Source: an uncultured Bacteroidales bacterium (GTDB lineage: Bacteria > Bacteroidota > Bacteroidia > Bacteroidales > VadinHA17). Taken from it: 64,000 nt of DNA. The DNA lies in NCBI GenBank assembly GCA_963789985.1, contig CAWBNA010000015.1, positions 76,302-140,301 on the forward strand, written 5' to 3'. The stretch's first letter is position 1. Each line of letters begins with the position of its first letter. Under the pieces are notes generated by a model. It ran no database searches, was not told where the DNA came from, and saw only the letters and a program-made list of their open reading frames with translations. This document shows, piece after piece, positions 1 to 64,000 of this stretch. Both the position numbers and the translations under genes were made by a program.

Positions 1-1
1 T

Positions 2-523
2 GAGACGAGCTTACTGGCAACCCAGGCCATGATTACTTCAGGCGTCTGGGTTCATCTTATAAAAATGATGACAGGCAGAGAAAGACCTGAGGCTGACTAT
101 ATCTTCAGTAAATCCAAAGGAGGTAAATGGTATGGTCCTTTCGCACAGTTTGACCAGGATGTTGCAGTTAAGAAGCCCAATTCCTCTTTTGATTCTTTCC
201 CTTCCGGTCATGCGGCTACTGCATTTTCAATTGCTACGGTATTCGCTTCAAGATACAGCGATATAAAAGCTGTCCCAATATTAAGTTACTCATTAGCCAC
301 ATTGGTAGGAGTTTCAAGATTAACTGAACATATGCACTGGTCTTCTGATGTTTTTGCAGGAGCTTTGCTGGGCTTTGCATGCGGGAAACAAGTTATATCA
401 CATTATGACAAAATGCATAAGAATTCAGCTGGCCCTCTGACGGCAAAATCAAAAAATAAACCTGAACTCACGCTGTTTCAATATAATAAGCAGGTAGGAT
501 TATCTTTAAAATGGCAATCATAG
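2..523 (+). CDS. PAP2-family (acid/lipid) phosphatase, 5' end cut by window edge
   Basis: The frame is open from nt 2, upstream of the first Met at 29. PAP2 signature blocks are present: GRERP, PSGH and SRLTEHMHWSSD (SRx5Hx3D). Confidence 0.8.
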   Translation, partial: ETSLLATQAMITSGVWVHLIKMMTGRERPEADYIFSKSKGGKWYGPFAQFDQDVAVKKPNSSFDSFPSGHAATAFSIATVFASRYSDIKAVPILSYSLATLVGVSRLTEHMHWSSDVFAGALLGFACGKQVISHYDKMHKNSAGPLTAKSKNKPELTLFQYNKQVGLSLKWQS

Positions 524-557
524 GTCATTGACATTTTTTTAAGCCGGACCGTAAAAA

Positions 558-2156
558 ATGGATTATAATAATTCCACAGAGAAGTTTTCTGTTTGGAAAA
601 AGGATGCCTTATTCCTGCTGGTTTTGGTTTCTGTTAATCTGATAATAAAAGCAATACCGGCAGGAATCCTGGAACTGGGAAATGATGAGGTGTATTACTG
701 GACATATGCCTTGTTCCCGGACTGGAGTCATTTTGACCATCCTCCCATGGTAGGGCTATTAATCCAGCTTTTCACATTCAACCTGACTTTTCAGGGTGAG
801 ATTTTTATGAGGGCTGGTTCACTGATCCTGTCATCTGCAGATATCATAATACTCTTTTATCTGGTCCGTCGTACATATTCACGGCCTTCAGCATATTTTG
901 CCGTTGTGATGTATATTTCTTCATTCTATTTTAATATTATCAGCGGACTGTTTATTCTGCCCGACGCTCCCCTAATGTTTTTTGTGCTTCTTGCGCTCTT
1001 CTTTTTATTGCCATCTTTAACGGCAAAAATCCCGACAGGAAAAGATCGTTTCAATATTGTAGTCTTTGGTCTGTTTGCCGGGCTTGCATTCCTGAGCAAA
1101 TATAATTCATTGTTCCTATGGTTTGGCACCGGCCTTTATATAGTGTTCCGCAACAGGATCTGGCTGAAGAAACCGGCATTGTATATAAGTGTACTCATTA
1201 CACTTATTCTATCGATTCCCGTTTTTTACTGGAACTATAAAAATGATTTCATAAGTTTCACATTCCACGGCAACAGAATAGGTCTGTTTCACGATCCTTT
1301 AAATTTCATAAGCTTCATAAAGTTCAACCTGGGACAGTTCTTTTATCAGAATCCGGTTTTATTTACAATTTATTTAATCGCACTTTTTAAAATCTTCAGG
1401 AGAAAGGGACCTGAAATCACTGAAATAAATGCACTCCTCCTTTATCTCGGGTTACCTCTTATCCTGATTTTTATTTTTCTTTCATTATTCCATAATACAC
1501 TGCCTCACTGGACCGGTCCGGCATTCATATGCCTGATCATTCTGAGCAGTGGCTATCTTGCAGATATTAATATTAACAGAAAGAAAAACATTAACAGGGC
1601 ATTGTCTGCAGCCACAGTGTTATATGTTTTTGTACTGGTCATGGGAGTTGTGCAGATAAAAACCGGGATCATTGATTTTACAAATGATTCCGGGTCTGTC
1701 TATCCGGGAAAATATGATTTTACTCTTGATATGTATGGCTGGAAACAGGCAAAAGAGAAGTTTGCAATATTCCTTGAAAAAGAGGGGGTACCTGAAAATG
1801 ATCACCGGCAGGTGGCAATAGTTTCCGATAAGTGGTTCCCTGCAGCACACCTGGACTACTATATAGCCCACCCTCTTAACATTAAGCTAATTGCTCTTGG
1901 CAGCATTGGAAGGATACATAAATATTACTGGATAAATAAAATCAGAAAATTATATGCAACCGACAGGGTATTTTATATCACCGACTCCAGAAATTACAAT
2001 GGTCCTGAAGAGTTTGCCGGTTGTTTCTCAAAGATAATCCCGGAAGATACATTGACTATTGACAGAAACCACAAAGCTGTCAAGTATATTTATATTTACG
2101 ATATGGTAAATTTCAAGTGCGATTCTGTTTTTAATCCATCCCATACACGGTTCTGA
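558..2156 (+). CDS. GT-C fold glycosyltransferase, ArnT/PMT (GT39/GT83-like) family
   Basis: 532-aa polytopic membrane ORF with ATG at 558. The N-terminal block LGNDEVYYWTYA...DHPPMVG is typical of ArnT/PMT_2 polyprenyl-phosphate-sugar transferases, and many TM segments follow. Confidence 0.75.
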   Translation: MDYNNSTEKFSVWKKDALFLLVLVSVNLIIKAIPAGILELGNDEVYYWTYALFPDWSHFDHPPMVGLLIQLFTFNLTFQGEIFMRAGSLILSSADIIILFYLVRRTYSRPSAYFAVVMYISSFYFNIISGLFILPDAPLMFFVLLALFFLLPSLTAKIPTGKDRFNIVVFGLFAGLAFLSKYNSLFLWFGTGLYIVFRNRIWLKKPALYISVLITLILSIPVFYWNYKNDFISFTFHGNRIGLFHDPLNFISFIKFNLGQFFYQNPVLFTIYLIALFKIFRRKGPEITEINALLLYLGLPLILIFIFLSLFHNTLPHWTGPAFICLIILSSGYLADININRKKNINRALSAATVLYVFVLVMGVVQIKTGIIDFTNDSGSVYPGKYDFTLDMYGWKQAKEKFAIFLEKEGVPENDHRQVAIVSDKWFPAAHLDYYIAHPLNIKLIALGSIGRIHKYYWINKIRKLYATDRVFYITDSRNYNGPEEFAGCFSKIIPEDTLTIDRNHKAVKYIYIYDMVNFKCDSVFNPSHTRF

Positions 2157-2176
2157 CCGATCTGCGATGCTTATTC

Positions 2177-2596
2177 TCAGAATGTAAAAAAATAGTTCAT
2201 AAAGAAATTCCACAGGAATACCAAAAGTGTAGCTATACCTTTTGAAACATAGAAGTTCAGCCTGAATTTATAATCATGAAAGAAATAGACAGTGAGATTG
2301 TTCAGCAGTAGTCCGATTAATGATATTATAAAAAATTTTGAGAACTGCATAATTACCGCAGGATTTGTGTTGTTAAAAGTCCATATCCTGTTCAAAATAA
2401 AATTGGAAGTTGCCGCAAGAGTAAAACCGATACTGTTTGATATGTATTTCCTTACCTTCAGGACCTCCTTAAGAAAGGAGGTAACCCCAAAATCGACAAT
2501 CATTCCTGAAATTCCCACCAATCCGAATTTCAGGAATTTCATTATAAATGAAATATCAGCTGTATCTGAAAACCCGACAAAGTATTTATTATCCAT
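2177..2596 (-). CDS. GtrA-family membrane protein
   Basis: 139 aa with 4 TM segments. Contains FLKFGLVGISGMIVDFGV and NRIWTF blocks typical of GtrA. An internal Met at 2542 (MKFLKFGLVG) is a plausible true start. Convergent with the GT-C gene. Confidence 0.75.
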   Translation of the reverse strand: MDNKYFVGFSDTADISFIMKFLKFGLVGISGMIVDFGVTSFLKEVLKVRKYISNSIGFTLAATSNFILNRIWTFNNTNPAVIMQFSKFFIISLIGLLLNNLTVYFFHDYKFRLNFYVSKGIATLLVFLWNFFMNYFFTF

Positions 2597-2957
2597 AAAT
2601 ATAGTACCCGGAGTTGATTGTTTAAAAAAGCCCGGGGTTCACAAAGCATTTAGCCATGGCAGATTGACAACATCATAGTCTGTAATCCGGCCAGAGTTTT
2701 TCCCGGTAAAAATGATCAGACAAATTTATTTATTTTAAAACAATCCTGCTTTCCCCTTTCTCTTTTGCCGTTGCGCCAGCTGAATTGAAAAGGGTATTAG
2801 AATGGCGGGCCAGACCAATTTTCGCATTTCCGGACTGATAGGGCATATTTTTAAACTGGATGAATTTCTGAAATAAACTCCTGAAAAACATCTGAAATAA
2901 TCACCTTGGTTTAAGCAGCCTTACAATTACCCTTGATTAATTTACCCTTAAAACATC

Positions 2958-3006
2958 TTTATAAAATCTTTATAAATTCCTGGGAATTTTTTATAACTTC
3001 TTTATG
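2958..3006 (+). promoter_or_regulatory. Candidate OmpR/KdpE-type operator: two phased hexamer pairs
   Basis: TTTATA (2958-2963), 5 nt, TTTATA (2969-2974); then TTTATA (2990-2995), 5 nt, TTTATG (3001-3006). The pairs lie 85-133 bp upstream of the kimA-like ATG. The 11-bp phasing matches the E. coli KdpE operator layout as I recall it. Confidence 0.4.
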
Positions 3007-3090
3007 GGCATCCATATAATTTCGCGCGATTTTATAAACCGATTAGGCAAATTTTTAATAACTTTCAGTTGTTTAGTCAATTATTGGTAA

Positions 3091-5112
3091 ATGAAAAAAC
3101 GCCGAGTGGATGTTCTGACTGAAAGGTTGTCGTTTGCCGAAAAACTGAAGAATGCGTTTATTGGTAAGGCTAAAACCGTCCAGGACAAAGGATTATTTCA
3201 TAAATTAACATTAGTAGCTTTTTTTGCGTGGGTAGGACTTGGAGCAGATGGGATATCATCATCATGTTACGGTCCTGAAGAAGCGTTCCGGAATTTACAG
3301 GGACACCCAAGCCTGGCAATTTTTGTAGCTTTTGGCACCGTATTCACAATTATAATTATCAGTTCCAGCTATAACCAGATAGTTCGCCTGTTCCCTCATG
3401 GAGGTGGCGGATATCTGGTAGGCAGTAAATTGTTGTCACCTGTTGTTGGAATGATTTCAGGTTCTGCGCTCATAATTGACTACGTACTTACAATTACACT
3501 CTCCGTATCAAGCGGTGCTGATGCTCTGTTCAGTTTTTTCCCGGCTGAAATGCAGATATACAAGCTCCCTTTTGCCCTGCTGGGAGTTTGTTTTCTTATT
3601 TTACTGAATTTAAGAGGTGTTAAAGAATCAGTGGTTTCTCTCACCCCGATATTTGTGATCTTTGTAACCACGCATATAATTGCCATTTTATACGGAATTT
3701 TTTTGCATTCATCCAATATTACAGCAGTTGCAAGTCAGACAACTCATGAAATCAACTCAACAGTCTCACAATTTGGCTTTTTGGCTACATTCTTCATAAT
3801 TCTCCGGGCATACAGTATGGGCGCAGGTACCTATACCGGAATCGAGGCAGTCAGTAACGGGATGCCCATCCTGAGAGAACCCAAAGTTGCAACAGCCAGA
3901 AAGACAATGTTGCTGATGGTTGTCTCACTTTCATTTATGGTGCTGGGACTGATGATATGCTATATGCTTTTTAATGTTCAGCTTAATACTCATAAAACTT
4001 TGAATGCCGTACTACTTGATAATCTTACAGCCGGGTGGGGGCATTTCTGGGCAAGAAGTTTTGTTCTGATTACCCTGGTATCTGAAGCTGCCTTGCTCTT
4101 TGTTGCTGCACAGACAGGATTTATCGATGGTCCCAGAATTATGGGAAATATGGCAATTGACCACTGGTTTCCTAAAAGATTTGCTTCCCTCAGCGATCGC
4201 CTGGTAACTATGAACGGAGTTCTGATGATGGGGATAGCGTCTATTATCCTTATGATCATATCAAAAGGTTCAGTCGCATTACTTGTTGTTTTGTACAGTA
4301 TCAATGTGTTTATTACGTTTACCATTTCGCAGATAGGAATGGTCAGGCATTGGTGGCTGAACAGAGAAAAACAGCAGCCGTGGAAAAGGAAACTTACAAT
4401 AAATGGCATCGGGCTGATACTTACTTCTTTTATCCTGATATCGGTTATTATTTTGAAATTCAGACAAGGCGGCTGGGCTACTTTGCTTATTACCGGTTTG
4501 CTTATATTTCTGGCAATAAACATTAAACGACACTATTTTACAGTTGCTGTCAAACTTCAGAAGGTAAGACTGAATGCTTTCAGTGAAATTGAAAGCTTAA
4601 TAGGGAAGCATACATTTTCAGATAAAAAACCGAAAAAAATATGCTTCAACAAAGAAGGCAAAACTGCAATCATATTGGTTAGTGGTTTCGGGGGAACAGG
4701 GTTATATACATTCTTACGGATCCTCGAAAACTTCAAGGGCGTTTACAGCAATATGGTTTTCATCAGGGTTGGCATTATTAATTCCAAAAATTACAGGGGC
4801 ACTGAAGAACTGGAGCAGTTTAAAAAACAGGTAAAAGAAGACGGTGAAAAGTATGTTACCGTCGCAAATCAGTTTGGTTTTTATGGGAAAAGTATCTGGA
4901 CAATCGGAACCGACCCGGTGGATGAAATATACCGCATCGTGAAAAAAATAAGGCCCAGATTATCGGGTGCAGCATTTTTCGGCGGTCAGCTTGTATTCTC
5001 CAAAACATTTTACCTTTCGAAATTACTGCATAACCATACAATTTTTTCGATTCAGAAAAGGTTTTTCAAATTTGGAATACCCATAGTCATTTTCCCCATA
5101 AAGGTGGATTGA
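3091..5112 (+). CDS. kimA: APC-superfamily K+ transporter, KimA (YdaO) type
   Basis: 673 aa: an APC-fold TM core plus a roughly 200-aa soluble C-terminal domain. Blocks FIGK..HKL, PHGGGGYLV, IDYVLTITLSVSSGADA, LNLRGVKES, GTYTGIEAVSNGMP and C-terminal LLHNHT parallel B. subtilis KimA as I remember it. Confidence 0.7.
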   Translation: MKKRRVDVLTERLSFAEKLKNAFIGKAKTVQDKGLFHKLTLVAFFAWVGLGADGISSSCYGPEEAFRNLQGHPSLAIFVAFGTVFTIIIISSSYNQIVRLFPHGGGGYLVGSKLLSPVVGMISGSALIIDYVLTITLSVSSGADALFSFFPAEMQIYKLPFALLGVCFLILLNLRGVKESVVSLTPIFVIFVTTHIIAILYGIFLHSSNITAVASQTTHEINSTVSQFGFLATFFIILRAYSMGAGTYTGIEAVSNGMPILREPKVATARKTMLLMVVSLSFMVLGLMICYMLFNVQLNTHKTLNAVLLDNLTAGWGHFWARSFVLITLVSEAALLFVAAQTGFIDGPRIMGNMAIDHWFPKRFASLSDRLVTMNGVLMMGIASIILMIISKGSVALLVVLYSINVFITFTISQIGMVRHWWLNREKQQPWKRKLTINGIGLILTSFILISVIILKFRQGGWATLLITGLLIFLAINIKRHYFTVAVKLQKVRLNAFSEIESLIGKHTFSDKKPKKICFNKEGKTAIILVSGFGGTGLYTFLRILENFKGVYSNMVFIRVGIINSKNYRGTEELEQFKKQVKEDGEKYVTVANQFGFYGKSIWTIGTDPVDEIYRIVKKIRPRLSGAAFFGGQLVFSKTFYLSKLLHNHTIFSIQKRFFKFGIPIVIFPIKVD

Positions 5113-5184
5113 TCAAAAGAATGGTTACCGGCATGGATCGGTTTACCAATGTTTTCATTTAATTTTAGGTCCCGAATGAATTAA

Positions 5185-6726
5185 ATGAAAAACCTGCATA
5201 AAACCGGGCATTCAAAAAGCACGCTAACATTTCCGGTATTAACATCAAGTATCTGGCAATATGTTCTTGTTGTTTTAATTATTGCTCTCAGTTCAGGCAT
5301 TTGTTTCTATTTTACAGAATATATTGGATATCAGACCGTTTCATTTATCCTGCTGTTTGTAGTTTCAATTCTGTCAATTTTTATGGGCATAGGGCCAATT
5401 ACCCTCGCATCAACACTCAGCGCATTCATCTGGAACTTTTTTTTCATCCCGCCGAAGTTTACAATTAATATTGAAAAGACTGAAGATGCACTGATGTTTG
5501 GAATGTTCTTCATCATTGCACTTGTAAACGGGGTGCTCACATCCAGGGTAAGAAGACAGGAAAGGCTTGCTGTTGAACGTGAAGAGCGCACCAATGCCCT
5601 TTATCAGCTTACGAAGGGATTGGCAAATGCTGATAATATGGATGAATTGATCACAGTTGCAGTAAAGAATATTAAACTGCATTTCGGACTTGATGTCATC
5701 ATTATTTTGCAGGATGGAGATAACCATCTTATGGAATACTCCAGGGATCCTTTACTTAAAAAGCTGACCTCACAAGAGCTCAGTGTTGCAGAATGGGCAT
5801 TCAAAAATTCATTGAAAGCCGGTAAATACACGGAATCGCACGATTCGGAAAATTACACTTTTTATCCCCTTACGGGGAACACTATTAAACCTGGGATCAT
5901 GGCGGCAAAGCATCCAAGGCCTATTAATGGCAATAAAGATGAATTCTGGGATACATTTATCACTCAGATCTCAAATGCAATCGAAAGGGAATATTTAAAT
6001 GAGCTTGCCAGGAAAGCACGTATTCTGGATGAATCGGACAAATTATACAAGACTCTTTTTAATTCTATTTCGCATGAACTCCGGATTCCGGTTTCCACTA
6101 TTATCAGTGCTTCTGAATCACTTCTGGCAACAAAGCATCCTGAGGATATCCGTAAAGAACTTTCCCGGGAAATACTCAAGGCATCCACAAGGCTGAACCG
6201 CCTGATTGAAAACCTGCTTAACATGTCCCGCCTCGAAAGCGGCAGGATAACCCCGAGGCTTGACTGGTGCGATATTCATGATCTGATAAATAAAGTCACC
6301 GACAACCTTCAGGATGAAATCAGGCCGTTTCACCTTAAAGTCGAAATTGACGATGACATGCCTTTCGTAAGGATCGATTTCGGTCTGCTGGAACAGGTAC
6401 TCTCTAACCTTATATACAATGCTACACAGTATGCCAGCAATTCAACAGATTTGACTGTAAAGGCATTTTACGAAAAAGGAATGCTGTTTCTGCAGATCCT
6501 GGACAGAGGCCCGGGCTTCACGGCAAATGAAATATCTCTTATTTTTAACAAGTTCTACAGGGTCGAAGGATCTAAGGCCGGAGGAACCGGTTTGGGACTT
6601 TCAATAGCAAAAGGGTTCATTGAAGCTCAAAATGGAACAATAATTGCAGAAAACAGAAAGGATGGAGGTGCAATGTTTACTATTAAAATACCGACAGATA
6701 AACCACAGGAAGAATTTAAGGGATAA
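5185..6726 (+). CDS. Sensor histidine kinase, KdpD-type C-terminal half (DUF4118 membrane domain + GAF-like + HisKA + HATPase)
   Basis: 513 aa. TM block ending NFFFIPPKFT (KdpD/DUF4118 signature). H-box SHELRIPVSTI, N-box NLIYNATQY, G-boxes DRGPGF and GGTGLGLSIAKG. No N-terminal Kdp-sensor/USP domain. Confidence 0.8.
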   Translation: MKNLHKTGHSKSTLTFPVLTSSIWQYVLVVLIIALSSGICFYFTEYIGYQTVSFILLFVVSILSIFMGIGPITLASTLSAFIWNFFFIPPKFTINIEKTEDALMFGMFFIIALVNGVLTSRVRRQERLAVEREERTNALYQLTKGLANADNMDELITVAVKNIKLHFGLDVIIILQDGDNHLMEYSRDPLLKKLTSQELSVAEWAFKNSLKAGKYTESHDSENYTFYPLTGNTIKPGIMAAKHPRPINGNKDEFWDTFITQISNAIEREYLNELARKARILDESDKLYKTLFNSISHELRIPVSTIISASESLLATKHPEDIRKELSREILKASTRLNRLIENLLNMSRLESGRITPRLDWCDIHDLINKVTDNLQDEIRPFHLKVEIDDDMPFVRIDFGLLEQVLSNLIYNATQYASNSTDLTVKAFYEKGMLFLQILDRGPGFTANEISLIFNKFYRVEGSKAGGTGLGLSIAKGFIEAQNGTIIAENRKDGGAMFTIKIPTDKPQEEFKG

Positions 6727-6739
6727 AAAATAATTACAT

Positions 6740-7423
6740 ATGAATTTACCGGATACTATATTAATTATTGACGATGAAGTGCAAATACGTCGTCTGCTTG
6801 AAATAACCCTTTCATCTAATGGATATAAGGTTTCTGAAGCAGCCACCGGCAAGGATGGAATTATTGCTGCCGCCACCCATAATCCGGCACTGATTATTCT
6901 TGACCTTGGATTACCGGATGTTGATGGCGGCGAAGTCCTGAAAAAAATAAGAGAATGGTACCAGAAACCTGTCATTGTTCTTTCGGTCAGGAATTCCGAA
7001 GACGATGTAATAAACGCTCTTGATAACGGAGCCAATGATTACCTTACAAAACCCTTCAGAACAGGGGAACTTCTTGCACGTATCAGAGTTGCTTTACTTC
7101 ATAAGCCGGATAATGCGAATAATACCAATCTGACTTTTGATACGCTCACAATCGATCTGCCAAATCATATTGCCCGGAAGAACGGTGAAATTATCAAATT
7201 AACTTCTACCGAATTTTCACTTTTGGCTCTCTTTGCAAAAAATTCAGGAAGGGTGCTCACTCATCAGACCATCTTAAAAGAAATATGGGGGTTCGGATAT
7301 GTTGGCCAGACCCAGTATTTAAGAGTCTTTGTAGCTCAGCTCAGGAAAAAAATCGAGGATGATCCGGCTAAACCAAAATTGCTTATTACTGAATCAGGAA
7401 TCGGATATCGCTTCAATGAATAA
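6740..7423 (+). CDS. kdpE: OmpR-family response regulator, KdpE-like
   Basis: 227 aa, starting 13 nt after the kinase stop. The receiver block ILIIDDEVQIRR...LIILDLGLPDVDG...PVIVLSVR...GANDYLTKPF closely parallels E. coli KdpE. C-terminal winged helix (GYRF). Confidence 0.8.
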   Translation: MNLPDTILIIDDEVQIRRLLEITLSSNGYKVSEAATGKDGIIAAATHNPALIILDLGLPDVDGGEVLKKIREWYQKPVIVLSVRNSEDDVINALDNGANDYLTKPFRTGELLARIRVALLHKPDNANNTNLTFDTLTIDLPNHIARKNGEIIKLTSTEFSLLALFAKNSGRVLTHQTILKEIWGFGYVGQTQYLRVFVAQLRKKIEDDPAKPKLLITESGIGYRFNE

Positions 7424-7656
7424 TTTAAACCTGAAAAAAGAACTGCTTTTGGTTGCCCGCCGCTGTTTCTCTGATCTGATTCCGGAGTGAATAAATTTCA
7501 GTCTGGCAAACCTGAATTAAATAATATGGGTGGGGTTTCCCGAATCGGTACTGTTAATGTTTTAACAAATATTTAACGCATTGATACAACCATATTTCCT
7601 CGCTTTGAAATAATTTCACCCGGTTTTTTGTAATCATAATGCTAAACCGATTTGAG

Positions 7657-8583
7657 ATGGATATTATTATTGAGAATCTTACCAAGCGATTCGGAAATCA
7701 AAAAGCTGTAGACAATATTTCCCTGAAAGTTGCTACAGGTGAGATACTTGGATTTCTAGGACCTAATGGCGCCGGGAAAACAACCACAATGAAGATCATC
7801 ACTAACTACATTTCTGCAGATGAAGGCAGAGTAATTATCGGCGGAAAGTTGCTGGACGATGATCCTCTGGAGATCAAAAAGCATATAGGCTATCTTCCGG
7901 AGAACAATCCCCTGTATCTGGATATGCCCGTGGTGGATTATCTTGAGTTCTGTGCAAGGATAAACAATATTGAAAAGGACAAGCTTGGAAAGCGTGTAGT
8001 TGAAATGATAATGATGACCGGCCTGAACAAGGAAAAACATAAGAAGATAGGAGAGCTGTCGAAGGGTTTCCGGCAGAGGGTAGGACTTGCCCAGGCAATG
8101 ATACATAATCCTGAAATACTGATTCTCGACGAACCTACATCAGGTCTCGATCCTAACCAGATAGCCGAAATTCGCAGGCTGATACGTGAACTGGGTCGTG
8201 AAAAAACAGTGATCCTGAGCACCCATATTCTCCCTGAAGTCGAGGCTACCTGCGACAGGATTTTTATTATCAATAAAGGGAAGCTCGTTGCCGACGGGAC
8301 CGCCGAAACACTGAGAAAAAAGGCTCAGGGATCTGATATAATAAGGGTCAGGATAGAAGATGGTGATCCGAATCAGATATTTAAATCCCTGCAGGGCATA
8401 CCTTCCGTGTCAATGGTCGATTTTGCCGACAGGCACCTGAACAGGTTTGACGTCCACTGCCGGACCGATGAGGTAAAGCGTGAAATTTTCAGGCTTTGCG
8501 TTGATAAGAAATGGGTGCTTACCGAAATGACACCTTTTGAGACAAAACTTGAAGATATCTTCAGGGAACTGACAATGAATTAA
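7657..8583 (+). CDS. gldA: Gliding-motility-associated ABC transporter ATP-binding subunit GldA-like
   Basis: Walker A GPNGAGKTT, signature LSKGFRQR, Walker B ILILDEPTSGLD. The N-terminus MDIIIENLTKRFGNQKAV resembles F. johnsoniae GldA. The ORF track starts at 7639, but the Met at 7657 fits the family N-terminus better. Confidence 0.8.
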   Translation: MDIIIENLTKRFGNQKAVDNISLKVATGEILGFLGPNGAGKTTTMKIITNYISADEGRVIIGGKLLDDDPLEIKKHIGYLPENNPLYLDMPVVDYLEFCARINNIEKDKLGKRVVEMIMMTGLNKEKHKKIGELSKGFRQRVGLAQAMIHNPEILILDEPTSGLDPNQIAEIRRLIRELGREKTVILSTHILPEVEATCDRIFIINKGKLVADGTAETLRKKAQGSDIIRVRIEDGDPNQIFKSLQGIPSVSMVDFADRHLNRFDVHCRTDEVKREIFRLCVDKKWVLTEMTPFETKLEDIFRELTMN

Positions 8584-8594
8584 AATCTTTGATT

Positions 8595-9320
8595 ATGCAA
8601 AACGTCTGGACAATTACAAAACGTGAATTAAACTCATTTTTTGATTCATTGATAGCCATTATCATGATAGTGCTTTTTCTCGGTTTTACGGGATTCTTTA
8701 CCTGGATATCAGGATCTGATATTTTTCTTGTCGGGCAGGCAAGCCTACGCACTTTTTTCGGGATAGCCTACTGGACCCTGTTTTTTTTCATACCGGCTCT
8801 CACAATGCGTCTGCTGGCCGAAGAGAAAAAAACAGGCACTATCGAAATGCTTCTTACAAAACCTGTTACCGACAGACAGGTAATACTTGGTAAATACCTT
8901 GCAACCCTTATTCTGATTGCTATCGCACTGGCTTTCACGCTGCCATATGTAATTACAGTGGCCAAAATCGGGAACATTGATGTAGGAGGCACTCTGTGCG
9001 GATATCTGGCTCTTTTGCTGATAAGCGCAGCTTACGCCAGCATAGGTCTGTTTACAAGCAGTCTTACAAGTAACCAGATAGTGGCTTTTCTTTCGGCTCT
9101 GTTCATCGGGCTTTTCTTCCATATTATCTTCGAAATCATCGCCGGCGGCATGAAAGGATTCTTCGGGCAGATAATCAACACCTTAAGCATGACTGTTCAC
9201 TTTGAAAGTCTTTCACGGGGTGTGCTTGATTCCAAAGACCTTATTTATTTCGCGTCGATAATTTTCATGGGATTATTCCTTACAGAAGTCTCGCTTTCCA
9301 GGCGCAATGCTTATAGTTAA
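8595..9320 (+). CDS. gldF: ABC-2 type permease, GldF-like
   Basis: About 241 aa with 6 TM segments, immediately after gldA. The track start at 8589 is TTG; the first ATG is at 8595. Confidence 0.7.
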   Translation: MQNVWTITKRELNSFFDSLIAIIMIVLFLGFTGFFTWISGSDIFLVGQASLRTFFGIAYWTLFFFIPALTMRLLAEEKKTGTIEMLLTKPVTDRQVILGKYLATLILIAIALAFTLPYVITVAKIGNIDVGGTLCGYLALLLISAAYASIGLFTSSLTSNQIVAFLSALFIGLFFHIIFEIIAGGMKGFFGQIINTLSMTVHFESLSRGVLDSKDLIYFASIIFMGLFLTEVSLSRRNAYS

Positions 9321-9327
9321 CTGATCA

Positions 9328-10878
9328 ATGGGAAAAAACAAATCAAATTCTGAAAGGAATATGAATAAGACTGCAAAAATATCAACAACAATAATACTGA
9401 CAGTATTTATCCTGCTAATAGTGAACATTCTGTCAGAAAACTACAGTTTCAGGGTCGACCTTACCGAAGGCAGGGAATATACCCTGGGTACTGCTACACG
9501 AAATATCCTGAAAAACCTTGAAAAGCCTGTGACGGTAACTACATATTTTTCAAAGGACCTTCCTCCCAGCCTGGGGAATATATCCGGCAATCTGAAGGAT
9601 ATGCTGATCGAGTACGGCAACAGGTCCAGGGGACTGGTGGTATATAAGTTTGTGAATCCTAATGAAAAGGAAGATCTGGAACGCGAAACTGTTAAGAACG
9701 GGATTCGTCCGGTAATGATCAATGTAAGGGAGAAAGATCAGGTTAAGCAACAGAAAGCCTACATGGGAGCTGTGGTTTCAATGGGAGACGAAAAGGAGAC
9801 AATACCGTTCTTTCAGCCCGGCGCTGCTATGGAATACGCCTTGTCGACAGCCATCAAGAAACTTTCAGTTACAAACAAACCTGCCGTAGCCTTGATCGAA
9901 GGACATGGTGAACCAATGATAAATGAACTCTCGCAGGTTTATGACGAACTGAGCGTCCTGTACAGCGTTGATCCCCTTAAACTTACCGATACCACAGATA
10001 TTCCTGAAAAGTATAAAACAATTGCAATCATAAGACCAACTGACACTATCCCGGAGGTACAGATTGCCAAGCTTGACAATTTTCTGGCCCGGGGGGGAAA
10101 TATTTTCCTTGCGATAAACAGGGTTGAAGGCGATTTCCAGAGTGCCACCGGTAAAGCAATAAGCACAGGACTTGAAGAGTGGCTGAACAGGAAGGGATTG
10201 ACTATTTCTGATAATTTCGTTATTGATGAAAACTGCGGTAAGGTGACGGTTCAGCAGCAACAGGGAAATTTCATAATGTCATCGCAGGTATCATTCCCTT
10301 ACCTGCCGCTGATCTCAAAGTTTGCCGATAATCCTGTTACAAAAGGACTGGAAGAGGTTAGCCTGCAGTTTGCAAGCCCTCTCACTTACTCAGGGGGTGA
10401 CAGTACGAAAAAATTCATCCCGATAGCCTTTTCTTCTTCAAAGTCAGGCACTGTGAAAGCGCCTGTTTATTTTGATATTCAGAAACAATGGACACAGAAT
10501 GAATTTCCGATGTCGGGAATTGCCGTTGCAGGAATTCTTGAAGGAAAATTATCCGGAAACCAGAATTCAAAAATCATCGTGGTTTCGGATGGTGATTTTG
10601 CTGTAAACGGCTCACAAAGAGGAAGCAGGCTGCCCCAGGATAATATTAACCTGCTGGTAAATTCCATAGACTGGTTATCGGATGATACGGGATTAATAGG
10701 ATTGCGGACAAAAGAGGTGACATCGCGCCCGATAAAAGAGATGGCTGACGGTACAAAAACCTTCCTTAAATGGCTTAACTTCCTTCTGCCGATCGTACTT
10801 GTGATCATTTACGGGTTTGTCAGAATGCAGATCAACCGCAACAAACGGATAAAAAGAATGGAGGTTGACTATGAGTAA
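9328..10878 (+). CDS. gldG: GldG-like ABC-transporter auxiliary protein (ABC-type uncharacterized transport system domain)
   Basis: 516 aa with an N-terminal TM anchor, a large periplasmic region and a C-terminal TM. Its position after gldA-gldF matches the gldF-gldG pairing. Confidence 0.7.
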   Translation: MGKNKSNSERNMNKTAKISTTIILTVFILLIVNILSENYSFRVDLTEGREYTLGTATRNILKNLEKPVTVTTYFSKDLPPSLGNISGNLKDMLIEYGNRSRGLVVYKFVNPNEKEDLERETVKNGIRPVMINVREKDQVKQQKAYMGAVVSMGDEKETIPFFQPGAAMEYALSTAIKKLSVTNKPAVALIEGHGEPMINELSQVYDELSVLYSVDPLKLTDTTDIPEKYKTIAIIRPTDTIPEVQIAKLDNFLARGGNIFLAINRVEGDFQSATGKAISTGLEEWLNRKGLTISDNFVIDENCGKVTVQQQQGNFIMSSQVSFPYLPLISKFADNPVTKGLEEVSLQFASPLTYSGGDSTKKFIPIAFSSSKSGTVKAPVYFDIQKQWTQNEFPMSGIAVAGILEGKLSGNQNSKIIVVSDGDFAVNGSQRGSRLPQDNINLLVNSIDWLSDDTGLIGLRTKEVTSRPIKEMADGTKTFLKWLNFLLPIVLVIIYGFVRMQINRNKRIKRMEVDYE

Positions 10879-11830
10879 AAGATATGATAATAAAAAACTG
10901 ATTTATGTTCTGGCCGGTTTGCTGGTAATCCTGCTGCTTACCGTGTTCATTAAAATACCAAAACAAAAATCAACTATTAAGGACAGACTCGTTGACATTG
11001 ATACTGCTGAAGTGGACAGGATTGCAGTTACCCCAAGGGTTTCAATCGGGGCGCCTTTTGAATTTGCAAGGGAGAATGGCAAATGGAATGTCATTCAGGG
11101 CAATATCATTGCTGATCCTGTCAAGAACGCTATCATCAATATCTTCTCAGAAATTCTTGAGATAAAGCCTCAAAGCCTTGCAGCAATAGACAGATCTAAA
11201 TGGAATGACTACGACCTGAGTGACACCGCCGCAACACAAATAAAATTTCTCAATAAAAAGGGAAAAGTGCTTGCCGGTCTGATGATCGGAAGATTTACAT
11301 TCAAACAGGTCAGTAATCCGTACGCATCAGGCGGAAATAATGTTGAAGGAACAACTTTTGTAAGGCTTTCAAATGAAAATAAAATATATGCTGTCGAAGG
11401 GTTTCTTGCCCTGTCATTCAGTGGAAAGTTCAGTGACTGGCGCGATAAATCTTTTGTCAGGTGTAATAAGGACGATATTCTAAAGATCACATTTTCTTTC
11501 CCGGGCGACAGCAGTTTTATCCTTATGAAAAAGGATCAACGCTGGTTTATAGGAGATCAGCAGGCAGATACGACAGCTGTTGCAGACTATCTGAATAGTC
11601 TTTCATATATGAATGGCGATGAATTTGAAGATGGCTTTAAACCAGTTACAAAGCCCGAATACACGGTATCTGTGGAAGGAAATAACCTTTTGAATTTCAA
11701 TGTCAGGAGTTTCATAAGGCAAGGGACAGGAGAGTACGTTCTTAATTCAAGTCTAAATCCTGATTTATACTTTGCCAGCAAACCGGATGGACTTTTCAGT
11801 CAGGTCTTTAAATCAAAAGCAGATTTTTAA
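10871..11830 (+). CDS. DUF4340-like protein (usual partner of GldG-type proteins)
   Basis: About 319 aa with an N-terminal TM anchor. ATG at 10871 overlaps the gldG stop (ATGAGTAA), suggesting translational coupling. The track start at 10865 is TTG. Confidence 0.6.
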   Translation: MSKRYDNKKLIYVLAGLLVILLLTVFIKIPKQKSTIKDRLVDIDTAEVDRIAVTPRVSIGAPFEFARENGKWNVIQGNIIADPVKNAIINIFSEILEIKPQSLAAIDRSKWNDYDLSDTAATQIKFLNKKGKVLAGLMIGRFTFKQVSNPYASGGNNVEGTTFVRLSNENKIYAVEGFLALSFSGKFSDWRDKSFVRCNKDDILKITFSFPGDSSFILMKKDQRWFIGDQQADTTAVADYLNSLSYMNGDEFEDGFKPVTKPEYTVSVEGNNLLNFNVRSFIRQGTGEYVLNSSLNPDLYFASKPDGLFSQVFKSKADF

Positions 11831-14064
11831 GAAGGTTTTTTAAAAATGGAATTTACCGCATTTTGCACCTGTTGTGTATAGACTCCAATAGTTTTTGAAA
11901 CTATTTCAATGTTGTCCTGGGCCTCTTTCCAGTTTCTTTGTTCAATGGCCTCACGGATGCCGGGCAATGTTTTTACATCATAGCCGGTATAAAATCCGGG
12001 TGCATATATCTGGTGTTTATACCATGGTCTCCTTGGTAATCCGTTTTCATTTATCAGGCTTCTTTCAAGTTTGTACAAAACTTCATTCAGCTCATTTTGT
12101 TTATCGGCAGGCAGTTGGAAAGCATTTTCATATTGTTTCTGAAATTCTTCCGAAGCGTTCTTAAGCTGTGCCATTGCATTTTCCAGGTCACTGAAATTAA
12201 GATACGGGACTGCATCCTTCATTTTGGGTGACTTGGAAATTTTTGTCGGATCTTTTGCAAGATCAAATAAGCCATCACTGATCATATTATTTACCTGTTC
12301 CGTTTCGGCTCTTGTTTTATCAAGCAATTCCTTTAATTCAGAAACATAGCCGGCAACTGTTTTATAAAAACTGCTGACGTCAAATGGCAGCACATCAGCA
12401 TTGGCCATTCTCATTATAGCCCGGCCGGTAGTCTTTGCCAGGGCGACTTCGTATTGAAATCCGGGATCTGCAAATCTTACAAAATGATCATAAGAATCAT
12501 AAATGGAATGATATTCTCCGCCCTGCCCTTCTCCTCCAAAACCAAGATTCATGGATGATATGCCCAGAAACTGCAGAAACCCTGACCAGTCTGATCCGGC
12601 GCCCAAAGCATCCAGTTTAATATATTTGTTCCCGGTCAATTTTGCTTTTGCTGACTTATCAGCTGTCACCATGCTCAGAGCATACTTTCTTTCTTTTATG
12701 CTTACACCGGTTTGCGGATCGATAACAGCATCCGCTATTTCATTAAAAAATGGCTCTAAAGTGTGTGACCCGGATGCAAAAATAAAACCCCGGGAGTTAG
12801 CATCAGTATTTAAATAAAAAACAGCCTTTTTACTAAGCTCTGCCTGATGATCTTCCGCCCACTCCGTTGATCCCAGCAGGCTGGGTTCTTCTCCATCCCA
12901 GACACAATAAATAAGCGTGCGCTTTAATTTAAATCCATTTTTTACCAATTCGCTGATAGCGCTTGCTTCTTCCATTTCTGACACAAGGCCGCTTACAGGA
13001 TCCATGGCTCCGTTTACCCAGGCATCATGATGGTTCCCGCGAATGATCCATTCATCCGGTAATTCACTGCCTGGTAATTTAGCTATCACATCATATAGTT
13101 GTTTAATATCCCAGTTGAATTGCAATTTCAAATGCACTTTGTCTTTACCCGGGCCAACATGGTATGTAATTGGCAGTCCGCCTCTCCAGGATGGAGGGAC
13201 AACCTGTCCGCCCAATGATTGCAGCAGAGGTAACGCATCGCCATAGGAGATCGGTAAAACCGGGATTTTCATGATAGTGACCGCGTCATTTCTGTCCAGA
13301 CGCTTTGCGTCTTTGGTAGCTCCCACTCCCGGGGTCAGAGGATCACCCGGATACACAGGCATATCCATTACTGAACCCCGCTGAACGCCATCCTTCGGAC
13401 GAAAAGCACCTTCAGGATACACATCACCCTGTACATAGCCATCATCTTCGGGATCCGAATAAATAATGCAGCCGACAGCGCCATGCTCATAAGCCACTTT
13501 CGGTTTTATCCCTCTCCACGATCCGCCATATTTGGCGATCACAATTTTGCCCTTAACATCTATCCCCATTCTTTCCAGCTCTTCATAATCTGAAGGAATA
13601 CCACGGTTGACAAAAACCAATTCAGCCGTAACATCACCATCGGCTGAATAGGCATTATAAGAAGGAAGTTGTTCATTTTTTTGCCCCGAAGTTTTATCCT
13701 CTTTCAGGGCCGGTTCTTCCAGTTTTGCCTTAAAAGGCTTGTTTCCTGTGAGTTCCAGTAATCTTGTTTTAGGTGTCGGAAATAAAACATAAAAAGATTC
13801 TATTTCTGTTTTATAGCCCCATTGTTTAAACAAGTTCGCTATGTATTCTGCATTTGCTTTATCCTGCGGACTTCCTACGTGATGCGGATGTGATGTAAGA
13901 AACTGCATCCAGGTATCCGGATTTCTTGTACTCATCTGTAAATCAAACTGTTTTTCCCAGGCAATCTGATTTGCCGCATTGGTATCCGTAAAACCCATTA
14001 TCTTCTGGGCATGACCTGCGCTGAAAATTAGCAGGAACATAATAACAAAATTCAGCCTTTTCAT
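11827..14064 (-). CDS. M28-family metallopeptidase, glutamate-carboxypeptidase-II/transferrin-receptor-like (PA domain + TfR-like dimerisation domain)
   Basis: 745 aa with a signal peptide. The layout is typical of the PSMA-like bacterial M28B group (RGNHHDAWVNGAMDPVSG, WDGEEPSLLGSTEW). The stop overlaps the convergent DUF4340 gene stop by 4 nt. Confidence 0.8.
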   Translation of the reverse strand: MKRLNFVIMFLLIFSAGHAQKIMGFTDTNAANQIAWEKQFDLQMSTRNPDTWMQFLTSHPHHVGSPQDKANAEYIANLFKQWGYKTEIESFYVLFPTPKTRLLELTGNKPFKAKLEEPALKEDKTSGQKNEQLPSYNAYSADGDVTAELVFVNRGIPSDYEELERMGIDVKGKIVIAKYGGSWRGIKPKVAYEHGAVGCIIYSDPEDDGYVQGDVYPEGAFRPKDGVQRGSVMDMPVYPGDPLTPGVGATKDAKRLDRNDAVTIMKIPVLPISYGDALPLLQSLGGQVVPPSWRGGLPITYHVGPGKDKVHLKLQFNWDIKQLYDVIAKLPGSELPDEWIIRGNHHDAWVNGAMDPVSGLVSEMEEASAISELVKNGFKLKRTLIYCVWDGEEPSLLGSTEWAEDHQAELSKKAVFYLNTDANSRGFIFASGSHTLEPFFNEIADAVIDPQTGVSIKERKYALSMVTADKSAKAKLTGNKYIKLDALGAGSDWSGFLQFLGISSMNLGFGGEGQGGEYHSIYDSYDHFVRFADPGFQYEVALAKTTGRAIMRMANADVLPFDVSSFYKTVAGYVSELKELLDKTRAETEQVNNMISDGLFDLAKDPTKISKSPKMKDAVPYLNFSDLENAMAQLKNASEEFQKQYENAFQLPADKQNELNEVLYKLERSLINENGLPRRPWYKHQIYAPGFYTGYDVKTLPGIREAIEQRNWKEAQDNIEIVSKTIGVYTQQVQNAVNSIFKKPS

Positions 14065-14222
14065 AAATGTGCCTTTCTTTCAGGATTATGTAACGTTATA
14101 AGGCAAGCCAAAACCTTAATGATAACTTTCAGTTAAGTGAAAGTATCAATCATCGCTTTCAACCTTTGCAAATATTCTGAATGAATTATTTTCTATCCTC
14201 CAAAACAAAAGACAATATCATT

Positions 14223-14498
14223 TTATCTTTTCATGATGTTGTCGTGCTTTGCTCTATAATTCAAAGCACGTTTCAATGAAACAATAGCCCTTTTTGAGTC
14301 AGCAATTGCCTGAGCTTTATATCCACCGAAATCTTCCGGCGCTTTTTCCATATAATCTACAGCGTCCTGAAGCTCCCGGATAGCGTTCTCGATTCTGGGA
14401 TGCCTGGATGCTTCAGTTCTCACGTTCTGTTGTACAATGACAAATGCTGTGGTGCTAAGGAATACTACTGTCAGCACAATGAATACGAGCTTTTTCAT
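14223..14498 (-). CDS. Small secreted or anchored hypothetical protein
   Basis: 91 aa with an N-terminal hydrophobic segment followed by a helical charged region. Same strand as the CotH/DUF4956/DUF2490 genes upstream. No recognisable family. Confidence 0.45.
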   Translation of the reverse strand: MKKLVFIVLTVVFLSTTAFVIVQQNVRTEASRHPRIENAIRELQDAVDYMEKAPEDFGGYKAQAIADSKRAIVSLKRALNYRAKHDNIMKR

Positions 14499-14634
14499 AA
14501 TTTTTCTTTTAGTTCAACTTCTGGAATTTAAAAACGACGATAATTTAAAAAAAATCATTGATTTATCAAGTAATCATGATTTCTTTTCTTTTGTCAATTT
14601 TGCCTGATCCAGGCCCGGATTTCAAAAAAGTCTT

Positions 14635-15315
14635 TCAGAATTTAATAGCGTAATTTAACGACAGAATGTTCATCTTCGTTAAATGAGGAAAATAATCAAG
14701 CTGATAAATATATTCAACTTCGAACGATTGTTTTCTTGCAAAATAATACTCCAGGCCGCAGGTATATCTTTTCTTGCCAATGCCGGGTTCCGGATTTTGA
14801 ATTGCCTTTCTGAACATGGGAGTGAAATATTCTGCCTCGGCATATGGACATACCGGGAATTTGCGTATATTATAAAATGCTTTTAACCTGTACCTGCCAT
14901 GCGCAACGGGGACTTCATCGTTCCTGTCAAGGAAATAGGTCTTATAACGGTCCTCAAATCTGAATCGGGCCGACAAAGACAGTCTGCCGACCGGTACTGA
15001 TCCTTTCACTTCTGCAAACCACACATGACGCCAATGGTAAGTATCATCTTTATCCAGCCGGTATTCAGGTCTGTAACCTCCGCCAATTGCAAAATGCTTA
15101 ATAATTTTGTAGGATAACTGGCCTTCGATGAAATCTTCCCTTATTTTAGAAGCATTGTCAATGGTTCTTATACTTCCCGACAGATCAAATTCAAGTTTCT
15201 TAAAAAATTTATGTTCGGCTGTTACTCCATACCAGATACCGAAATCAGGTGTCTGAGAAAAAACAGCGGAAAATGAACCCAGGAGAAAAATCATCAGTAC
15301 CAGTTTCTTAACCAT
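14635..15315 (-). CDS. Outer-membrane beta-barrel-like protein, DUF2490-like (family name from memory)
   Basis: Signal peptide MVKKLVLMIFLLGSFSAVFSQ starts at the Met at 15315; the track ORF extends to 15360. Alternating beta-strand pattern with aromatic residues, ending in F. Only 7 nt separate it from the upstream DUF4956 stop. Confidence 0.55.
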   Translation of the reverse strand: MVKKLVLMIFLLGSFSAVFSQTPDFGIWYGVTAEHKFFKKLEFDLSGSIRTIDNASKIREDFIEGQLSYKIIKHFAIGGGYRPEYRLDKDDTYHWRHVWFAEVKGSVPVGRLSLSARFRFEDRYKTYFLDRNDEVPVAHGRYRLKAFYNIRKFPVCPYAEAEYFTPMFRKAIQNPEPGIGKKRYTCGLEYYFARKQSFEVEYIYQLDYFPHLTKMNILSLNYAIKF

Positions 15316-15322
15316 CGCTATC

Positions 15323-16012
15323 TTAATTGTCGTTATTACCTTTACCGTTAAAGCCTGCATTGGCCCCTTTAATCATGGGATTATAATAATAGATCAAAAG
15401 GTCACATGTATCTGAGAGGAAATTAAATTTGACAACCTCTACCCTGTTGATCTTGTTTATTCCTGTCCTGTTCTGAATATCCTTAAGCAGTTCATCATGC
15501 TTTCCTGACTTGACCAGGTCGATCTTTTCATATACTATAAGCTTCGACGATTCATGTTTTAAAAGCCATAATTTTTCAATAGCATACGTAATAAGAACAA
15601 CTATGAAATTTGTAAACAGAAGGTCAATCAGGCTTGTCCGTACGTTTGTAAGAGCATTTATCACTGACAGACCTATAATCAGGAAAAGATACGTCATCTC
15701 TTTAATAGGAATAGGATCTGTTCTGTACTTGATTATCCTGAAAGTTGCAAACAAGCCCAGGGCAAAACCTATTTGAAGCTTAACACTCTCAAGCAGATAG
15801 CAAAGCAAAAAAATCAGGATGGAAATCAGGATATAAGTAAACATGTAATCTTTTCTTCTGGTAGTTGTATAGTACAGCCAGCGGGCCAGAATGAGTAAAA
15901 CAACGAGATTCAGGGTAAACCTCACTACAAATTCCAGGAATTCCGGAATATCAATGATATTTAAATCAATAATATTTTCTTTTTCAAAAATCGTCAAAAC
16001 GATTGAGTTCAT
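15323..16012 (-). CDS. DUF4956-family membrane protein (copy 1)
   Basis: 229 aa with 4-5 TM segments. The block GLFATFRIIKYRTDPIPIKEMTYLFLIIGLSVINAL and the soluble C-terminal domain are shared with the paralog at 30755-31342. Confidence 0.7.
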   Translation of the reverse strand: MNSIVLTIFEKENIIDLNIIDIPEFLEFVVRFTLNLVVLLILARWLYYTTTRRKDYMFTYILISILIFLLCYLLESVKLQIGFALGLFATFRIIKYRTDPIPIKEMTYLFLIIGLSVINALTNVRTSLIDLLFTNFIVVLITYAIEKLWLLKHESSKLIVYEKIDLVKSGKHDELLKDIQNRTGINKINRVEVVKFNFLSDTCDLLIYYYNPMIKGANAGFNGKGNNDN

Positions 16013-16221
16013 TTTCGGTCATATTTACTTATTCCCCGGAGAAAAATAACTTCAACTTCTTAACAATAAAAAATTATTACAAACAACATCAATAAAAGAA
16101 TTCAAATTGCTTTTAATTTCAAATTACGTTCATTCCCTTAAATATCCCGGCGCTTCTGAAAACTACCGGTACCATGATTAATTGACCATAATTATGCATG
16201 AATTGACTTATGGCCTTAGGT

Positions 16222-18246
16222 TCAATTCTTTACGACTTTCTTCGTAGTGGAGCCATTTGTTGTCAACGCTTTGATTAAATAAATGCCTCTGGCAAACCGA
16301 CTCATATCCAGCTCAAGAATTTTGCTGTCCGCCGGCATTGTAAAAAGCAAGCTGCCGGATACATCATAAATACTGATTGACTTTATTTCAGTTCCATTTT
16401 GAATTTCGAGTATATCTTTTACGGGGTTTGGAAATAATTGCAGAGTCAGGTCAGAAGGAATATTTTGATCATTAAAGAGTTGAAGATTGGATGCAACCCA
16501 GTTGGAAGGATCATTGTTGTCAAGATCAGGGTCGATCAGTTTCAGGTAATACCCATTGCCGTTTGCGTCCGGCCAGGGAAGGGAGTCTGCATAGTTGACA
16601 TTATCAATTATGTTCCCATATCCATCGACCATTACCAGATTCTGCCCCTTGTCTGACAGATTCCTGGTAAACTGGCCAAAGGGAACAAAGCCATATCTGA
16701 TCTTAAAGACAGAAGTATTGCTTGCAAGAATTATTGAAGCATGCGGGAGAATTGTGGAATTGGCAGGAAACTGGTAGACAAATCCTGTCCCGCTGAAATA
16801 TATTCCGGTCAGGTCCACTGTTTGATCTCCGTTGTTTGTAATCTCTATAAACTCCTGGTCCTCGCTTTTAAGCGGTGTAACTGTCGACGGCGGGTTGTAC
16901 ATGATTTTTGTGATAACAAGAGGAGGAACGGGAACATTGCTGCAGTCAGAGTATGAACCCAGGTTTGCTGTCATCCAGTCTATTCTCGTCGCAAGATAAC
17001 TTTTGATGTCGGCAATGCGCTTTTGAAATTTATCGGCAATATTCCATCGTAAATCATTACGGGTGACTGCTTCACTTATTATTGGAACAGCCTGGTCTAT
17101 AAAGGTTTCCATGCTGGTCAGATTCAATGGCTGCCCTGGCTGGATAAGCTCATTCCATCTTTTTGACAGCTGACATCTGAAGACATCGCTGTTGAAAAGA
17201 TCCAACCAGAACCTGGACCCTTCGTTATCACCATTTGAAAACTGCCAGATATCCGGTTTGCTCCTGTCGTATCCCCATAAAAACAGATCATTTCCGTAAG
17301 TCAGATCATTGTCCCAGACCGGACCTGCTCTCAGTTTCCCATTCCTGTCCTTATGGAAAAATGTGCTGTACTGATATGCATCCGGATTTGAGGCCAGTTC
17401 CTCAATAATCATATAGTCGACAAATGAGGGTATATCAATTACAGAGGGATACCCAGCGGTGACTGAAATATCATTATTGTAAGAGGTTGCCGCAAGGAAC
17501 CGGAACTGACTGCAGATATAATCATTCTGGGCCTGGGTTACGTTCTTAGGTTTTGGCACCACGTGAATGTAATACTGTTCCTGTCCATTCTCCGACTCCA
17601 TTATCCATGCAATCGGATCAGATCCCGGTTTGTCGCATTTAGTAATATAACCGCCGGTTACAGCCGGCATTGAATTATCATTAAAACCGATGCTGATAAC
17701 ATTAACCCTGTTTATATCAGCTTTGACCTTTTCCTGAAGGACATAGAGCCCTTTGTAATTACCATTGATTACCACTTCACAATATGCTGTCCGTGAGGCA
17801 TATTCTCCGATTTGCCTTGAGAGGTTATATGTCAGATAATCACGTATGAATGCCGTGTCAAAGCCCATTGCGTTAATAACCCACGAATAATGACCGGGCA
17901 TACCAAGAAGATTGACATTATTCTTTGTGTAGTCGTCGGACTTATATGTCGAAATACTGTATTGTTTCTTTTCCGGGTATTGGGTGGATTGTCCCCTGAT
18001 TTTTATATTAATTCTGCCGTTATAGTTCAGATATGCCGGATTATTCTGATCTGTCATATAGTTTCGTTCTCCCGAAGGTCTGCAAATGACTTTCATCGAT
18101 CCAAACACTTTCACAGAATCGTTTATTTCTGCACCGTTATCTGTGCTTATTATCATTATCGGAAGGTTGCTGTCAGTTAATGATTGGGCTGAGTCCAGTC
18201 CGCAAATTGAAAGACACAGGAATATTATGGATAAAGTCTTTTTCAT
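16222..18246 (-). CDS. Secreted CotH-family atypical kinase with lamin-tail domain and T9SS C-terminal sorting domain
   Basis: Probable start MKKTLSIIFLCLS at 18246 (track ORF runs to 18351). CotH blocks IKIRGQST, FIRDYLTYNLSRQIG, GLYVLQEKV and GPVWDNDLTYGN. LTD-like EFIEITNNGDQTVDLTGIYFS at about 16492-16923. CTD LFPNPVKDILEI...IYDVSGSLLF...GIYLIKA at 16225-16446. Confidence 0.8.
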   Translation of the reverse strand: MKKTLSIIFLCLSICGLDSAQSLTDSNLPIMIISTDNGAEINDSVKVFGSMKVICRPSGERNYMTDQNNPAYLNYNGRINIKIRGQSTQYPEKKQYSISTYKSDDYTKNNVNLLGMPGHYSWVINAMGFDTAFIRDYLTYNLSRQIGEYASRTAYCEVVINGNYKGLYVLQEKVKADINRVNVISIGFNDNSMPAVTGGYITKCDKPGSDPIAWIMESENGQEQYYIHVVPKPKNVTQAQNDYICSQFRFLAATSYNNDISVTAGYPSVIDIPSFVDYMIIEELASNPDAYQYSTFFHKDRNGKLRAGPVWDNDLTYGNDLFLWGYDRSKPDIWQFSNGDNEGSRFWLDLFNSDVFRCQLSKRWNELIQPGQPLNLTSMETFIDQAVPIISEAVTRNDLRWNIADKFQKRIADIKSYLATRIDWMTANLGSYSDCSNVPVPPLVITKIMYNPPSTVTPLKSEDQEFIEITNNGDQTVDLTGIYFSGTGFVYQFPANSTILPHASIILASNTSVFKIRYGFVPFGQFTRNLSDKGQNLVMVDGYGNIIDNVNYADSLPWPDANGNGYYLKLIDPDLDNNDPSNWVASNLQLFNDQNIPSDLTLQLFPNPVKDILEIQNGTEIKSISIYDVSGSLLFTMPADSKILELDMSRFARGIYLIKALTTNGSTTKKVVKN

Positions 18247-18519
18247 ATAAAGTCCGGGAAGAGTTTCTGTACATAAATTATGATGGCAGGGCCTGAAACG
18301 CCTGAGGCTTTTGTTATACTCCAAATAGGGCTTTCTTCTGTTTCCCGGCATGTCATATTTCCATGTTTTTTGAATGTATTAAAATACGTAATATAGTACA
18401 TCGATATTGTACGCGGGGTATTTTTATATTTTATTGCCTATGTTCCGGGAATAAACATTCCTAAGCAGGCAAATAGCCGGTACTTGATTACAGAAATGGA
18501 AATTTATTACTGGAACGCA

Positions 18520-19203
18520 CTAATCCTTCATACAACGGACCGAATAGCCCGATTGCTTAACACTGAGGCTGCTGTAGAGATCATTGAGAGTGCTGTACAT
18601 GCGCCGGTAGTAGGCATTGAAGTAGTAGCGTTCCGTAGAGCTCCACCAACAACCGTTGGAACGGAAGAAAACAATGTTGGAGCCTGAACTGTATTCGAAT
18701 GTTCCGTTACTGTTACGGAAACCGCCCGGCAGTGCCGTAAAACCAGTTTCGTTGGTTGTCCCCGCATTAGGACTTTCCCAATGGGTTGTTCCCTTTTCCT
18801 TTAATTTGCCGCCGGCAACACTTTCACCTCCCAGATAGATCGTCAGTGTCCTCCATTCAGTATCAGAAGGTACATGCCAGCCTCTGGGGCATAATTTATT
18901 TGTATTGACCGTGAACCAATTATACAAAGCCCCATATGTTTTTTTGGCGGCTGCATCATTTTTATATAAACAATAGGCGGGGGTTGTCAATGCTTCCCAT
19001 GCCTTGTCATCTTTAACCAATGGAATGGCTGTGCCATCATTATATTTCGTAGTTTTCAGATTCTCCGCCATCCAAACCTGCGTGCCAATGGTAACGGTTT
19101 TATAAACATTGCCTTCAATATCCTTAATGGTCTGTGACTGCAGCCCTGCAAATCCCATCCAAAAAAAGCCTATGGCAAATAATATCAGATTTTTATACCG
19201 CAT
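18520..19203 (-). CDS. FISUMP (Fibrobacter succinogenes major paralogous) domain protein
   Basis: Blocks IGTQVWMAENLKTTKYNDGTAI, YGALYNW, GWHVPSDTEW, GFTALPGGFR, WWSST and SVRC. The signal peptide begins at the Met at 19203 (track ORF to 19242). Confidence 0.8.
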   Translation of the reverse strand: MRYKNLILFAIGFFWMGFAGLQSQTIKDIEGNVYKTVTIGTQVWMAENLKTTKYNDGTAIPLVKDDKAWEALTTPAYCLYKNDAAAKKTYGALYNWFTVNTNKLCPRGWHVPSDTEWRTLTIYLGGESVAGGKLKEKGTTHWESPNAGTTNETGFTALPGGFRNSNGTFEYSSGSNIVFFRSNGCWWSSTERYYFNAYYRRMYSTLNDLYSSLSVKQSGYSVRCMKD

Positions 19204-19803
19204 TTTGGTTATCCTTTTGAATATTTGATATTGTAATTCCATAATTCATTGATTTTGACTTAGTCAAACTCCTCGCTTCAGGCAATCTTGAATTTCTTAT
19301 ACATAATGCCCCATAGTCATATTTTTGTTTTTATATATCACAATGCTCTTCAGTTATTTAAAAGGACGAAATTTAATTAAGATATTTCAGAATAAATAAC
19401 CTAAATCGGAAAATCAGTTGTAATGTTAATTTCCCGGTTTCAGAAATTTATTCAGAGCGGATTTTCGGGGATTCAGATTTTAAGGGATTAATTGACCCCG
19501 GATACCTGGTATCCGATGTTTTTGTAAAGAAATTCCAACTCATTGATTACCATCTTTTATCCGGACAAATAGTTATACCTTTTATTTATTAATGAATTCT
19601 TCCGATATATTTACAACAAAAAACCTTTATTTTAAATACCAAAATCTCCCGGCTTTCTTTTATTGCCAGTTTCTGCATTGATATTTGATTTTATTTATCA
19701 AACTTGCATTAAAAATTGATTTAATTTGATCTTTGATATTTTGGCTGATAAACCCGTAGTTCCGGATTTAAAAATATACTATCAATAATATTTCTAAAAC
19801 ATT

Positions 19804-20634
19804 ATGCATGAAGTAATTGTCAGAAACCAGAAAATAAGCGATAAAAATTTCTTTCTGATCGCAGGGCCCTGTGTCATTGAAGAGGAAAAAATAATGATGG
19901 CAGCGGGAGAAAAGCTTAAGACCTTATCACAGAAATTGGACCTGCCGGTAATTTACAAGTCATCCTTTATGAAGGACAACAGAAGCTCAGTGGATTTTTT
20001 TGCAGGTCCGGGGTTGGATGAAGGATTGAAAATGCTGGAAAAGATCAGGCATACTTTTGACCTGCCGATATTATCGGACATCCATTATCCTGATCAGATC
20101 AATGCTGCGGCTGAAGTACTTGATGTTATTCAGATACCGGCTTATTTATGCATGCAGACCATACTTGTTGTTGAAGCTGCAAAAACAGGGAAAGCAATTA
20201 ACCTGAAGCACGGGCAGTTCATTGCACCGGAGAATATGGGGAAACCGGTTAAAAAAATTGAATCTCAGGGCAATTATAACATTATTCTTACTGAAAGAGG
20301 GTACACTTTTGGTTATAACGACCTTATAGTGGACCCAAGAAGTTTTCATGAGATGCGAAAATTTGGCTACCCTGTCGTTTTTGATATTACTCACAGTATC
20401 CGCAGGTATGGTATACCCAGCTCTGATCCTGCAGGGGGGTTGAGAGAGTATTTACCTGTGATTTCAAGGGCCGGAGTGGCATCTGGCGTGGACGGGATAT
20501 TCATAGAAGTCCACCCCGACCCTGCAAATGCAAAATGTGATGCTGCAAGTCAGCTTAAGCTTGATAATCTTGAAGAGTTTATCAAGCCACTGATAGAAAT
20601 TCATTATACAGAAAAAAAATACCGTATCAAATAA
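19804..20634 (+). CDS. kdsA: 3-deoxy-8-phosphooctulonate (Kdo8P) synthase, metal-dependent type
   Basis: 276 aa. FFLIAGPCVIE (Cys at the position that marks metal-dependent KdsA; E. coli has Asn), KSSFMKDNRSS, GPGLDEGLKML and VIQIPAYLCMQT parallel KdsA along its whole length. Confidence 0.85.
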   Translation: MHEVIVRNQKISDKNFFLIAGPCVIEEEKIMMAAGEKLKTLSQKLDLPVIYKSSFMKDNRSSVDFFAGPGLDEGLKMLEKIRHTFDLPILSDIHYPDQINAAAEVLDVIQIPAYLCMQTILVVEAAKTGKAINLKHGQFIAPENMGKPVKKIESQGNYNIILTERGYTFGYNDLIVDPRSFHEMRKFGYPVVFDITHSIRRYGIPSSDPAGGLREYLPVISRAGVASGVDGIFIEVHPDPANAKCDAASQLKLDNLEEFIKPLIEIHYTEKKYRIK

Positions 20635-20646
20635 AATGATGAGTTT

Positions 20647-21663
20647 ATGGAACTTTATCTTGATTCAATAAAGATAGAAGAGGTCCGTGAAGCAAATGAA
20701 CTAGGATTCCTTTACGGACTGACGACCACCCCGACTTTTATGCACAGAGAGGGTATAAAGGATGTTGACTCTGCAATCCTCAGTTTGTCAAAAATGGTAA
20801 ACATACTTCACGTTGAAGCGTTAGGCGACAATGCAAAAGAGATTGTTGATGAAGCTGAAAGACTTTTGGGCCTTGGATTGGATAAGGAGAAAGTCGTGTT
20901 TAAAATCCCGATTTCCCTTGAAGGAGCAAAAGCCTGCAAGATTCTCACAAACAAAGGAATAATGGTAAACCTTCATCTTGTTTATACTCTCCAGCAGGCA
21001 TATATGGCATATTGTGCAGGCGCCACATATGTCTGTATTCTCGTCGGCAGACTGCAGGATCAGGGACACGATGCGCTGGCGCTTATAGAACAATGCATGA
21101 AAGCTATGGTACAATATGATTATAAAACCAAGATTATGTTCTCTTCCGTAAGGAATGTCGAGCATGTCAGAAATGCAATAAATCTTGGTGTTCATGCCTG
21201 TACTTTGCCATGGAATATCTTAAAGCAACTTCCTCAGAATCATTTTACTGAAATAGGTATACAACAATTTGTAGAGGATCAGGAATTGTTAACAATCAAA
21301 GCTTCTGATCTTATGATAACCAGGAACGTATTCTTAAATTTTAACTCAACAGTTCTTGATGGGATGATGCTTATGACAAGTTCAAAACTGGGAGCTGTAA
21401 TTGTTCTTGATGACGATAAAAAGATTTACAGGATTTTTACTGATGGTGATCTCAGGCGATTATTACAATCAGGTAATTCTGCCTTGCTCCATAATAAGTT
21501 CAAAGAACTGCAATCCAATAAACCAATATCGATCGAAATCAATGCCCCGCTTACCGAAATTATCAGCTTAATTAAAGCCAAACAAGTTGATAATCTTGTT
21601 GTTATGGAAAAGAACAAGCCAAAGGGGCTTGTTGATATTCAGGATTTATTAAAATGGATCTAG
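20647..21663 (+). CDS. Fusion protein: transaldolase-family fructose-6-phosphate-aldolase-like domain + KdsD/KpsF-type CBS pair
   Basis: 338 aa. N-terminal ~215 aa: MELYLDS...GLTTTPTF, Schiff-base Lys context VVFKIPIS and YVCILVGRLQD parallel E. coli FSA/TalC. C-terminal ~120 aa: RIFTDGDLRRLL and the CBS pair parallel the KdsD C-terminus (GIFTDGDLRRV). Confidence 0.75.
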   Translation: MELYLDSIKIEEVREANELGFLYGLTTTPTFMHREGIKDVDSAILSLSKMVNILHVEALGDNAKEIVDEAERLLGLGLDKEKVVFKIPISLEGAKACKILTNKGIMVNLHLVYTLQQAYMAYCAGATYVCILVGRLQDQGHDALALIEQCMKAMVQYDYKTKIMFSSVRNVEHVRNAINLGVHACTLPWNILKQLPQNHFTEIGIQQFVEDQELLTIKASDLMITRNVFLNFNSTVLDGMMLMTSSKLGAVIVLDDDKKIYRIFTDGDLRRLLQSGNSALLHNKFKELQSNKPISIEINAPLTEIISLIKAKQVDNLVVMEKNKPKGLVDIQDLLKWI

Positions 21664-22325
21664 AAAAGGTATTTATAAAACTCGGAGGCACTTTTTTAAC
21701 TCCTGCAAGACAAATCAAAGCTTCACTGACCGGTATCAGAGCATTTGTATTTGACTGGGATGGAGTTTTTAACAGCGGGATAAAAACCGGTGATACAGGA
21801 AGCCCCTTTTCAGAAATTGATTCAATGGGCATCAACCTGTTAAGATTCAGCCACTGGTTAAAAAACGGTCAGATACCTCATACTTTTATTATTACCGGGG
21901 TGAATAACAGCGCTGCAATTGAATTTTCAAAAAGAGAGCATTTTGACGGTATATTTATGAATCTGAAGAATAAGAGACTGGCAATTGAAAGCATCTGTGA
22001 TTTACATAAAATATCCCCGGATGAAATTGCTTTTGTTTTTGATGATGTAATAGATATTGACGCTGCAAAGACATGCAGATTATCATTTTTTGTGAATAAT
22101 AAGTCAAATCCGCTGCTTGTCAACTATATCATACAAAATAAAATCTGTAATTACATTTCCACATTTTCCGGAGAAAATCACGCTGTGAGGGAAATATGCG
22201 AACTTCTGACCGGCCTTAACGGGAATTACGATCGGGTTGTTGAATTGCGTATCAGATTTGAGGGAGAGTATGAAGATTATCTTAAATCAAGAGATCAGAT
22301 TAATACTCAGGCAACGACATTCTAA
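21654..22325 (+). CDS. HAD-superfamily phosphatase, KdsC-like
   Basis: 223 aa. DxD nucleophile motif FVFDWDGVFNSG (compare KdsC DVDGVLTDG), FIITG, and AFVFDDVIDIDAA (compare YIGDDLID). The start overlaps the upstream stop by 10 nt. Confidence 0.65.
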   Translation: MDLEKVFIKLGGTFLTPARQIKASLTGIRAFVFDWDGVFNSGIKTGDTGSPFSEIDSMGINLLRFSHWLKNGQIPHTFIITGVNNSAAIEFSKREHFDGIFMNLKNKRLAIESICDLHKISPDEIAFVFDDVIDIDAAKTCRLSFFVNNKSNPLLVNYIIQNKICNYISTFSGENHAVREICELLTGLNGNYDRVVELRIRFEGEYEDYLKSRDQINTQATTF

Positions 22326-22402
22326 CCGCGGGTGAGACAGATTGTTTTATGCCATGAAATAACCTTATTTCCCGTTTAATATCTTTTCAACATGTAGCAG
22401 GG

Positions 22403-23479
22403 CTACATCCGGCGAAACCAGTTTTTTATTCTTTCCTCATTAACCTCTTTCTGCCAGTCCGGCCCATAGGCATGGCGCCACATATGATCGAGTCTAATGG
22501 CAGTGTCAGCCATTTTGGTTAACTGCTCCACGTTTAATTTTTTTGATATGCCTTCCGGAATATCAATACTATTTTTTTTAACCATTTGGTGAAATTCCCT
22601 GACATCATCCTGATAGACATCCTCCAATACGTTAAATGCTATACAATTAGCAATTCCATGATGCAATCCAAGAACATATGAAAGGCCATATGAAAGGGCG
22701 TGGCAGACGCCCACCTCGCTGAATCCGATACTCAGTCCTCCAAAATAGGATGTAACCATCAGCTTCTCATCAGCTTCCTGGCGGCTGAGTTTATCATTAA
22801 GAAAAACTTCACGGCATAATTCCTGAGATTGCAAGGCATACGCATCACTGATACTATTTTTGTTCGTGCCGTTTAAAGATTCCACATTGTGAATATAAGC
22901 GTCAGCCCCTGTATAGAACCGCTGGTTTTTGGGAGCTTCAGAGATCAGCTCAGGATCAAGTATGATCAGATCAAAAGGTGTGTATTCACCTTTAATTCCA
23001 AGTTTCTTTTCCGGACCGGTAAGAACAGCTGTCATTGATACTTCAGCACCGGTGCCCGACAGGGTTGGAACACCGATATGAAAAACCCCCGGGTTTTTTG
23101 CAAGATTAAGTCCCTGGTAAAGTGACGAGGATCCCTGGTTAGTAAGCATGACAGAAACAGCTTTTGCATAATCCATTGTACTCCCTCCGCCAATCCCTGC
23201 AACGGCAGAAGGCAGGGACTTCCGGCTGCCAATTATCTGATTACGGATTTTATCAACGATAATTGTTTTAGGCTCATCATCAACATTGACCCATATTATC
23301 GTATCCAGGCCTTTAAGAGGAATGCTTTGTGAAAATGGTTTATTCTTAAAATAATCATCAACAAGAAAAACCGTATATGCTCCACTGTAATTCTTTTTTT
23401 CCTCAAGAATATCAGATAACTGGTTGAAGCTGCCTTTCCCGAAAACACATTTGGGAACTGTTTTGATAATCCTGTACAT
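22403..23479 (-). CDS. Group III iron-containing alcohol dehydrogenase, KdnB-like candidate
   Basis: 358 aa. GIGGGSTMDYAKAV, PTLSGTGAEVS, GADAYIHNVES and CHALSYGLSYVLGLHHG are Fe-ADH fingerprints, not the dehydroquinate-synthase GGGVIGD type. Confidence 0.75.
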   Translation of the reverse strand: MYRIIKTVPKCVFGKGSFNQLSDILEEKKNYSGAYTVFLVDDYFKNKPFSQSIPLKGLDTIIWVNVDDEPKTIIVDKIRNQIIGSRKSLPSAVAGIGGGSTMDYAKAVSVMLTNQGSSSLYQGLNLAKNPGVFHIGVPTLSGTGAEVSMTAVLTGPEKKLGIKGEYTPFDLIILDPELISEAPKNQRFYTGADAYIHNVESLNGTNKNSISDAYALQSQELCREVFLNDKLSRQEADEKLMVTSYFGGLSIGFSEVGVCHALSYGLSYVLGLHHGIANCIAFNVLEDVYQDDVREFHQMVKKNSIDIPEGISKKLNVEQLTKMADTAIRLDHMWRHAYGPDWQKEVNEERIKNWFRRM

Positions 23480-23527
23480 AAATCCTGTCCTTTTTATTTT
23501 AATAATATCTTAAATACAACTTTACTT

Positions 23528-24718
23528 TTAAAAGGCCTCATTAAATGCTTTTTCAATTCCCTGCATCAGCATTTTTAAATCATTTTCAGTCCAGGTGATC
23601 CTGATCTGGATGGATATCAGCCTCGACATAATAGTGTCTGATTTTGGTATCTTCAAAGTTGCATAATCCTGCGGCGGGTCAAGCATTGTAATTGCAAGTC
23701 TGGCTGCAGTTTTCATTTGTTTTATATGGTTCCAGTTTTTAAAATAATGGTAATTATTATCGTACCAGTATGAATAGCTAATACCATATTTATCAAATCC
23801 CTGCAGAACTTTTCTTGCTACTGCTTCATTTTCCAGAAAAAAATCAAGAAAGGTAGCGCTGTCGCCATTTTTATCCGGGATCTTTCTCATACTTATACCG
23901 GGGAATTTTGTTAAAAATTGCTCCAGTTTGAGTTTATTGGCACGCTGATGCATTAGAATATACGGTAGTTTTCTGAATTGTGCCAGACCTATCGCCGCAT
24001 GCAGTTCACTTATCCGGAAATTTGTTCCGATAATATTATGAGGTTCCGCGCCCCTGTTATCACCTGTATGGCAATGGCCATGGTCAGAATGCTGAGAGGC
24101 GATTTCATATAAAGCAGGATCATCAGTGATAATTGCACCACCTTCCCCGGCGGTTATAATCTTAAAAAAGTCAAATGAAAAAATGGCAATTTTCCCGAAA
24201 GTTCCCAGCATTTTTCCATTGAATGAAGCTCCAAGAGCCTGAGCTGTATCCTCAATTAAAATAAGGTTACGTTTTTTACACAGATCTGAGATCTTATCTA
24301 TCTGAGCCATTGATCCGCACATATGAACCAGCATAACTGCTTTGGTGCGCGGAGTTATGGCCTTTTCAATACTATCAGCTGAAAGGCACAATGTTTCATC
24401 AATGTCAGCAAACACCGGAACAGCACCTGCCTGAAGCACAGCCTCAACCGGTGCAATGAAAGTGAATGTCGGCACTATTACCTCATCTCCGATTCCGATG
24501 CCACAGGAAGCAAGAGCCAGATTATCGGCAGTGGTACCGCTCGAAGTCAGATGAGCAAAACTAACTTTGTAATATTCGGCAAGCTCTTTCTCGAATGTTT
24601 TTGCTTTCCATTGACCATTTCTTTGTTGATCATGATTATAACGAAAAAGGATACCTGTTTCAAGCACATCCATTATTTCCTTTTTTTCTTCTTTCCCAAA
24701 AAGTTCAGTACCTGGCAT
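23528..24718 (-). CDS. DegT/DnrJ/EryC1/StrS-family PLP aminotransferase, KdnA-like candidate
   Basis: 396 aa. SGTTADNLAL, DEVIVPTFTFIAPVEA and PLP-Lys context FSFDFFKIITAGEGGAI. It lies 48 nt upstream of the Fe-ADH gene on the same strand. Confidence 0.8.
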   Translation of the reverse strand: MPGTELFGKEEKKEIMDVLETGILFRYNHDQQRNGQWKAKTFEKELAEYYKVSFAHLTSSGTTADNLALASCGIGIGDEVIVPTFTFIAPVEAVLQAGAVPVFADIDETLCLSADSIEKAITPRTKAVMLVHMCGSMAQIDKISDLCKKRNLILIEDTAQALGASFNGKMLGTFGKIAIFSFDFFKIITAGEGGAIITDDPALYEIASQHSDHGHCHTGDNRGAEPHNIIGTNFRISELHAAIGLAQFRKLPYILMHQRANKLKLEQFLTKFPGISMRKIPDKNGDSATFLDFFLENEAVARKVLQGFDKYGISYSYWYDNNYHYFKNWNHIKQMKTAARLAITMLDPPQDYATLKIPKSDTIMSRLISIQIRITWTENDLKMLMQGIEKAFNEAF

Positions 24719-24909
24719 AACAAATATGTATTTAATGACGAATCAAAAGTATAAGAAATAATCTCTCAATGTTGGTTAATTGAATTAATTTGAATTCCAA
24801 TTTGAATTTGTTCAAATTACAGGTAAATCAAATATAATTTCTATTTTTGGCGTTTTAAGAAAAAAAGTGTTAGTAATAATCTGGTAATTTGAAATAACAA
24901 ATTTGAACA

Positions 24910-25869
24910 ATGAGAAAGATTGCAGGTATTCTGATCGTCTCCGCTTTAATTGGTACAAACCTCCAGGCACAGGAACGGAATGATGTGATAAAAGCCTATA
25001 ATGAAGGCGCAAAGTCGATGCAGACTGATGTCCCGGCTGCTATTAAGTCGTTTGAGGATGTAATTACACTTTCTGACAAGGTTGGTGATAGCGCAGCCGA
25101 CCTAAAACAAAAGGCCGTACAGGTTTTGCCGGGATTGTATGTCAAAGCTGCCGCCAACACCCTTAGCGACAAAAAACCGGCCGTTGAGGTAATTAAAGCT
25201 GCAAAGGCAGCTGACAAGGCAGCTGAAAAATACGGAAGTGCAACAGGCAGGGAAAATGCCCGGAAGATTTTGTCACAAGGATATTATAACCTGGGCACTG
25301 AATTTTTTATCAGTAAGGATTATAATAATGCCCTGCTGGCATTTGACAGTCTTTTGGTGATCAACCCCGGCTATCCTGCGGCAATTTATAACAAGGCCCT
25401 GGTATTCAGAAATCAGAATAATGCCGCCGGCTTTGAGGAAAATATAGACTTATTTATTGATAAAATGAAGAGCGGTAATGATTCGGCAAGAGTAAAACAG
25501 GCATCCAGACTGGCACTTGAATATTTCAGGGCAGCCGGATCTCAGGCAAACCAGGCAGATAAGCTTGATGATGCTCTTGCAATGTTCAATAAAGCTGCAA
25601 AATACGGCGACGACAAGGACCTTTTCTATTACTTCGCCGATGTCTATAACAAGAAGAAGAATTTCGACAGCGGAGCAGAATATGCCCGGAAAGGTCTGGC
25701 CCTTGAGACCGGTGCTGCTGATGCAAAAGCAAAATTCTACTTTCAGCTTGGCCTTGCTCAGGCAGGTAAGGGACAGACTGCTGATGCCTGCGCTTCATTT
25801 AAAAATGCCATGTACGGACCTTTTGCCGCACCATCAAAAGCACAGAGAACAAACCTGAAATGTAAATAG
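24910..25869 (+). CDS. Secreted TPR-repeat protein
   Basis: 319 aa with a signal peptide. Ala/Lys-rich helical repeats with a TPR-like pattern (YYNLGTEFF..KDYNNALLAFD, YNKALVF). Confidence 0.6.
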   Translation: MRKIAGILIVSALIGTNLQAQERNDVIKAYNEGAKSMQTDVPAAIKSFEDVITLSDKVGDSAADLKQKAVQVLPGLYVKAAANTLSDKKPAVEVIKAAKAADKAAEKYGSATGRENARKILSQGYYNLGTEFFISKDYNNALLAFDSLLVINPGYPAAIYNKALVFRNQNNAAGFEENIDLFIDKMKSGNDSARVKQASRLALEYFRAAGSQANQADKLDDALAMFNKAAKYGDDKDLFYYFADVYNKKKNFDSGAEYARKGLALETGAADAKAKFYFQLGLAQAGKGQTADACASFKNAMYGPFAAPSKAQRTNLKCK

Positions 25870-26108
25870 AAAGCCAAAACCAAAAGACCTGCTAAAATTG
25901 ATCCGGCCATCTGTTGCCGGCGCCAAAGCTTTCATCATATAACTTTCATAATAAAGTCTGACCGGATACGTTTAATACCTGATGCTCAGCAAGGACAGAA
26001 GCTAAGGTTCTTTCATAAACGTAATGATCTGTTATGTGATAATCATTTATCATGCGCTTATTACAGGTTCAATCATGGTGATTAAAAAACCACTGATGTT
26101 CCCTGAAA

Positions 26109-26942
26109 ATGATAGAGACATTTACTGACGATTTCAAGATGACTGATATGGGAAAAACAAAAAAGAGTATCATAATAAGTGGGGCCATTATCCTTCTTTT
26201 TTCTTTCGGAAATCTGGCAGGCAAAACCGATCATCCGGGTGGATCAGATTCTGGCCAGACAAGTCCAAATTCTGCTCAGACAAAAACAAAATCCAATCAG
26301 ACTAAAACAAAGTCCGCTCAGGCTAAATCAAAATCCGCTCAGAAGAGTTCAAAAACCACACCGGTTAACAAGAACAAAGATTCCGGAACCGTCAGGATCG
26401 GTACACAAACCTGGGCGATAGCAAACCTGAATGTGAGCACTTTTCGAAATGGCGATTCAATTCCTGAGGCAAAAACCAACAAAGAATGGGAAAAATACGG
26501 TGAATCAGGAAAACCTGCATGGTGTTACTATAATAATAACCCTGTAAACGGTCCAAAATATGGTAAACTGTATAACTGGTTTGCAGTGAACGACCCAAGA
26601 GGATTAGCTCCTGTCGGCTGGACTTTGCCGGGTGACCCTGATTGGGCAAAGCTGACTTATTATTTAGGAGGTCTGGATGCAGCCGGCAATAAAATGAAAA
26701 GCACCAGTGGATGGATTGATGGCAACAATGGCACCAACGAATCCGGCTTTATTGGTCTCCCCGGAGGTTATCGGGTTGAGAACGGAGCATTTCTCAATAT
26801 GGGTAGTATTGGCACATGGTGGAGCTCTACAGAAAGTAAGTCTCTTGAAGCATTTGACCACTACCTTGCACTGAACGGCAGTTTAGGAAGAAGCAGCAGC
26901 TCCAAACGGTCCGGAGAATCAGTTCGTTGCCTGAAGAACTAG
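26109..26942 (+). CDS. FISUMP-domain protein with Lys/Ser/Thr/Gln-rich repeat linker
   Basis: IGTQTWAIANLNVSTFRNGDSIPEA, YGKLYNWFAV, GWTLPGDPDW, GFIGLPGGYR, WWSSTE and SVRC. Alternative start at MGKTKKS (26148). Confidence 0.8.
   Translation: MIETFTDDFKMTDMGKTKKSIIISGAIILLFSFGNLAGKTDHPGGSDSGQTSPNSAQTKTKSNQTKTKSAQAKSKSAQKSSKTTPVNKNKDSGTVRIGTQTWAIANLNVSTFRNGDSIPEAKTNKEWEKYGESGKPAWCYYNNNPVNGPKYGKLYNWFAVNDPRGLAPVGWTLPGDPDWAKLTYYLGGLDAAGNKMKSTSGWIDGNNGTNESGFIGLPGGYRVENGAFLNMGSIGTWWSSTESKSLEAFDHYLALNGSLGRSSSSKRSGESVRCLKN
26277..26360 (+). repeat. In-frame 21-bp (7-aa) tandem repeat, 4 units
   Basis: Units are cagacaaaaacaaaatccaat, cagactaaaacaaagtccgct, caggctaaatcaaaatccgct and cagaagagttcaaaaaccaca. 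They encode QTKTKSN, QTKTKSA, QAKSKSA and QKSSKTT. Confidence 0.85.
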
Positions 26943-27199
26943 TTATACCCTTATTTCCGGTCCAAAATAAAAAGCCGGTCTTAAACCCAAAATCCGGGTC
27001 CTGCTGATCTTAACAGTCAGATTTTTTTATTGAATTCCAGGACATTGAATAAAGATTGTTCAAAAGTTGCTGACCCTGAACTGACTCTGGAAATGCTGAT
27101 TACCTAAGACTGATCCGCATTCCGGGAAGGTTGCAGTCATCCGTTATCGGTCTTAATTATATTCTTTACATTTGATTGATATAATATGATATAGAATTT

Positions 27200-28369
27200 A
27201 TGAATAAAAAACTTCTGATAATCAGTCTGCTGATAATAGGATCCGGGGTTGTTGCTTTATCGCAGAGTCCTGATAATGAATATTTTAAGCAACCATCGAT
27301 TCTGGATACTGCTAATAGCCAGAAGATTCTTTTCAGAGTTGAGGACATAAATTTTTTCAGGAATCTCGAATATTTCAGTCCGATAGCAGAAGGGCATACA
27401 TATATTGGATTTATTTTACGACCATCCTTTGCTTATCAGCCTACATCCAATACCTGCTTACAGGTCGGGTATCATTTTCTGAAATATTCAGGAATTGCCG
27501 GCTTTTCACAGACCATACCTTTCCTGAGATTTCAATACCGGATAACACCCGGGCTGGATCTGATAATGGGAAGCTTATACAGTACATTAAATCACAGGAT
27601 GATTGAGCCGATGTATGGTTTTGACAGATATATAGAAGACAATGTTGAAAATGGAATAGAGTTTTTATATCATAATGAACATTACAGAGGAGATTTATGG
27701 CTGAACTGGGAGAAGTTTATCGGATTCGAAGATCCGCAGAAAGAACAGTTTTCTGTAGGTTATACATCGGAGATTATTCTCACAAGCCCATCTAAACCTC
27801 TGAAAATCAGTATTCCTGTCCAATTCTTATTCGCACATAAGGGAGGACAGAATACTCTTGACACCACCGCTATGTTTACTCGTTTTAACGGAGCCGCAGG
27901 TTTGTCAATAGAGCATAGTTTTGATCGCCCGTTCATTAAAAGTATCGGTGGTTATGGATATTATCTGGTTTACAAAGATCTTGTAACACCACACGAAATT
28001 GCTTATACTTCCGGAAATGCAACTTATGTAAATATTTATTTAAATACTGCATTCATTAATTTTACAATTGGACACTGGAGAGGTTTTCAATTTTTCAATC
28101 CACGGGGGGAAAGGTATTTTAGTAATATTTCTACAATAGATGATCCTGAGCGATTGGCTGTACCGACACCCGGCCAATATAAAACACCGGTCAGGAATTT
28201 ATTTTTATCAAAAGTATTTATTCATCATGAGGTTAATAATGGGATTAAGCTGGCCGCAGCTTATGAATCCTTTTATGATTATAAAAATTCAAGATATGAT
28301 TTTTACTATGCCCTGTATGTGCTATGCAACATGGATTTTTTTATTCATAAGGTACACTTTACTAACTGA
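27200..28369 (+). CDS. Hypothetical secreted protein, probably outer-membrane beta-barrel
   Basis: 389 aa with a signal peptide. Aromatic-rich alternating pattern. No family recognised. Confidence 0.5.
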   Translation: MNKKLLIISLLIIGSGVVALSQSPDNEYFKQPSILDTANSQKILFRVEDINFFRNLEYFSPIAEGHTYIGFILRPSFAYQPTSNTCLQVGYHFLKYSGIAGFSQTIPFLRFQYRITPGLDLIMGSLYSTLNHRMIEPMYGFDRYIEDNVENGIEFLYHNEHYRGDLWLNWEKFIGFEDPQKEQFSVGYTSEIILTSPSKPLKISIPVQFLFAHKGGQNTLDTTAMFTRFNGAAGLSIEHSFDRPFIKSIGGYGYYLVYKDLVTPHEIAYTSGNATYVNIYLNTAFINFTIGHWRGFQFFNPRGERYFSNISTIDDPERLAVPTPGQYKTPVRNLFLSKVFIHHEVNNGIKLAAAYESFYDYKNSRYDFYYALYVLCNMDFFIHKVHFTN

Positions 28370-28583
28370 AGTAATTGTAACAGTGCGCCCAATATAACCT
28401 GAATCCGGCTTATGCCTGAAATCCCGGACACTTCTCTCACAATCATTAAAACTTGCTTTTCCGACATAAATAAATATTTGCTTGTTTAAAGTGAAAAAGT
28501 CAGTATTGTCAAAAACCGCCTGATAATACCTGGAACTTTCCCTATTTTTGCTGCTTATTCAGTCGGAGTAAATTTGTTTTACA

Positions 28584-29483
28584 ATGCAAATAAAACCATG
28601 GATTACGGCAGCAAGACTTCGAACTTTGCCTTTGACAGTTTCTAATATTTTACTGGGAAGCCTGATTGCATACAGCCAGGGAAAATTCAAACTTAATATC
28701 ACATTATTAGGGCTCACAACAGCAGTACTTTTACAGGTTTTATCAAACTATGCAAACGACTACGGAGATTTTGTAAACGGAGCCGATGAAAAACGTTTAA
28801 GTAAATACGAGAGAGCCTTGCAAAGCGGGAAAATAAGCCCCGGGCAAATGCGTTGGATGCTCATATTACTTTCTTTATTGACATTTATTACAGGCATCCT
28901 GCTGATCACCCTGGCTGCAAAAGCGCTTGGACCCATTGCTCTTTTGGTCTTCCTTGTCACAGGGATATTGTGCATTTTTGCTGCAATTACCTATACCATT
29001 GGTAAAAAACCTTATGGTTATATTGGAATTGGCGATATTGCAGTGTTCATCTTTTTTGGAATTGTGGGCGTCTGCGGTATTTATGTTTTGCAGGCACAAA
29101 AATGGGACTGGTTTGTACTTCTCCCTGCTTCCTCCTTTGGCCTTTTAAGCACGGGTGTATTGAATATCAACAATATTCGCGATATTGAATCGGACAGGAT
29201 ATCAGGTAAAAAAACCCTTGTAGTCAGAATTGGCCTTAAAAAAGCAAAAATTTATCATTCCCTGCTTATCCTGATTGCTGTTATACTGGGAATTGTATCA
29301 ACTCTTCTAAACTATCACGACGTTTTTCAATTGCTTTATCTGGTAACTGTCCCTTTCTTCATTGTGGGCGTTTACAGGGTTTATATATCAACCCGTTCGG
29401 ATATGCTTGATGATGAATTAAGAAATCTCTCCCTTGCAACATTTTTTTATTCTCTGACTTTTGGAGCAGGCCTCCTTTTATAA
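28584..29483 (+). CDS. menA: 1,4-dihydroxy-2-naphthoate polyprenyltransferase (UbiA family)
   Basis: 299 aa, polytopic. WITAARLRTLPLTVSNILLG and NDYGDF (NDxxD motif) are typical of MenA. Confidence 0.8.
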   Translation: MQIKPWITAARLRTLPLTVSNILLGSLIAYSQGKFKLNITLLGLTTAVLLQVLSNYANDYGDFVNGADEKRLSKYERALQSGKISPGQMRWMLILLSLLTFITGILLITLAAKALGPIALLVFLVTGILCIFAAITYTIGKKPYGYIGIGDIAVFIFFGIVGVCGIYVLQAQKWDWFVLLPASSFGLLSTGVLNINNIRDIESDRISGKKTLVVRIGLKKAKIYHSLLILIAVILGIVSTLLNYHDVFQLLYLVTVPFFIVGVYRVYISTRSDMLDDELRNLSLATFFYSLTFGAGLLL

Positions 29484-29565
29484 ATATCTGATCATGGCTT
29501 TTTATTAAAATATGTTCTTCATCGCAAGAAGCGGCAAGGTAAATTCAGTCTTTAATCAATTGTTT

Positions 29566-30579
29566 TTATTGTTCCATCAATAACCTTACTTTTTCACCAT
29601 GGCTCTTTCCGGTCATGGTGTTTACGGCAGATATAACGATCTCGTCTTTATCCGGACGGAATTTTAGCACCTTAAGCAATCCGTCCCCGCATTTTTCACC
29701 GGTCTCTTTTAACCTCTCATTCTGGTAATCTGTAAGAATCTCAAAGAATATTCTTTTATTGCCTGAATTTCCTGGATCTTTTATTTTTACTGCTTTATTC
29801 AATGCGCCTGATTTATGCCCGCATAATACCATAAAAACATTAGGGTTTTTCCTGACAAGTCTTTCATACAGGGTGTAAGCATTGTTTCCCTTAGGTGTTC
29901 CCATTTTATCCACACCGTCCATTCCAAAATTCTTAAGATCATCATTCAGATTTCCTTTTTCATCCATATAGTCGTGCGTAACTATAATGACTTTTTTTGA
30001 AACGTTCCGGGAAATAATACTGTTTGCCCAATTTAATACAATATCGCGGGGAGCTACCTCGAGGCTCATGAGGATGAATTTGAAGCCGTCATAATCAAAA
30101 AGACGATAGTAGTTATCAGTTTTACCCGGTTCAAAGAATCCTCCCTTCCATCCCGGGCCGGATTTTAGAATTCGGGATACAGGGAAATACTTGTTGAATA
30201 ATTCTGTATGCCTTATTCCATCATATCGCGGATTATTTCTGACCGGATCTTTCATATCATTGTTCCCATAAACAATGGAATATGGGATTCCTGCATTTTC
30301 CAGGGTTTTGAAACATGAACTTGCAACTTTCCATTCATATTCCTGATCTTCATCGGTTATGTCGCCCATATGAACAACATATTGAATATTAAAGAGATTC
30401 TTGTTCTCAATAATCCAGTCCATTTGTCGCTGAAATATTTCAGGATGGCTGTAAGTGTAGTATTGAGTATCAGGAAGTATAATAAACGAGAAAAAAATCC
30501 TTTGCCCGGTGCATGATAAACATATGAAGACCTGAAGTAAAATCAGCATTAAAACTGAATTGCGGCATTTTATCATCAT
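29566..30579 (-). CDS. Secreted calcineurin-like metallophosphoesterase
   Basis: 337 aa with a signal peptide. Metallophosphoesterase motifs LPDTQY, HMGDITDE, GNNDM, VTHDY and CGHKSG. Confidence 0.75.
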   Translation of the reverse strand: MMIKCRNSVLMLILLQVFICLSCTGQRIFFSFIILPDTQYYTYSHPEIFQRQMDWIIENKNLFNIQYVVHMGDITDEDQEYEWKVASSCFKTLENAGIPYSIVYGNNDMKDPVRNNPRYDGIRHTELFNKYFPVSRILKSGPGWKGGFFEPGKTDNYYRLFDYDGFKFILMSLEVAPRDIVLNWANSIISRNVSKKVIIVTHDYMDEKGNLNDDLKNFGMDGVDKMGTPKGNNAYTLYERLVRKNPNVFMVLCGHKSGALNKAVKIKDPGNSGNKRIFFEILTDYQNERLKETGEKCGDGLLKVLKFRPDKDEIVISAVNTMTGKSHGEKVRLLMEQ

Positions 30580-30754
30580 GATCCTGGAGAAAGTTAATTT
30601 GAAAATCGTCAGCCAAAAATTAATTAATAAAGTTACAAATAAAGCATGTCTTTAAAATGTAATTACTTGATTTTAGTTTTTAAGTAGTGTAATTTTATGA
30701 AATAAAGACAGGATTAAAGATTGATTTTTATTTATAGACTAAAATCAGAATAAT

Positions 30755-31342
30755 ATGGAAGAGCTGTTTAAAAGTATGACTGTCGCAGGTGTTCTGATGC
30801 GTTTTGCGTTGAACATGATATTTCTCTTTATTCTTATCCGGATTCTTTATTTCAGGTATTGTAAAAAGGAAAAATTTCTTTTTTCCCTTTTCCTCGTTGG
30901 GATAATAGTCTTCTTTATCTGTACAATGCTGAAAAACACCAATATAGGGTTAGGGATGGGGCTCGGGTTGTTTGGCATTTTTCAGATCCTGAGGTTCAGG
31001 ACCAGGAATTTCACACCCAAAGATATGGCTTATATCTTTACATCCATCGGACTCTCGGTCATTAATTCAGTAAACCTGGGAGGATTTCCTTTTATTGGAT
31101 TTTTAATTATCAACATTATAGTGGTCCTTGCGGTATTTGTCCTTGAGGAGTACCTTAAAAAGAACAATTTCTGTAAATATTCAATATGTTATAATAATCT
31201 GGAATTATTAAAACCCGAAAACAGCCATAAGCTTATTAAGGACATATCTGCCAAAACAGGCCTGACTATTATGAAGATTGAGATCCGGAATATCGATTTC
31301 AAAAGAGAGGTTGCCAATCTGGATATTTATTTTAAAGAATGA
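30755..31342 (+). CDS. DUF4956-family membrane protein (copy 2)
   Basis: 195 aa. GLFGIFQILRFRTRNFTPKDMAYIFTSIGLSVINSV and the C-terminal LIKDISAKTG...LDIYF blocks match copy 1 at 15323-16012. Confidence 0.7.
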   Translation: MEELFKSMTVAGVLMRFALNMIFLFILIRILYFRYCKKEKFLFSLFLVGIIVFFICTMLKNTNIGLGMGLGLFGIFQILRFRTRNFTPKDMAYIFTSIGLSVINSVNLGGFPFIGFLIINIIVVLAVFVLEEYLKKNNFCKYSICYNNLELLKPENSHKLIKDISAKTGLTIMKIEIRNIDFKREVANLDIYFKE

Positions 31343-31483
31343 TATACATTGACCCTTTAGCTATTACCTGCATTGGAAGAACGGCAGAAATCATTTTGTC
31401 ATGATTTCCCCCGGCATAAAAACATTTAGTTTAATAACATAGATTGAGTTTTCGATAAACGTTCTTTAAAACAACAGCTTGAA

Positions 31484-32551
31484 ATGAAAAAGATAATCCT
31501 TCCTCTGATTTTCCTGTCAGGTTTTATATTCCAACCTGCATTTGGCCAGATTGACTCAGTAAATGCTAAGTTCGCAGTTAAAGATACCCAGAATGTGAAT
31601 ATCCGGCTTTTCGACAGTAACGATCCCTTTGAGATTTCGCTCAGGTTCGATATTACCACCTATAAAAGGAAAAGATCTGATACTACTTATTTGGATGGTA
31701 TTCTTACTTACCACACGGGCAAAAATGATTCCATAAACAAAAACGTTAAATTAAGACCAAGGGGAACCACCCGCCGTACAATTTGTGATTTTCCTCCTAT
31801 GGACCTGCATTTAAAACTTAAAGATACCGTTGGTGGCGAATTTGTAGGGATAAATAAACTGAAGCTTGTACCCTATTGTAAAATTGGATATGAAGATTAT
31901 ATTTTAAAAGAATATTTAATATATAAGCTGTATAATTTACTCACTGATAATAGTTTTAAAGTCAGGTTATTAAGGATTAATCTCATAAATACGGCAAAGA
32001 ACAGCAAGCCGGTCAGCCAATACGGGTTTGCAATAGAACCTGTAAAACTGCTTGTGAAAAGGACACATACAGCTGAAATAAAACCGGTTTATCTTACACA
32101 AAACAATATCAAACCTGAGATAATGGACCGTTTTGCAATTTTCAGTTACATGATCGGCAATACCGATTGGGCCGTGCCAAATCAGCATAATGTCGTTGTG
32201 CTGACGAAGCCGGGATCAGAACATCCTGAGCTAGGTATAGCGGTACCTTACGATTTCGACTATGCCGGTCTTGTCAATACGGATTATGCTGTCCCGAATG
32301 AGAATTTACCCATCAAATCGGTTCGTGAAAGATATTATATGGGAGTATGCAGAAGTGAAGAAGTCTTTGCGAAAGAGGTTAAAGAATTTGCTGATAAAAA
32401 GGATGAATTTTATAAGCTGATTAACGATTTCCCATACCTTAATCCGAAATCAAAAAAAGACATCATAAGCTATCTGGATGAGTTTTATAAGCTGTTTGAT
32501 AAACACAATTCCATCGTGCACGACTTTCTTAACCATTGCAAGACTTTATAA
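31484..32551 (+). CDS. Secreted compact CotH-like / atypical-kinase-like protein
   Basis: 355 aa with a signal peptide. VKLRPRGTT, YILKEYLIYKLYNLL, YGFAIEPV, MIGNTDWAVPNQHNVVVL and PYDFDYAG align block for block with IKIRGQST, FIRDYLTYNLSRQIG, GLYVLQEKV, EELASNPDAY..FFHKD and VWDNDLTYG of the 16222-18246 CotH. Confidence 0.55.
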   Translation: MKKIILPLIFLSGFIFQPAFGQIDSVNAKFAVKDTQNVNIRLFDSNDPFEISLRFDITTYKRKRSDTTYLDGILTYHTGKNDSINKNVKLRPRGTTRRTICDFPPMDLHLKLKDTVGGEFVGINKLKLVPYCKIGYEDYILKEYLIYKLYNLLTDNSFKVRLLRINLINTAKNSKPVSQYGFAIEPVKLLVKRTHTAEIKPVYLTQNNIKPEIMDRFAIFSYMIGNTDWAVPNQHNVVVLTKPGSEHPELGIAVPYDFDYAGLVNTDYAVPNENLPIKSVRERYYMGVCRSEEVFAKEVKEFADKKDEFYKLINDFPYLNPKSKKDIISYLDEFYKLFDKHNSIVHDFLNHCKTL

Positions 32552-32691
32552 AAAGCGGAAAACAACTTTTTGCTTTTCACTAAACCCGGGCTTAAATTTG
32601 ATTCAGGAATGGTTTAAATAAAAATATGCCTGAGGTATTAATTTTGTTTTATAGTCCTTACATTTAAATCAGAATATCAAAATTCCAGACC

Positions 32692-34737
32692 ATGAAAAAA
32701 CATTTATTTCTATTGTTGCTTATACTCGTCCTAACTGCCATAGCAATTTCATCATGTAAGCAGTCAAAAAAAGAACAGGTGACTGATGCATTAGTATCAC
32801 ACATTGATTCCACAGTTAAGCCAGGAAATGATTTCTTCCTTTTTGCGAACGGTAAATGGTTCAAGCAAAATCCAATTCCTGCCAGCGAACAGAGTAATGG
32901 CATCTGGCAGCTGATCCAGGATACCATCAATGCCCAGGTCCGCCATGTTTGCGAATCTTCGGCCGCAATCAAAGATGCCATAAAGGGAAGTAACAAACAG
33001 AAGATAGGGGATTTCTTTTTTACGGGCATGGATAGTATAACTCTTAACAAAAAAGGTATCTCTGATTTAAAAAGCGATTTTGACAAGATAGATGCAATAA
33101 AAGATATTAATGGCATCATAAAAGCAGCATCATACATTCATACTATAAGTGGTTCTCCTTTGTTCGGAATTGGAGTCGGACAGGATGATAAGATAAGCAG
33201 TAAGAATTCTGTTTTTATTTACCAGGGAGGATTAAGCCTTCCTGACCGTAATTTTTATTTTGATACTGATTCCCGTGCTGTATCAATCCGTCAGAAATTC
33301 ATTGCTCATCTTGAAAATACATTCACTGATGTGGGGTACAACGCTGAAAAAGCCAGGACTATTGCCGTGGGAATCATGAAACTCGAAACAGATATGGCCA
33401 GAACTTCGCGCAAACGGGAAGATACCCGTGATCCATGGAAAAATTACAATAAGCTGACTTTTAAGCAACTTACTGAATCCACTCCGAACATCGACTGGAA
33501 AATTTTTATGGATGGCATCGGTTTGCATAATGTCGACAGTGTTATTGTGGGTCAGCCTGAATTCTTAAAAGCTCTTAATGGTTATCTCAGATCATATCCT
33601 TTAGATGACTGGAAAAATTATCTTAAATATCATCTCACAAGAAATCTTTCAGGCTTCATGGATGACAAAACCTTTCTTGAATTCTTTAACTTTTATTCTG
33701 CAACACTCAGGGGAGTTAAGGAGCCTAAGCCAAGATGGAAACGAGTTGTCCTGCAAACCGATGGTTCACTGGGAGAACTGATAGGGCAGGTTTATGTGGA
33801 TGAATACCTGCCTAAGGGTACAAAAGATAAACTGATCGAGATTGGCAAGGTCATCAAAACAATATTTGCAGAACGCATAAAGGCCCTCGACTGGATGAGC
33901 CCGGCCACCAAAGAAAAAGCACTGAATAAACTCAATACTGTAATTATGAAAGTAGGTTATCCTGACAAATGGAAAGATCTGAGTGCAATGAAAATCGACC
34001 GCACATCGTACCTGAAAGATGCTATGAGTGCCAATAACTGGAGATTCAATTATATGATTTCAAAATATGGAAAACCTGTTGACCGCGCCGAATGGGATAT
34101 GGAGCCACAAACCTACAACGCATATTATAATCCATCCAACAATGAGATTTGCATTCCTGGCTGTAATATTATCGTTCCCGGTTATGAAGGTAAAATGGCT
34201 GACGATGCACTTCTCTACTCTATTGTCGGCGGAACTTTCGGACATGAAATCACACATGGCTTTGACGATCAGGGCTGCAAATACAATGCCAGTGGCAATC
34301 TTCAAAACTGGTGGTCATCTGAAGACAGCATTAAGTTCTATGCAAAGACGAAAATGATTGTTAAACAGTTCAATAAGTATATAGCAGTTGACAGTCTTCA
34401 CATAAACGGTGAACTGACACAGGGCGAAAATATTGCAGATCTTGGTGGTGTAATTATGGCTTATGAAGCTTTTAAGAAAACTGATCAGTTTAAAAACAAT
34501 GTAATTATTGCAGGTTTGAATCCTTCGCAACGCTTCTTCCTTGGCTATGCTCTTGGCTGGATGGTGAATGAACGACCCGAAGCTGTTGCCAGTCAGGTGA
34601 AAAGCGATGAACATTCACCTGCTAAATTCCGCGTAAATGGACCGTTGTCAAATATGCCGGAATTCTATGAAGCATTTGCAATAAAACCAGGTGATTATCT
34701 TTGGGTTCCTGACAGCCTGAGAGTTAAAATCTGGTAG
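32692..34737 (+). CDS. M13-family zinc metallopeptidase (PepO / endothelin-converting-enzyme-like)
   Basis: 681 aa, lipoprotein-like N-terminus. HEITHGFD (HExxH), NAYYNPSNNEI, GENIADLGG and C-terminal W. Confidence 0.85.
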   Translation: MKKHLFLLLLILVLTAIAISSCKQSKKEQVTDALVSHIDSTVKPGNDFFLFANGKWFKQNPIPASEQSNGIWQLIQDTINAQVRHVCESSAAIKDAIKGSNKQKIGDFFFTGMDSITLNKKGISDLKSDFDKIDAIKDINGIIKAASYIHTISGSPLFGIGVGQDDKISSKNSVFIYQGGLSLPDRNFYFDTDSRAVSIRQKFIAHLENTFTDVGYNAEKARTIAVGIMKLETDMARTSRKREDTRDPWKNYNKLTFKQLTESTPNIDWKIFMDGIGLHNVDSVIVGQPEFLKALNGYLRSYPLDDWKNYLKYHLTRNLSGFMDDKTFLEFFNFYSATLRGVKEPKPRWKRVVLQTDGSLGELIGQVYVDEYLPKGTKDKLIEIGKVIKTIFAERIKALDWMSPATKEKALNKLNTVIMKVGYPDKWKDLSAMKIDRTSYLKDAMSANNWRFNYMISKYGKPVDRAEWDMEPQTYNAYYNPSNNEICIPGCNIIVPGYEGKMADDALLYSIVGGTFGHEITHGFDDQGCKYNASGNLQNWWSSEDSIKFYAKTKMIVKQFNKYIAVDSLHINGELTQGENIADLGGVIMAYEAFKKTDQFKNNVIIAGLNPSQRFFLGYALGWMVNERPEAVASQVKSDEHSPAKFRVNGPLSNMPEFYEAFAIKPGDYLWVPDSLRVKIW

Positions 34738-34797
34738 ACACTATCGACATCATATCATTAATAAAGACAATCGCCATAGGGATCTCTGGTACAATTC

Positions 34798-36081
34798 CTA
34801 TGACATGAGATTCAATCTGGCATATATTGAACGAATCATTTTATTTAATTCGGGAAGTTTATGTGCAAAGACAAGAGCGCCTAAAACACAACATGTTCCG
34901 CCTATTAAAATTGTATCCGGAACACCTATGATTTTTGCCAGGCTCCCTGCCAAAAAACTTCCGAAGGGTGCAGTTCCCATAAATGCCATTGTGTAAAAGC
35001 TCATGATACGGCCACGTTTGTCATTATCAACAATGGTCTGTAATATAGTATTACTCGATGCCATCTGTAACATCATTCCGAGGCCAACTATTACCATAAT
35101 GGCTAAAGAAAGCAAAAAGAAACGTGAGAAAGATAACGTTATCAGCCCCAGCCCAAAGATACAGGCGGCCAGAGGTATAATTCTGAACAGGCCCATAGCA
35201 TTTTTTCTTGAAGCAAGATAAAGAGCACCGGTTAATGCACCCAGACCTGAAGCACCCATAAGAAATCCAAAAGTATGCGACCCTCCGTGCAGTATTTCTT
35301 TAGCGAAAACAGGCATAAGAACCGTATATTGCATTCCCATCAGACTGACCAGACCAAGCAAAAATATAATGTATTTAATAGGGAGAACATTAAAAGCATA
35401 GGAAAATCCTTCCTTCATTTCTTTTAAAACATGAGTATCTTTTCTGTCTATTTTCCTCGGGGTAACTTTCATCAAAAGCAGGGATGCTATAACAAAAAGA
35501 TAGCTTATCCCATTAAGCAAAAAACAAATTCCTTCACCGGTAAATGCTATTAATATGCCTGCTATTGATGGCCCAAGTAATCTGGCGCCATTTACCATTG
35601 AAGAATTCAGGGCAATTGCATTCCCCAGGTCTTCTTTTTTTTCCACCATTTCAATTACAAATGACTGTCGGGCCGGAGTATCAAATGCATTGATGCAACC
35701 AAGAAATATATTAAGAAGCACTATGTGCCAGATTTCAATTACTCCGGTTAAATAGAGAAATGCAAGAATGAATGCCTGAATCATTGCCGCTATCTGAGTG
35801 CCGATTAAAATATGATAGCGGTTCCAGCGATCGGTCAGAACTCCTGCAAAAGGAGCTATTATAAAAGTAGGTATCTGCCCGGCAAAACCAATCAGGCCCA
35901 GCATAAATGCTGATCCTGTAAGGTGATAGACCAGCCAGGGTGTTGCGATTCGTTGAATCCATGTTCCAATCAGAGAAATGCTTTGTCCGCCGAAGAAAAG
36001 ACGATAATTTCTGTACTTAAGGGAACGAAAAGTCACCCTGAGGGGTGCAAATTTCTTTTTATCATATTCAGATAGTGCCAT
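34798..36081 (-). CDS. MFS transporter (EntS/MFS_3-like)
   Basis: 427 aa with about 12 TM segments. GVLTDRWNR loop motif. Confidence 0.8.
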   Translation of the reverse strand: MALSEYDKKKFAPLRVTFRSLKYRNYRLFFGGQSISLIGTWIQRIATPWLVYHLTGSAFMLGLIGFAGQIPTFIIAPFAGVLTDRWNRYHILIGTQIAAMIQAFILAFLYLTGVIEIWHIVLLNIFLGCINAFDTPARQSFVIEMVEKKEDLGNAIALNSSMVNGARLLGPSIAGILIAFTGEGICFLLNGISYLFVIASLLLMKVTPRKIDRKDTHVLKEMKEGFSYAFNVLPIKYIIFLLGLVSLMGMQYTVLMPVFAKEILHGGSHTFGFLMGASGLGALTGALYLASRKNAMGLFRIIPLAACIFGLGLITLSFSRFFLLSLAIMVIVGLGMMLQMASSNTILQTIVDNDKRGRIMSFYTMAFMGTAPFGSFLAGSLAKIIGVPDTILIGGTCCVLGALVFAHKLPELNKMIRSIYARLNLMS

Positions 36082-36167
36082 TTATCAATGAGAAGTGAGT
36101 TAAAGCATCCGGATTATTTTTTGCACATCAAAAGGGGTATAATGTTTGGGATAAAATGTTTTGATGT

Positions 36168-36869
36168 TCATCTTTTCTTAAGCGGATATCCGACTGTCTG
36201 GCCAAACAGCACCTTCTGATCAGGACGCAAATTAAGTTTTGCTGAAAGGCCCGGTTTGTCGCAATTATGAAACCAGGAAGCCAAACCCTGAGAAGCAGCA
36301 AATAAATATACATTGCCTGCAATGAGACCTGTATCAACATAATAATATGACTTTTGAATTTCCGGATCCTGCAAGCCAGGCTCCTGGTAACCAGAGGTAT
36401 TAGAAAGTTTATTCAAATCTGCTATGTAGATGAGGCGAACGGGAGCCTTATCTCCAAAATTACTTTGGCCTTTCCCAATTGCCAGTCTGCGCAAGTCGCC
36501 GGCAAAAACCGGAATAAGCGAATGATGAATTGCATCATAAAAGTAAGTCCCCGATTGCAAGGCAATATAAAGATCAATTTCCTGCGAGTTACTTGCTGAT
36601 GCTGCAGTTCTTCCGGGAATTCCAAACGGACCCTTTTTACGATTTATCCCATACGCCGACCAGAGGAGGTCTGAAAGCTTGTGCAAAGAGAGTTTTTTAT
36701 CACTTATTTCCCGGACAGTTTTTCTCTGCCGTAATGCTTTCAGTACTGATTTCCCATTATCAATCCCGGGTTTCAACAATACTATGGGCACCAGATTCTT
36801 TACAGAAACATGATCACTGTTTATAACATAGACCCCTGATTCCTTTTTTGTTTTTTTACTATACATCAT
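36168..36869 (-). CDS. Nitroreductase-fold protein, SagB-type dehydrogenase-domain-like
   Basis: 233 aa. LRQRKTVREISDKKLSLHKLSDLLWSAYG, RTAASASNSQEIDLY and GTYFYD match the pattern of SagB/ThcOx-type nitroreductase domains. Confidence 0.65.
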   Translation of the reverse strand: MMYSKKTKKESGVYVINSDHVSVKNLVPIVLLKPGIDNGKSVLKALRQRKTVREISDKKLSLHKLSDLLWSAYGINRKKGPFGIPGRTAASASNSQEIDLYIALQSGTYFYDAIHHSLIPVFAGDLRRLAIGKGQSNFGDKAPVRLIYIADLNKLSNTSGYQEPGLQDPEIQKSYYYVDTGLIAGNVYLFAASQGLASWFHNCDKPGLSAKLNLRPDQKVLFGQTVGYPLKKR

Positions 36870-37197
36870 TGTCCATTCTTTTTTATGATTTATTTGTTAA
36901 AAGATCCCAATAGCCTTGATATCATACGTTTTTAGGATGCTATCTTTCTTGATGAGCATTTTGCATGGATTAAGTCCCAAATTTATCTATTATATCATAC
37001 GCCATCTCATATGTCATGAATATAAACAAAATTGCCAAATGTTTTTTTATGTCAGATGTGCCGGTCTTTTCTTATGGGAAATTTGACCGGAAATAGGTTT
37101 TGTAAAATACTTAACCTTTTTAAATAATATTATTGATGGTTGCAAAGAACGTTCTTATATATTTTTGGCATAACTTTATCAAAAATATAGATAAATC

Positions 37198-38703
37198 ATG
37201 CGCAGGTTAATGTTTATTGCCCTGACAATTCTTATCACGTTAAAAGCTTTCCCCCAGGTCAGATCTGCAGACAGGGAGCCTTATGCTGCAGGCAAATTTT
37301 ATCCTTCTGATAAAGAGACACTTACTAAAGATCTTTCACAGCTATTTTCATCCTGTATAAAAACAACAGAAAATTGGAAAGTAAGAGCAATAATAAGCCC
37401 CCATGCCGGATATGAATTCTCCGGAGGGATTGCTGCATCAGCATTTTCGTGTATCCCGAAGAATGCTGTTTACAAAAATATTTTCATCATCGGGTCAAGT
37501 CATATTATGGCCTTCGAAGGAGCTTCAGTTTATCACACAGGAGATTATGTCACACCGTTAGGCAAGCTGAAGGTGAATAAGGATATTGCAGACAAGCTAA
37601 GGAGCAATTCGGTTTTCATGTTTCCGGAAACTGCACATATTCAGGAACACAGTCTGGAAAATCAAATGCCTTTTATCCAGTACTATTTTCCAGGTCCTCA
37701 GCAAATAGTGCCAATTATTATCGGTACAGACAATATAAGCACCATTAAAGCTATTGCTGAGGCCTTAAAACCATGGTTTAACGATGATAATTTATTTGTT
37801 ATCAGCAGCGATTTTTCACATTATCCTTCCTACAAAGATGCCCGGGAAGTTGATAAAAGCACCGCTGATGCAATAATTTCGGGTGACAGTGAAACTTTTT
37901 TGAGCACTCTTCAGAGGAATGCTGATAAGTCTATCCCTAATTTATTGACCAGCATGTGCGGCTGGACTTCAGGTTTGACCTTACTTTATCTTGTCAATAA
38001 AGATCCAAAGCTGGAGTTCAAAAAAATAAGCTACTGCAATTCAGGCGATACCCCTTCCGGGGATAAAAGCCGGGTAGTCGGGTACAATGCCATTGCCCTT
38101 ATTGAGAAGAATCCGAAAAAAACCAGTAATCAGAAAATAAATTCAGACCTGACGTTTACAAAGGATGAGGTTAATCAGCTTTACTCGATAGCGAGGAACA
38201 GCATCCGGAAGATGCTCTTTGAAAATAAAAGTCTGACCATTGAACCTTCAAATATTTCACCCGATCTTAAGAGATGCATGGGTGCATTTGTAACCCTGAA
38301 TATTGATGGGAAACTGTGTGGATGTGTAGGCCAGGTCATTTCGACTGACCCGCTTTATGAAGTTGTGAATCGAATGGCTTTAGCATCGGCATTTGAGGAT
38401 ACACGGTTCCCTCCACTCTCAAAAGATGAATTCAATAAACTCAAAATAGAAATTTCGGTTCTCGGACCGTTAAAAAAGATCAAAAACATTTCTGAAATTG
38501 TTTTGGGTAAACACGGCATATATATAACAAAAGATCTCAGATCAGGCACGATGCTCCCTCAGGTTGCTACAGGAAATCACTGGACCGTTGAGCAACTACT
38601 GGGTTATACTTCTCGCGACAAAGCCGGTCTGGGATGGGATGGTTGGAAAAATGCCGATATATACATTTATGAGACAGCAATACTTGAAGAAAGCAAAAAA
38701 TAA
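37198..38703 (+). CDS. Fusion of Memo-like (AmmeMemoRadiSam protein B) and AMMECR1 (protein A) domains with a signal-peptide-like N-terminus
   Basis: 501 aa. N-terminus MRRLMFIALTILITLKAFPQ. The Memo domain then starts at REPYAAGKFYP and contains ISPHAGYEFSG. The AMMECR1 block GAFVTLNIDGKLCGCVG lies in the C-terminal ~190 aa. Confidence 0.8.
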   Translation: MRRLMFIALTILITLKAFPQVRSADREPYAAGKFYPSDKETLTKDLSQLFSSCIKTTENWKVRAIISPHAGYEFSGGIAASAFSCIPKNAVYKNIFIIGSSHIMAFEGASVYHTGDYVTPLGKLKVNKDIADKLRSNSVFMFPETAHIQEHSLENQMPFIQYYFPGPQQIVPIIIGTDNISTIKAIAEALKPWFNDDNLFVISSDFSHYPSYKDAREVDKSTADAIISGDSETFLSTLQRNADKSIPNLLTSMCGWTSGLTLLYLVNKDPKLEFKKISYCNSGDTPSGDKSRVVGYNAIALIEKNPKKTSNQKINSDLTFTKDEVNQLYSIARNSIRKMLFENKSLTIEPSNISPDLKRCMGAFVTLNIDGKLCGCVGQVISTDPLYEVVNRMALASAFEDTRFPPLSKDEFNKLKIEISVLGPLKKIKNISEIVLGKHGIYITKDLRSGTMLPQVATGNHWTVEQLLGYTSRDKAGLGWDGWKNADIYIYETAILEESKK

Positions 38704-38813
38704 TTATTAGCATTACCCTCCTTTTAGGTATTGTTTAAGACAGCTATTTATCAAAATTAATCTCTTTGAAATCAGCCAGTTTCATGGCTTGTTTCTCCTT
38801 TATACATTATATA

Positions 38814-40376
38814 TTAACCTTTCATGACGCCTGTTAATTCAGGTTGAATTTTATCAGGCTCATTGCTGTAATGAAAGTCAAGTGACACTTTATTCCCTTC
38901 GAACTTAAAGATTATGATTGCGGTATGCGGGCTTTCTATATAACGCAATACGATTTTCAGTGTTTTTTCATCTTTCCAGCCGAAGCTCCCCGCTACCCTG
39001 GCTGGTGGAAGACCAACAAAATGAGCTTTAGCGTGTAATAATAAATCGGGCCCGTGAAGAGTAGTTTCACCGACTATCCATTTTCCTGATCCTGAAGTAA
39101 AGTCATAGTGAGCTGAATCAATCATCATGGAAACTTTACAGATATTGTCCTTAAACTGGAAGTTTATTGTTTCAAGGTGTTTATCATTTGAATTCAGCAT
39201 GTATGTTTTGCCTGAAATCTGTGAAACAAAGGCGGGACTTTTTTCTGTAACCGGCAATGGAAGTGCCAGGGATGATAATTTTTGTTTCAGTATTGTGGAC
39301 AGTTTAGTGTTTTCAGTCAATCTACCTGTTTTAATCGAAGGCAATAAATATTCCCAGATAAGGTTTAATTCATCCTGCATATCAGCGGTTTCAGCTGTAA
39401 CGGCGATTACCGCATCCTGATCGGGTAAAACAATGATATACTGGCCATAGGCTCCGTCAGCCCGGAATGCATTATGACGGCAACGCCACATCTGGTAACA
39501 ATAGCCTTGCAACCAGTCACTGGAGTCCCTTTTAGCCTGCGAAGCAGTTGGATCCTGATCAATCTTTTTGGTCGAAGCTTCTTCAATCCATTCAGGCGGT
39601 AACAACTGTTTCCCATTCCATTTGCCTTTTTGCAAAAAAAGCTGTCCGAATTTTGCCATGTCTTCCGTTTTCAGTCGCAAACCCCAGCCGCCGGTATTAA
39701 TTCCCCGGGGATCGACTTCCCAATCCATCCCTTCAATTCCCAATGGTCCGAACAACCGTGGCCTGAGGAAGTCAATAACCTTTTCTCCGGTTACTTTTTG
39801 CACAATAGCAGATAACATATATGTAGCCAGTGTATTGTAAAGAAATTTTGTGCCCGGAGCATGTACAACATGTAATGAAAGAAATGCCTTTACCCAGTTG
39901 GTTTCATTTGTAACTATTTTAAATGTCGGATCGGGGTCCTGCCCTGCCGACATGCTAAGCAAATCCCTGACCCTCATATCTGACAAGAAGGGGCTCACGG
40001 TGTCAGGCAAAGCATCAGGGAAAAAAGAAATGACTTTATCGTTTACCGACAACCGTTTTTCACTTACGGCAAAACCTACTGCAGTGGCTGTAAAGCTTTT
40101 GCTGGTAGAATATAATGTATGCCTTAGTTCAGGTTTGTAAGGATCCCACCATCCTTCAGCTATTACCTTTCCATGCCGCAGAAACATCAAACTATGGAAT
40201 TCATGTTTGCTTTTTGCGGCTGCATTCAGGAAATCAATAATACCCTGTGAAGAAACTCCTTCCGCTTCAGGAACGCTTCTGGGAAGCGATGTTGTAACCT
40301 GATCTTTTTTGTATCCGCTGAGTAAAAAGATAACCAGCAGGAATGCGAAGCCTGATTTTTTCCAAGTCATTTTCAT
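38814..40376 (-). CDS. Serine hydrolase, beta-lactamase/transpeptidase-like (class C-type) with C-terminal extra domain
   Basis: 520 aa with a signal peptide. SxxK motif STSKSF. Confidence 0.8.
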   Translation of the reverse strand: MKMTWKKSGFAFLLVIFLLSGYKKDQVTTSLPRSVPEAEGVSSQGIIDFLNAAAKSKHEFHSLMFLRHGKVIAEGWWDPYKPELRHTLYSTSKSFTATAVGFAVSEKRLSVNDKVISFFPDALPDTVSPFLSDMRVRDLLSMSAGQDPDPTFKIVTNETNWVKAFLSLHVVHAPGTKFLYNTLATYMLSAIVQKVTGEKVIDFLRPRLFGPLGIEGMDWEVDPRGINTGGWGLRLKTEDMAKFGQLFLQKGKWNGKQLLPPEWIEEASTKKIDQDPTASQAKRDSSDWLQGYCYQMWRCRHNAFRADGAYGQYIIVLPDQDAVIAVTAETADMQDELNLIWEYLLPSIKTGRLTENTKLSTILKQKLSSLALPLPVTEKSPAFVSQISGKTYMLNSNDKHLETINFQFKDNICKVSMMIDSAHYDFTSGSGKWIVGETTLHGPDLLLHAKAHFVGLPPARVAGSFGWKDEKTLKIVLRYIESPHTAIIIFKFEGNKVSLDFHYSNEPDKIQPELTGVMKG

Positions 40377-40689
40377 AGGAAATTGAGTTTAGACATTCCA
40401 AAAGAATTATCAACAAATAAATGTACAATATTTTACTTATGATCCGTCTTTAAAAATGTTTTAACGGGTTGTAAAATATGGCTGTGAGGTGACTGATACA
40501 AAGGCGGGAAGTCTTGATCCCATTCAGAGTTCCCCAAATCTTTTGTGATCAACCCATTCATCTTTTCCAGTCTATTATGTTTTTAATAACCCAATGTTCT
40601 TTGAAATGATTCTAAATAGATCCTCTTTTGCATCATTTTGAATTCTTATTCGTCATTATTCGAAAATAACCCAGGAGCAACTTTCACGC

Positions 40690-43329
40690 ATGAAAAGAAT
40701 ACTATTCACACTATTTACCCTGTTTTTGATTCTTCCGGGCTTAGCCGGTCAGACAATTACAAAGATGCAATATAAAGCGACAAGGGTTTTAGTTGCACCC
40801 ACAATTGATGGTATACTTGATGATGAGGCATGGAAAGAAGGGACCTGGGCCGGAGGTTTTACACAAAATCAACCATTAAGCGGAAGGCCTGCAACTCAGA
40901 GAACTGAATTCAAAATCCTGTTCGATGAGAATAACCTCTATGTTGCAATCAAAGCTTATGATACAAGTCCCGACAGCATTATGAACCGTTTGACCAGACG
41001 GGATCAGGTCGATGGTGATCTGGTGGGTATCATTCTTGACAGTTTTCATGATCTTCGCACAGGTTTTTTATTCGGTGTCAGTTCAGCCGGTGTAAAATAC
41101 GACCAGATGTTCACTAATGATGGACAGAACCAGAACTCATCGTGGGATCCAAACTGGTGGGTCAAAACTTCCATTAATAAAGAGGGTTGGGTTGCTGAGA
41201 TGAAAATCCCCTTCAGCCAGGTCAGATTTGAGAAAAAATCCGGAGATGTCTGGGGTTTGGAGATTGCAAGAATTATATACAGGAACAATGAGACAGATTT
41301 CTGGCAACATATTCCGAAGGATGCTCCAGGATTGGTTCATCTTTTTGGTGAAATTACAGGACTTGAGCAGATTAAGCCAAGAAAAATATTTGACGTGACC
41401 CCTTATGGTGTTGCAAAACAAGAAACCTTCCAGTCGGATCCGAATAATCCATTTCTTGGAAATGGAAGAAAGTTCAGCTTAAACGCCGGAGTTGACGCAA
41501 AAATAGGAGTTACAAACAATATGACGATGGATCTCACGGTCAACCCGGATTTCGGGCAGGTTGAGGCCGATCCTTCACAGGTCAACCTTACTGCCTATGA
41601 AACATACTTTACAGAAAAACGACCCTTTTTCATAGAAGGAGACAATATTACAAGTTTTAATATAGGAGTAGGCAACGGCTCAGCAGGAAATGATAATATA
41701 TTCTATTCAAGACGAATAGGCCGTCCGCCACAAATAGCCCCTGATGTTCAGGACGGAGTCTATACTGATATTCCCAAAGCAACACCAATAATTGGAGCTA
41801 CAAAGCTTACCGGGAAAACAAAAGACGGGTTCTCTCTTGGTTTTATTGAAGCCCTCACTGCAGAAGTAAAGGCTAAAATAGATTATGAAGGTGAAAGAAG
41901 CTCTCAGACAGTGGAACCCCTGACTAATTATCTTGTCGGCAGGGTACAAAAAGATTACAATGAAGGAAAAACCATTATTGGCGGAATGTTCACAGGCACT
42001 GATCGTGATCTGGATACAAGGCTTGCAAATTATTTGAACAAATCAGCCTATTCCGGGGGATTCGATTTCACACAATACTTCAATAATAAGAACTGGATGT
42101 TCAACCTGAATGCTGCTTTCAGCCAGGTGAAAGGGTCAAAAAAGGCAATGCAGTTAACTCAGGAATCATCAGCTCATTATTTCCAGAGGCCTGATAATAA
42201 TTATATGCCTCTGGATACAAACCGTACAACATTATTTGGCTCGGGAGGAAGGATGGAATTAATGAAGCTGAACGGTCACTGGAATTACCTGGCCTGCATC
42301 ACCTGGAAAACACCAGGTTTCGAGATTAATGATCTTGGATATATGACGCAGGCTGACCAGATGCTTTCTGTTCTCTGGGCAGGATATAATCAATTTGAGC
42401 CAAAAGGTATCTATAAAACCTATAATATTAATGGAGATTTTTTCCTGGTCAATGATTTCGGAGGTGACATAACAGGCAAAGGATTTGAATGGAACGCATC
42501 AATGTCATTGAAAAATTATTGGAGCATATGGGCAGGAGGCAATATAAACGGAGCCTCATTTTCTACAGGTATGCTCCGGGGCGGCCCGCTGATGAAATTA
42601 CCGGGAAGCACCTATGGCTCAATCGGCTTCTCAACAGATTTCCGAAAGAAGTTTACGTTTGATATTAATTTAAGCGCACAGACAGGCTTTGAAAAGTACT
42701 ACTGGAACCTGAATGCAGCACCGGACCTCTCATATAAGCCGACAAATTATATATCATTCACACTGAGCCCGGCGTACAATAAATCTTTCAGTGAACTCCA
42801 GTATGTAACAGAACTACAATATAATAACAACAACAGATACATCTTTGGCAGCATTGACAGGAAAACTTACAGCGCTTCGTTCAGAGTCAATTTCAACCTG
42901 AGCCCCGACCTTACTTTTCAGTATTGGGGCCAGCCATTTGTAGCTTCCGGAAAATATTACAACTATAAATACATAACGAATCCGGTTGCAGAGAGCTACA
43001 ATGAAAGGTTTCATACTTACACATCAGGTCAGATAAAACTCGGAAATGACAATAATTATCACATTTATGAAAATGCAGACGGGAACGATGATTACAGTTT
43101 CGCTAATATGGATTTTAATTATCAGTTTTTTCTTTCAAATCTTGTAATAAGATGGGAGTATTCACCGGGATCAAGTCTGTATCTGGTCTGGAGCCAGCAA
43201 AGAAGTGGTTATAATGACACAGGGAATATGGATTTTATAAATAACATGGGAGATCTGTTCAATAAAAAAATCAACGTACCCTATAATGTATTTCTTATTA
43301 AGTTCAGTTACAGGTTCGGGTTAAAATAA
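40690..43329 (+). CDS. CBM9-like/DOMON-like N-terminal domain + DUF5916 large outer-membrane-type protein
   Basis: 879 aa with a signal peptide. APTIDGILDDEAWKEG is typical of CBM9-like domains. Long beta-rich C-terminal region ending ...FSYRFGLK. Confidence 0.65.
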   Translation: MKRILFTLFTLFLILPGLAGQTITKMQYKATRVLVAPTIDGILDDEAWKEGTWAGGFTQNQPLSGRPATQRTEFKILFDENNLYVAIKAYDTSPDSIMNRLTRRDQVDGDLVGIILDSFHDLRTGFLFGVSSAGVKYDQMFTNDGQNQNSSWDPNWWVKTSINKEGWVAEMKIPFSQVRFEKKSGDVWGLEIARIIYRNNETDFWQHIPKDAPGLVHLFGEITGLEQIKPRKIFDVTPYGVAKQETFQSDPNNPFLGNGRKFSLNAGVDAKIGVTNNMTMDLTVNPDFGQVEADPSQVNLTAYETYFTEKRPFFIEGDNITSFNIGVGNGSAGNDNIFYSRRIGRPPQIAPDVQDGVYTDIPKATPIIGATKLTGKTKDGFSLGFIEALTAEVKAKIDYEGERSSQTVEPLTNYLVGRVQKDYNEGKTIIGGMFTGTDRDLDTRLANYLNKSAYSGGFDFTQYFNNKNWMFNLNAAFSQVKGSKKAMQLTQESSAHYFQRPDNNYMPLDTNRTTLFGSGGRMELMKLNGHWNYLACITWKTPGFEINDLGYMTQADQMLSVLWAGYNQFEPKGIYKTYNINGDFFLVNDFGGDITGKGFEWNASMSLKNYWSIWAGGNINGASFSTGMLRGGPLMKLPGSTYGSIGFSTDFRKKFTFDINLSAQTGFEKYYWNLNAAPDLSYKPTNYISFTLSPAYNKSFSELQYVTELQYNNNNRYIFGSIDRKTYSASFRVNFNLSPDLTFQYWGQPFVASGKYYNYKYITNPVAESYNERFHTYTSGQIKLGNDNNYHIYENADGNDDYSFANMDFNYQFFLSNLVIRWEYSPGSSLYLVWSQQRSGYNDTGNMDFINNMGDLFNKKINVPYNVFLIKFSYRFGLK

Positions 43330-43483
43330 CTTTACGGAATTCCTGAAGGGGTTGTCTTAATAGTCCTCTTTCGCCGGACGAGCAAGACAGGGAGTCCCTC
43401 TTCATTTTCCGTTTTCCGGAGAAGAGGGAAAAAACCTTCTCAATCTGATACCGGTTCCGAAAAAGGTAAATTTTTGCAGTATA

Positions 43484-44458
43484 TTATTTAGCTGAATCGC
43501 TCTTGTCGGCTTTTGCATTCTTTTTAAAATAACCTCTTAGTAAAAAACTGTGCTTCGCAGCCTCAAGGTCTTCATCTAATTTTTTAGAACTGCTTTCCAG
43601 GTTCCTGATAGTCTCTTTTAAATTAGTGCCAGATTCTTTATCCAGCAGCAAAACGCCCAATGAAGAATTCGGATCACTGCCAGCCTGTTTTAGATTTGTA
43701 ATAAATACAGCCGCGGTATCAGCTATTTGCTGTAATTGCCTGACAGAGGCTTTGACAGATTTAAAAACAACAGTATCTGTTGTCAATTCATTTGCGAGTG
43801 TTCCTTCTTTATTCAGGTCTGAGCTGAAAATGGCCAGCGAATTGATCAGCTGCTGGGCCTTTACAGCTGCGCTTTGAAGCGATTCAGTTGCAACATTGAT
43901 GTTTTCGTATATAGAAGTATCGTTAAGCAATTTCCCAACGGTTCCATTTCCGGCCATTAAATTATTACTGATAGTTTTAAAATCACCGGTAATAGCTAAC
44001 AAGTTCTTATTGCTTTCCTGAAGTGTATTAAGCATATCGTCTGTCGAAATAGTTTTTGCTACTTCCAGGGTGTCACCTTTATTCACTTCTGCCGACCCTG
44101 AAGTTCCTCCGAAAATTATAAGTATTTTATTCCCAAGAAATCCGTCGGTACTTACTTTGACCCTGGCATCTTTACGAATAAATTCCTGTGCTTTTGACTC
44201 AATATTCATACTTACTTCCACCTTTGATTTTCCGTAAAAATGCAGGTTGCTTACCGTACCTACTTTTACTCCTGAAAACCAGATATTATTACCCTTTTGC
44301 AGACCGCCGACATCTTCAAAAATTGAAACCACTTTTATCCTGTTTTTAAAAGTACTGTGCAGGTTGCCAACCATAAGAATTCCTCCTAAAAGAAATATCA
44401 ATCCTATGATTACAAAGAGTCCGACTACTACATCGTTTCTATCTGCCGATTCATTCAT
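43484..44458 (-). CDS. mlaD: MlaD/MCE-domain protein
   Basis: 324 aa. N-terminal TM, an MCE domain, then a long coiled-coil-like tail. Last gene of the mlaE-mlaF-mlaD-like operon. Confidence 0.75.
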   Translation of the reverse strand: MNESADRNDVVVGLFVIIGLIFLLGGILMVGNLHSTFKNRIKVVSIFEDVGGLQKGNNIWFSGVKVGTVSNLHFYGKSKVEVSMNIESKAQEFIRKDARVKVSTDGFLGNKILIIFGGTSGSAEVNKGDTLEVAKTISTDDMLNTLQESNKNLLAITGDFKTISNNLMAGNGTVGKLLNDTSIYENINVATESLQSAAVKAQQLINSLAIFSSDLNKEGTLANELTTDTVVFKSVKASVRQLQQIADTAAVFITNLKQAGSDPNSSLGVLLLDKESGTNLKETIRNLESSSKKLDEDLEAAKHSFLLRGYFKKNAKADKSDSAK

Positions 44459-44461
44459 GGT

Positions 44462-45238
44462 TTATCGAATAAAGTTATAATTATAGAAACCTTTTATATG
44501 CTCATTATCGAGATTAAACACATCTTCAAATTTTCCGGGGTTTAAAAATTTCCCTTCAAATAACATTGCTATCCGGTCGCCAGTATTTTTTGCGCATGTA
44601 AGATCATGCGTAATAATAAGGGAACTGGTGTGATATTGTTGCTGAATTTCATTGATAAGCTTAATAATTTCAGTGCTTGTAATGGGATCCAGTCCTGCTG
44701 TAGGTTCATCAAACAGCATTATCTCAGGCTTAAGAATCAACATGCGTGCAATTCCTATTCTTTTTCGTTGACCTCCCGAAAGGTCGGAAGGCATCTCATA
44801 TAACTTATCTATTAAGCCAACTGATTCGAGAACTCCTTCCACTGCACTGCTGACTTCATTTTTACTCAGGTTTTTAAAATTCATGGTCAACGGGAATGCA
44901 AGATTCTGGAAAACATTCATGCTGTCATATAAGGCACTGCTTTGAAAAGAAAATCCGACACGAATTCGCAATTTATCCAATTCCGAGTGATTCAATTTGT
45001 CAACCTGTTTCCCCAGCACTATTACTTCACCTTTATCAGGCTTCAGCAAACCCACGATGATCTTTATTAAAACTGATTTACCCGAACCGGACTTACCGAG
45101 AACGGCAATGTTTTCTCCTCTTGAAACATTAAAATCAATGCCTTTTAAAACCTGTACATCGCCAAATGACTTATATAATCCGTTAATTGAAATAACCGAA
45201 TCATCTTTATTTAATGTCTGTAAATTGTTTTTCCCCAT
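44462..45238 (-). CDS. mlaF: ABC transporter ATP-binding protein, MlaF-like
   Basis: Walker A GKSGSGKS, signature LSGGQRKR, Walker B MLFDEPTAGLD. 3-nt gap to mlaD and 4-nt gap to mlaE. Confidence 0.85.
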   Translation of the reverse strand: MGKNNLQTLNKDDSVISINGLYKSFGDVQVLKGIDFNVSRGENIAVLGKSGSGKSVLIKIIVGLLKPDKGEVIVLGKQVDKLNHSELDKLRIRVGFSFQSSALYDSMNVFQNLAFPLTMNFKNLSKNEVSSAVEGVLESVGLIDKLYEMPSDLSGGQRKRIGIARMLILKPEIMLFDEPTAGLDPITSTEIIKLINEIQQQYHTSSLIITHDLTCAKNTGDRIAMLFEGKFLNPGKFEDVFNLDNEHIKGFYNYNFIR

Positions 45239-45242
45239 CGTC

Positions 45243-46037
45243 TTAAAAATATCGGATCCAATTAGTTACCTGAACAATAACTATTTCCTCAATAAATATC
45301 AGGAATATGGAAAGCACAACAGCCTGGTTTGCCGCTTTACCGACGCCACGGGTTCCCTGTGAGGCATTATATCCTTTGTAACACCCGACAATTCCAATTG
45401 TGAACCCATAAACAATTGATTTGATTATAGATGAAAAGATATCAAGAAAGCTGATGGATGAAAATGCATTATGATAAAAGGTAAATATGCTCGTAGTTTC
45501 CTGTGCATGAACATTTACATATGAACCAAACAACCCGACAAAACTGCAATACAACGCCAGCACAGGTATGGTGACAGTAGTGGCTATTACACGGGAAACT
45601 ACCAGATATTTAAAAGGATTAATTGCCGATACTTCCATTGCATCTATTTGTTCGGTAACCTGCATGGAACCCAGTTCCGCACCGATGCCTGATCCAATCT
45701 TGCCTGCACAGATAAGCGCTGTCACCAATGCTCCTAACGCTCTTACTATGGCAATGCAAACTAATGATGGCAGCCAGGAAACAGCTCCAAATTCTTCCAG
45801 TGAAGGGCGGGATTGTTTTGTAAAAACAATCCCAACAATAAAACCTGTAAGAGTAATCAGCGACAATGATTTCAGACCAATTTCGAAACACTGATTGATT
45901 ACTTCCTTCAGATGAAAAGGTCTTTTAAATGCTTCCTTAAAAACAAGAATAGTAAATTTATAGGCTTTGCTGACGCCAACGAAATACTGGTCAATGCCTT
46001 TTGAGAAAATATAATTTCTGATGTTGTTACTAATCAT
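45243..46037 (-). CDS. mlaE: MlaE-family ABC permease
   Basis: 264 aa. Typical MlaE/Ttg2B blocks (GAELGSMQVTEQIDAMEV). Confidence 0.8.
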   Translation of the reverse strand: MISNNIRNYIFSKGIDQYFVGVSKAYKFTILVFKEAFKRPFHLKEVINQCFEIGLKSLSLITLTGFIVGIVFTKQSRPSLEEFGAVSWLPSLVCIAIVRALGALVTALICAGKIGSGIGAELGSMQVTEQIDAMEVSAINPFKYLVVSRVIATTVTIPVLALYCSFVGLFGSYVNVHAQETTSIFTFYHNAFSSISFLDIFSSIIKSIVYGFTIGIVGCYKGYNASQGTRGVGKAANQAVVLSIFLIFIEEIVIVQVTNWIRYF

Positions 46038-46825
46038 TTAGCCCTTATAATCAACATAAAGCTTAATTCTGTGACACCTTAACCTTAAGCAGAAGATTTT
46101 AACCCGCTTTTAATATGCATCTTAATTTCTCATTTGGTGTTTTATCTTCAAAAACTCCAGGTAAACGACTAAAATTATAAAATTCTTCCAAATTCTTTGT
46201 TTTTTCAATTAAATCAACATCTTCCATCGACTCTCAGCCTGAAATTTGCATCCCCGGCAGTTTCTGGCAGTGAGTGTAAAAACCCATAATCCTGATCAAA
46301 TCTGGCCGATTACTTAACAATTAATAATCATGACTTAACAAAAATCCGGGCGGTCAATTTATTCCGCACTGAAGTGATCAAGGTTATTGGCTTTGCCAAA
46401 AATAGAAAAATGGCGTTAATTACCATCAAACTTTGTTCAAATTTAAACAGATCGCCACAAAATTGATGAAAAACCTGACATAAACCCGCAATTCCTGAGA
46501 CATTGAGCATTCTGTTACGGTATAAAGGGTACAGCTCATTTAAAATCAAATGAAAATTAACCTTTTATTCTTGATATTGTGATTTTTTTGTTCCGGATTC
46601 TAATATGCCCTGAATAAAACTCTGACTGATTATTATCAGAACGGCAAAAATTCGATAGCCTGAGCGGTCTCCAGCGCTTATCAGGATATCATTTTCATTG
46701 ATCATAGCAGGCTGAACAAAATACCCGGAAGCTTTTTATTCACGGGAAGTAATAATTATTTATGACAGGATTTAATGTTTTTTCCCGGGTTAAATGGCTC
46801 GTTTCTCTGGTCAGATATTAATCTA

Positions 46826-47059
46826 TTACGCATTTTCTTCAAAGTACTTAATTGCGTCACTGACATTTTTGATTTTTTTGGCCTGATCTTCAGTAATACC
46901 TATACTAAATTCTTTTTCAAATTCCATGATCAGTTCCAGAAATTCAAGTGAGTCGGCGCCAAGGTCATTTTTAAAATTGGCTTCCGGAGTTATTTCTGAT
47001 TCGTCAACTCCCAGTTTGTTAATGATTATCTCTTTTACTCTTGTCGGGATATCATTCAT
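46826..47059 (-). CDS. Acyl carrier protein (stand-alone paralog)
   Basis: [18 protein letters not shown]...[17 protein letters not shown], with the phosphopantetheine Ser in DSL. An alternative ATG lies at 47071. No fab genes are adjacent. Confidence 0.8.
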
Positions 47060-47218
47060 TTTAAAGATCATAAAATATTTTTGGGTCCAATCTGTCTTAT
47101 AAAAATCTGCTTTGTCAACTGTTAATCGTAACGGGCATTTAGAATTTCATAAGGAATGCGAAGATAGGTTTTAATTAGTTAAAAAATAAGTTTTAAATTC
47201 AAACGATTTTTTAAAAGA

Positions 47219-48265
47219 ATGGAAAAAAGATTATGTAAAAAAACAGGCCTCGGATTATCTGTAATAGGAACCGGTTGTTGGGCTTTTGGCGGAGGAGAAT
47301 ACTGGGGCGCTCAAGATCAAAAAGATGTGAACGATGTTGTCCATGCATCAGTTGATCTTGGTATCAGTTATTTTGATACAGCAGAAGTGTACAATGAAGG
47401 GCGGAGCGAATCTTCGTTAGGGGAAGCGATCAGAGGAATCCCAAGGGACCGGTTCTTAATCGGCACTAAGGTCAGCCCGTCAAACTGTTATGGGGAAACA
47501 CTGATTAATCATTGTGAAGCTTCGTTGAAACGCCTTCAGACTGATTATATTGATTTATATATGGTGCATTGGCCACTAAATCCTCAATCAATCAGACATT
47601 TTACAAACGATATCAGCATTATTGAAAATCCCCCTGAAATTAATGATGTCCTGGAAATATTTCAAATATTAAAACGACAGGGGAAAATACGGAATTTTGG
47701 CGTAAGCAATTTCGGCCGTAATCAATTAGAAAATTTACCACTTGAAAAAATTGCAGTGAATGAACTTCCCTATAATCTTCTTTGCAGGGCAATTGAATTT
47801 GACACCTTGCCATTTTGCGAAGAAAAAGGGATTGGAGTTATTGGTTACATGGCTTTGTTTCAAGGAATATTAGCAGATATCTATACTTCTTTGGATGGTA
47901 TTCCGTCCTGGCAGCGAAGGACGCGTCACTTCAACAGTAAAAGCACAAAGGAATGCAGGCATGGAGAAGAAGGAATAGAAAAAGAGACCAATACAGCCTT
48001 AAAAGGTATCCGGAAAGTAAGTAAAAAATCAGGCTTCCCAATGGCCGAAATTGCCATTAAATGGATTCTTGAAAACTCTGCAATCACTTGTACGCTTGTA
48101 GGTTCCAGAAATATCAACGAACTTGCAGCTAATGTGAAAGCAGTTCAAGGCACTTTAAATAAAGAAATCAGGGCCGAACTTGATCGGGTTACACTGCCTG
48201 TTATGGAAAAACTTGGCAACCATTTCGATTATTACGAAAATGCCGAAAATGACCGGACTTTATAA
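47219..48265 (+). CDS. Aldo/keto reductase
   Basis: 348 aa. GTGCWAFGG, FDTAEVYNEGRSE and DLYMVHWP blocks of the AKR family. Confidence 0.8.
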   Translation: MEKRLCKKTGLGLSVIGTGCWAFGGGEYWGAQDQKDVNDVVHASVDLGISYFDTAEVYNEGRSESSLGEAIRGIPRDRFLIGTKVSPSNCYGETLINHCEASLKRLQTDYIDLYMVHWPLNPQSIRHFTNDISIIENPPEINDVLEIFQILKRQGKIRNFGVSNFGRNQLENLPLEKIAVNELPYNLLCRAIEFDTLPFCEEKGIGVIGYMALFQGILADIYTSLDGIPSWQRRTRHFNSKSTKECRHGEEGIEKETNTALKGIRKVSKKSGFPMAEIAIKWILENSAITCTLVGSRNINELAANVKAVQGTLNKEIRAELDRVTLPVMEKLGNHFDYYENAENDRTL

Positions 48266-48366
48266 ATAATCGTTTTGACTTAATATAAGACTAATTAAAA
48301 GTGTCAATTTTAAAATTTGAAATCAGCATATAAATTACATTATCATTTATCAGGAAGGAGGATAAA

Positions 48367-49377
48367 ATGAAAAACTTTAAATCAACAAAACACCTGTTGT
48401 CCTGGTTTTTAACATTAAGCCTTTTGTTTTTAATTGTACCCGTGTTGGATGCACAGGTAAAAACTGGTCGCCCCGTAAGGGTCGTAAGCCTGTGTTTTCA
48501 AAACGAGGATTTATCCAAAATTGAAAAAATAGTCGATGAAGAAGGAGCAAAAGGTACTGATATTATTGTTTTACCCGAAACATGGAGGGGACAATCACAA
48601 CCGGAAACGCTTGAAGGAGAAACAATAACTGCATTATCCGGACTGGCCAGAAAAAACAGTACATACATCCTTTCGCCGATCGACCGGACGGATGGTAAAT
48701 CGCGGTATAACAGTGCGGTATTAATTGACCGTGAAGGGAAAGTAGTGTTCGTCTATGATAAAATTTATCCTTATTGGAGCGAGTATGATCTTACACCCCC
48801 TGTTACGCCCGGAACAAATTTGGAGCCGGTTTTTGACACAGACTTTGGCAGGATCGGAATTGCAATATGTTTTGACGCAAACTTTCCTGAAGTTTGGCAG
48901 GCTATGAGAGATAAAGGAGCCGAGATGGTTCTTTGGTCAAGTGCTTACTCTGCAGGATCACAATTACAGGCGTATGCATTATTGCACCACTATTATATTG
49001 TCACAAGCACTTACACTAAAGATTGCCAGGTTTATGATATTACAGGGAAAAAGATTCTTGAGGAGACCAGTGATGGCATTACGGTTGCAAGGGTAACACT
49101 TGACCTGGATCGCGGAATTTATCATGAAAATTTTAATATGGATAAACTGGCTGATCTGTTAAAAGCCCATGGTGAAGAAATAGAAAAAGAAATATCCATG
49201 CCACGTGAACAATGGTTAGTATTGAGAGCAAAAAAGCCAGGTGTTTCAGCCCGTGTTCTGGCTAAAAAATTTGGTATGGAAGAACTTGCCGACTATCAGA
49301 ACCGCAGCAGAAAGGAAATTGACAAAAGAAGGGGGTTTAGCTTTACAAAAAAGCTATACCTTTCAGAGCAGCAGTAA
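48367..49377 (+). CDS. Carbon-nitrogen hydrolase (nitrilase superfamily) with signal peptide
   Basis: 336 aa. Signal-like N-terminus LLSWFLTLSLLFLIVPVLDAQ. Glu-Lys-Cys triad contexts IVLPETW, YDKIYPYW and IGIAICFDANFPE. Confidence 0.75.
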   Translation: MKNFKSTKHLLSWFLTLSLLFLIVPVLDAQVKTGRPVRVVSLCFQNEDLSKIEKIVDEEGAKGTDIIVLPETWRGQSQPETLEGETITALSGLARKNSTYILSPIDRTDGKSRYNSAVLIDREGKVVFVYDKIYPYWSEYDLTPPVTPGTNLEPVFDTDFGRIGIAICFDANFPEVWQAMRDKGAEMVLWSSAYSAGSQLQAYALLHHYYIVTSTYTKDCQVYDITGKKILEETSDGITVARVTLDLDRGIYHENFNMDKLADLLKAHGEEIEKEISMPREQWLVLRAKKPGVSARVLAKKFGMEELADYQNRSRKEIDKRRGFSFTKKLYLSEQQ

Positions 49378-49443
49378 GAATAATAATCATGAGCAACGAT
49401 ATTTTAAAAAACTATCGCGTGCGATATAATTAACTTTTTTATT

Positions 49444-50472
49444 ATGAAAGCACTTATTCTGGAAGAATATAACAGGTTTGCCTACAAAGATGTTCCTGTG
49501 CCGGTTACAAGTGACGACGAAGTACTTGTCGAAGTAAAAGCTGTTGGCATATGCGGCAGTGATGTACATGGAATGGACGGAAGCACAGGCCGGCGTATAC
49601 CACCGATAATAATGGGGCATGAAGCCTCAGGAGTAATTGCTGAAACCGGCAAAAAAGTGACAGGCTGGAATATCGGCGACAGAGTTACTTTTGATTCAAC
49701 CATTTATAAACTTGATGATTGGTATACCCGTAACGGACATTATAATCTCAGTGATAACAGAATGGTGCTGGGTGTCTCCTGCGGTGATTATAAACGTGAC
49801 GGTGCATTTGCTCAATATGTCAGTATTCCAGGCCACATTCTTTATCATATACCTGATAATGTCACTTTTGAGCAGGCAGCGATGGTTGAACCGGTTGCAG
49901 TAGCCTTACATGCCATTAATCTCTCAGGTGTGAAAATTAATGATACATCGGTTGTCTTTGGTTCCGGTATGATCGGTTTATTCATAATTCAGCTATTGAA
50001 ACTGGCAGGATCTAATGTTGTTGCGGTAGATATTCTGCAGGAAAAACTGGATATGGCTAAAAGAGCCGGAGCTGCTATGGTACTTAATTCCAATACAGAC
50101 GATATCACAGGCGAAATCAGAAAGCTTACGCAAAACAGGGGAGCGGATTTTGCTTTTGAGGCTGTTGGCATCACACCAACTGTTAAATCGGCTATTGAAA
50201 GTCTGCGCAAGGCTGGGACATTGATCCTTGTCGGCAACTTATCTCCTTTAATAGAGATCCCATTGCAAAAAGTAGTGACTCAGGAAATCACTGTTAAAGG
50301 TTCATGTGCAATAAACGGTGAATACCCGGCTGTGCTTGACCTCATTTCAAAGGGCAAAATCGATGTTGACAGTATGATGAGTGCCACGGCCCAATTGTCG
50401 GAAGGGGCTTTATATTTCGATAAACTTTATAAAAAGGAAAAAGGATTATTAAAAGTGATACTCAAACCCTAG
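49444..50472 (+). CDS. Zn-dependent medium-chain alcohol/polyol dehydrogenase (sorbitol/threonine-DH-like)
   Basis: 342 aa. GICGSDVH, GHEASG and the Rossmann motif GSGMIGL. Confidence 0.85.
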   Translation: MKALILEEYNRFAYKDVPVPVTSDDEVLVEVKAVGICGSDVHGMDGSTGRRIPPIIMGHEASGVIAETGKKVTGWNIGDRVTFDSTIYKLDDWYTRNGHYNLSDNRMVLGVSCGDYKRDGAFAQYVSIPGHILYHIPDNVTFEQAAMVEPVAVALHAINLSGVKINDTSVVFGSGMIGLFIIQLLKLAGSNVVAVDILQEKLDMAKRAGAAMVLNSNTDDITGEIRKLTQNRGADFAFEAVGITPTVKSAIESLRKAGTLILVGNLSPLIEIPLQKVVTQEITVKGSCAINGEYPAVLDLISKGKIDVDSMMSATAQLSEGALYFDKLYKKEKGLLKVILKP

Positions 50473-50484
50473 AAATTATTTCTC

Positions 50485-51609
50485 ATGGCCGATAAGATAA
50501 AAACCGGAATTATAGGATGCGGAAAAGTGGCAAGAATACATGCCGCTGCATTAGCTGCCATATCAAAATCTGCATTTATGGCAGTGTGCGGCAGAAATGA
50601 AAAAAAAACAACAGATTTTGCTTCAGGATATGGAGTAAGGGCATATATCAATGTTTCAGAAATGGTAAGTAAGGAAAAACTGGATATGGTAATTGTATGT
50701 ACCCCTCATCCTGCACACAGGGAACCGGCTGTTGAAGCTCTTGAAGCAGGTGCAAACGTACTTATTGAAAAGCCTATGGCATCTTCCCTCGAAGATTGCG
50801 ATGCTATACTTTCGGCAGCCAGAAAAGCGGGGAAACAAGTATCGGTCGTATCACAAAGGCGGTTCTATGCTCCATGCCTGCGTATGAAAAAAGCAATTGC
50901 TTCCGGGAAGGTTGGAGTACCCGTTCTTGGGACAGTTTTTATTTTTGGCTGGCGGGATGAGGCTTACTATAATAGTGATCCATGGAGGGGAACCTGGAAG
51001 GGAGAAGGTGGAGGGGTCCTCGTAAATCAGGCTCCGCATCAGTTAGATTTACTTCAATGGTTTATGGGCGGGGAAATTGATGAACTTTATGGCGTCTGGA
51101 AAAATCTGAACCATCCTTATATAGAAGTTGAAGATACTGCTTTGGCAATTCTGAAATTTAAAAATGGCGGACTGGGAAATATTATGGTCAGTAACTCCCA
51201 GAAACCCGGCATTTATGGTAAAGTTCATATTCATGGGAATAATGGAGCATCGGTAGGTGTTCAGACGGACGGTGGTGCCATGTTTATTGCTGGCATGACA
51301 AGTATTCTGGAGCCTCCGATAAATGACTTATGGTCAGTTCCGGGGGAAGAGAGCGAACTTAAAACCTGGATAAATGAAGATTCTGATTTTTTCAAAAGTG
51401 TCAATCCCATAGAATACTATCATAAGTTGCAGGTTGAAGATTTCATAGATGCTTTGATTTTTGGAAGAAAACCAATGGTAACGGGAGAGGATGGCAGGGT
51501 TACTGTTGAGATATTTACAGGGATATACCGCTCACAAAGGGATGGAAAAACAATAAAATTCCCGTTGATGCCTGAATATGGTCGTGCTGATTTTGATGGC
51601 AGATTATAA
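50485..51609 (+). CDS. Gfo/Idh/MocA-family oxidoreductase
   Basis: 374 aa. N-terminal IKTGIIGCGKVARIHA Rossmann motif and the EKPMA motif. Confidence 0.85.
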   Translation: MADKIKTGIIGCGKVARIHAAALAAISKSAFMAVCGRNEKKTTDFASGYGVRAYINVSEMVSKEKLDMVIVCTPHPAHREPAVEALEAGANVLIEKPMASSLEDCDAILSAARKAGKQVSVVSQRRFYAPCLRMKKAIASGKVGVPVLGTVFIFGWRDEAYYNSDPWRGTWKGEGGGVLVNQAPHQLDLLQWFMGGEIDELYGVWKNLNHPYIEVEDTALAILKFKNGGLGNIMVSNSQKPGIYGKVHIHGNNGASVGVQTDGGAMFIAGMTSILEPPINDLWSVPGEESELKTWINEDSDFFKSVNPIEYYHKLQVEDFIDALIFGRKPMVTGEDGRVTVEIFTGIYRSQRDGKTIKFPLMPEYGRADFDGRL

Positions 51610-51730
51610 TCTGTTATCTCTCATTCACTTAAATAAAACAGCAGAAATCATTCGAATTTGCACACTTAATGAACGTCGCCCAGGGTGGCAAGTACCAAAA
51701 AACCAACAGCTTCATCATTGATAAAACATT

Positions 51731-53032
51731 ATGGGGGAAATTCTATTAAATGATGACTCAGAAGGGAAAAATAAACCCTTAGGAATGCGTTGGGTAATGA
51801 TTTCTTTTGCCTTTGTGGCGACTTTTCTTAATTATTTGCACAGGTTATCATTTAATTATCTGACAGCCAAAGGTCCTTTACATGATCTGATACCAGATGA
51901 TGCCTTTGGTTATATTGCTTCAGCGTTTTTTATTGCTTATATGATTTCCAATGCCTTTTCAGGATTTGTAATTGATAAACTGAGAACCCGTATTGGCTAT
52001 TCATTAAGTATGGCTTTCTGGACGACTGCAGCTATTTTACATGCACTGGCAAAGTCTCCTTTCCAATTTGGATTCTTCAGGTTTCTATTAGGCATTGGCG
52101 AAGCAGGTAACTGGCCTGCAGCTATAAAACTCACCTCAGAATGGTTCCCGCCAAATGAACGTTCAACTGCCTCAGGAATTTTTAATAGCGGATCATCTAT
52201 TGGTGCAGTTGTTGCTCCTCCATTAATTGCCTTTCTTGGAACCACTTATGGCTGGCAGATAACATTCGTGGTTATCGGGGTATTTGGTTATTTGTGGCTT
52301 GCATCATTCTGGTTTATTTATTATACACCCAAAAAGGTTACTAAAGAGGCAAATGCGAGAATTATTCCTCCCTTTAGGTTACTAAAGAACAGATTTGTCC
52401 GCGGTTTAACATTATCAAAGGTTTTCATGGACCCGGTCTGGTATTTCATTACTTTTTGGATTGGAAGATATCTTGCTGATGTATATGGATGGAATCTTGC
52501 CAGGATAGGATGGTTTGCCATGTTCCCTTTCATTGTGTCAGATTTTGGAAATATTTTAGGAGGTTTATTCACTCAATTTATAATTAAAAATGGCCTTGAG
52601 ATACCTAAAGCAAGGAAATTTTCTGTCACTGTTTTTGGACTTGTTATGGCGCTGTCACTGATATCAGGTCCGTTTGTTATAAAGGGACCGGCAGGTGCAC
52701 TGACAATTCTTGCTGTCGCCGGTTTTGGTTATGCTGCATATACAGCTAATACAATGGCTTTCCCGGCTGACGTAGTACCCAAAAGTGCCACTGCTTCTGT
52801 CTGGGGAATTGCAAGTGTGGGAGCAGGATTGGGTGGCGTAATTTTTCAGTCAGTATCAGGTGTAACGATAAAAAATCTTTCAACTCATTTTAATCATACC
52901 ATTGCATATAACGCTGTTTTCATAGGATACGGACTTATAGCCCTTATCGGATTAGCAATAGTCCTTTTTACAACCGGGCCACTTGTCCGGAACAAAGATT
53001 TACAGGATTACGTTGAAAATGAAACCGCATAA
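51731..53032 (+). CDS. MFS transporter, hexuronate/sugar-acid (ExuT/ACS-like) type
   Basis: 433 aa with 12 TM segments. The blocks FVATFLNYLHR and GEAGNWPAAIK are typical of the anion:cation symporter subgroup. Confidence 0.75.
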   Translation: MGEILLNDDSEGKNKPLGMRWVMISFAFVATFLNYLHRLSFNYLTAKGPLHDLIPDDAFGYIASAFFIAYMISNAFSGFVIDKLRTRIGYSLSMAFWTTAAILHALAKSPFQFGFFRFLLGIGEAGNWPAAIKLTSEWFPPNERSTASGIFNSGSSIGAVVAPPLIAFLGTTYGWQITFVVIGVFGYLWLASFWFIYYTPKKVTKEANARIIPPFRLLKNRFVRGLTLSKVFMDPVWYFITFWIGRYLADVYGWNLARIGWFAMFPFIVSDFGNILGGLFTQFIIKNGLEIPKARKFSVTVFGLVMALSLISGPFVIKGPAGALTILAVAGFGYAAYTANTMAFPADVVPKSATASVWGIASVGAGLGGVIFQSVSGVTIKNLSTHFNHTIAYNAVFIGYGLIALIGLAIVLFTTGPLVRNKDLQDYVENETA

Positions 53033-53104
53033 TGCTTTTATACAAATTGTAAATTAACCATTGAATTACTTCATTTTTACGTATATTAAGCAAATCAAAT
53101 GATA

Positions 53105-53268
53105 TGAACCCCAGAGCAGCGCCTCCGCTGAGTAGCTTCAGCGCTCGCTGAAGCTCTGGACTCTAAAAACGGTGCAAGCACCGAGGAATTAAACCTGTTC
53201 TTCGCGTCCGCCGTCCGCGTGTCGCCGAAGCTTCAGCGGAGGCACAAGCTTTACGCGAAGGCGGATTA
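53105..53268. other. GC-rich, repeat-structured intergenic element (candidate structured RNA or REP/MITE-like repeat)
   Basis: About 60% G+C by hand count over 53111-53265, with AT-rich flanks. AGCTTCAGCG occurs at 53134-53143 and 53229-53238, and its complement CGCTGAAGCT at 53146-53155. GCCTCCGCTGA..AGCTTC (53121-53139) is complementary to GAAGCTTCAGCGGAGGC (53227-53243). CCAGAGC (53111-53117) pairs with GCTCTGG (53153-53159). I saw no ATG-initiated ORF. Confidence 0.5.
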
Positions 53269-53283
53269 AAAAAAAATATTGAT

Positions 53284-54801
53284 ATGGTGAAAACAACAGC
53301 TTTATCTTTTGTTCTTCTTATTGCAGCCTGTGCAGTCACTTTTTCGCAAACGACGAAAACTGCCCCGAACTACACTCTGCCCAGGAATGATGTGCATTAC
53401 CTCCGTGTTAAAGATTGGATTGAAGATAAAACTGATACTGATTACAATCATCCTTCATCAGCCACTATTGAGGCATTCCGTGATATAAAGTTCGGCGTGC
53501 GTATCCATTGGGGGATTTACTCCATCACGGGACAGGGAGGAGAATCATGGCCATTTTTAACTCTCTCAAATGAGAAGAAACAAGCTTACCAGGAACTATA
53601 TAAGACCTGGAATCCGACGGGCTTTAATGCTGAGGAATGGATGAAACTGTTCAGTGAAAACGGTATAAAAATGTTCGCATTCACTGCCATGCACCATGAA
53701 GGTTTCTCAATGTTTGACACTAAAGCAAGGGTTAAGAAAAGGGTTAATTGGCTTGCTCCCGGCGGTCCCTCCCTGGAAGATTGCGACCTGGCTTACAGCA
53801 TAATGGAGACTCCTTTCCACCGTGATGTAGTGAAAGAGCTTTGCGATGCCGGCCATAAGTACGGACTCAAAATAGATCTTTATTATTCGCACCCTGACTG
53901 GTACAATGCAGATTTCAGACCTTACAATTATCATCCGTTGCAGATACCTGATTCTCAAGAACATCCCGAACTTTACGGCAATGCGATCAGGGAACCCTAT
54001 ATCATTGTTCCAAATCCGACCCCGGAGGAGGAAGCCCGGATGATGGCATATCATCGCGAACAACTTACTCAACTGCTTACCAGCTATGGTAAAATTGATA
54101 TGATATGCCTCGATCAATGGTTAGGGGCAAAAGTGTGGCCACAGATGCGCCAGGAAATAAAAGATTTACGAAAAATTCAACCGGAAGTAATGTTCCGCGC
54201 GAGGGGTATTGGTAATTATGGTGACTATTATACTCCTGAGGGATTTATTCCCGGCAGTGTTGAAAACACAGATATGCCGTGGTTCGTAATTTATCCCTAT
54301 GGCAAATCCTTTTCATATGTCAGAAATGATGAATTCAAGGGTGTTCCATGGATTATCAATTGTCTTACAGATATTGTTGCCAAGGGCGGCAACTTCATGT
54401 TAGGTATCGGTCCAGATGCCACTGGTCGCTTTGACCCGTTGGTGATACAGGCAATTAAGGAAACAGGAGCCTGGTTAAAAGTTAATGGCGAGGCAATCTA
54501 CGCTACCCGTCCGCGAGAGGGCGATCTATGGAAAGAAGGTGATACTATCCGTTATACCCGGACAAAGGATAATAAGACCGTTTATGCCATCAGCCGCAGC
54601 TGGCCCGGTCGGATACTCAGACTAAAAACAATAGAACCCAGACAGGGTTCAGATATATTTATGCTGGGCCGGCCAAAACCTCTGGAGTGGAAGTATAATA
54701 AAAAGACAGGTCTGCAGATTTTACTTCCTGCAGAATTACAGGATGAGTCGCACCGGCCGTGTAAAATGGCATGGTGTTTCAGGATCACGGCCCTGAATTG
54801 A
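53284..54801 (+). CDS. GH29 alpha-L-fucosidase, secreted
   Basis: 505 aa with a signal peptide. FGVRIHWGIYS, FTAMHHEGFSMFDT and LYYSHPDW are typical of GH29. Confidence 0.85.
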   Translation: MVKTTALSFVLLIAACAVTFSQTTKTAPNYTLPRNDVHYLRVKDWIEDKTDTDYNHPSSATIEAFRDIKFGVRIHWGIYSITGQGGESWPFLTLSNEKKQAYQELYKTWNPTGFNAEEWMKLFSENGIKMFAFTAMHHEGFSMFDTKARVKKRVNWLAPGGPSLEDCDLAYSIMETPFHRDVVKELCDAGHKYGLKIDLYYSHPDWYNADFRPYNYHPLQIPDSQEHPELYGNAIREPYIIVPNPTPEEEARMMAYHREQLTQLLTSYGKIDMICLDQWLGAKVWPQMRQEIKDLRKIQPEVMFRARGIGNYGDYYTPEGFIPGSVENTDMPWFVIYPYGKSFSYVRNDEFKGVPWIINCLTDIVAKGGNFMLGIGPDATGRFDPLVIQAIKETGAWLKVNGEAIYATRPREGDLWKEGDTIRYTRTKDNKTVYAISRSWPGRILRLKTIEPRQGSDIFMLGRPKPLEWKYNKKTGLQILLPAELQDESHRPCKMAWCFRITALN

Positions 54802-54828
54802 TTTTACGCTTCGGTATAAAATGGACTT

Positions 54829-56058
54829 TTAGTCAAGTGTAAACAAGGTCAGAGAGTCATGGTCTTTTATAAAGATCCTGTTACCCGAGAGAACAGGGTG
54901 TGCATAAATTGAATTTTCTTTAAGTTTTATCAAAGCAACCTGATTATATTTCTGTCCGTCCGGTTTTAGCACAACAAAATTTGAATTACTTGTTGTAACT
55001 ATTATTACGGATCCTGCATCAACTATTGACCCAAAATTTTGAAGAGCAGTCTCGTCAGTCCATGATGTCTTGCCTGTACCTGCATTAATACAGAAAAGTC
55101 TGCTTCGATTCGAAAGTCCGTATAAGAATCCATCCTTCAATACAGGTGTACTGAATGACGTACTGAAATCGGGGTTAGACCAGAGCTTATTCACAATAAA
55201 TGAGTTTCCCTCTTTCCTGATTTCTATGGCATTAAATCCATTGTTCAGGCCTGTGTAATAAATCCTGTTCTGATCTGCAACCGGGCTTGTCGCATTCTGT
55301 ACCATACCTGATCCGGCCGGAGTGGCAAATTCCCATAATTGTTTTCCGTCAGAAAGACTGAAACTGATAAGTTTTGTCTGTGCCTGAAATACTATCTGCT
55401 GTGATCCATCTATTGTTATCAGAACCGGCGATCCATATGCCGGACCATCTCCTTCAACTTTCCATTTAACAGCACCTGTTGACAGATCAAATGCTAAAAA
55501 CTGGCCAGTTTTAGGGCCACCCAGATGAGCATAGCAGACTCCTGATGATACCAAAGGTGACATGCCTGTAAAAAACTGAGGTACTGCACCTTTATAATCT
55601 TCATTCCTCCATAGTAATTTACCAGTAACAGCATCAAAACAAGCTACGTCCCCTCCTACTCCCAAAGTAACCACCTTCCCTTCCGCTACAGCGACGGAAC
55701 TTCTGGGACCCGGATGCGATGCCGCCGGACCTGTAACAACTATAGCCGGATAACCTGCTGATTGCCATACTTGTTTCCCTGTTGATGCATCCAGACATTG
55801 AAGTACTTCATTATTTTCCTGACGGGTGAAAACATAAAGTTTGTTGTTAACCAGGGCCGGAGTTGCATCACCAGGTCCAACTGTGACCTTCCATGTTTGA
55901 CTGAATTGCTGCGGCCATGTTTGCGGAACCTTAAATCCGGAAACTTTGCCATCACGATTTATCCCCCTCCATTGAGGCCAATCCTGAGCCTGAACTGTCA
56001 AAATATTCACTGACATGATCAGAACCGATAACTGAAAAAGTCTGAATAATTGTTTCAT
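54829..56058 (-). CDS. Secreted PQQ-like (BamB/YxaL-type) beta-propeller repeat protein
   Basis: 409 aa with a signal peptide. DWPQWRGINRDGKV start and repeated G..LW/VW propeller blades. Confidence 0.75.
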   Translation of the reverse strand: MKQLFRLFQLSVLIMSVNILTVQAQDWPQWRGINRDGKVSGFKVPQTWPQQFSQTWKVTVGPGDATPALVNNKLYVFTRQENNEVLQCLDASTGKQVWQSAGYPAIVVTGPAASHPGPRSSVAVAEGKVVTLGVGGDVACFDAVTGKLLWRNEDYKGAVPQFFTGMSPLVSSGVCYAHLGGPKTGQFLAFDLSTGAVKWKVEGDGPAYGSPVLITIDGSQQIVFQAQTKLISFSLSDGKQLWEFATPAGSGMVQNATSPVADQNRIYYTGLNNGFNAIEIRKEGNSFIVNKLWSNPDFSTSFSTPVLKDGFLYGLSNRSRLFCINAGTGKTSWTDETALQNFGSIVDAGSVIIVTTSNSNFVVLKPDGQKYNQVALIKLKENSIYAHPVLSGNRIFIKDHDSLTLFTLD

Positions 56059-56448
56059 CTTGAATGTTTTTAATGATCCTTATCAAAGTTATTTTAAAAT
56101 TTGATTTAACGCGCTGTTTCCAATCAGAGAAAATCAGGGTAATTCCAGATCAGGCCGGTAAATTTATTCCGGCGAAATTTGTTCATTTAATCTGCCTATT
56201 ATGCAATGAATATGATAAATTAAATAGATAATTTTGTTTAACCACTTTTTGGCCTGATAATTCTCTTTTTAAGACACCAACTTTGATGTTATCAATTTAC
56301 TTCGGGTAAATGTGATCAGTTTACCCGGCTTTTGCAGGATAAGAATAAAATTTTTGATATTGAAGAACTGGTCAAAAAAAATAGTTTAAAATTAAAGTGC
56401 CGGAAAGGTAGTGAATTGGGAAATTATTCCGGATATAACCAAATTAGA

Positions 56449-56925
56449 ATGTTAAAGATCTTAATTCTGCCCCTTTTACTGTTTTTTCACCCTATCCATG
56501 TGACAGTGATAAGTATTGACCAGGCAAAGGGGACCGATTCTCTGAAAGTTTTTTTCCGAATGTATTATGATGATTTCCTGAGAGATTACAAATCATTCGA
56601 ACCAGATTTTAATATTGAGACATTATCAGGAGATAAACTTGTTCCTGATGATTTAATTAACAAATATTTCAATGACAGGGTGCAGATCTATGTAAACCAT
56701 AAATTACTGACCGGCAAGTTAATAACTGTCTCAACTGATACTTATGAAATCTATATGAACCTGCTTTACAAGTCAGAGAAAAACCCTAAGAAATTCAAAA
56801 TCAAGAATAAGGTTTTGACTGAATTATACAGCGATCAGACAAATCTGATCTTTATAAACATAAACAAAAATGAGCAGGCAATGAGACTGACGTCTGAACA
56901 CTATCAGGAATCCTTGTCATTTTAA
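56449..56925 (+). CDS. Small uncharacterised anchored/secreted protein, paralog A
   Basis: 158 aa from the ATG at 56449; the track ORF begins at TTG 56332. Hydrophobic N-terminus then HPIHVTVISID..GTDSLKVF. About 45% identical to the convergent gene at 57086-57565. Confidence 0.6.
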   Translation: MLKILILPLLLFFHPIHVTVISIDQAKGTDSLKVFFRMYYDDFLRDYKSFEPDFNIETLSGDKLVPDDLINKYFNDRVQIYVNHKLLTGKLITVSTDTYEIYMNLLYKSEKNPKKFKIKNKVLTELYSDQTNLIFININKNEQAMRLTSEHYQESLSF

Positions 56926-57085
56926 AGGCTAACAGTATCCGTCAGGGTCATATGAAGCAGGGTTATCATTATAAGTCATTTCTCCGGATATGATACGGGT
57001 TACAGAAAAAATCAAGGTATTAATTGATAAATTGACAGCAACAACGCTGACGATCTCTTCATTTTGTCAAGTTCCTCACCTGCAT

Positions 57086-57565
57086 TTATTTTATAATGAA
57101 AGTCTCTTCATTATGCTCAGGAGTAAATTTGATCCCTTTCTCAAAATTGTTTATCCTTATGATAGTTAAATTTGTCTGATCACTGAACCATCCGTTAAGA
57201 ATCATATTTCTGACAATTATACTCTTCGGCCTTTTATCTGTCTTGTAAATCAGATTCAGGTTGATTTCATTATCAGTGAAATTCACGGTTAATAACTTCC
57301 CTGTCAGCAGTTTATTATTTATATAGATAAAGACTTTTGAATTAAAGTACTGGTTTATCAGGTCAGCAGGAAACGGCTGCTTACTAAATATTATGCTCAA
57401 ATTCCTGTCGTCATCGATAGTCTGTAAATCTTTCAGAAAATCATTGAAATTCATCTTACAAAATACTTTTAAAGAATCGGTGCCTTGAACATAGTCAATT
57501 CCGGTCATTGTTACATGGCCCGGTTGGATGATCAACCATATTGAGATAACTAAGGCTCTTAACAT
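57086..57565 (-). CDS. Small uncharacterised anchored/secreted protein, paralog B
   Basis: 159 aa. QPGHVTMTGID..GTDSLKVF, DLINQYFN, NNKLLTGKLLTV and SDQTNL are shared with paralog A. Confidence 0.6.
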   Translation of the reverse strand: MLRALVISIWLIIQPGHVTMTGIDYVQGTDSLKVFCKMNFNDFLKDLQTIDDDRNLSIIFSKQPFPADLINQYFNSKVFIYINNKLLTGKLLTVNFTDNEINLNLIYKTDKRPKSIIVRNMILNGWFSDQTNLTIIRINNFEKGIKFTPEHNEETFIIK

Positions 57566-57794
57566 TTTTCTTCAGTTTTGGCAGTTATCCAAGTGCATGC
57601 ATTTTTTAAGCAAGTCAGATAAGTAATAAGCCAAAGTTAATTCTATTTTAATGGGTAGTTAATACTGTCTTGAATATGACTTCAATATTAATTGTTATTT
57701 ATAACCATATTACTTTTGGACAGGATGCTCATTTTTGGCTTTTCCACTCATATTTTAAATTTATTCATATTAAAAAGTTGCGTAGTTTTGGAAT

Positions 57795-58958
57795 ATGAAC
57801 ACCACTATTCATATTGATGTACTTTCAGTGTTTATTTTCATAGGTGTATTCCTGGGTCTGGTTCTTTCATTTTTCTTCATATTTAAACCTTCATCAAACA
57901 GTCAGGCCAACCGTTTCCAGGGATTATTGCTTTTTTCGCTTTCGCTCATTATACTTGAACAGGTTCTCGGTCTTACAGGTTATATAGTAAAGGTCCTCCC
58001 CCTGACATTTAGCTCAGCATCAATGAATTTCCTGATTGGTCCGTTTCTCTACCTTTTTGTAAAAAGAAGCATCAATCAGCCAGGTTCAAAAAAAGAATGG
58101 ATCCATTTTATCCTTCCAATATTCTATCTGGTGTATCTGTGTTTCGATTTTATTCAGCCCAACGAGTTCAAATACAACATCTATGTAGTCAATTATCACC
58201 CCGACTGGCAACTGCTGAAAGTTAACACAACCATATCAAATGATCCGCTGAATATAAATAAATACCTGACTCCTTTGCAGGCAATTCAGATCCTGTTTTA
58301 TATTTCACTTTCGTTTGTGAAACTTGTGAAAAAAGCCGCTGAAACAGGATCGTCGATATTCAGGACAGATGATGATGTCCTTAAATCGTTAAGATTCGTA
58401 ATTTTCCACAGCTTCATGATCCTTTTGATTTTTATTATTTGTAAAACAAATTTTCATGGGAATGCCGATGATTATTTTATCAGTGTATATGTAGCTGTGT
58501 TTACTCTCCTGACAACTTACAGGGTAATGAATGATTCGGCGTACTTCGATCGTTCTGCATCTTTCCTGGATATTTCAATCGGGAAGTACCGTAAATCATC
58601 TTTAACTGAAGCGGGGAAACAGAAGATAATCAGTAATATCCAGCTCGAATTTGAAACCAGGCAATATTATTCTGAAAGTCTGGCATCCCTGTCTGATCTT
58701 TCAAAAAAGATCGGTGAGAGTACACATCATGTATCCCAGGTATTGAACGAAAAACTGAATAAAAGCTTTTTTGAACTGCTTGCATCATACAGAGTGGAAT
58801 ATGCCAAGAAGATTTTAAGTGATGATAAGGAGAATAAACTCACCATTGAGGAAATATCGGAAATGGTTGGATACAATTCAAAAACTGCCTTCAATAATGC
58901 CTTTAAGAAGCTGACCGGAAAAACTCCGTCTGAATTTCGCAAGTCAATAAATATCTGA
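57795..58958 (+). CDS. Membrane-embedded AraC-family transcriptional regulator
   Basis: 387 aa. About 6-7 N-terminal TM segments and a C-terminal AraC-type HTH (LSKKIGESTHHVSQVLNE...GYNSKTAFNNAFKKLTGKTPSEFR). Confidence 0.75.
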   Translation: MNTTIHIDVLSVFIFIGVFLGLVLSFFFIFKPSSNSQANRFQGLLLFSLSLIILEQVLGLTGYIVKVLPLTFSSASMNFLIGPFLYLFVKRSINQPGSKKEWIHFILPIFYLVYLCFDFIQPNEFKYNIYVVNYHPDWQLLKVNTTISNDPLNINKYLTPLQAIQILFYISLSFVKLVKKAAETGSSIFRTDDDVLKSLRFVIFHSFMILLIFIICKTNFHGNADDYFISVYVAVFTLLTTYRVMNDSAYFDRSASFLDISIGKYRKSSLTEAGKQKIISNIQLEFETRQYYSESLASLSDLSKKIGESTHHVSQVLNEKLNKSFFELLASYRVEYAKKILSDDKENKLTIEEISEMVGYNSKTAFNNAFKKLTGKTPSEFRKSINI

Positions 58959-58987
58959 CAACCATTAACATACGTTATAGAACTCAT

Positions 58988-59026
58988 ACATCCCTATGGG
59001 GATGTACAACATCCGCATAGGGATGT
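58988..59026. promoter_or_regulatory. Tandem palindromes ACATCC-N6-GGATGT x2 (operator- or terminator-like)
   Basis: acatccCTATGGggatgt (58988-59005) and acatccGCATAGggatgt (59009-59026), 21 bp start to start. They lie 30 nt after the AraC stop and about 60-97 nt before the sigma-factor ATG at 59085. Confidence 0.4.
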
Positions 59027-59084
59027 TCTTCAAATGCCTGTGTCCGATAGTAGTTTTGATCCAAAGAAATTAAAACTATATATC

Positions 59085-59663
59085 ATGGAAACGAATGTAG
59101 GTCATTCAAAAGCAGCATCAGGTAACATACACAATGATCTTATCGAATGTTGTAAAAGAGGGGACCAGAAGGCACAATTTCAGATTTATAAACTGTATTA
59201 TAAAGCAATGTACAACACAAGTTTGAGAATTGTCAATGATCCCATGGAGGCTGAAGATATCATGCAGGAATCATTTCTTGCTGCTTTTGAACAGATCGGT
59301 TCCTATTCAGGAAATGTCAGTTTTGGAGCATGGCTTAAAAAGATAGTACAATACAGGTCGATTGACAGCTGGAGAAAAAGCAGTAAAGTGATCTTTGAAG
59401 ATATTGAATCTCTAAGTGAAACCGTAAGTGATTCATATGAAAATCCCTTTTCTGATGAAGAACCTGATGGCAGCTTCAATAGAATAATTGAAGCGATCAA
59501 ACGACTCTCAGTAGGATTCAGGAATACTTTTTCACTCTATTTTCTTGAAGGTTACGACCATAAGGAAATCAGTGAAATATTATCAATTTCGACAAGTACT
59601 TCAAGGTCCCAGCTCTCAAGAGCTAAAAAAAGACTCATCTCAGAATTTAAACGGGATCAATGA
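59085..59663 (+). CDS. ECF-subfamily sigma-70 factor
   Basis: Region 2 (DAEDIMQESFLAAF-like: EAEDIMQESFLAAF) and region 4 HTH (EGYDHKEISEILSISTSTSRSQLSRAKKRL). The start METNVG at 59085 is preferred over 59034, which abuts the palindromes. Confidence 0.8.
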   Translation: METNVGHSKAASGNIHNDLIECCKRGDQKAQFQIYKLYYKAMYNTSLRIVNDPMEAEDIMQESFLAAFEQIGSYSGNVSFGAWLKKIVQYRSIDSWRKSSKVIFEDIESLSETVSDSYENPFSDEEPDGSFNRIIEAIKRLSVGFRNTFSLYFLEGYDHKEISEILSISTSTSRSQLSRAKKRLISEFKRDQ

Positions 59664-59795
59664 ACACTCCTTTCCCTATAACACTTAATCTATTAAAAAA
59701 ACAAGGATTTATCTCCGTTTCTTAATGGCCGGCTTATTCCGGTCTGACGGATCGGTATCATCGGCTTTTCCGCCGGTAATTAATTTAAGGAACGA

Positions 59796-60113
59796 TTAAT
59801 CTATTGCAATTCTCTGTACAGTGATCATCTTATTTGGGCACCCATCAATGTTTGACAACTGCCAGTCAAGTTTCACAACCAATGGGAAAGTCTCTTTGGC
59901 CAGGTCAATATTTGAATTGTCTGGCAGGGAATCAAATTCATAAGTCAAACTATCAATTTTTATAAACCACCCGCCGCAACAAGGAGAAGGGCACATTCTG
60001 GGGTCCTGACCTGTAATTATTCCAATCGATTCATAATCATGACCATTTTCTTTCCGGCAGCAACAGGCTCCAAAAACAATTAAACAGATAATCAATAGAA
60101 TTTTATTTCTCAC
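59796..60113 (-). CDS. Small Cys-rich putative lipoprotein
   Basis: 105 aa with a GTG start. Lipobox-like LIVFGAC followed by CC, an internal CPSPCCGGW and a later C. No family recognised. Confidence 0.45.
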   Translation of the reverse strand: MRNKILLIICLIVFGACCCRKENGHDYESIGIITGQDPRMCPSPCCGGWFIKIDSLTYEFDSLPDNSNIDLAKETFPLVVKLDWQLSNIDGCPNKMITVQRIAID

Positions 60114-60506
60114 TTTAACCTGTTTGAGATTTATTATATGACGTACATTATGGCAATCAGGTTGCTTTCAATATCGTAAAAATTGCAGATTTTGCTAAAA
60201 ATCCGTCGTTCACTAATCTTATAAGCTCATTGATTCTCCATAATTTAATTTTCAATATTGTCAATTCCATTCTCCCAGGTCCTTTGAAAAAAGGGAACTT
60301 GTTTGAGCAGGAAAATTAAATTTGACATTAAATATTTTAAGTATAATTTTGATTAAGTAATTGTAAAAATAGCAGTTAAAAAAATATTCCTGAGGGATTG
60401 ATAACATGTCGCAGATAAATATGTTATAATAAAACGGGAATAATTTTCGATTATTTAAATTGAAATGTTATATATTCGATGCATCAATAAGATAAAATCA
60501 ATAACT

Positions 60507-61538
60507 ATGAAAAGAAGGATTTTCGTTTTGACAGGACTTTTATTGTCTTTGCCCGGTCTTAATGGCCAGAATGCTCCTTACGGATATAAGATAGTTCAGA
60601 AGATCAATCTCGAAGGAGATGGCTTTTGGGATTATCTGAATGCAGACGATGCCACAGGAATGCTCTATGTTTCACATGGTAAAATGGTGCATGTGGTGGA
60701 TATGAAAACCGGCAAAAATGTTGCTACAATTACTGATGTGAATGGAGTTCATGGAATCGCTATAGCCCCTGAATTCAACAAAGGATTTATAAGCAACGGC
60801 CCTGACAGCAATGTGACAGTGTTCAGTACAAAAGATTTCAGTGTAATGGGAAAAGTTGCTGTTACAGGTAAAAATCCAGATGCCATTATTTATGAGCCAT
60901 TCAGCAAAACCATCATTACGTGGAACGGACGGACATCCAATGCCACGGTGATAGATGCAAAAACAGATAAGGTAATTCAGACCATCTCCCTTCAAGGAAA
61001 ACCTGAAGCAGCAGTAAGCGATGGAAAAGGGAAAGTGTTTGTGAACATTGAAGATAAAAGTGAAGTTTGCATGATCAATGTAAAAACCTGGAAAGTTGAA
61101 CAAACATGGTCAATAAGTCCGGGTGAGGGGCCAAGTGGTCTCGCTCTCGACAATGAGAATCATCGCCTCTTCAGCGCTACAGATAAGCTGATGATAGTGC
61201 TGGACGCAGAAACAGGCAAGGTTATCACAACCCTGCCAACAGGTGGTCGTGTGGACGGTGCAGGCTTTGATCCGGTTCTGAAACGTGCATATAGTTCCTG
61301 TGGTGAAGGCGAACTTACAGTTATTCAGGAAGAAAATCCTAATTCATTTAAAGTATTGGCAAATGTGCCGACACAGGCTGGTGCCAGAACTATATCTGTA
61401 AGTGCAGCAACCCGTAGAATTTATTTACCGACTGCTGAATTTGGACCTGCTCCTGAGAAAACAGATCAAAACCAAAGGCCACGTCCATCATTAAAGCCTG
61501 GGACATTTACGGTGCTGGTGGTCGAGCCGGTCAAATAA
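60507..61538 (+). CDS. Secreted YncE/YVTN-type beta-propeller repeat protein
   Basis: Signal peptide from MKRRIFVLTGLLLS at 60507 (track ORF from 60465). Repeated about 40-aa blades with the patterns ..G.HG.A, V.D....KV...I and P.G.A.D. Confidence 0.7.
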   Translation: MKRRIFVLTGLLLSLPGLNGQNAPYGYKIVQKINLEGDGFWDYLNADDATGMLYVSHGKMVHVVDMKTGKNVATITDVNGVHGIAIAPEFNKGFISNGPDSNVTVFSTKDFSVMGKVAVTGKNPDAIIYEPFSKTIITWNGRTSNATVIDAKTDKVIQTISLQGKPEAAVSDGKGKVFVNIEDKSEVCMINVKTWKVEQTWSISPGEGPSGLALDNENHRLFSATDKLMIVLDAETGKVITTLPTGGRVDGAGFDPVLKRAYSSCGEGELTVIQEENPNSFKVLANVPTQAGARTISVSAATRRIYLPTAEFGPAPEKTDQNQRPRPSLKPGTFTVLVVEPVK

Positions 61539-61594
61539 TCTCATCCTCACCTCTATCCTTAAATGAGAGGGTTTATCCGTCAAATTAAATAATT

Positions 61595-61634
61595 TCCATC
61601 CATCTGAGTAAATCTCCGGATGGATGGATTTTTA
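61595..61634 (+). terminator. Rho-independent terminator-like hairpin after the propeller gene
   Basis: 10-bp perfect stem tccatccatc (61595-61604) / gatggatgga (61619-61628) with a 14-nt loop, followed by TTTTT (61629-61633). Confidence 0.6.
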
Positions 61635-61646
61635 TATCAGGTTCAA

Positions 61647-62627
61647 ATGAAAGCGATTGTCTGTGCAAAATACGGAACACCTGATGTTCTTGAGTTAAAA
61701 GAGATCGATAAACCTGTTCCAAATGGTAATGAAGTCCTGATAAAAGTTTATGCAGTATCAATAAACGATTGGGATTGGGGCCTTTTGCAGGGTATTCCGT
61801 TAATAAACCGCCTTTTATCCGGTCTTCTAAAACCGAGGAAAAAAATACTCGGATCCGACATATCAGGGCGAATTGAAGCAATTGGCAAAAACGTAAAACG
61901 GTTCAAGCCAGGGGATGATGTATACGGTGATCTAAGTGGCAGGTGGGGCGGTTTCGCTGAATATGTCCGTGCACCTGAAAATGCCTTGGTCCTGAAACCG
62001 GCCAGTATGACATTCGGGGAAGCAGCTGCAATACCTCAGGCGGCAATGCTCGCTCTACAGGGCCTTCGTGATAAAGTACAAATTCAGCCGGGACAAAAAC
62101 TTTTGATTAATGGTGCCGGCGGTGGTGTAGGCACTTTTGCAGTGCAGATTGCCAAATTATATGGGGCTGAGGTGACTGGCGTTGACAGCTCAGGTAAATT
62201 GGAAATGATGCGCTCAGTTGGTTTTGATCATGTCATTGATTATACACAGGAAGATTTCACTAAAAACGGGAAATGTTATAACCTGATTCTTGATGTTAAA
62301 ACGAACCGTTCGGTATTCGATTATGTCCGTTCATTATGTAAAGATGGCATATATATCACAGTTGGAGGTTCTATGGTTCGCCTTTTGCAAGCTCTATTGC
62401 TGGGACCGTGGATTTCAATTACCAGTAAAAAGAAAATAAGGTTTGTTGCCCTCAAAAAAAACAGGGATCTGGCATATATGAACGAGCTTTACGAAGCTGG
62501 TAAAGTCAAACCTGTGATAGATGGACCCTACAGGTTAGATGAGGTTCCTAAAGCATTCAGGCATTTTGGTGAAGGGGCCCACAAAGGAAAAGTAATAGTA
62601 ACCGTGGAACATAACCATAAACTATAA
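61647..62627 (+). CDS. NAD(P)H-dependent medium-chain (quinone-oxidoreductase-like) dehydrogenase
   Basis: MKAIVCAKYGTPDVLELKE start and GAGGGVGTFAVQIAK Rossmann motif. The track start at 61620 lies inside the terminator stem, so 61647 is preferred. Confidence 0.8.
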   Translation: MKAIVCAKYGTPDVLELKEIDKPVPNGNEVLIKVYAVSINDWDWGLLQGIPLINRLLSGLLKPRKKILGSDISGRIEAIGKNVKRFKPGDDVYGDLSGRWGGFAEYVRAPENALVLKPASMTFGEAAAIPQAAMLALQGLRDKVQIQPGQKLLINGAGGGVGTFAVQIAKLYGAEVTGVDSSGKLEMMRSVGFDHVIDYTQEDFTKNGKCYNLILDVKTNRSVFDYVRSLCKDGIYITVGGSMVRLLQALLLGPWISITSKKKIRFVALKKNRDLAYMNELYEAGKVKPVIDGPYRLDEVPKAFRHFGEGAHKGKVIVTVEHNHKL

Positions 62628-63029
62628 ATGACTGTAACCAATAAAATCATTAACTGGAAATTCTGGCGACACTTAGCACTATATTGCGATTTAAAGCGAA
62701 CATTCGGATATTCATGTGTTTCATGGAAACTATCCGGCAACTCCTTATCCGGTTGAGCAGGTTCAAATAATAGAATGTTCTTTAATGTTTATATCAAAAA
62801 GGAGTTATTGCGTGTGTGATAAAATGGACGTCATAAATGGGATGCTTATATCGGGAAAGAATTATTCTTTTCATTTACTTCCCATATTGGGTGGTCAATT
62901 TATTCCGGCCGGAGGTTGTCAGGGGCAGTGGCTTACTCATTAAGATACCCTTAATTTTAATTATCTTTCATAATGAATTGTTGTTTTTAAAGTTTTTTTG
63001 TTTCTTGGCACTTTTATAAATTTAATAAT

Positions 63030-64000
63030 ATGGGGGAATTAGTTACAAAAGAAGTCCTTACAAGAAAAGAACTCCGCGACTTCATTTATCTTCCTGAAAA
63101 AGTTCATAAAAATGAACCTGATTGGCTGCCTCCTATCTATATGGACGAATGGGAGTTATATAATAAAAAAAAGAATAAATCCTATCAGTATGCTGATGCT
63201 CTCCTATTATCAGCTTACAGGGATAATGTACCTGTAGGCAGAATAATGGGGATAATTAACAAAAGGTATAATGAAATTCATAATGAGCAGCACGGCCGTT
63301 TCTGTTTCATGGAGTGCTATAACGACAAGGAAGTTTTTCATGCTCTCATAACAAGGGTCGAAGAATGGGCAAAACAGAACGGGATGTCCAGGATTATAGG
63401 GCCATTGGGATTTTCTGACAAGGATCCCCAGGGTTTTCAGATAGAGGGATTTGAATATCCTCAGTTTATGACAGCTCCGACCAATTCACCATATATGCCT
63501 GAGCTCATTGAAGCTGAAGGGTTTGAAAAGAATGTCGATCTTGTAAATTACCTTGGCATATTGCCTGAGAAAATCCCTCCTATATATGAAAAAGTATTAT
63601 CCCGGGTCTATAACAACAAAGAATATAAGATCATTGAGTTTAGTTCAAAAAAAGAATTGAAACCATATATCATTGATGTACTTGAACTTATGAATGAGAC
63701 CTTCGCCGAGATCTATGGTTTTGTTCCACTTACCGATAAGGAAAAGACAGAATTTGCTGCCCGTTATATGCCAATTCTCGATCCGAAATTTGTTAAAGTA
63801 ATTGAAACAAGTGATAAACTGATAGGATTTGTTGTCGCTATGCCCGATTTAAGTAAAGGGATACGTGATGCAAAAGGTAAATTGCTTCCTTTTGGGATTT
63901 TTAAGATCCTGAGGGATTCCAGGAAATCGAAAAAATTGCTGATGATGCTTGGTGGTGTCAAAAAAGATTACAGGGATAAAGGTCTCGATGTGCTGATGGG
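63030..64000 (+). CDS. GNAT-like N-acyltransferase-fold protein, 3' end cut by window edge
   Basis: Not in the ORF track because it has no stop in the window. ATG at 63030, open to 64000 (my translation MGELVTKEVLTRKELRDFIYLPEKV...GRFCFMECYND...IGPLGFSDKDPQGFQIEGF...). The pattern resembles a widespread two-lobed GNAT-like family. Assignment is from memory only. Confidence 0.45.
   Translation, partial: MGELVTKEVLTRKELRDFIYLPEKVHKNEPDWLPPIYMDEWELYNKKKNKSYQYADALLLSAYRDNVPVGRIMGIINKRYNEIHNEQHGRFCFMECYNDKEVFHALITRVEEWAKQNGMSRIIGPLGFSDKDPQGFQIEGFEYPQFMTAPTNSPYMPELIEAEGFEKNVDLVNYLGILPEKIPPIYEKVLSRVYNNKEYKIIEFSSKKELKPYIIDVLELMNETFAEIYGFVPLTDKEKTEFAARYMPILDPKFVKVIETSDKLIGFVVAMPDLSKGIRDAKGKLLPFGIFKILRDSRKSKKLLMMLGGVKKDYRDKGLDVLM

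Follow-up and report, generated by a model that had tools for sequence, protein, structure and literature searches.

The five open reading frames described here, three on the forward and two on the reverse strand of a Bacteroidales MAG, likely encode a route to Kdo8N, the 8-amino form of the LPS sugar Kdo, in which a forward operon of general function would produce free Kdo, an accessory enzyme pair, KdnB and KdnA, would convert it to Kdo8N, and a transaldolase-like/CBS fusion protein (Tal-CBS) would probably provide arabinose 5-phosphate. The window, i.e., the whole stretch of DNA analysed, is 64 kb long. Gene identities, orthology and conservation of the operon across species are observed directly. 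An ORF check returned positions for all five genes identical to those of the initial annotation, together with the 10-nt overlap it had reported between the Tal-CBS stop and the start of a HAD phosphatase gene, and the 48 nt that separate the Fe-ADH gene from the DegT gene. The latter two converge on the HAD gene, as had been described, across an intergenic gap of 77 nt.

The strongest matches are those of the two reverse-strand genes. The Fe-ADH family protein (22403..23479, minus strand, 358 aa) matches Shewanella oneidensis KdnB (PDB 5k8c) with 52% identity over 352 aa (E 1.2e-119, 403 bits), as against 97 bits for the second-best PDB family, and in the alignment it keeps the GGGS motif and the Asp/His motifs of KdnB. 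The DegT family protein (23528..24718, minus strand, 396 aa), predicted to be a PLP enzyme, matches S. oneidensis KdnA (PDB 5k8b) with 53% identity over 393 aa (E 4.8e-138, 464 bits); this alignment runs end to end (1-393) and includes the conserved lysine of the SFDxxK motif, whereas the second-best PDB family reaches 165 bits and aligns over the core only, about residues 39-283. Both terminal regions of KdnA thus align with the Bacteroidales protein and not with other DegT enzymes. By these alignments the two proteins are full-length orthologues of S. oneidensis KdnB and KdnA, which upholds the initial reading of the pair, and the predicted conversion of Kdo to Kdo8N is well supported by sequence because of the 52% and 53% identities and the large bit-score gaps, ~300 bits, to any other solved family. 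The comparison with other Fe-ADH and DegT specificities, which the initial annotation had named as a way in which its reading might fail, gave no support to another function, since neither protein reaches any competing NCBIfam equivalog cutoff, be it for an NDP-sugar aminotransferase or for another Fe-ADH. In both Shewanella and the Bacteroidales MAG the two enzymes are encoded by adjacent genes, but the former is a gammaproteobacterium, and the pair described here is attached to a kdsA/Tal-CBS/HAD operon.

The first gene of that operon (19804..20634, plus strand, 276 aa) encodes a KdsA, or Kdo-8-phosphate synthase, that scores above the cutoffs of two NCBIfam models (NF003543, 341.7 bits, cutoff 242; TIGR01362, 334 bits, cutoff 314), matches Pfam DAHP_synth_1 and carries, as first noticed from the sequence, the AGPCVIE motif with the Cys of the metal-dependent type. 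In 56 of 74 related loci a kdsA immediately precedes the Tal-CBS gene, and the proteins encoded there share 62-85% identity with this KdsA. The third gene (21654..22325, plus strand, 223 aa), which in 62 of the 74 loci immediately follows that of Tal-CBS, encodes a divergent KdsC-like HAD protein without a Pfam match. Its best PDB matches are all KdsC, or YrbI (2r8e, E 1.6e-8), with which the four HAD motifs (DxDGV, TG, K and DDxxD) align, and it shares with KdsC the context of a kdsA operon; it differs in exceeding KdsC by ~35 residues, with additional segments at both termini, and in scoring only 47 bits against the NCBIfam KdsC model NF007019, far below the equivalog cutoff of 208. So weak a score counts against its assignment as the Kdo-8-phosphate phosphatase, which is a proposed one.

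Between these two genes lies that of Tal-CBS (20647..21663, plus strand, 338 aa), in which a transaldolase-like domain (residues 1-212, with Pfam TAL_FSA over residues 3-201) is followed by a pair of CBS domains (residues 215-338). The protein had been called an aldolase-CBS fusion; the fusion with CBS stands, but the description as an aldolase does not, since in the PDB search the N-terminal domain scores higher against the short transaldolases 3r8r, 1vpx and 3s0c (115-121 bits) than against fructose-6-phosphate aldolase (55-66 bits). The AF2 model (pLDDT 88) is predicted to adopt the transaldolase fold (Foldseek target TM-score 0.86), which would be common to the short (subfamily 4/5) transaldolases and FSA of Bacillus subtilis (3r8r), Thermotoga maritima (1vpx), Thermoplasma acidophilum (3s0c) and E. 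coli (FsaA); identity to the short transaldolases in the fold-search alignments is 32-34%, and the score against the NCBIfam transaldolase model, 160 bits, is below the cutoff of 246. Tal-CBS keeps the Schiff-base Lys86 and the conserved residues Asp6, Glu57, Asn108, Arg135, Ser167 and Arg169. It differs from the short transaldolases in its CBS pair, in its linkage to Kdo genes instead of pentose-phosphate-pathway genes, and at three positions, Thr110, Ser130 and Phe132, that are conserved in the solved transaldolases compared and replaced across its own family, by His and Leu in 83 of 83 sequences for Thr110 and Phe132, and by Cys in 77 of 83 for Ser130. Asn28 is likewise Thr in all 83, and usually so across the family. 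Judged by these residues, Tal-CBS is a short transaldolase with an altered catalytic pocket, and not an ordinary transaldolase.

What such an enzyme might do in a Kdo operon is suggested by its C-terminal half and by its position. The best PDB matches of the CBS pair are the KdsD pairs 4o9k, 3k2v and 3fna; the pair also matches KdsD/KpsF models (TIGR00393, E 1e-14) and contains, in the motif IFTDGDLRR, part of a stretch that can be aligned to E. coli KdsD. The gene, too, occupies the place of kdsD, between kdsA and the KdsC-like gene and sometimes in company with kdsB. Lacking the catalytic SIS domain, in whose stead it has the transaldolase-fold domain, Tal-CBS falls outside the KdsD/KpsF/GutQ family, whatever its activity. 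Most likely, and it is this role above all that we infer, it takes over the supply of arabinose 5-phosphate from the SIS-domain isomerase KdsD, with the CBS pair presumably being regulatory. The candidate reactions would be an aldol addition that joins glycolaldehyde to glyceraldehyde 3-phosphate, or a Schiff-base-mediated C2 epimerisation of ribose 5-phosphate. FsaA and TalB F178Y are known to form arabinose 5-phosphate, and the latter ribose 5-phosphate as well (PMC9947464); the position of TalB F178 is Leu in Tal-CBS. Against the aldol route, it is hard to see which physiological source could yield enough glycolaldehyde for the synthesis of LPS.

Alternatively, Kdo8N could be made as proposed while Tal-CBS is a regulated enzyme of the pentose-phosphate pathway, i.e., a transaldolase controlled by CMP-Kdo or nucleotides. 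We regard this as unlikely, if the most serious of the alternatives. It would account for the fold, the retention of Lys86, Asp6, Glu57 and the phosphate site, the fact that the closest solved relatives are true transaldolases, and the occurrence of the gene away from kdsA in some species, as in two loci (L007 and L012) where it lies among unrelated housekeeping genes. It does not sit well with the three pocket replacements, with the canonical transaldolase gene found 7 kb from that of Tal-CBS in locus L081, or with the exact KdsD slot that the gene fills in kdsB-kdsA-Tal-CBS-HAD operons, those of Desulfobacterales MAGs included. Nor did a search of the sampled Tal-CBS loci, 1.43 Mb in all, find any SIS-type KdsD. 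The preferred reading, as a supplier of arabinose 5-phosphate, places an uncharacterised transaldolase-like enzyme in the arabinose-5-phosphate isomerase slot of a Kdo operon, and this is the new element here.

The initial annotation saw in the co-location with kdsA and the HAD gene a sign of a dedicated route to a modified octulosonic acid, and the contiguity of the five genes would fit a second, Kdo8N-specific pathway with paralogous kdsA and kdsC beside a housekeeping kdsA/kdsD/kdsC set. That now appears improbable. At least 526 species, the majority of them Bacteroidota, share the conserved kdsA/Tal-CBS/HAD operon; in most of 80 species sampled, kdsA and the HAD gene flank that of Tal-CBS, and kdsB is a co-directional neighbour in 14 of the 80 loci. 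Because neighbouring kdnA/kdnB are missing from 69 of the 80, the operon is often joined to kdsB and its kdsA is above the equivalog cutoffs, it behaves as the main Kdo operon, and is probably a widely conserved housekeeping one to which kdnA/kdnB are, we propose, an accessory addition. The pair adjoins it in the remaining 11 loci, and its co-location with Kdo genes recurs in at least five Bacteroidota orders: a co-directional kdnA-kdnB-kdsA-Tal-CBS-HAD operon is found in a Cytophagales genome and in L037, L039 and L079, and is followed by kdsB in L066, L072, L076 and L083. A Calditrichaceae genome has the order kdsB-kdnA-kdnB. Such linkage, the end-to-end alignments and the unmet NDP-sugar aminotransferase cutoffs make it very improbable, even more so than a dedicated second pathway, that the pair acts on another substrate (an ulosonic acid such as Kdn, a nucleotide-activated sugar or a non-sugar primary alcohol) beside kdsA by chance, even though enzymology of the family is confined to Shewanella members, specificity could drift at 52-53% identity, and a Magnetomoraceae contig carries a solitary kdnB with neither kdnA nor any Kdo gene.

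The pathway had been thought to be described only for Shewanella. This holds for the chemistry in the searchable literature, which treats Kdo8N as a Shewanella hallmark and in which no report of it elsewhere was found, but not for the genes; the KdnB family comprises >7,900 clusters across several phyla, many homologues are already named Kdo 8-oxidase by JGI, and in the Bacteroidota the pathway is predicted from its genes. The classification of KdnB among O2-dependent oxidases counts against the proposal, since the Bacteroidales host may be anaerobic. As we infer the enzymatic steps and the fate of the product, KdsA would join PEP and arabinose 5-phosphate to give Kdo-8-P, the HAD protein would remove the phosphate to give free Kdo, KdnB would act as a Kdo 8-oxidase/dehydrogenase, turning the C8 alcohol into an aldehyde as in Shewanella, and KdnA, as an 8-dehydro-Kdo aminotransferase, would transaminate the aldehyde to the 8-amine. 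Activation of Kdo8N and its transfer onto lipid A would then fall to KdsB and WaaA, the genes of which lie elsewhere. The initial annotation had remarked on the missing kdsB and waaA, and profile and sequence searches of the 64-kb window indeed found neither these genes nor a SIS-type kdsD. The missing kdsB and waaA pose no problem, because Shewanella genes expressed in E. coli sufficed for Kdo8N-lipid A (Gattis et al. 2013, reviewed in PMC4402001). If the proposal is true, the pathway would place an amino group in the LPS inner core.

The five genes of the cluster form two convergent groups. On the forward strand, kdsA (19804-20634), recognised by NCBIfam equivalog models, is followed by a gene for a protein with a TAL_FSA domain and a CBS pair by Pfam (20647-21663; here called X, or the Tal-CBS fusion) and by a gene for a HAD-like protein of 223 aa (21654-22325), whose start overlaps the stop of X by 10 nt. 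On the reverse strand, and converging on the HAD gene, lie the genes for an iron-containing alcohol dehydrogenase (Fe-ADH; 22403-23479) and, 48 nt away, a DegT-family aminotransferase (23528-24718). These five reading frames, with their overlap, gap and convergence, are as the initial annotation had described them, as is the Cys-type AGPCVIE motif in the translated kdsA frame; kdsB and waaA are absent from the window as it had noted, and the rest of the 64 kb likewise holds no SIS-type kdsD. KdsA scores above the curated NCBIfam equivalog cutoffs (NF003543, 341.7 bits, cutoff 242; TIGR01362, 334 bits, cutoff 314). The HAD protein has no Pfam matches and falls below the KdsC cutoffs of NCBIfam (NF007019, 47 bits, cutoff 208; TIGR01670, 40 bits, cutoff 107), and we therefore name it KdsC-like only; in sequence comparison with the PDB its top solved relatives are all KdsC, with the DxDGV, TG, K and DDxxD motifs aligned. 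Among the matches listed, the nearest named relative at the cluster, sharing 78-85% protein identity, is a Bacteroidales MAG. A promoter and terminator scan of 19200-25000 gave consensus-level matches only and revealed no distinct terminator where the convergent operons meet.

The reverse-strand pair had been likened to KdnB and KdnA of Shewanella oneidensis, which act in that order to make 8-amino-Kdo (Kdo8N) from Kdo, and this comparison holds up well. The best PDB relative of the Fe-ADH is S. oneidensis KdnB itself (5k8c; 403 bits, E 1e-119), closely followed by 3rf7 (401 bits), which was deposited merely as an "iron-containing alcohol dehydrogenase", and the next distinct family scores 97 bits. 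BLASTP gives 52% identity to KdnB over 352 aa, and the key residues of the nucleotide motif GGGSTMD and of the Asp/His motifs FYTGxDxYIH and CHAxSYGLSYxLGxHHG are identical in the alignment of the two proteins, the presumed metal ligands being taken as those usual in the Fe-ADH family. For the aminotransferase the best PDB match is 5k8b, "8-amino-3,8-dideoxy-alpha-D-manno-octulosonate transaminase" (464 bits, E 4.8e-138), to which residues 1-393 align over positions 1-394, including regions outside the DegT core, whereas no other DegT structure exceeds 165 bits or aligns beyond the core, at about residues 39-283. Its identity to KdnA by BLASTP is 53% over 393 aa, with the SFDxxK lysine kept. 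It belongs to no NDP-sugar aminotransferase equivalog of NCBIfam, its best hits there falling well short of the cutoffs (LegC family, 198 bits, cutoff 420; PseC, 180 bits, cutoff 424). Membership of either protein in a clade of other characterised specificity is not indicated, since neither comes near another curated NCBIfam equivalog cutoff, including those of LegC, PseC, WecE, ArnB and lactaldehyde reductase, among others. By sequence comparison, then, the pair are orthologues of KdnB and KdnA, and the Fe-ADH is predicted to oxidise C8 of free Kdo.

In the pathway that these genes would encode, X would form arabinose 5-phosphate from a pentose or triose phosphate; KdsA, whose family membership is clear, would condense it with PEP to Kdo-8-phosphate; and the KdsC-like HAD, to judge from its weak homology and operon position, would release Kdo. 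The KdnB orthologue, of a type classed as an O2-using oxidase, would then yield 8-dehydro-Kdo, and the KdnA orthologue Kdo8N, which KdsB and WaaA, encoded beyond the window, would convert to CMP-Kdo8N and transfer to lipid A. Activation and transfer of Kdo8N are plausible because in E. coli the Shewanella genes were reportedly enough by themselves to yield Kdo8N-lipid A (review of Gattis et al. 2013, PMC4402001); in Shewanella itself, loss of kdnA/kdnB leads to greater sensitivity to polymyxin and bile salts (same review). Kdo8N has been described as "found exclusively" in Shewanella (PMC4402001) and as a "hallmark of Shewanella species" (PMC6357163), and KdnB as the sole characterised member of its Fe-ADH subfamily in a CDD-style classification (PMC5125639). 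The view that the pathway is described only for Shewanella stands for the chemistry, no chemical report of Kdo8N outside that genus having been found in the searchable literature, but not for the genes: with a threshold of E <= 1e-40, the KdnB-like protein has matches in more than 7,900 clusters (at 90% identity), whose sources are Bacteroidales, Cytophagales, Rapidithrix, Calditrichaceae, Verrucomicrobia and Magnetomoraceae, and many of them are already labelled Kdo 8-oxidase by the JGI pipeline. One homologue (P0086) comes from a cultured species, Rapidithrix thailandica. Kdo8N in the Bacteroidota is thus a credible prediction from genes, and one already present in automatic annotation.

An alignment of X was used to scan species-representative genomes, and relatives were found in at least 526 species, of which the best 80 loci were compared. 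Most of the species bearing X belong to the Bacteroidota (Bacteroidales, Cytophagales, Saprospiraceae, Flavobacteriales, Chitinophagales and Sphingobacteriales), and they include the cultured Thermonema rossianum and Thermoflexibacter ruber as well as several Desulfobacterales MAGs. Among these best 80 loci, 74 had room for the neighbouring genes to be scored; kdsA lies directly upstream of X on the same strand in 56 of the 74, and a HAD gene directly downstream, again on the same strand, in 62. Both kdnA and kdnB occur at the X locus in 11 of the 80, and in 7 of the 48 loci where X has 5 kb or more of sequence to either side. The positive loci represent at least five orders and are variously arranged: convergent, the layout seen in the window (L004, L005); co-directional in the order kdnA-kdnB-kdsA-X-HAD (L037, L039, L066, L072, L076, L079 and L083, to which the abundant Cytophagales genome L084, in addition to the 11, adds a further case); or with the pair a few kb upstream on the opposite strand (L042, L069). 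The Calditrichaceae genome L086 carries the pair after kdsB, and a Magnetomoraceae contig has a solitary kdnB. In 14 of the best 80 loci kdsB adjoins the operon on the same strand, making a six-gene kdnA-kdnB-kdsA-X-HAD-kdsB series in L066, L072, L076 and L083 and a four-gene kdsB-kdsA-X-HAD series in the Desulfobacterales MAGs L031, L058 and L061, among others.

We read this distribution as showing in kdsA-X-HAD a conserved Kdo module of general use, with kdnA/kdnB as an accessory that has repeatedly been joined to Kdo genes. The recurrent docking of the pair on Kdo genes in at least five orders supports the functional link proposed in the initial annotation and contradicts its further suggestion of a dedicated route to a modified sugar; a dedicated second pathway is rejected on the distribution of the operon, with kdnA/kdnB in just 11 of the 80 loci. 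A Tal-CBS gene followed by a HAD gene was also seen in five Desulfobacterales/Desulfobacteraceae and Deltaproteobacteria MAG loci (L031, L058, L061, L070, L071), with kdsA upstream in all except the short L071 and kdsB before kdsA in L031, L058 and L061. Compared with their Bacteroidales counterparts, KdsA and the fusion of these MAGs show 55-67% identity and the HAD protein 45-48%, which suggests that the module moved laterally as a unit.

The neighbouring genes do not qualify as conserved partners, since neither the TPR gene (24910-25869) nor the FISUMP genes adjoin the cluster in the relatives compared; in the window two FISUMP (Fib_succ_major) proteins flank it, at 18520-19242 (reverse) and 26109-26942 (forward). 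A reverse-strand gene (16222-18351) encodes what looks like a secreted CotH-type protein of 709 aa, with CotH kinase and lamin-tail domains and a C-terminal T9SS sorting signal. At 27200-28369 on the forward strand, 2.5 kb from kdnA, a gene for a 389-aa protein matches Pfam Lipid_A_deac (PF28590) and, weakly, the NCBIfam LpxZ model (171 bits, cutoff 460), and the closest relative among the matches listed, L004, has a distant homologue (26% identity) just past kdnA. This lends mild support to LPS remodelling, and the kdnA region may be a small LPS-remodelling neighbourhood. Elsewhere in the window are a KdpD/KdpE-like two-component pair (5185-7423), a GldA/GldF/GldG gliding-motility ABC system (7639-10878, forward), a single 501-aa forward reading frame in which AmmeMemoRadiSam system protein B (residues 26-300) is fused to protein A (327-494) (37198-38703), a reverse-strand gene for a 520-aa protein resembling the "3-succinylated cholic acid synthase" model (38814-40376; 414 bits, cutoff 800) and a MlaD/MlaF/MlaE-like lipid-asymmetry ABC system (43484-46037, reverse).

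The transaldolase-CBS protein at the KdsD position is a more novel item than the Kdo8N pair and is worth follow-up; in the literature searched we found no description of such a fusion tied to Kdo, kdsA or KdsD. X had been annotated as an aldolase-CBS fusion, and the CBS fusion is confirmed, but bit scores place the N-terminal domain with the short transaldolases: it scores 115-121 bits against the transaldolases of B. subtilis, T. maritima and T. acidophilum and 55-66 bits against fructose-6-phosphate aldolase (FSA). An FSA-type aldolase was rejected on this twofold difference and on the transaldolase-like Glu57 and VGR motif. The AF2 model of X (pLDDT 88) matches 1vpx and 3s0c in Foldseek with a target TM-score of 0.86, and the protein lies under the transaldolase family cutoff (TIGR00875, 160 bits, cutoff 246). 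Its CBS pair belongs to the KdsD type, with matches to TIGR00393 (KpsF; E 1e-14, residues 215-328) and NF008141 (KdsD; E 5e-13), and among solved CBS structures it comes closest to the isolated pairs of arabinose-5-phosphate isomerases (4o9k, 3k2v, 3fna); the first of these was presumably crystallised with CMP-Kdo, which we do not count as evidence. The motif IFTDGDLRR, which we take to be shared by E. coli KdsD, is present family-wide in the CBS pair of the fusions. X thus has in common with KdsD/KpsF the C-terminal CBS pair but not the SIS catalytic domain, Pfam finding TAL_FSA and no SIS domain in X. With a sequence taken to be that of E. coli KdsD as query, neither the window nor 87 loci (1.43 Mb) yielded an SIS-type KdsD, and from about its residue 200 on the same query aligns with the C-terminus of every fusion.

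With the transaldolase/FSA family X shares the TIM-barrel fold and the Schiff-base lysine, but not the canonical pocket (Asn28, Thr110, Ser130 and Phe132/Tyr). Asp6, Glu57, Lys86 (the Schiff base), Asn108, Arg135, Ser167 and Arg169, as found in the solved transaldolases compared, are kept in all 83 fusions aligned. Where those same transaldolases have Asn at position 28, Thr at 110 and Phe at 132, all 83 fusions have Thr, His and Leu, respectively, and the Ser at 130 is replaced by Cys in 77 and by Thr in 6. We take these four positions to line the catalytic pocket, as in the mechanisms of the T. acidophilum enzyme and E. coli TalB. Representatives further removed (28-41% identity) still have the His/Cys/Leu trio, with position 28 variable. 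Four full-length members of alignment A2 (P0246, P0247, P0255, P0276; 28-38% identity) have Ser or Arg at position 86, and hence no Schiff-base lysine, and a mostly altered pocket with the FTDGDLRR CBS motif retained; such proteins may be derived pseudoenzymes or sensors. Three others of about 215 aa (P0267, P0271, P0277) show the His110/Cys130/Leu132 signature without a CBS pair. The altered pocket may be older than the fusion or separate from it, unless the genes of these three were called too short.

What X does can be read in more than one way. The most economical reading, which we hold with slightly better than even confidence, makes it the source of arabinose 5-phosphate for KdsA, because it occupies the position of KdsD in otherwise complete CMP-Kdo operons, carries the CBS module of KdsD and has a remodelled pocket. 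A regulated pentose-phosphate enzyme, with KdsD encoded elsewhere, strikes us as unlikely. In L007 and L012 the fusion lies away from kdsA, among unrelated housekeeping genes. In the Bacteroidota MAG locus L081 the Tal-CBS gene has, at a distance of 7 kb, a gene for a canonical short transaldolase (10279-10920; TTNPS, NCTLVF, YVSPFVGR), which is 54-55% identical to those of T. acidophilum and T. maritima; in that genome the housekeeping role does not fall to the fusion. The supply of arabinose 5-phosphate by X could take either of two chemical forms. X may be an aldolase that joins glycolaldehyde to glyceraldehyde 3-phosphate, as E. coli FsaA does and as does TalB F178Y, which also gives ribose 5-phosphate (PMC9947464); the position of TalB F178 is Leu in X. 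The weakness of this option is that there is no obvious supply of glycolaldehyde big enough for LPS synthesis. Or X may be a Schiff-base C2 epimerase interconverting ribose 5-phosphate and arabinose 5-phosphate, either by retro-aldol and aldol steps with the C2 fragment retained or by removal and return of a proton at C2; the new His and Cys could form the acid/base pair.

Taken jointly, these observations lead us to a tentative picture, to which we give somewhat less than an even chance, in which X is an unrecognised arabinose-5-phosphate-forming enzyme, using a Schiff-base Lys and the new His/Cys for aldol chemistry or C2 epimerisation, that has displaced the SIS-type KdsD while keeping its CBS module in at least 526 species, mostly Bacteroidota with some Desulfobacterales, and in a subset of which Kdo would go on to Kdo8N, making that sugar widespread. 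Entry into Kdo synthesis is taken to require arabinose-5-phosphate isomerase. If a transaldolase-derived enzyme does act at the KdsD step in hundreds of species, the textbook Kdo pathway has an unrecognised alternative entry, and calls of pathway completeness, e.g., for the KEGG CMP-Kdo module, would be wrong for genomes that bear X. Orthologues of kdnA/kdnB are found in thousands of lineages of Bacteroidota, Calditrichota, Verrucomicrobia and Desulfobacterota, and an amino group on the first core sugar is therefore predicted to be a common outer-membrane trait of environmental bacteria.

What the first reader, a model, noticed from the sequence alone, without database searches (positions are those of the whole stretch)
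29566..32551. Locus 2: second DUF4956 gene paired with a compact, divergent CotH-like secreted protein and a divergent metallophosphoesterase
A second DUF4956 paralog lies at 30755-31342. It shares GLF..F.I.R.R....PK(E/D)M.Y.F..IGLSVIN and the C-terminal domain with copy 1. It is followed 141 nt later by a 355-aa secreted protein. That protein's blocks align in order with the CotH kinase of locus 1, including a GNTDW..HN segment and YDFDYAG, which corresponds to VWDNDLTYG. A secreted calcineurin-like phosphoesterase is transcribed divergently. The DUF4956 + CotH-like pairing therefore occurs twice in 15 kb with very different kinase architectures. This argues for a functional couple rather than chance adjacency. 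The phosphoesterase could be a phosphatase counterpart, but that is speculative.
Basis: partly seen in the sequence, partly recalled or inferred. Interest (0 to 1): 0.6.

Follow-up and report, generated by a model that had tools for sequence, protein, structure and literature searches.

The report
Compact CotH-like kinase paired with DUF4956
An unannotated 355-residue exported protein is a stripped-down relative of the CotH spore-coat kinase, and across Bacteroidota it repeatedly sits beside a DUF4956 membrane protein and often a phosphoesterase, which marks an uncharacterised cell-envelope phosphorylation module.

Summary
The divergent metallophosphoesterase is at 29566-30579(-), the DUF4956 paralog at 30755-31342(+), and a 355-aa signal-peptide protein ("X355") follows 141 nt later at 31484-32551(+).

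X355 has no Pfam or NCBIfam hit and is not significantly similar in sequence to the window's CotH. Its AlphaFold model (pLDDT 85) nevertheless matches Bacillus cereus CotH kinase best in the PDB (Foldseek E 3e-10). One family member passes Pfam's CotH cut-off. The kinase-type residues K127, E143, N226, D228, N236 and D259 are unchanged or nearly so in 349 homologs.

The adjacency is not chance. A DUF4956 gene lies within 300 bp of the X355 homolog in 30 of 79 species loci, in both gene orders. Of 52 informative DUF4956-centred loci, 27 carry X355 and 6 a canonical CotH. Five loci read VTC-DUF4956-X355-phosphoesterase, with X355 where reported Gram-positive cotH/polyP-polymerase/DUF4956 gene sets have CotH. 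Two unrelated metallophosphoesterase families recur beside the pair.

X355 represents a large, unannotated CotH-like family (about 3,700 clusters at 50% identity). The biochemical mechanism is inferred only. It may involve donor supply through DUF4956, with the phosphoesterase acting as an eraser.

The parts
29566..30579 (-). Divergent metallophosphoesterase, 337 aa, with an N-terminal signal or lipoprotein-like peptide. Its active-site motifs are atypical: LPD37-T-Q39, G72-D73, G-N107-D108, H202 and G-H255-K.
   Evidence: Pfam PF00149 at 34.1 bits against a cut-off of 21.5. Motifs are invariant in six orthologs. No sequence relative in the PDB. Orthologs lie next to the DUF4956/X355 pair in L089, L090, L131, L137, L139, L142, L145 and L146.
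30580..30754 (.). AT-rich 175-bp divergent intergenic region between the phosphoesterase and DUF4956. It is the presumed site of both promoters.
   Evidence: Sequence read. It holds only relaxed TAnnTTTn matches and no exact Bacteroidetes -7 motif TAnnTTTG. The promoter assignment is inferred.
30755..31342 (+). DUF4956 paralog (copy 2), 195 aa. It has five predicted membrane helices, a conserved basic loop (RFRTRNFxPKDM) and a C-terminal beta-alpha-beta-beta domain of about 55 aa.
   Evidence: PF16316 E 3.3e-40. 35% identical to copy 1. AlphaFold secondary structure at pLDDT 65.6. Only weak, non-significant ACT-like fold matches. Conservation.
31343..31483 (.). 141-nt spacer between DUF4956 and X355. 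Co-transcription is likely.
   Evidence: No terminator-like site and no TAnnTTTG motif. Two exact TAnnTTTG motifs lie upstream of the next gene, at 32593 and 32639. Co-transcription is inferred.
31484..32551 (+). X355: an exported, compact CotH-like atypical kinase of 355 aa. It belongs to a large family that has no Pfam or NCBIfam model.
   Evidence: No Pfam or NCBIfam hit. 2,259 homologs and 3,695 cluster representatives at 50% identity. AlphaFold model at pLDDT 85.3 and pTM 0.83. Foldseek top hits are 5jd9 and 5jda, CotH, at E 3e-10.
31484..31549 (+). Predicted Sec signal peptide of X355 (residues 1-22, MKKIILPLIFLSGFIFQPAFGQ).
   Evidence: Read directly from the translation. The N-terminal pattern is conserved in the family consensus. 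Cys101 and Cys132 are invariant and Cys289 and Cys352 are each kept in about 323 of 349 sequences, which fits disulfides in an exported protein. Export is inferred.
31862..31912 (+). Putative nucleotide-binding Lys127, on a strand of the N-lobe, through Glu143, on the helix at 137-151 (alpha-C-like).
   Evidence: K127 is kept in 348 of 349 sequences and E143 in 349 of 349. Secondary structure. This helix is the only stretch that hhalign aligns to CotH. The catalytic roles are inferred.
32159..32191 (+). Putative catalytic loop N226-T-D228-W-A-V-P-N-Q-H235-N236.
   Evidence: N226, D228 and N236 are kept in 349 of 349 sequences and H235 in 339 of 349. The loop follows the helix at 211-223 and precedes the strand at 237-241, as in protein-kinase folds. 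It aligns to N207-P-D209 of the window CotH fragment, but not significantly.
32252..32260 (+). D257-F258-D259, the putative metal-binding (DFG-like) motif. It corresponds to W-D-N-D of the window's CotH.
   Evidence: D259 is kept in 349 of 349 sequences, F258 in 348 and D257 in 344. It follows the strand at 251-255. In the window CotH fragment, D209 to D232 is 23 residues, the same spacing as B. subtilis CotH D228 to D251 (PMC7821199). In X355 the spacing is 29-31 residues.
16222..18351 (-). Locus 1 comparator: canonical CotH kinase domain plus lamin-tail domain plus T9SS sorting domain, 709 aa.
   Evidence: PF08757 E 7.9e-55, PF00932 and PF18962.
15323..16012 (-). Locus 1 comparator: DUF4956 copy 1, 229 aa, 209 nt downstream of the CotH gene.
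   Evidence: PF16316 E 2.3e-46. It is closer (35-57% identity) than copy 2 (31-33%) to the DUF4956 genes of VTC-DUF4956-X355 clusters.

Best explanation
Locus 2 encodes a conserved envelope module with three parts. The first is an inner-membrane DUF4956 protein with five helices, very short outward loops, a conserved basic cytoplasmic loop and a small cytoplasmic ACT-like domain. The second, probably co-transcribed with it, is an exported, disulfide-containing, catalytically intact CotH-like kinase reduced to the bare kinase core (X355). The third is a divergently transcribed exported metallophosphoesterase.

Shown here: X355 has a CotH-type kinase fold with invariant catalytic-type residues. 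DUF4956 is its preferred genomic partner. X355 and canonical CotH are interchangeable partners of the same DUF4956 clade. Phosphoesterases and, in some lineages, a VTC polyphosphate-polymerase domain join the cluster.

Inferred: X355 phosphorylates an extracytoplasmic target, either a protein or a surface polymer. DUF4956 exposes almost nothing to the periplasm, so it more likely acts as a conduit or gate than as a receptor. It would pass a cytoplasm-made phosphoryl donor to the kinase. That donor would be polyphosphate where VTC is present, and a nucleotide or PPK-made polyphosphate elsewhere. The phosphoesterase would remove or trim the product.

The confidence of 0.5 is for the explanation as a whole. 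I put about 0.85 on the part shown here and about 0.25 on the conduit step.
For: Fold. The AlphaFold model has pLDDT 85.3. Its top PDB matches are CotH 5jd9 and 5jda at E about 3e-10, followed by other kinases.

Sequence bridge. Family member P0233 passes the Pfam CotH cut-off, and 9 of 140 members hit CotH and no other family repeatedly.

Catalytic competence. K127, E143, N226, D228, N236 and D259 are kept in 348-349 of 349 homologs.

Export. X355 has a signal peptide and two conserved cysteine pairs.

Coupling. DUF4956 lies within 300 bp in 30 of 79 species loci, with typical gaps of -28 to +40 nt and in both orders. Of 52 informative DUF4956-centred loci, 33 have X355 or CotH next door. In the window's lineage (window, L005, L089) the outer flanks differ while the pair is kept.

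Partner swapping. Copy 2 is 63-69% identical to DUF4956 genes paired with canonical CotH, but only about 49% (median) to those in X355-then-DUF4956 pairs.

Phosphate theme. Five loci read VTC-DUF4956-X355-phosphoesterase. A PPP-like metallophosphoesterase occurs in 12 loci and alkaline phosphatase in 5. The window-type phosphoesterase occurs in 8 further loci.

Operon. The spacer has neither a terminator nor a Bacteroidetes -7 motif.

Literature. A cotH + polyP polymerase + DUF4956 gene set is described next to Gram-positive pel operons (PMC7112168). The DUF4956 protein there is described as having four TM segments plus an intracellular ACT domain (bioRxiv 10.1101/2024.04.20.589940).
Against: - No sequence comparison between X355 and CotH is significant on its own.
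- The TM-score to CotH is only 0.47-0.54.
- Residue equivalences come from motif order, not from a printed structural superposition.
- The pairing is not universal. Forty X355 loci with adequate flanks lack DUF4956, including many with the order transketolase-X355-HAD hydrolase, and 19 DUF4956 loci lack any detected CotH-like gene.
- No VTC gene is in the 64-kb window, and only 5 of 30 paired loci have one. Polyphosphate therefore cannot be the general explanation unless it is made elsewhere.
- The DUF4956 model is of low confidence (pLDDT 65.6) and has no significant structural match, including none to the yeast VTC channel.
- The window's phosphoesterase lacks three canonical histidines and may not be a standard hydrolase.
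- Locus counts are not phylogenetically independent, and some metagenome loci are near-duplicates.
Confidence: 0.5

Rival explanations
1. DUF4956, the phosphoesterase or both are substrates or membrane anchors of the kinase rather than a donor conduit. In B. subtilis the CotH substrates CotB and CotG are encoded next to cotH. By analogy, X355 would dock on DUF4956 or phosphorylate it, and DUF4956 would pass a signal to its cytoplasmic ACT-like domain.
For: The tight adjacency and both gene orders fit any physical partnership. The B. subtilis precedent of neighbouring substrates is from my recollection of Nguyen et al. 2016, a paper not held in the library, and from the CotB/CotG phosphorylation described in PMC7821199. 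The weak ACT-like matches of the C-terminal domain suggest ligand sensing.
Against: By the positive-inside rule applied to the helices, the outward-facing parts of DUF4956 are about 9 N-terminal residues and two loops of about 6 residues. These are poorly conserved, which leaves little to dock on or phosphorylate. The best-conserved polar motif (RFRTRNFxPKD) is predicted to be cytoplasmic, out of reach of an exported kinase. The VTC linkage in five loci is not explained.
Confidence: 0.2
2. X355 has the kinase fold but is not a protein kinase. It would be a small-molecule, glycan or lipid kinase, or another nucleotide- or polyphosphate-dependent transferase, that modifies an envelope polymer. 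The neighbouring phosphatases would act in phosphate turnover or scavenging.
For: Kinase-like folds support several chemistries. Neighbours include alkaline phosphatase, sulfatase/phosphodiesterase-superfamily enzymes and a propeller protein of the 'SdiA-regulated' family. The canonical cotH/VTC/DUF4956 set sits next to an exopolysaccharide (pel) operon in Gram-positives (PMC7112168). X355 has lost every accessory domain that the window's CotH carries.
Against: The full Lys/Glu/Asp/Asn/Asp set typical of phosphotransfer is invariant. The nearest solved structure is a bona fide Ser kinase. None of this distinguishes between acceptor types.
Confidence: 0.2
3. The adjacency in this window carries no functional meaning. 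X355 is an independent periplasmic protein whose common context is transketolase-X355-HAD hydrolase, and DUF4956 and the phosphoesterase are there by rearrangement.
For: X355's nearest relatives outside its own lineage lie between transketolase and a HAD hydrolase with no DUF4956. These are P0005 (72%), L009 and L010 (66-67%), and P0036, P0059, P0088 and P0120 (59-62%). The closest relative, L005, lacks the phosphoesterase.
Against: In several loci DUF4956 sits inside that same context, in the order transketolase-X355-DUF4956-HAD (L015, L021, L024), so the DUF4956-free version looks like a loss. Thirty of 79 and 33 of 52 are far above my rough estimate of about 0.2% for chance adjacency to a gene present in one to three copies per genome. 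The window lineage re-formed the pair from a DUF4956 whose orthologs partner canonical CotH. That is hard to explain without selection for adjacency.
Confidence: 0.05

Closest known systems
CotH spore-coat protein kinase (Pfam PF08757; B. subtilis CotH; B. cereus CotH structures 5JD9 and 5JDA)
   Same: It is the best structural match in the PDB. X355 has the same motif order: helix, then N-x-D, then a strand, then (W/Y)-D-x-D. Both proteins work outside the cytoplasm. One X355-family member passes the Pfam cut-off. X355 also has the same genomic partner, DUF4956.
   Different: X355 itself gives no Pfam hit even at E 10. It is a bare 355-aa core without the lamin-tail and T9SS domains of the window's CotH. 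It lacks an insertion of about 90 residues between the lobes that the window's CotH has. The spacing from the catalytic Asp to the metal-binding Asp is 29-31 residues rather than 23. It has four conserved cysteines. The organisms involved are MAGs of Bacteroidota, a phylum not known to form spores (my knowledge, not tested).
The cotH + polyphosphate polymerase (VTC domain) + DUF4956 (+DUF4832) accessory gene set next to Gram-positive pel operons (Whitfield et al. 2020, PMC7112168; S. intermedius preprint 10.1101/2024.04.20.589940)
   Same: It combines an exported CotH-type kinase with DUF4956. Five Bacteroidota loci found here have VTC-DUF4956-X355, the same trio with X355 in CotH's place.
   Different: In the window and in most loci there is no VTC, no DUF4832 and no pel operon. 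A metallophosphoesterase is the recurrent third gene instead. That set has not been characterised functionally either.
Yeast VTC complex (polyphosphate polymerase coupled to a membrane channel) and the vacuolar metallophosphatase-type polyphosphatase Ppn2
   Same: It is a conceptual parallel. A cytoplasmic VTC catalytic domain sits next to a multi-helix membrane protein, and a metallophosphoesterase sits on the far side of the membrane. The parallel rests on my knowledge of the yeast system, plus PMC10657179 for coupled synthesis and transfer.
   Different: No sequence or fold similarity between DUF4956 and the VTC membrane domain was detected. There is no VTC gene in the window. This comparison concerns how the module might work and makes no claim of membership.
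HipA/CtkA-type and Fam20-type atypical kinases
   Same: CtkA (3akk) is the third-best structural match, at E 2.4e-4. One family member hits HipA_C at E 0.12. Fam20 kinases are also secretory (my knowledge).
   Different: These matches are far weaker than those to CotH. HipA and CtkA are cytoplasmic or injected proteins, whereas X355 has a signal peptide and conserved cysteines. They share no genomic context with X355.

Membership tests
CotH kinase family (Pfam PF08757) | The sequence matches the Pfam CotH model above its gathering score of 23.8 bits. | tested here: not met
   X355 gives no hit even at E<=10. Within its family, 9 of 140 diverse members reach E<=0.01 and one (P0233) scores 36.1 bits, covering profile positions 1-82 only.
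CotH kinase family (Pfam PF08757) | An atypical protein-kinase-like fold as in B. cereus CotH (5JD9, 5JDA). | tested here: met
CotH kinase family (Pfam PF08757) | A catalytic Asp and a metal-binding Asp (B. subtilis D228 and D251) plus a Lys/Glu pair. | tested here: inconclusive
   Candidate residues K127, E143, D228, N236 and D257/D259 are invariant or nearly so in 349 homologs and lie in the expected secondary-structure positions. Their equivalence to the CotH residues rests on motif order and on an hhalign alignment that is not significant.
CotH kinase family (Pfam PF08757) | ATP-dependent protein phosphorylation activity. | not testable with these tools
   This needs biochemistry.
DUF4956 (Pfam PF16316) | The sequence matches the Pfam model above its gathering score of 30.6 bits over the full length. 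| tested here: met
   138 bits, E 3.3e-40, profile positions 1-169 of 169.
DUF4956 (Pfam PF16316) | A multi-pass membrane region plus a small C-terminal alpha/beta (ACT-like) domain. | tested here: inconclusive
   Five helices and a C-terminal beta-alpha-beta-beta unit are predicted, but at pLDDT 65.6. The ACT-domain matches have E>0.1.
Calcineurin-like metallophosphoesterases (Pfam PF00149) | The sequence matches the Pfam model above its gathering score of 21.5 bits. | tested here: met
   34.1 bits, E 4.8e-8.
Calcineurin-like metallophosphoesterases (Pfam PF00149) | The canonical metal-ligand motifs DxH / GD / GNH(D/E) / H / GHxH. | tested here: not met
   The orthologs conserve D37-x-Q39, G72-D73, G-N107-D108, H202 and G-H255-K. 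Three canonical histidines are therefore replaced, and activity is uncertain.
cotH / VTC / DUF4956 gene set (PMC7112168) | A VTC (polyphosphate polymerase) domain gene lies in the cluster. | tested here: not met
   No VTC homolog was found in the 64-kb window by phmmer with a VTC query, E<=0.01. VTC is present in 5 related loci: L056, L062, L069, L080 and L086.

The most novel reading that the evidence does not exclude
DUF4956 is a dedicated inner-membrane conduit. It would hand a cytoplasm-made phosphoryl donor to exported CotH-type kinases. The donor would be polyphosphate spun out by VTC where that gene is present, and otherwise a nucleotide or PPK-made polyphosphate gated by the ACT-like domain. 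This would explain how bacterial kinases that work outside the cytoplasm are supplied with a donor. The exported metallophosphoesterase would act as eraser or trimmer. X355 would be the minimal periplasmic version of this writer-conduit-eraser system.
Probability: 0.15. Interest if true: 0.85.

Novelty: new variant of a known kind. Interest (0 to 1): 0.58.

Why it matters
**An unannotated kinase family.** X355 represents about 3,700 clusters at 50% identity, mostly from Bacteroidota. Every named member seen here is called "hypothetical protein" and none has a Pfam or NCBIfam model. Recognising these proteins as CotH-like kinases with intact catalytic residues gives them a testable activity.

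**A conserved core pairing.** The work shows that a CotH-type kinase plus DUF4956 is the conserved core of a module previously noted only as accessory genes in Gram-positive pel loci. The module exists in a minimal form in didermic bacteria, with a phosphoesterase as a recurrent third part.

**An open question made testable.** How extracytoplasmic bacterial kinases obtain a phosphoryl donor is not settled. This module contains only three genes, which makes it a tractable system for addressing that question.

Tried and rejected
**Sequence comparisons of X355 with CotH.**
- BLASTP of X355 against the window's CotH was not significant, and the top segment was misaligned.
- hhalign of the X355 family against a CotH-family alignment aligned only the alpha-C-like helix, at E 0.02-0.06.
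- Forced global alignment and a C-lobe-only alignment were uninformative or no better than a reversed control.
- A home-made CotH HMM against 270 family members gave nothing below E 0.05.
- Sequence searches of the PDB with X355 profiles found nothing.
- Even the window's bona fide CotH barely finds 5jd9 by sequence, at E 0.013. Sequence silence is therefore not evidence against homology.

**DUF4956.** The structure prediction was of low confidence, and its fold search gave no hit at or below 1e-3. The idea that it resembles the yeast VTC channel could not be supported.

**Window phosphoesterase.** It has no sequence relative in the PDB, alone or as a profile. It is not detectably related to the PPP-like phosphoesterase of the other loci.

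**Tools and papers not available.**
- The sigma-70 promoter scan is not meaningful for Bacteroidota and found fewer sites than shuffled controls.
- Nguyen et al. 2016 is not held in the library. One paper search failed on term length.

**Rejected reading.** I rejected chance adjacency on the counts.


Full report
**Observation.**
- 29566-30579(-) is a 337-aa protein that matches Pfam Metallophos at 34.1 bits against a cut-off of 21.5. It starts with a hydrophobic signal or lipoprotein-like peptide.
- 30755-31342(+) is a full-length DUF4956 protein, E 3.3e-40. It is 35% identical to the DUF4956 of locus 1, E 7e-31.
- 31484-32551(+) lies 141 nt further on. It encodes 355 residues ("X355") beginning with a typical Sec signal peptide.
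- Locus 1 is also as described: a CotH + lamin-tail + T9SS protein at 16222-18351(-), DUF4956 copy 1 at 15323-16012(-) and a DUF2490 protein at 14635-15360(-).

**Is X355 CotH-like?**

By sequence alone the answer would be no.
- There is no Pfam or NCBIfam hit, even at E 10.
- BLASTP against the window's CotH is not significant.
- Profile searches of PDB sequences find nothing.
- hhalign against an alignment of the window's CotH family aligns only one helix, at E 0.02-0.06.
- CotH is very divergent, however. The window's own bona fide CotH profile finds the B. cereus CotH chain only at E 0.013.

Three other lines of evidence say yes.

1. Predicted structure. An AlphaFold model built on 39 homologs has pLDDT 85.3 and pTM 0.83. 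Its two best PDB matches are B. cereus CotH, 5jd9 and 5jda, at E about 3e-10, probability 1.00 and TM 0.47-0.54. Next come the H. pylori kinase CtkA at 2.4e-4, PI3K and eukaryotic protein kinases.
2. A sequence bridge. X355 belongs to a large family, with 2,259 hits and 3,695 cluster representatives at 50% identity, nearly all 330-390 aa. Among 140 diverse members, CotH is the only Pfam family hit more than once (9 members at E<=0.01). One member, P0233, scores 36.1 bits, above the cut-off of 23.8.
3. Conserved residues in kinase-like positions. K127, on an N-lobe strand, is kept in 348 of 349 sequences. E143, on the following helix, is kept in 349. N226-x-D228...H235-N236, after the helix at 211-223, has N, D and N in 349 of 349. 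D257-F-D259, after the strand at 251-255, has counts of 344, 348 and 349.

They are reproduced by a C-lobe-only hhalign alignment, but at a score no better than a reversed control. I count them as consistent, not as proven.

In the window's CotH fragment the two aspartates D209 and D232 are 23 residues apart. That is the same spacing as the experimentally defined D228 and D251 of B. subtilis CotH (PMC7821199). In X355 the spacing is 29-31.

Cys101 and Cys132 are invariant. Cys289 and Cys352 are each kept in about 323 of 349 sequences. Together with the signal peptide, this argues for an exported, disulfide-bonded protein.

**Is the DUF4956 adjacency meaningful?**

I first looked up six homologs. 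Five of them (59-72% identity) lie between transketolase and a HAD hydrolase with no DUF4956. Only the 91% relative keeps the pair. That looked like a refutation, but the wider samples reverse it.

- X355-centred sample. A scan of one genome per species returned 79 loci. In 30 of them a DUF4956 gene lies within 300 bp of the X355 homolog, usually -28 to +40 nt away on the same strand. X355 comes first in 23 loci and DUF4956 first in 7. DUF4956 is by far the commonest neighbour family. Three loci read transketolase-X355-DUF4956-HAD, so the DUF4956-free version is most simply a loss.
- DUF4956-centred sample. A metagenome scan found 66 loci with a copy-2-like gene. Of these, 27 have X355 next door, 6 have a canonical CotH within 1 kb, 19 have neither despite at least 900 bp upstream, and 14 are too short to tell. 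Some of these loci are near-duplicates, so the counts overstate independence.
- Close relatives of copy 2. A 79% relative has the same triad as the window, phosphoesterase(-) | DUF4956 | X355, with different outer flanks. Relatives at 69% sit divergently next to a 676-aa CotH+LTD+T9SS protein.
- Identity classes. Copy 2 is 79-85% identical to the DUF4956 genes of its own lineage and 63-69% to those paired with canonical CotH. It is a median 49% to those in X355-then-DUF4956 pairs and 31-33% to those in VTC clusters. Copy 1 is 35-57% identical to the VTC-cluster genes.

One DUF4956 clade therefore alternates between canonical CotH and X355 as its neighbour. The window's pair also looks like a secondary re-joining of the two families. 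I consider this strong evidence for a functional couple.

**Other recurrent neighbours.**
- Five loci (L056, L062, L069, L080, L086) read VTC domain - DUF4956 - X355 - metallophosphoesterase. This puts X355 in the company that published Gram-positive gene sets give to CotH: cotH, a polyP polymerase and DUF4956, contiguous with pel operons (PMC7112168).
- A PPP-like metallophosphoesterase with DVHG...GDxxDRG...GNHE motifs and an N-terminal hydrophobic segment flanks the pair in 12 of 79 loci. It is not detectably related to the window's enzyme.
- The window-type enzyme recurs next to the pair in L089/L090 and in six metagenome loci.
- Alkaline phosphatase (5 loci), sulfatase-superfamily enzymes and a propeller protein of the "SdiA-regulated" family also recur.

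Two unrelated phosphoesterase families at the same position suggest that the function, rather than the particular gene, is what is selected. The window's enzyme replaces three canonical histidines, with motifs DxQ, G(N/D)ND and GH-K. It has no sequence relative in the PDB, so its chemistry is open.

**DUF4956 itself.** The model is weak (pLDDT 65.6). It predicts five helices and a C-terminal beta-alpha-beta-beta unit at about pLDDT 80. Fold search gives no match at or below 1e-3, only weak ACT-domain matches. That agrees with a preprint's description of the streptococcal homolog as four TM segments plus an intracellular ACT domain.

Applying the positive-inside rule to those helices is my inference. 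It places the RYCKKEK and RFRTRNFxPKD loops and the C-terminal domain in the cytoplasm. Only about 9 N-terminal residues and two loops of about 6 residues would face outward.

**Expression.** The 141-nt spacer has no terminator-like hairpin and no Bacteroidetes -7 motif TAnnTTTG. Two exact copies of that motif precede the next gene, an M13 peptidase. Co-transcription of DUF4956 and X355 is therefore likely, though inferred.

**Mechanism.**

The following points are shown by the analyses above:
- X355 is an exported CotH-fold protein with an intact phosphotransfer residue set.
- It is genomically coupled to DUF4956.
- It is interchangeable with canonical CotH as DUF4956's partner.
- It is frequently joined by phosphoesterases and sometimes by a polyphosphate polymerase.

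The rest is inferred. X355 would phosphorylate an extracytoplasmic target. DUF4956 exposes little to the periplasm and carries a conserved basic cytoplasmic loop, so it would act as a conduit or gate for a phosphoryl donor rather than as a receptor. The phosphoesterase would reverse or trim the product. I put about 0.85 on the structural and associative statement and about 0.25 on the conduit step.

The rival readings are these. DUF4956 or the phosphoesterase could be substrate or anchor, by analogy with cotB and cotG next to cotH. X355 could have a non-protein acceptor. The adjacency could be meaningless, which the counts disfavour.

The main weaknesses are these. The window has no VTC gene. 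The pairing is not obligatory. There is no significant direct sequence link between X355 and CotH. There is no structural evidence about what DUF4956 does.

**Comparison with what is known, and novelty.** CotH kinases, and the co-occurrence of cotH, a VTC polyP polymerase and DUF4956, are in the literature. Full-text search found DUF4956 in only five papers, and the four listed give it no function.

What is new here:
- A very large, unannotated family is recognised as a minimal CotH-like kinase.
- It is shown to share DUF4956 as a partner with canonical CotH.
- Phosphoesterases are a recurrent third component.

I rate this a new variant of a known kind, of moderate interest. The window comes from ENA assembly ERZ25039512, contig_19341, 505 kb. 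The related genome loci are almost all Bacteroidales or other Bacteroidota MAGs.

Noticed in passing
window 14635-16012 (-): DUF4956 copy 1 and the DUF2490 gene downstream of it overlap by 38 nt (15323-15360). The same DUF4956 + DUF2490 pair is listed as BT3498-BT3499 in Bacteroides thetaiotaomicron, in a table of genes that change expression under iron limitation (PMC10434189).
   Followed up: partly
L036, L037, L038, L040, L042, L043, L045, L047, L055, L117, L118: X355 homologs are often duplicated. Some are tandem pairs followed by DUF4956 (L042, L043, L045, L117, L118). In others two copies converge on a central DUF4956 (L036-L038). I did not check whether the extra copies keep all the catalytic residues copy by copy.
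   Followed up: partly
L089:12371-12967 and L089:13544-16144: In the 79% relative, a second DUF4956 gene of 198 aa (43% identical to copy 2) lies 2.6 kb downstream of X355. It is followed by an 866-aa protein with TIR and FGE-sulfatase domains.
   Followed up: no
L022:2591-4051 and homologs in L025, L027, L029, L031: A protein of about 490-520 aa with no Pfam hit lies directly downstream of the X355-DUF4956 pair in five loci. It is a possible further member of the module.
   Followed up: no
L046-L047, L051, L058, L064: In five loci an alkaline phosphatase (PF00245) and a conserved protein of about 210 aa with no Pfam hit follow X355 directly, without DUF4956.
   Followed up: no
L088, L092, L095, L097, L099, L102, L128 and others: A protein of about 305 aa with a weak 'SdiA-regulated' (PF06977) match, a family I recall as beta-propeller, follows DUF4956 in the canonical-CotH loci. 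It also flanks several X355 loci: L023, L028, L033 and L036-L038. The window has no homolog.
   Followed up: partly
window 27200-28369 (+): A 389-aa protein matches NCBIfam LpxZ_fam at E 2.5e-50 but at 171 bits, below the cut-off of 460. The precomputed annotation calls it PF28590 Lipid_A_deac. It may be a lipid A-modifying enzyme, lying two genes upstream of the module.
   Followed up: no
window 18520-19242 (-) and 26109-26942 (+): Two paralogous Fib_succ_major (PF09603) proteins lie between and beside the two DUF4956 loci.
   Followed up: no
window 32593 and 32639 (+): Two exact Bacteroidetes -7 promoter motifs (TAnnTTTG) lie in the 140-nt gap before the M13 peptidase gene (32692-34737). This suggests the peptidase is transcribed separately from the module.
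   Followed up: partly
L055:3412-4035: A Pycsar effector-like membrane protein (PycTM, PF18967) lies about 2.6 kb from a tandem X355 pair. It is probably incidental.
   Followed up: no
L057 and L075: Two of the 79 X355 loci come from Gemmatimonadetes MAGs rather than Bacteroidota, and neither has DUF4956 next door. This could reflect horizontal transfer or binning error.
   Followed up: no
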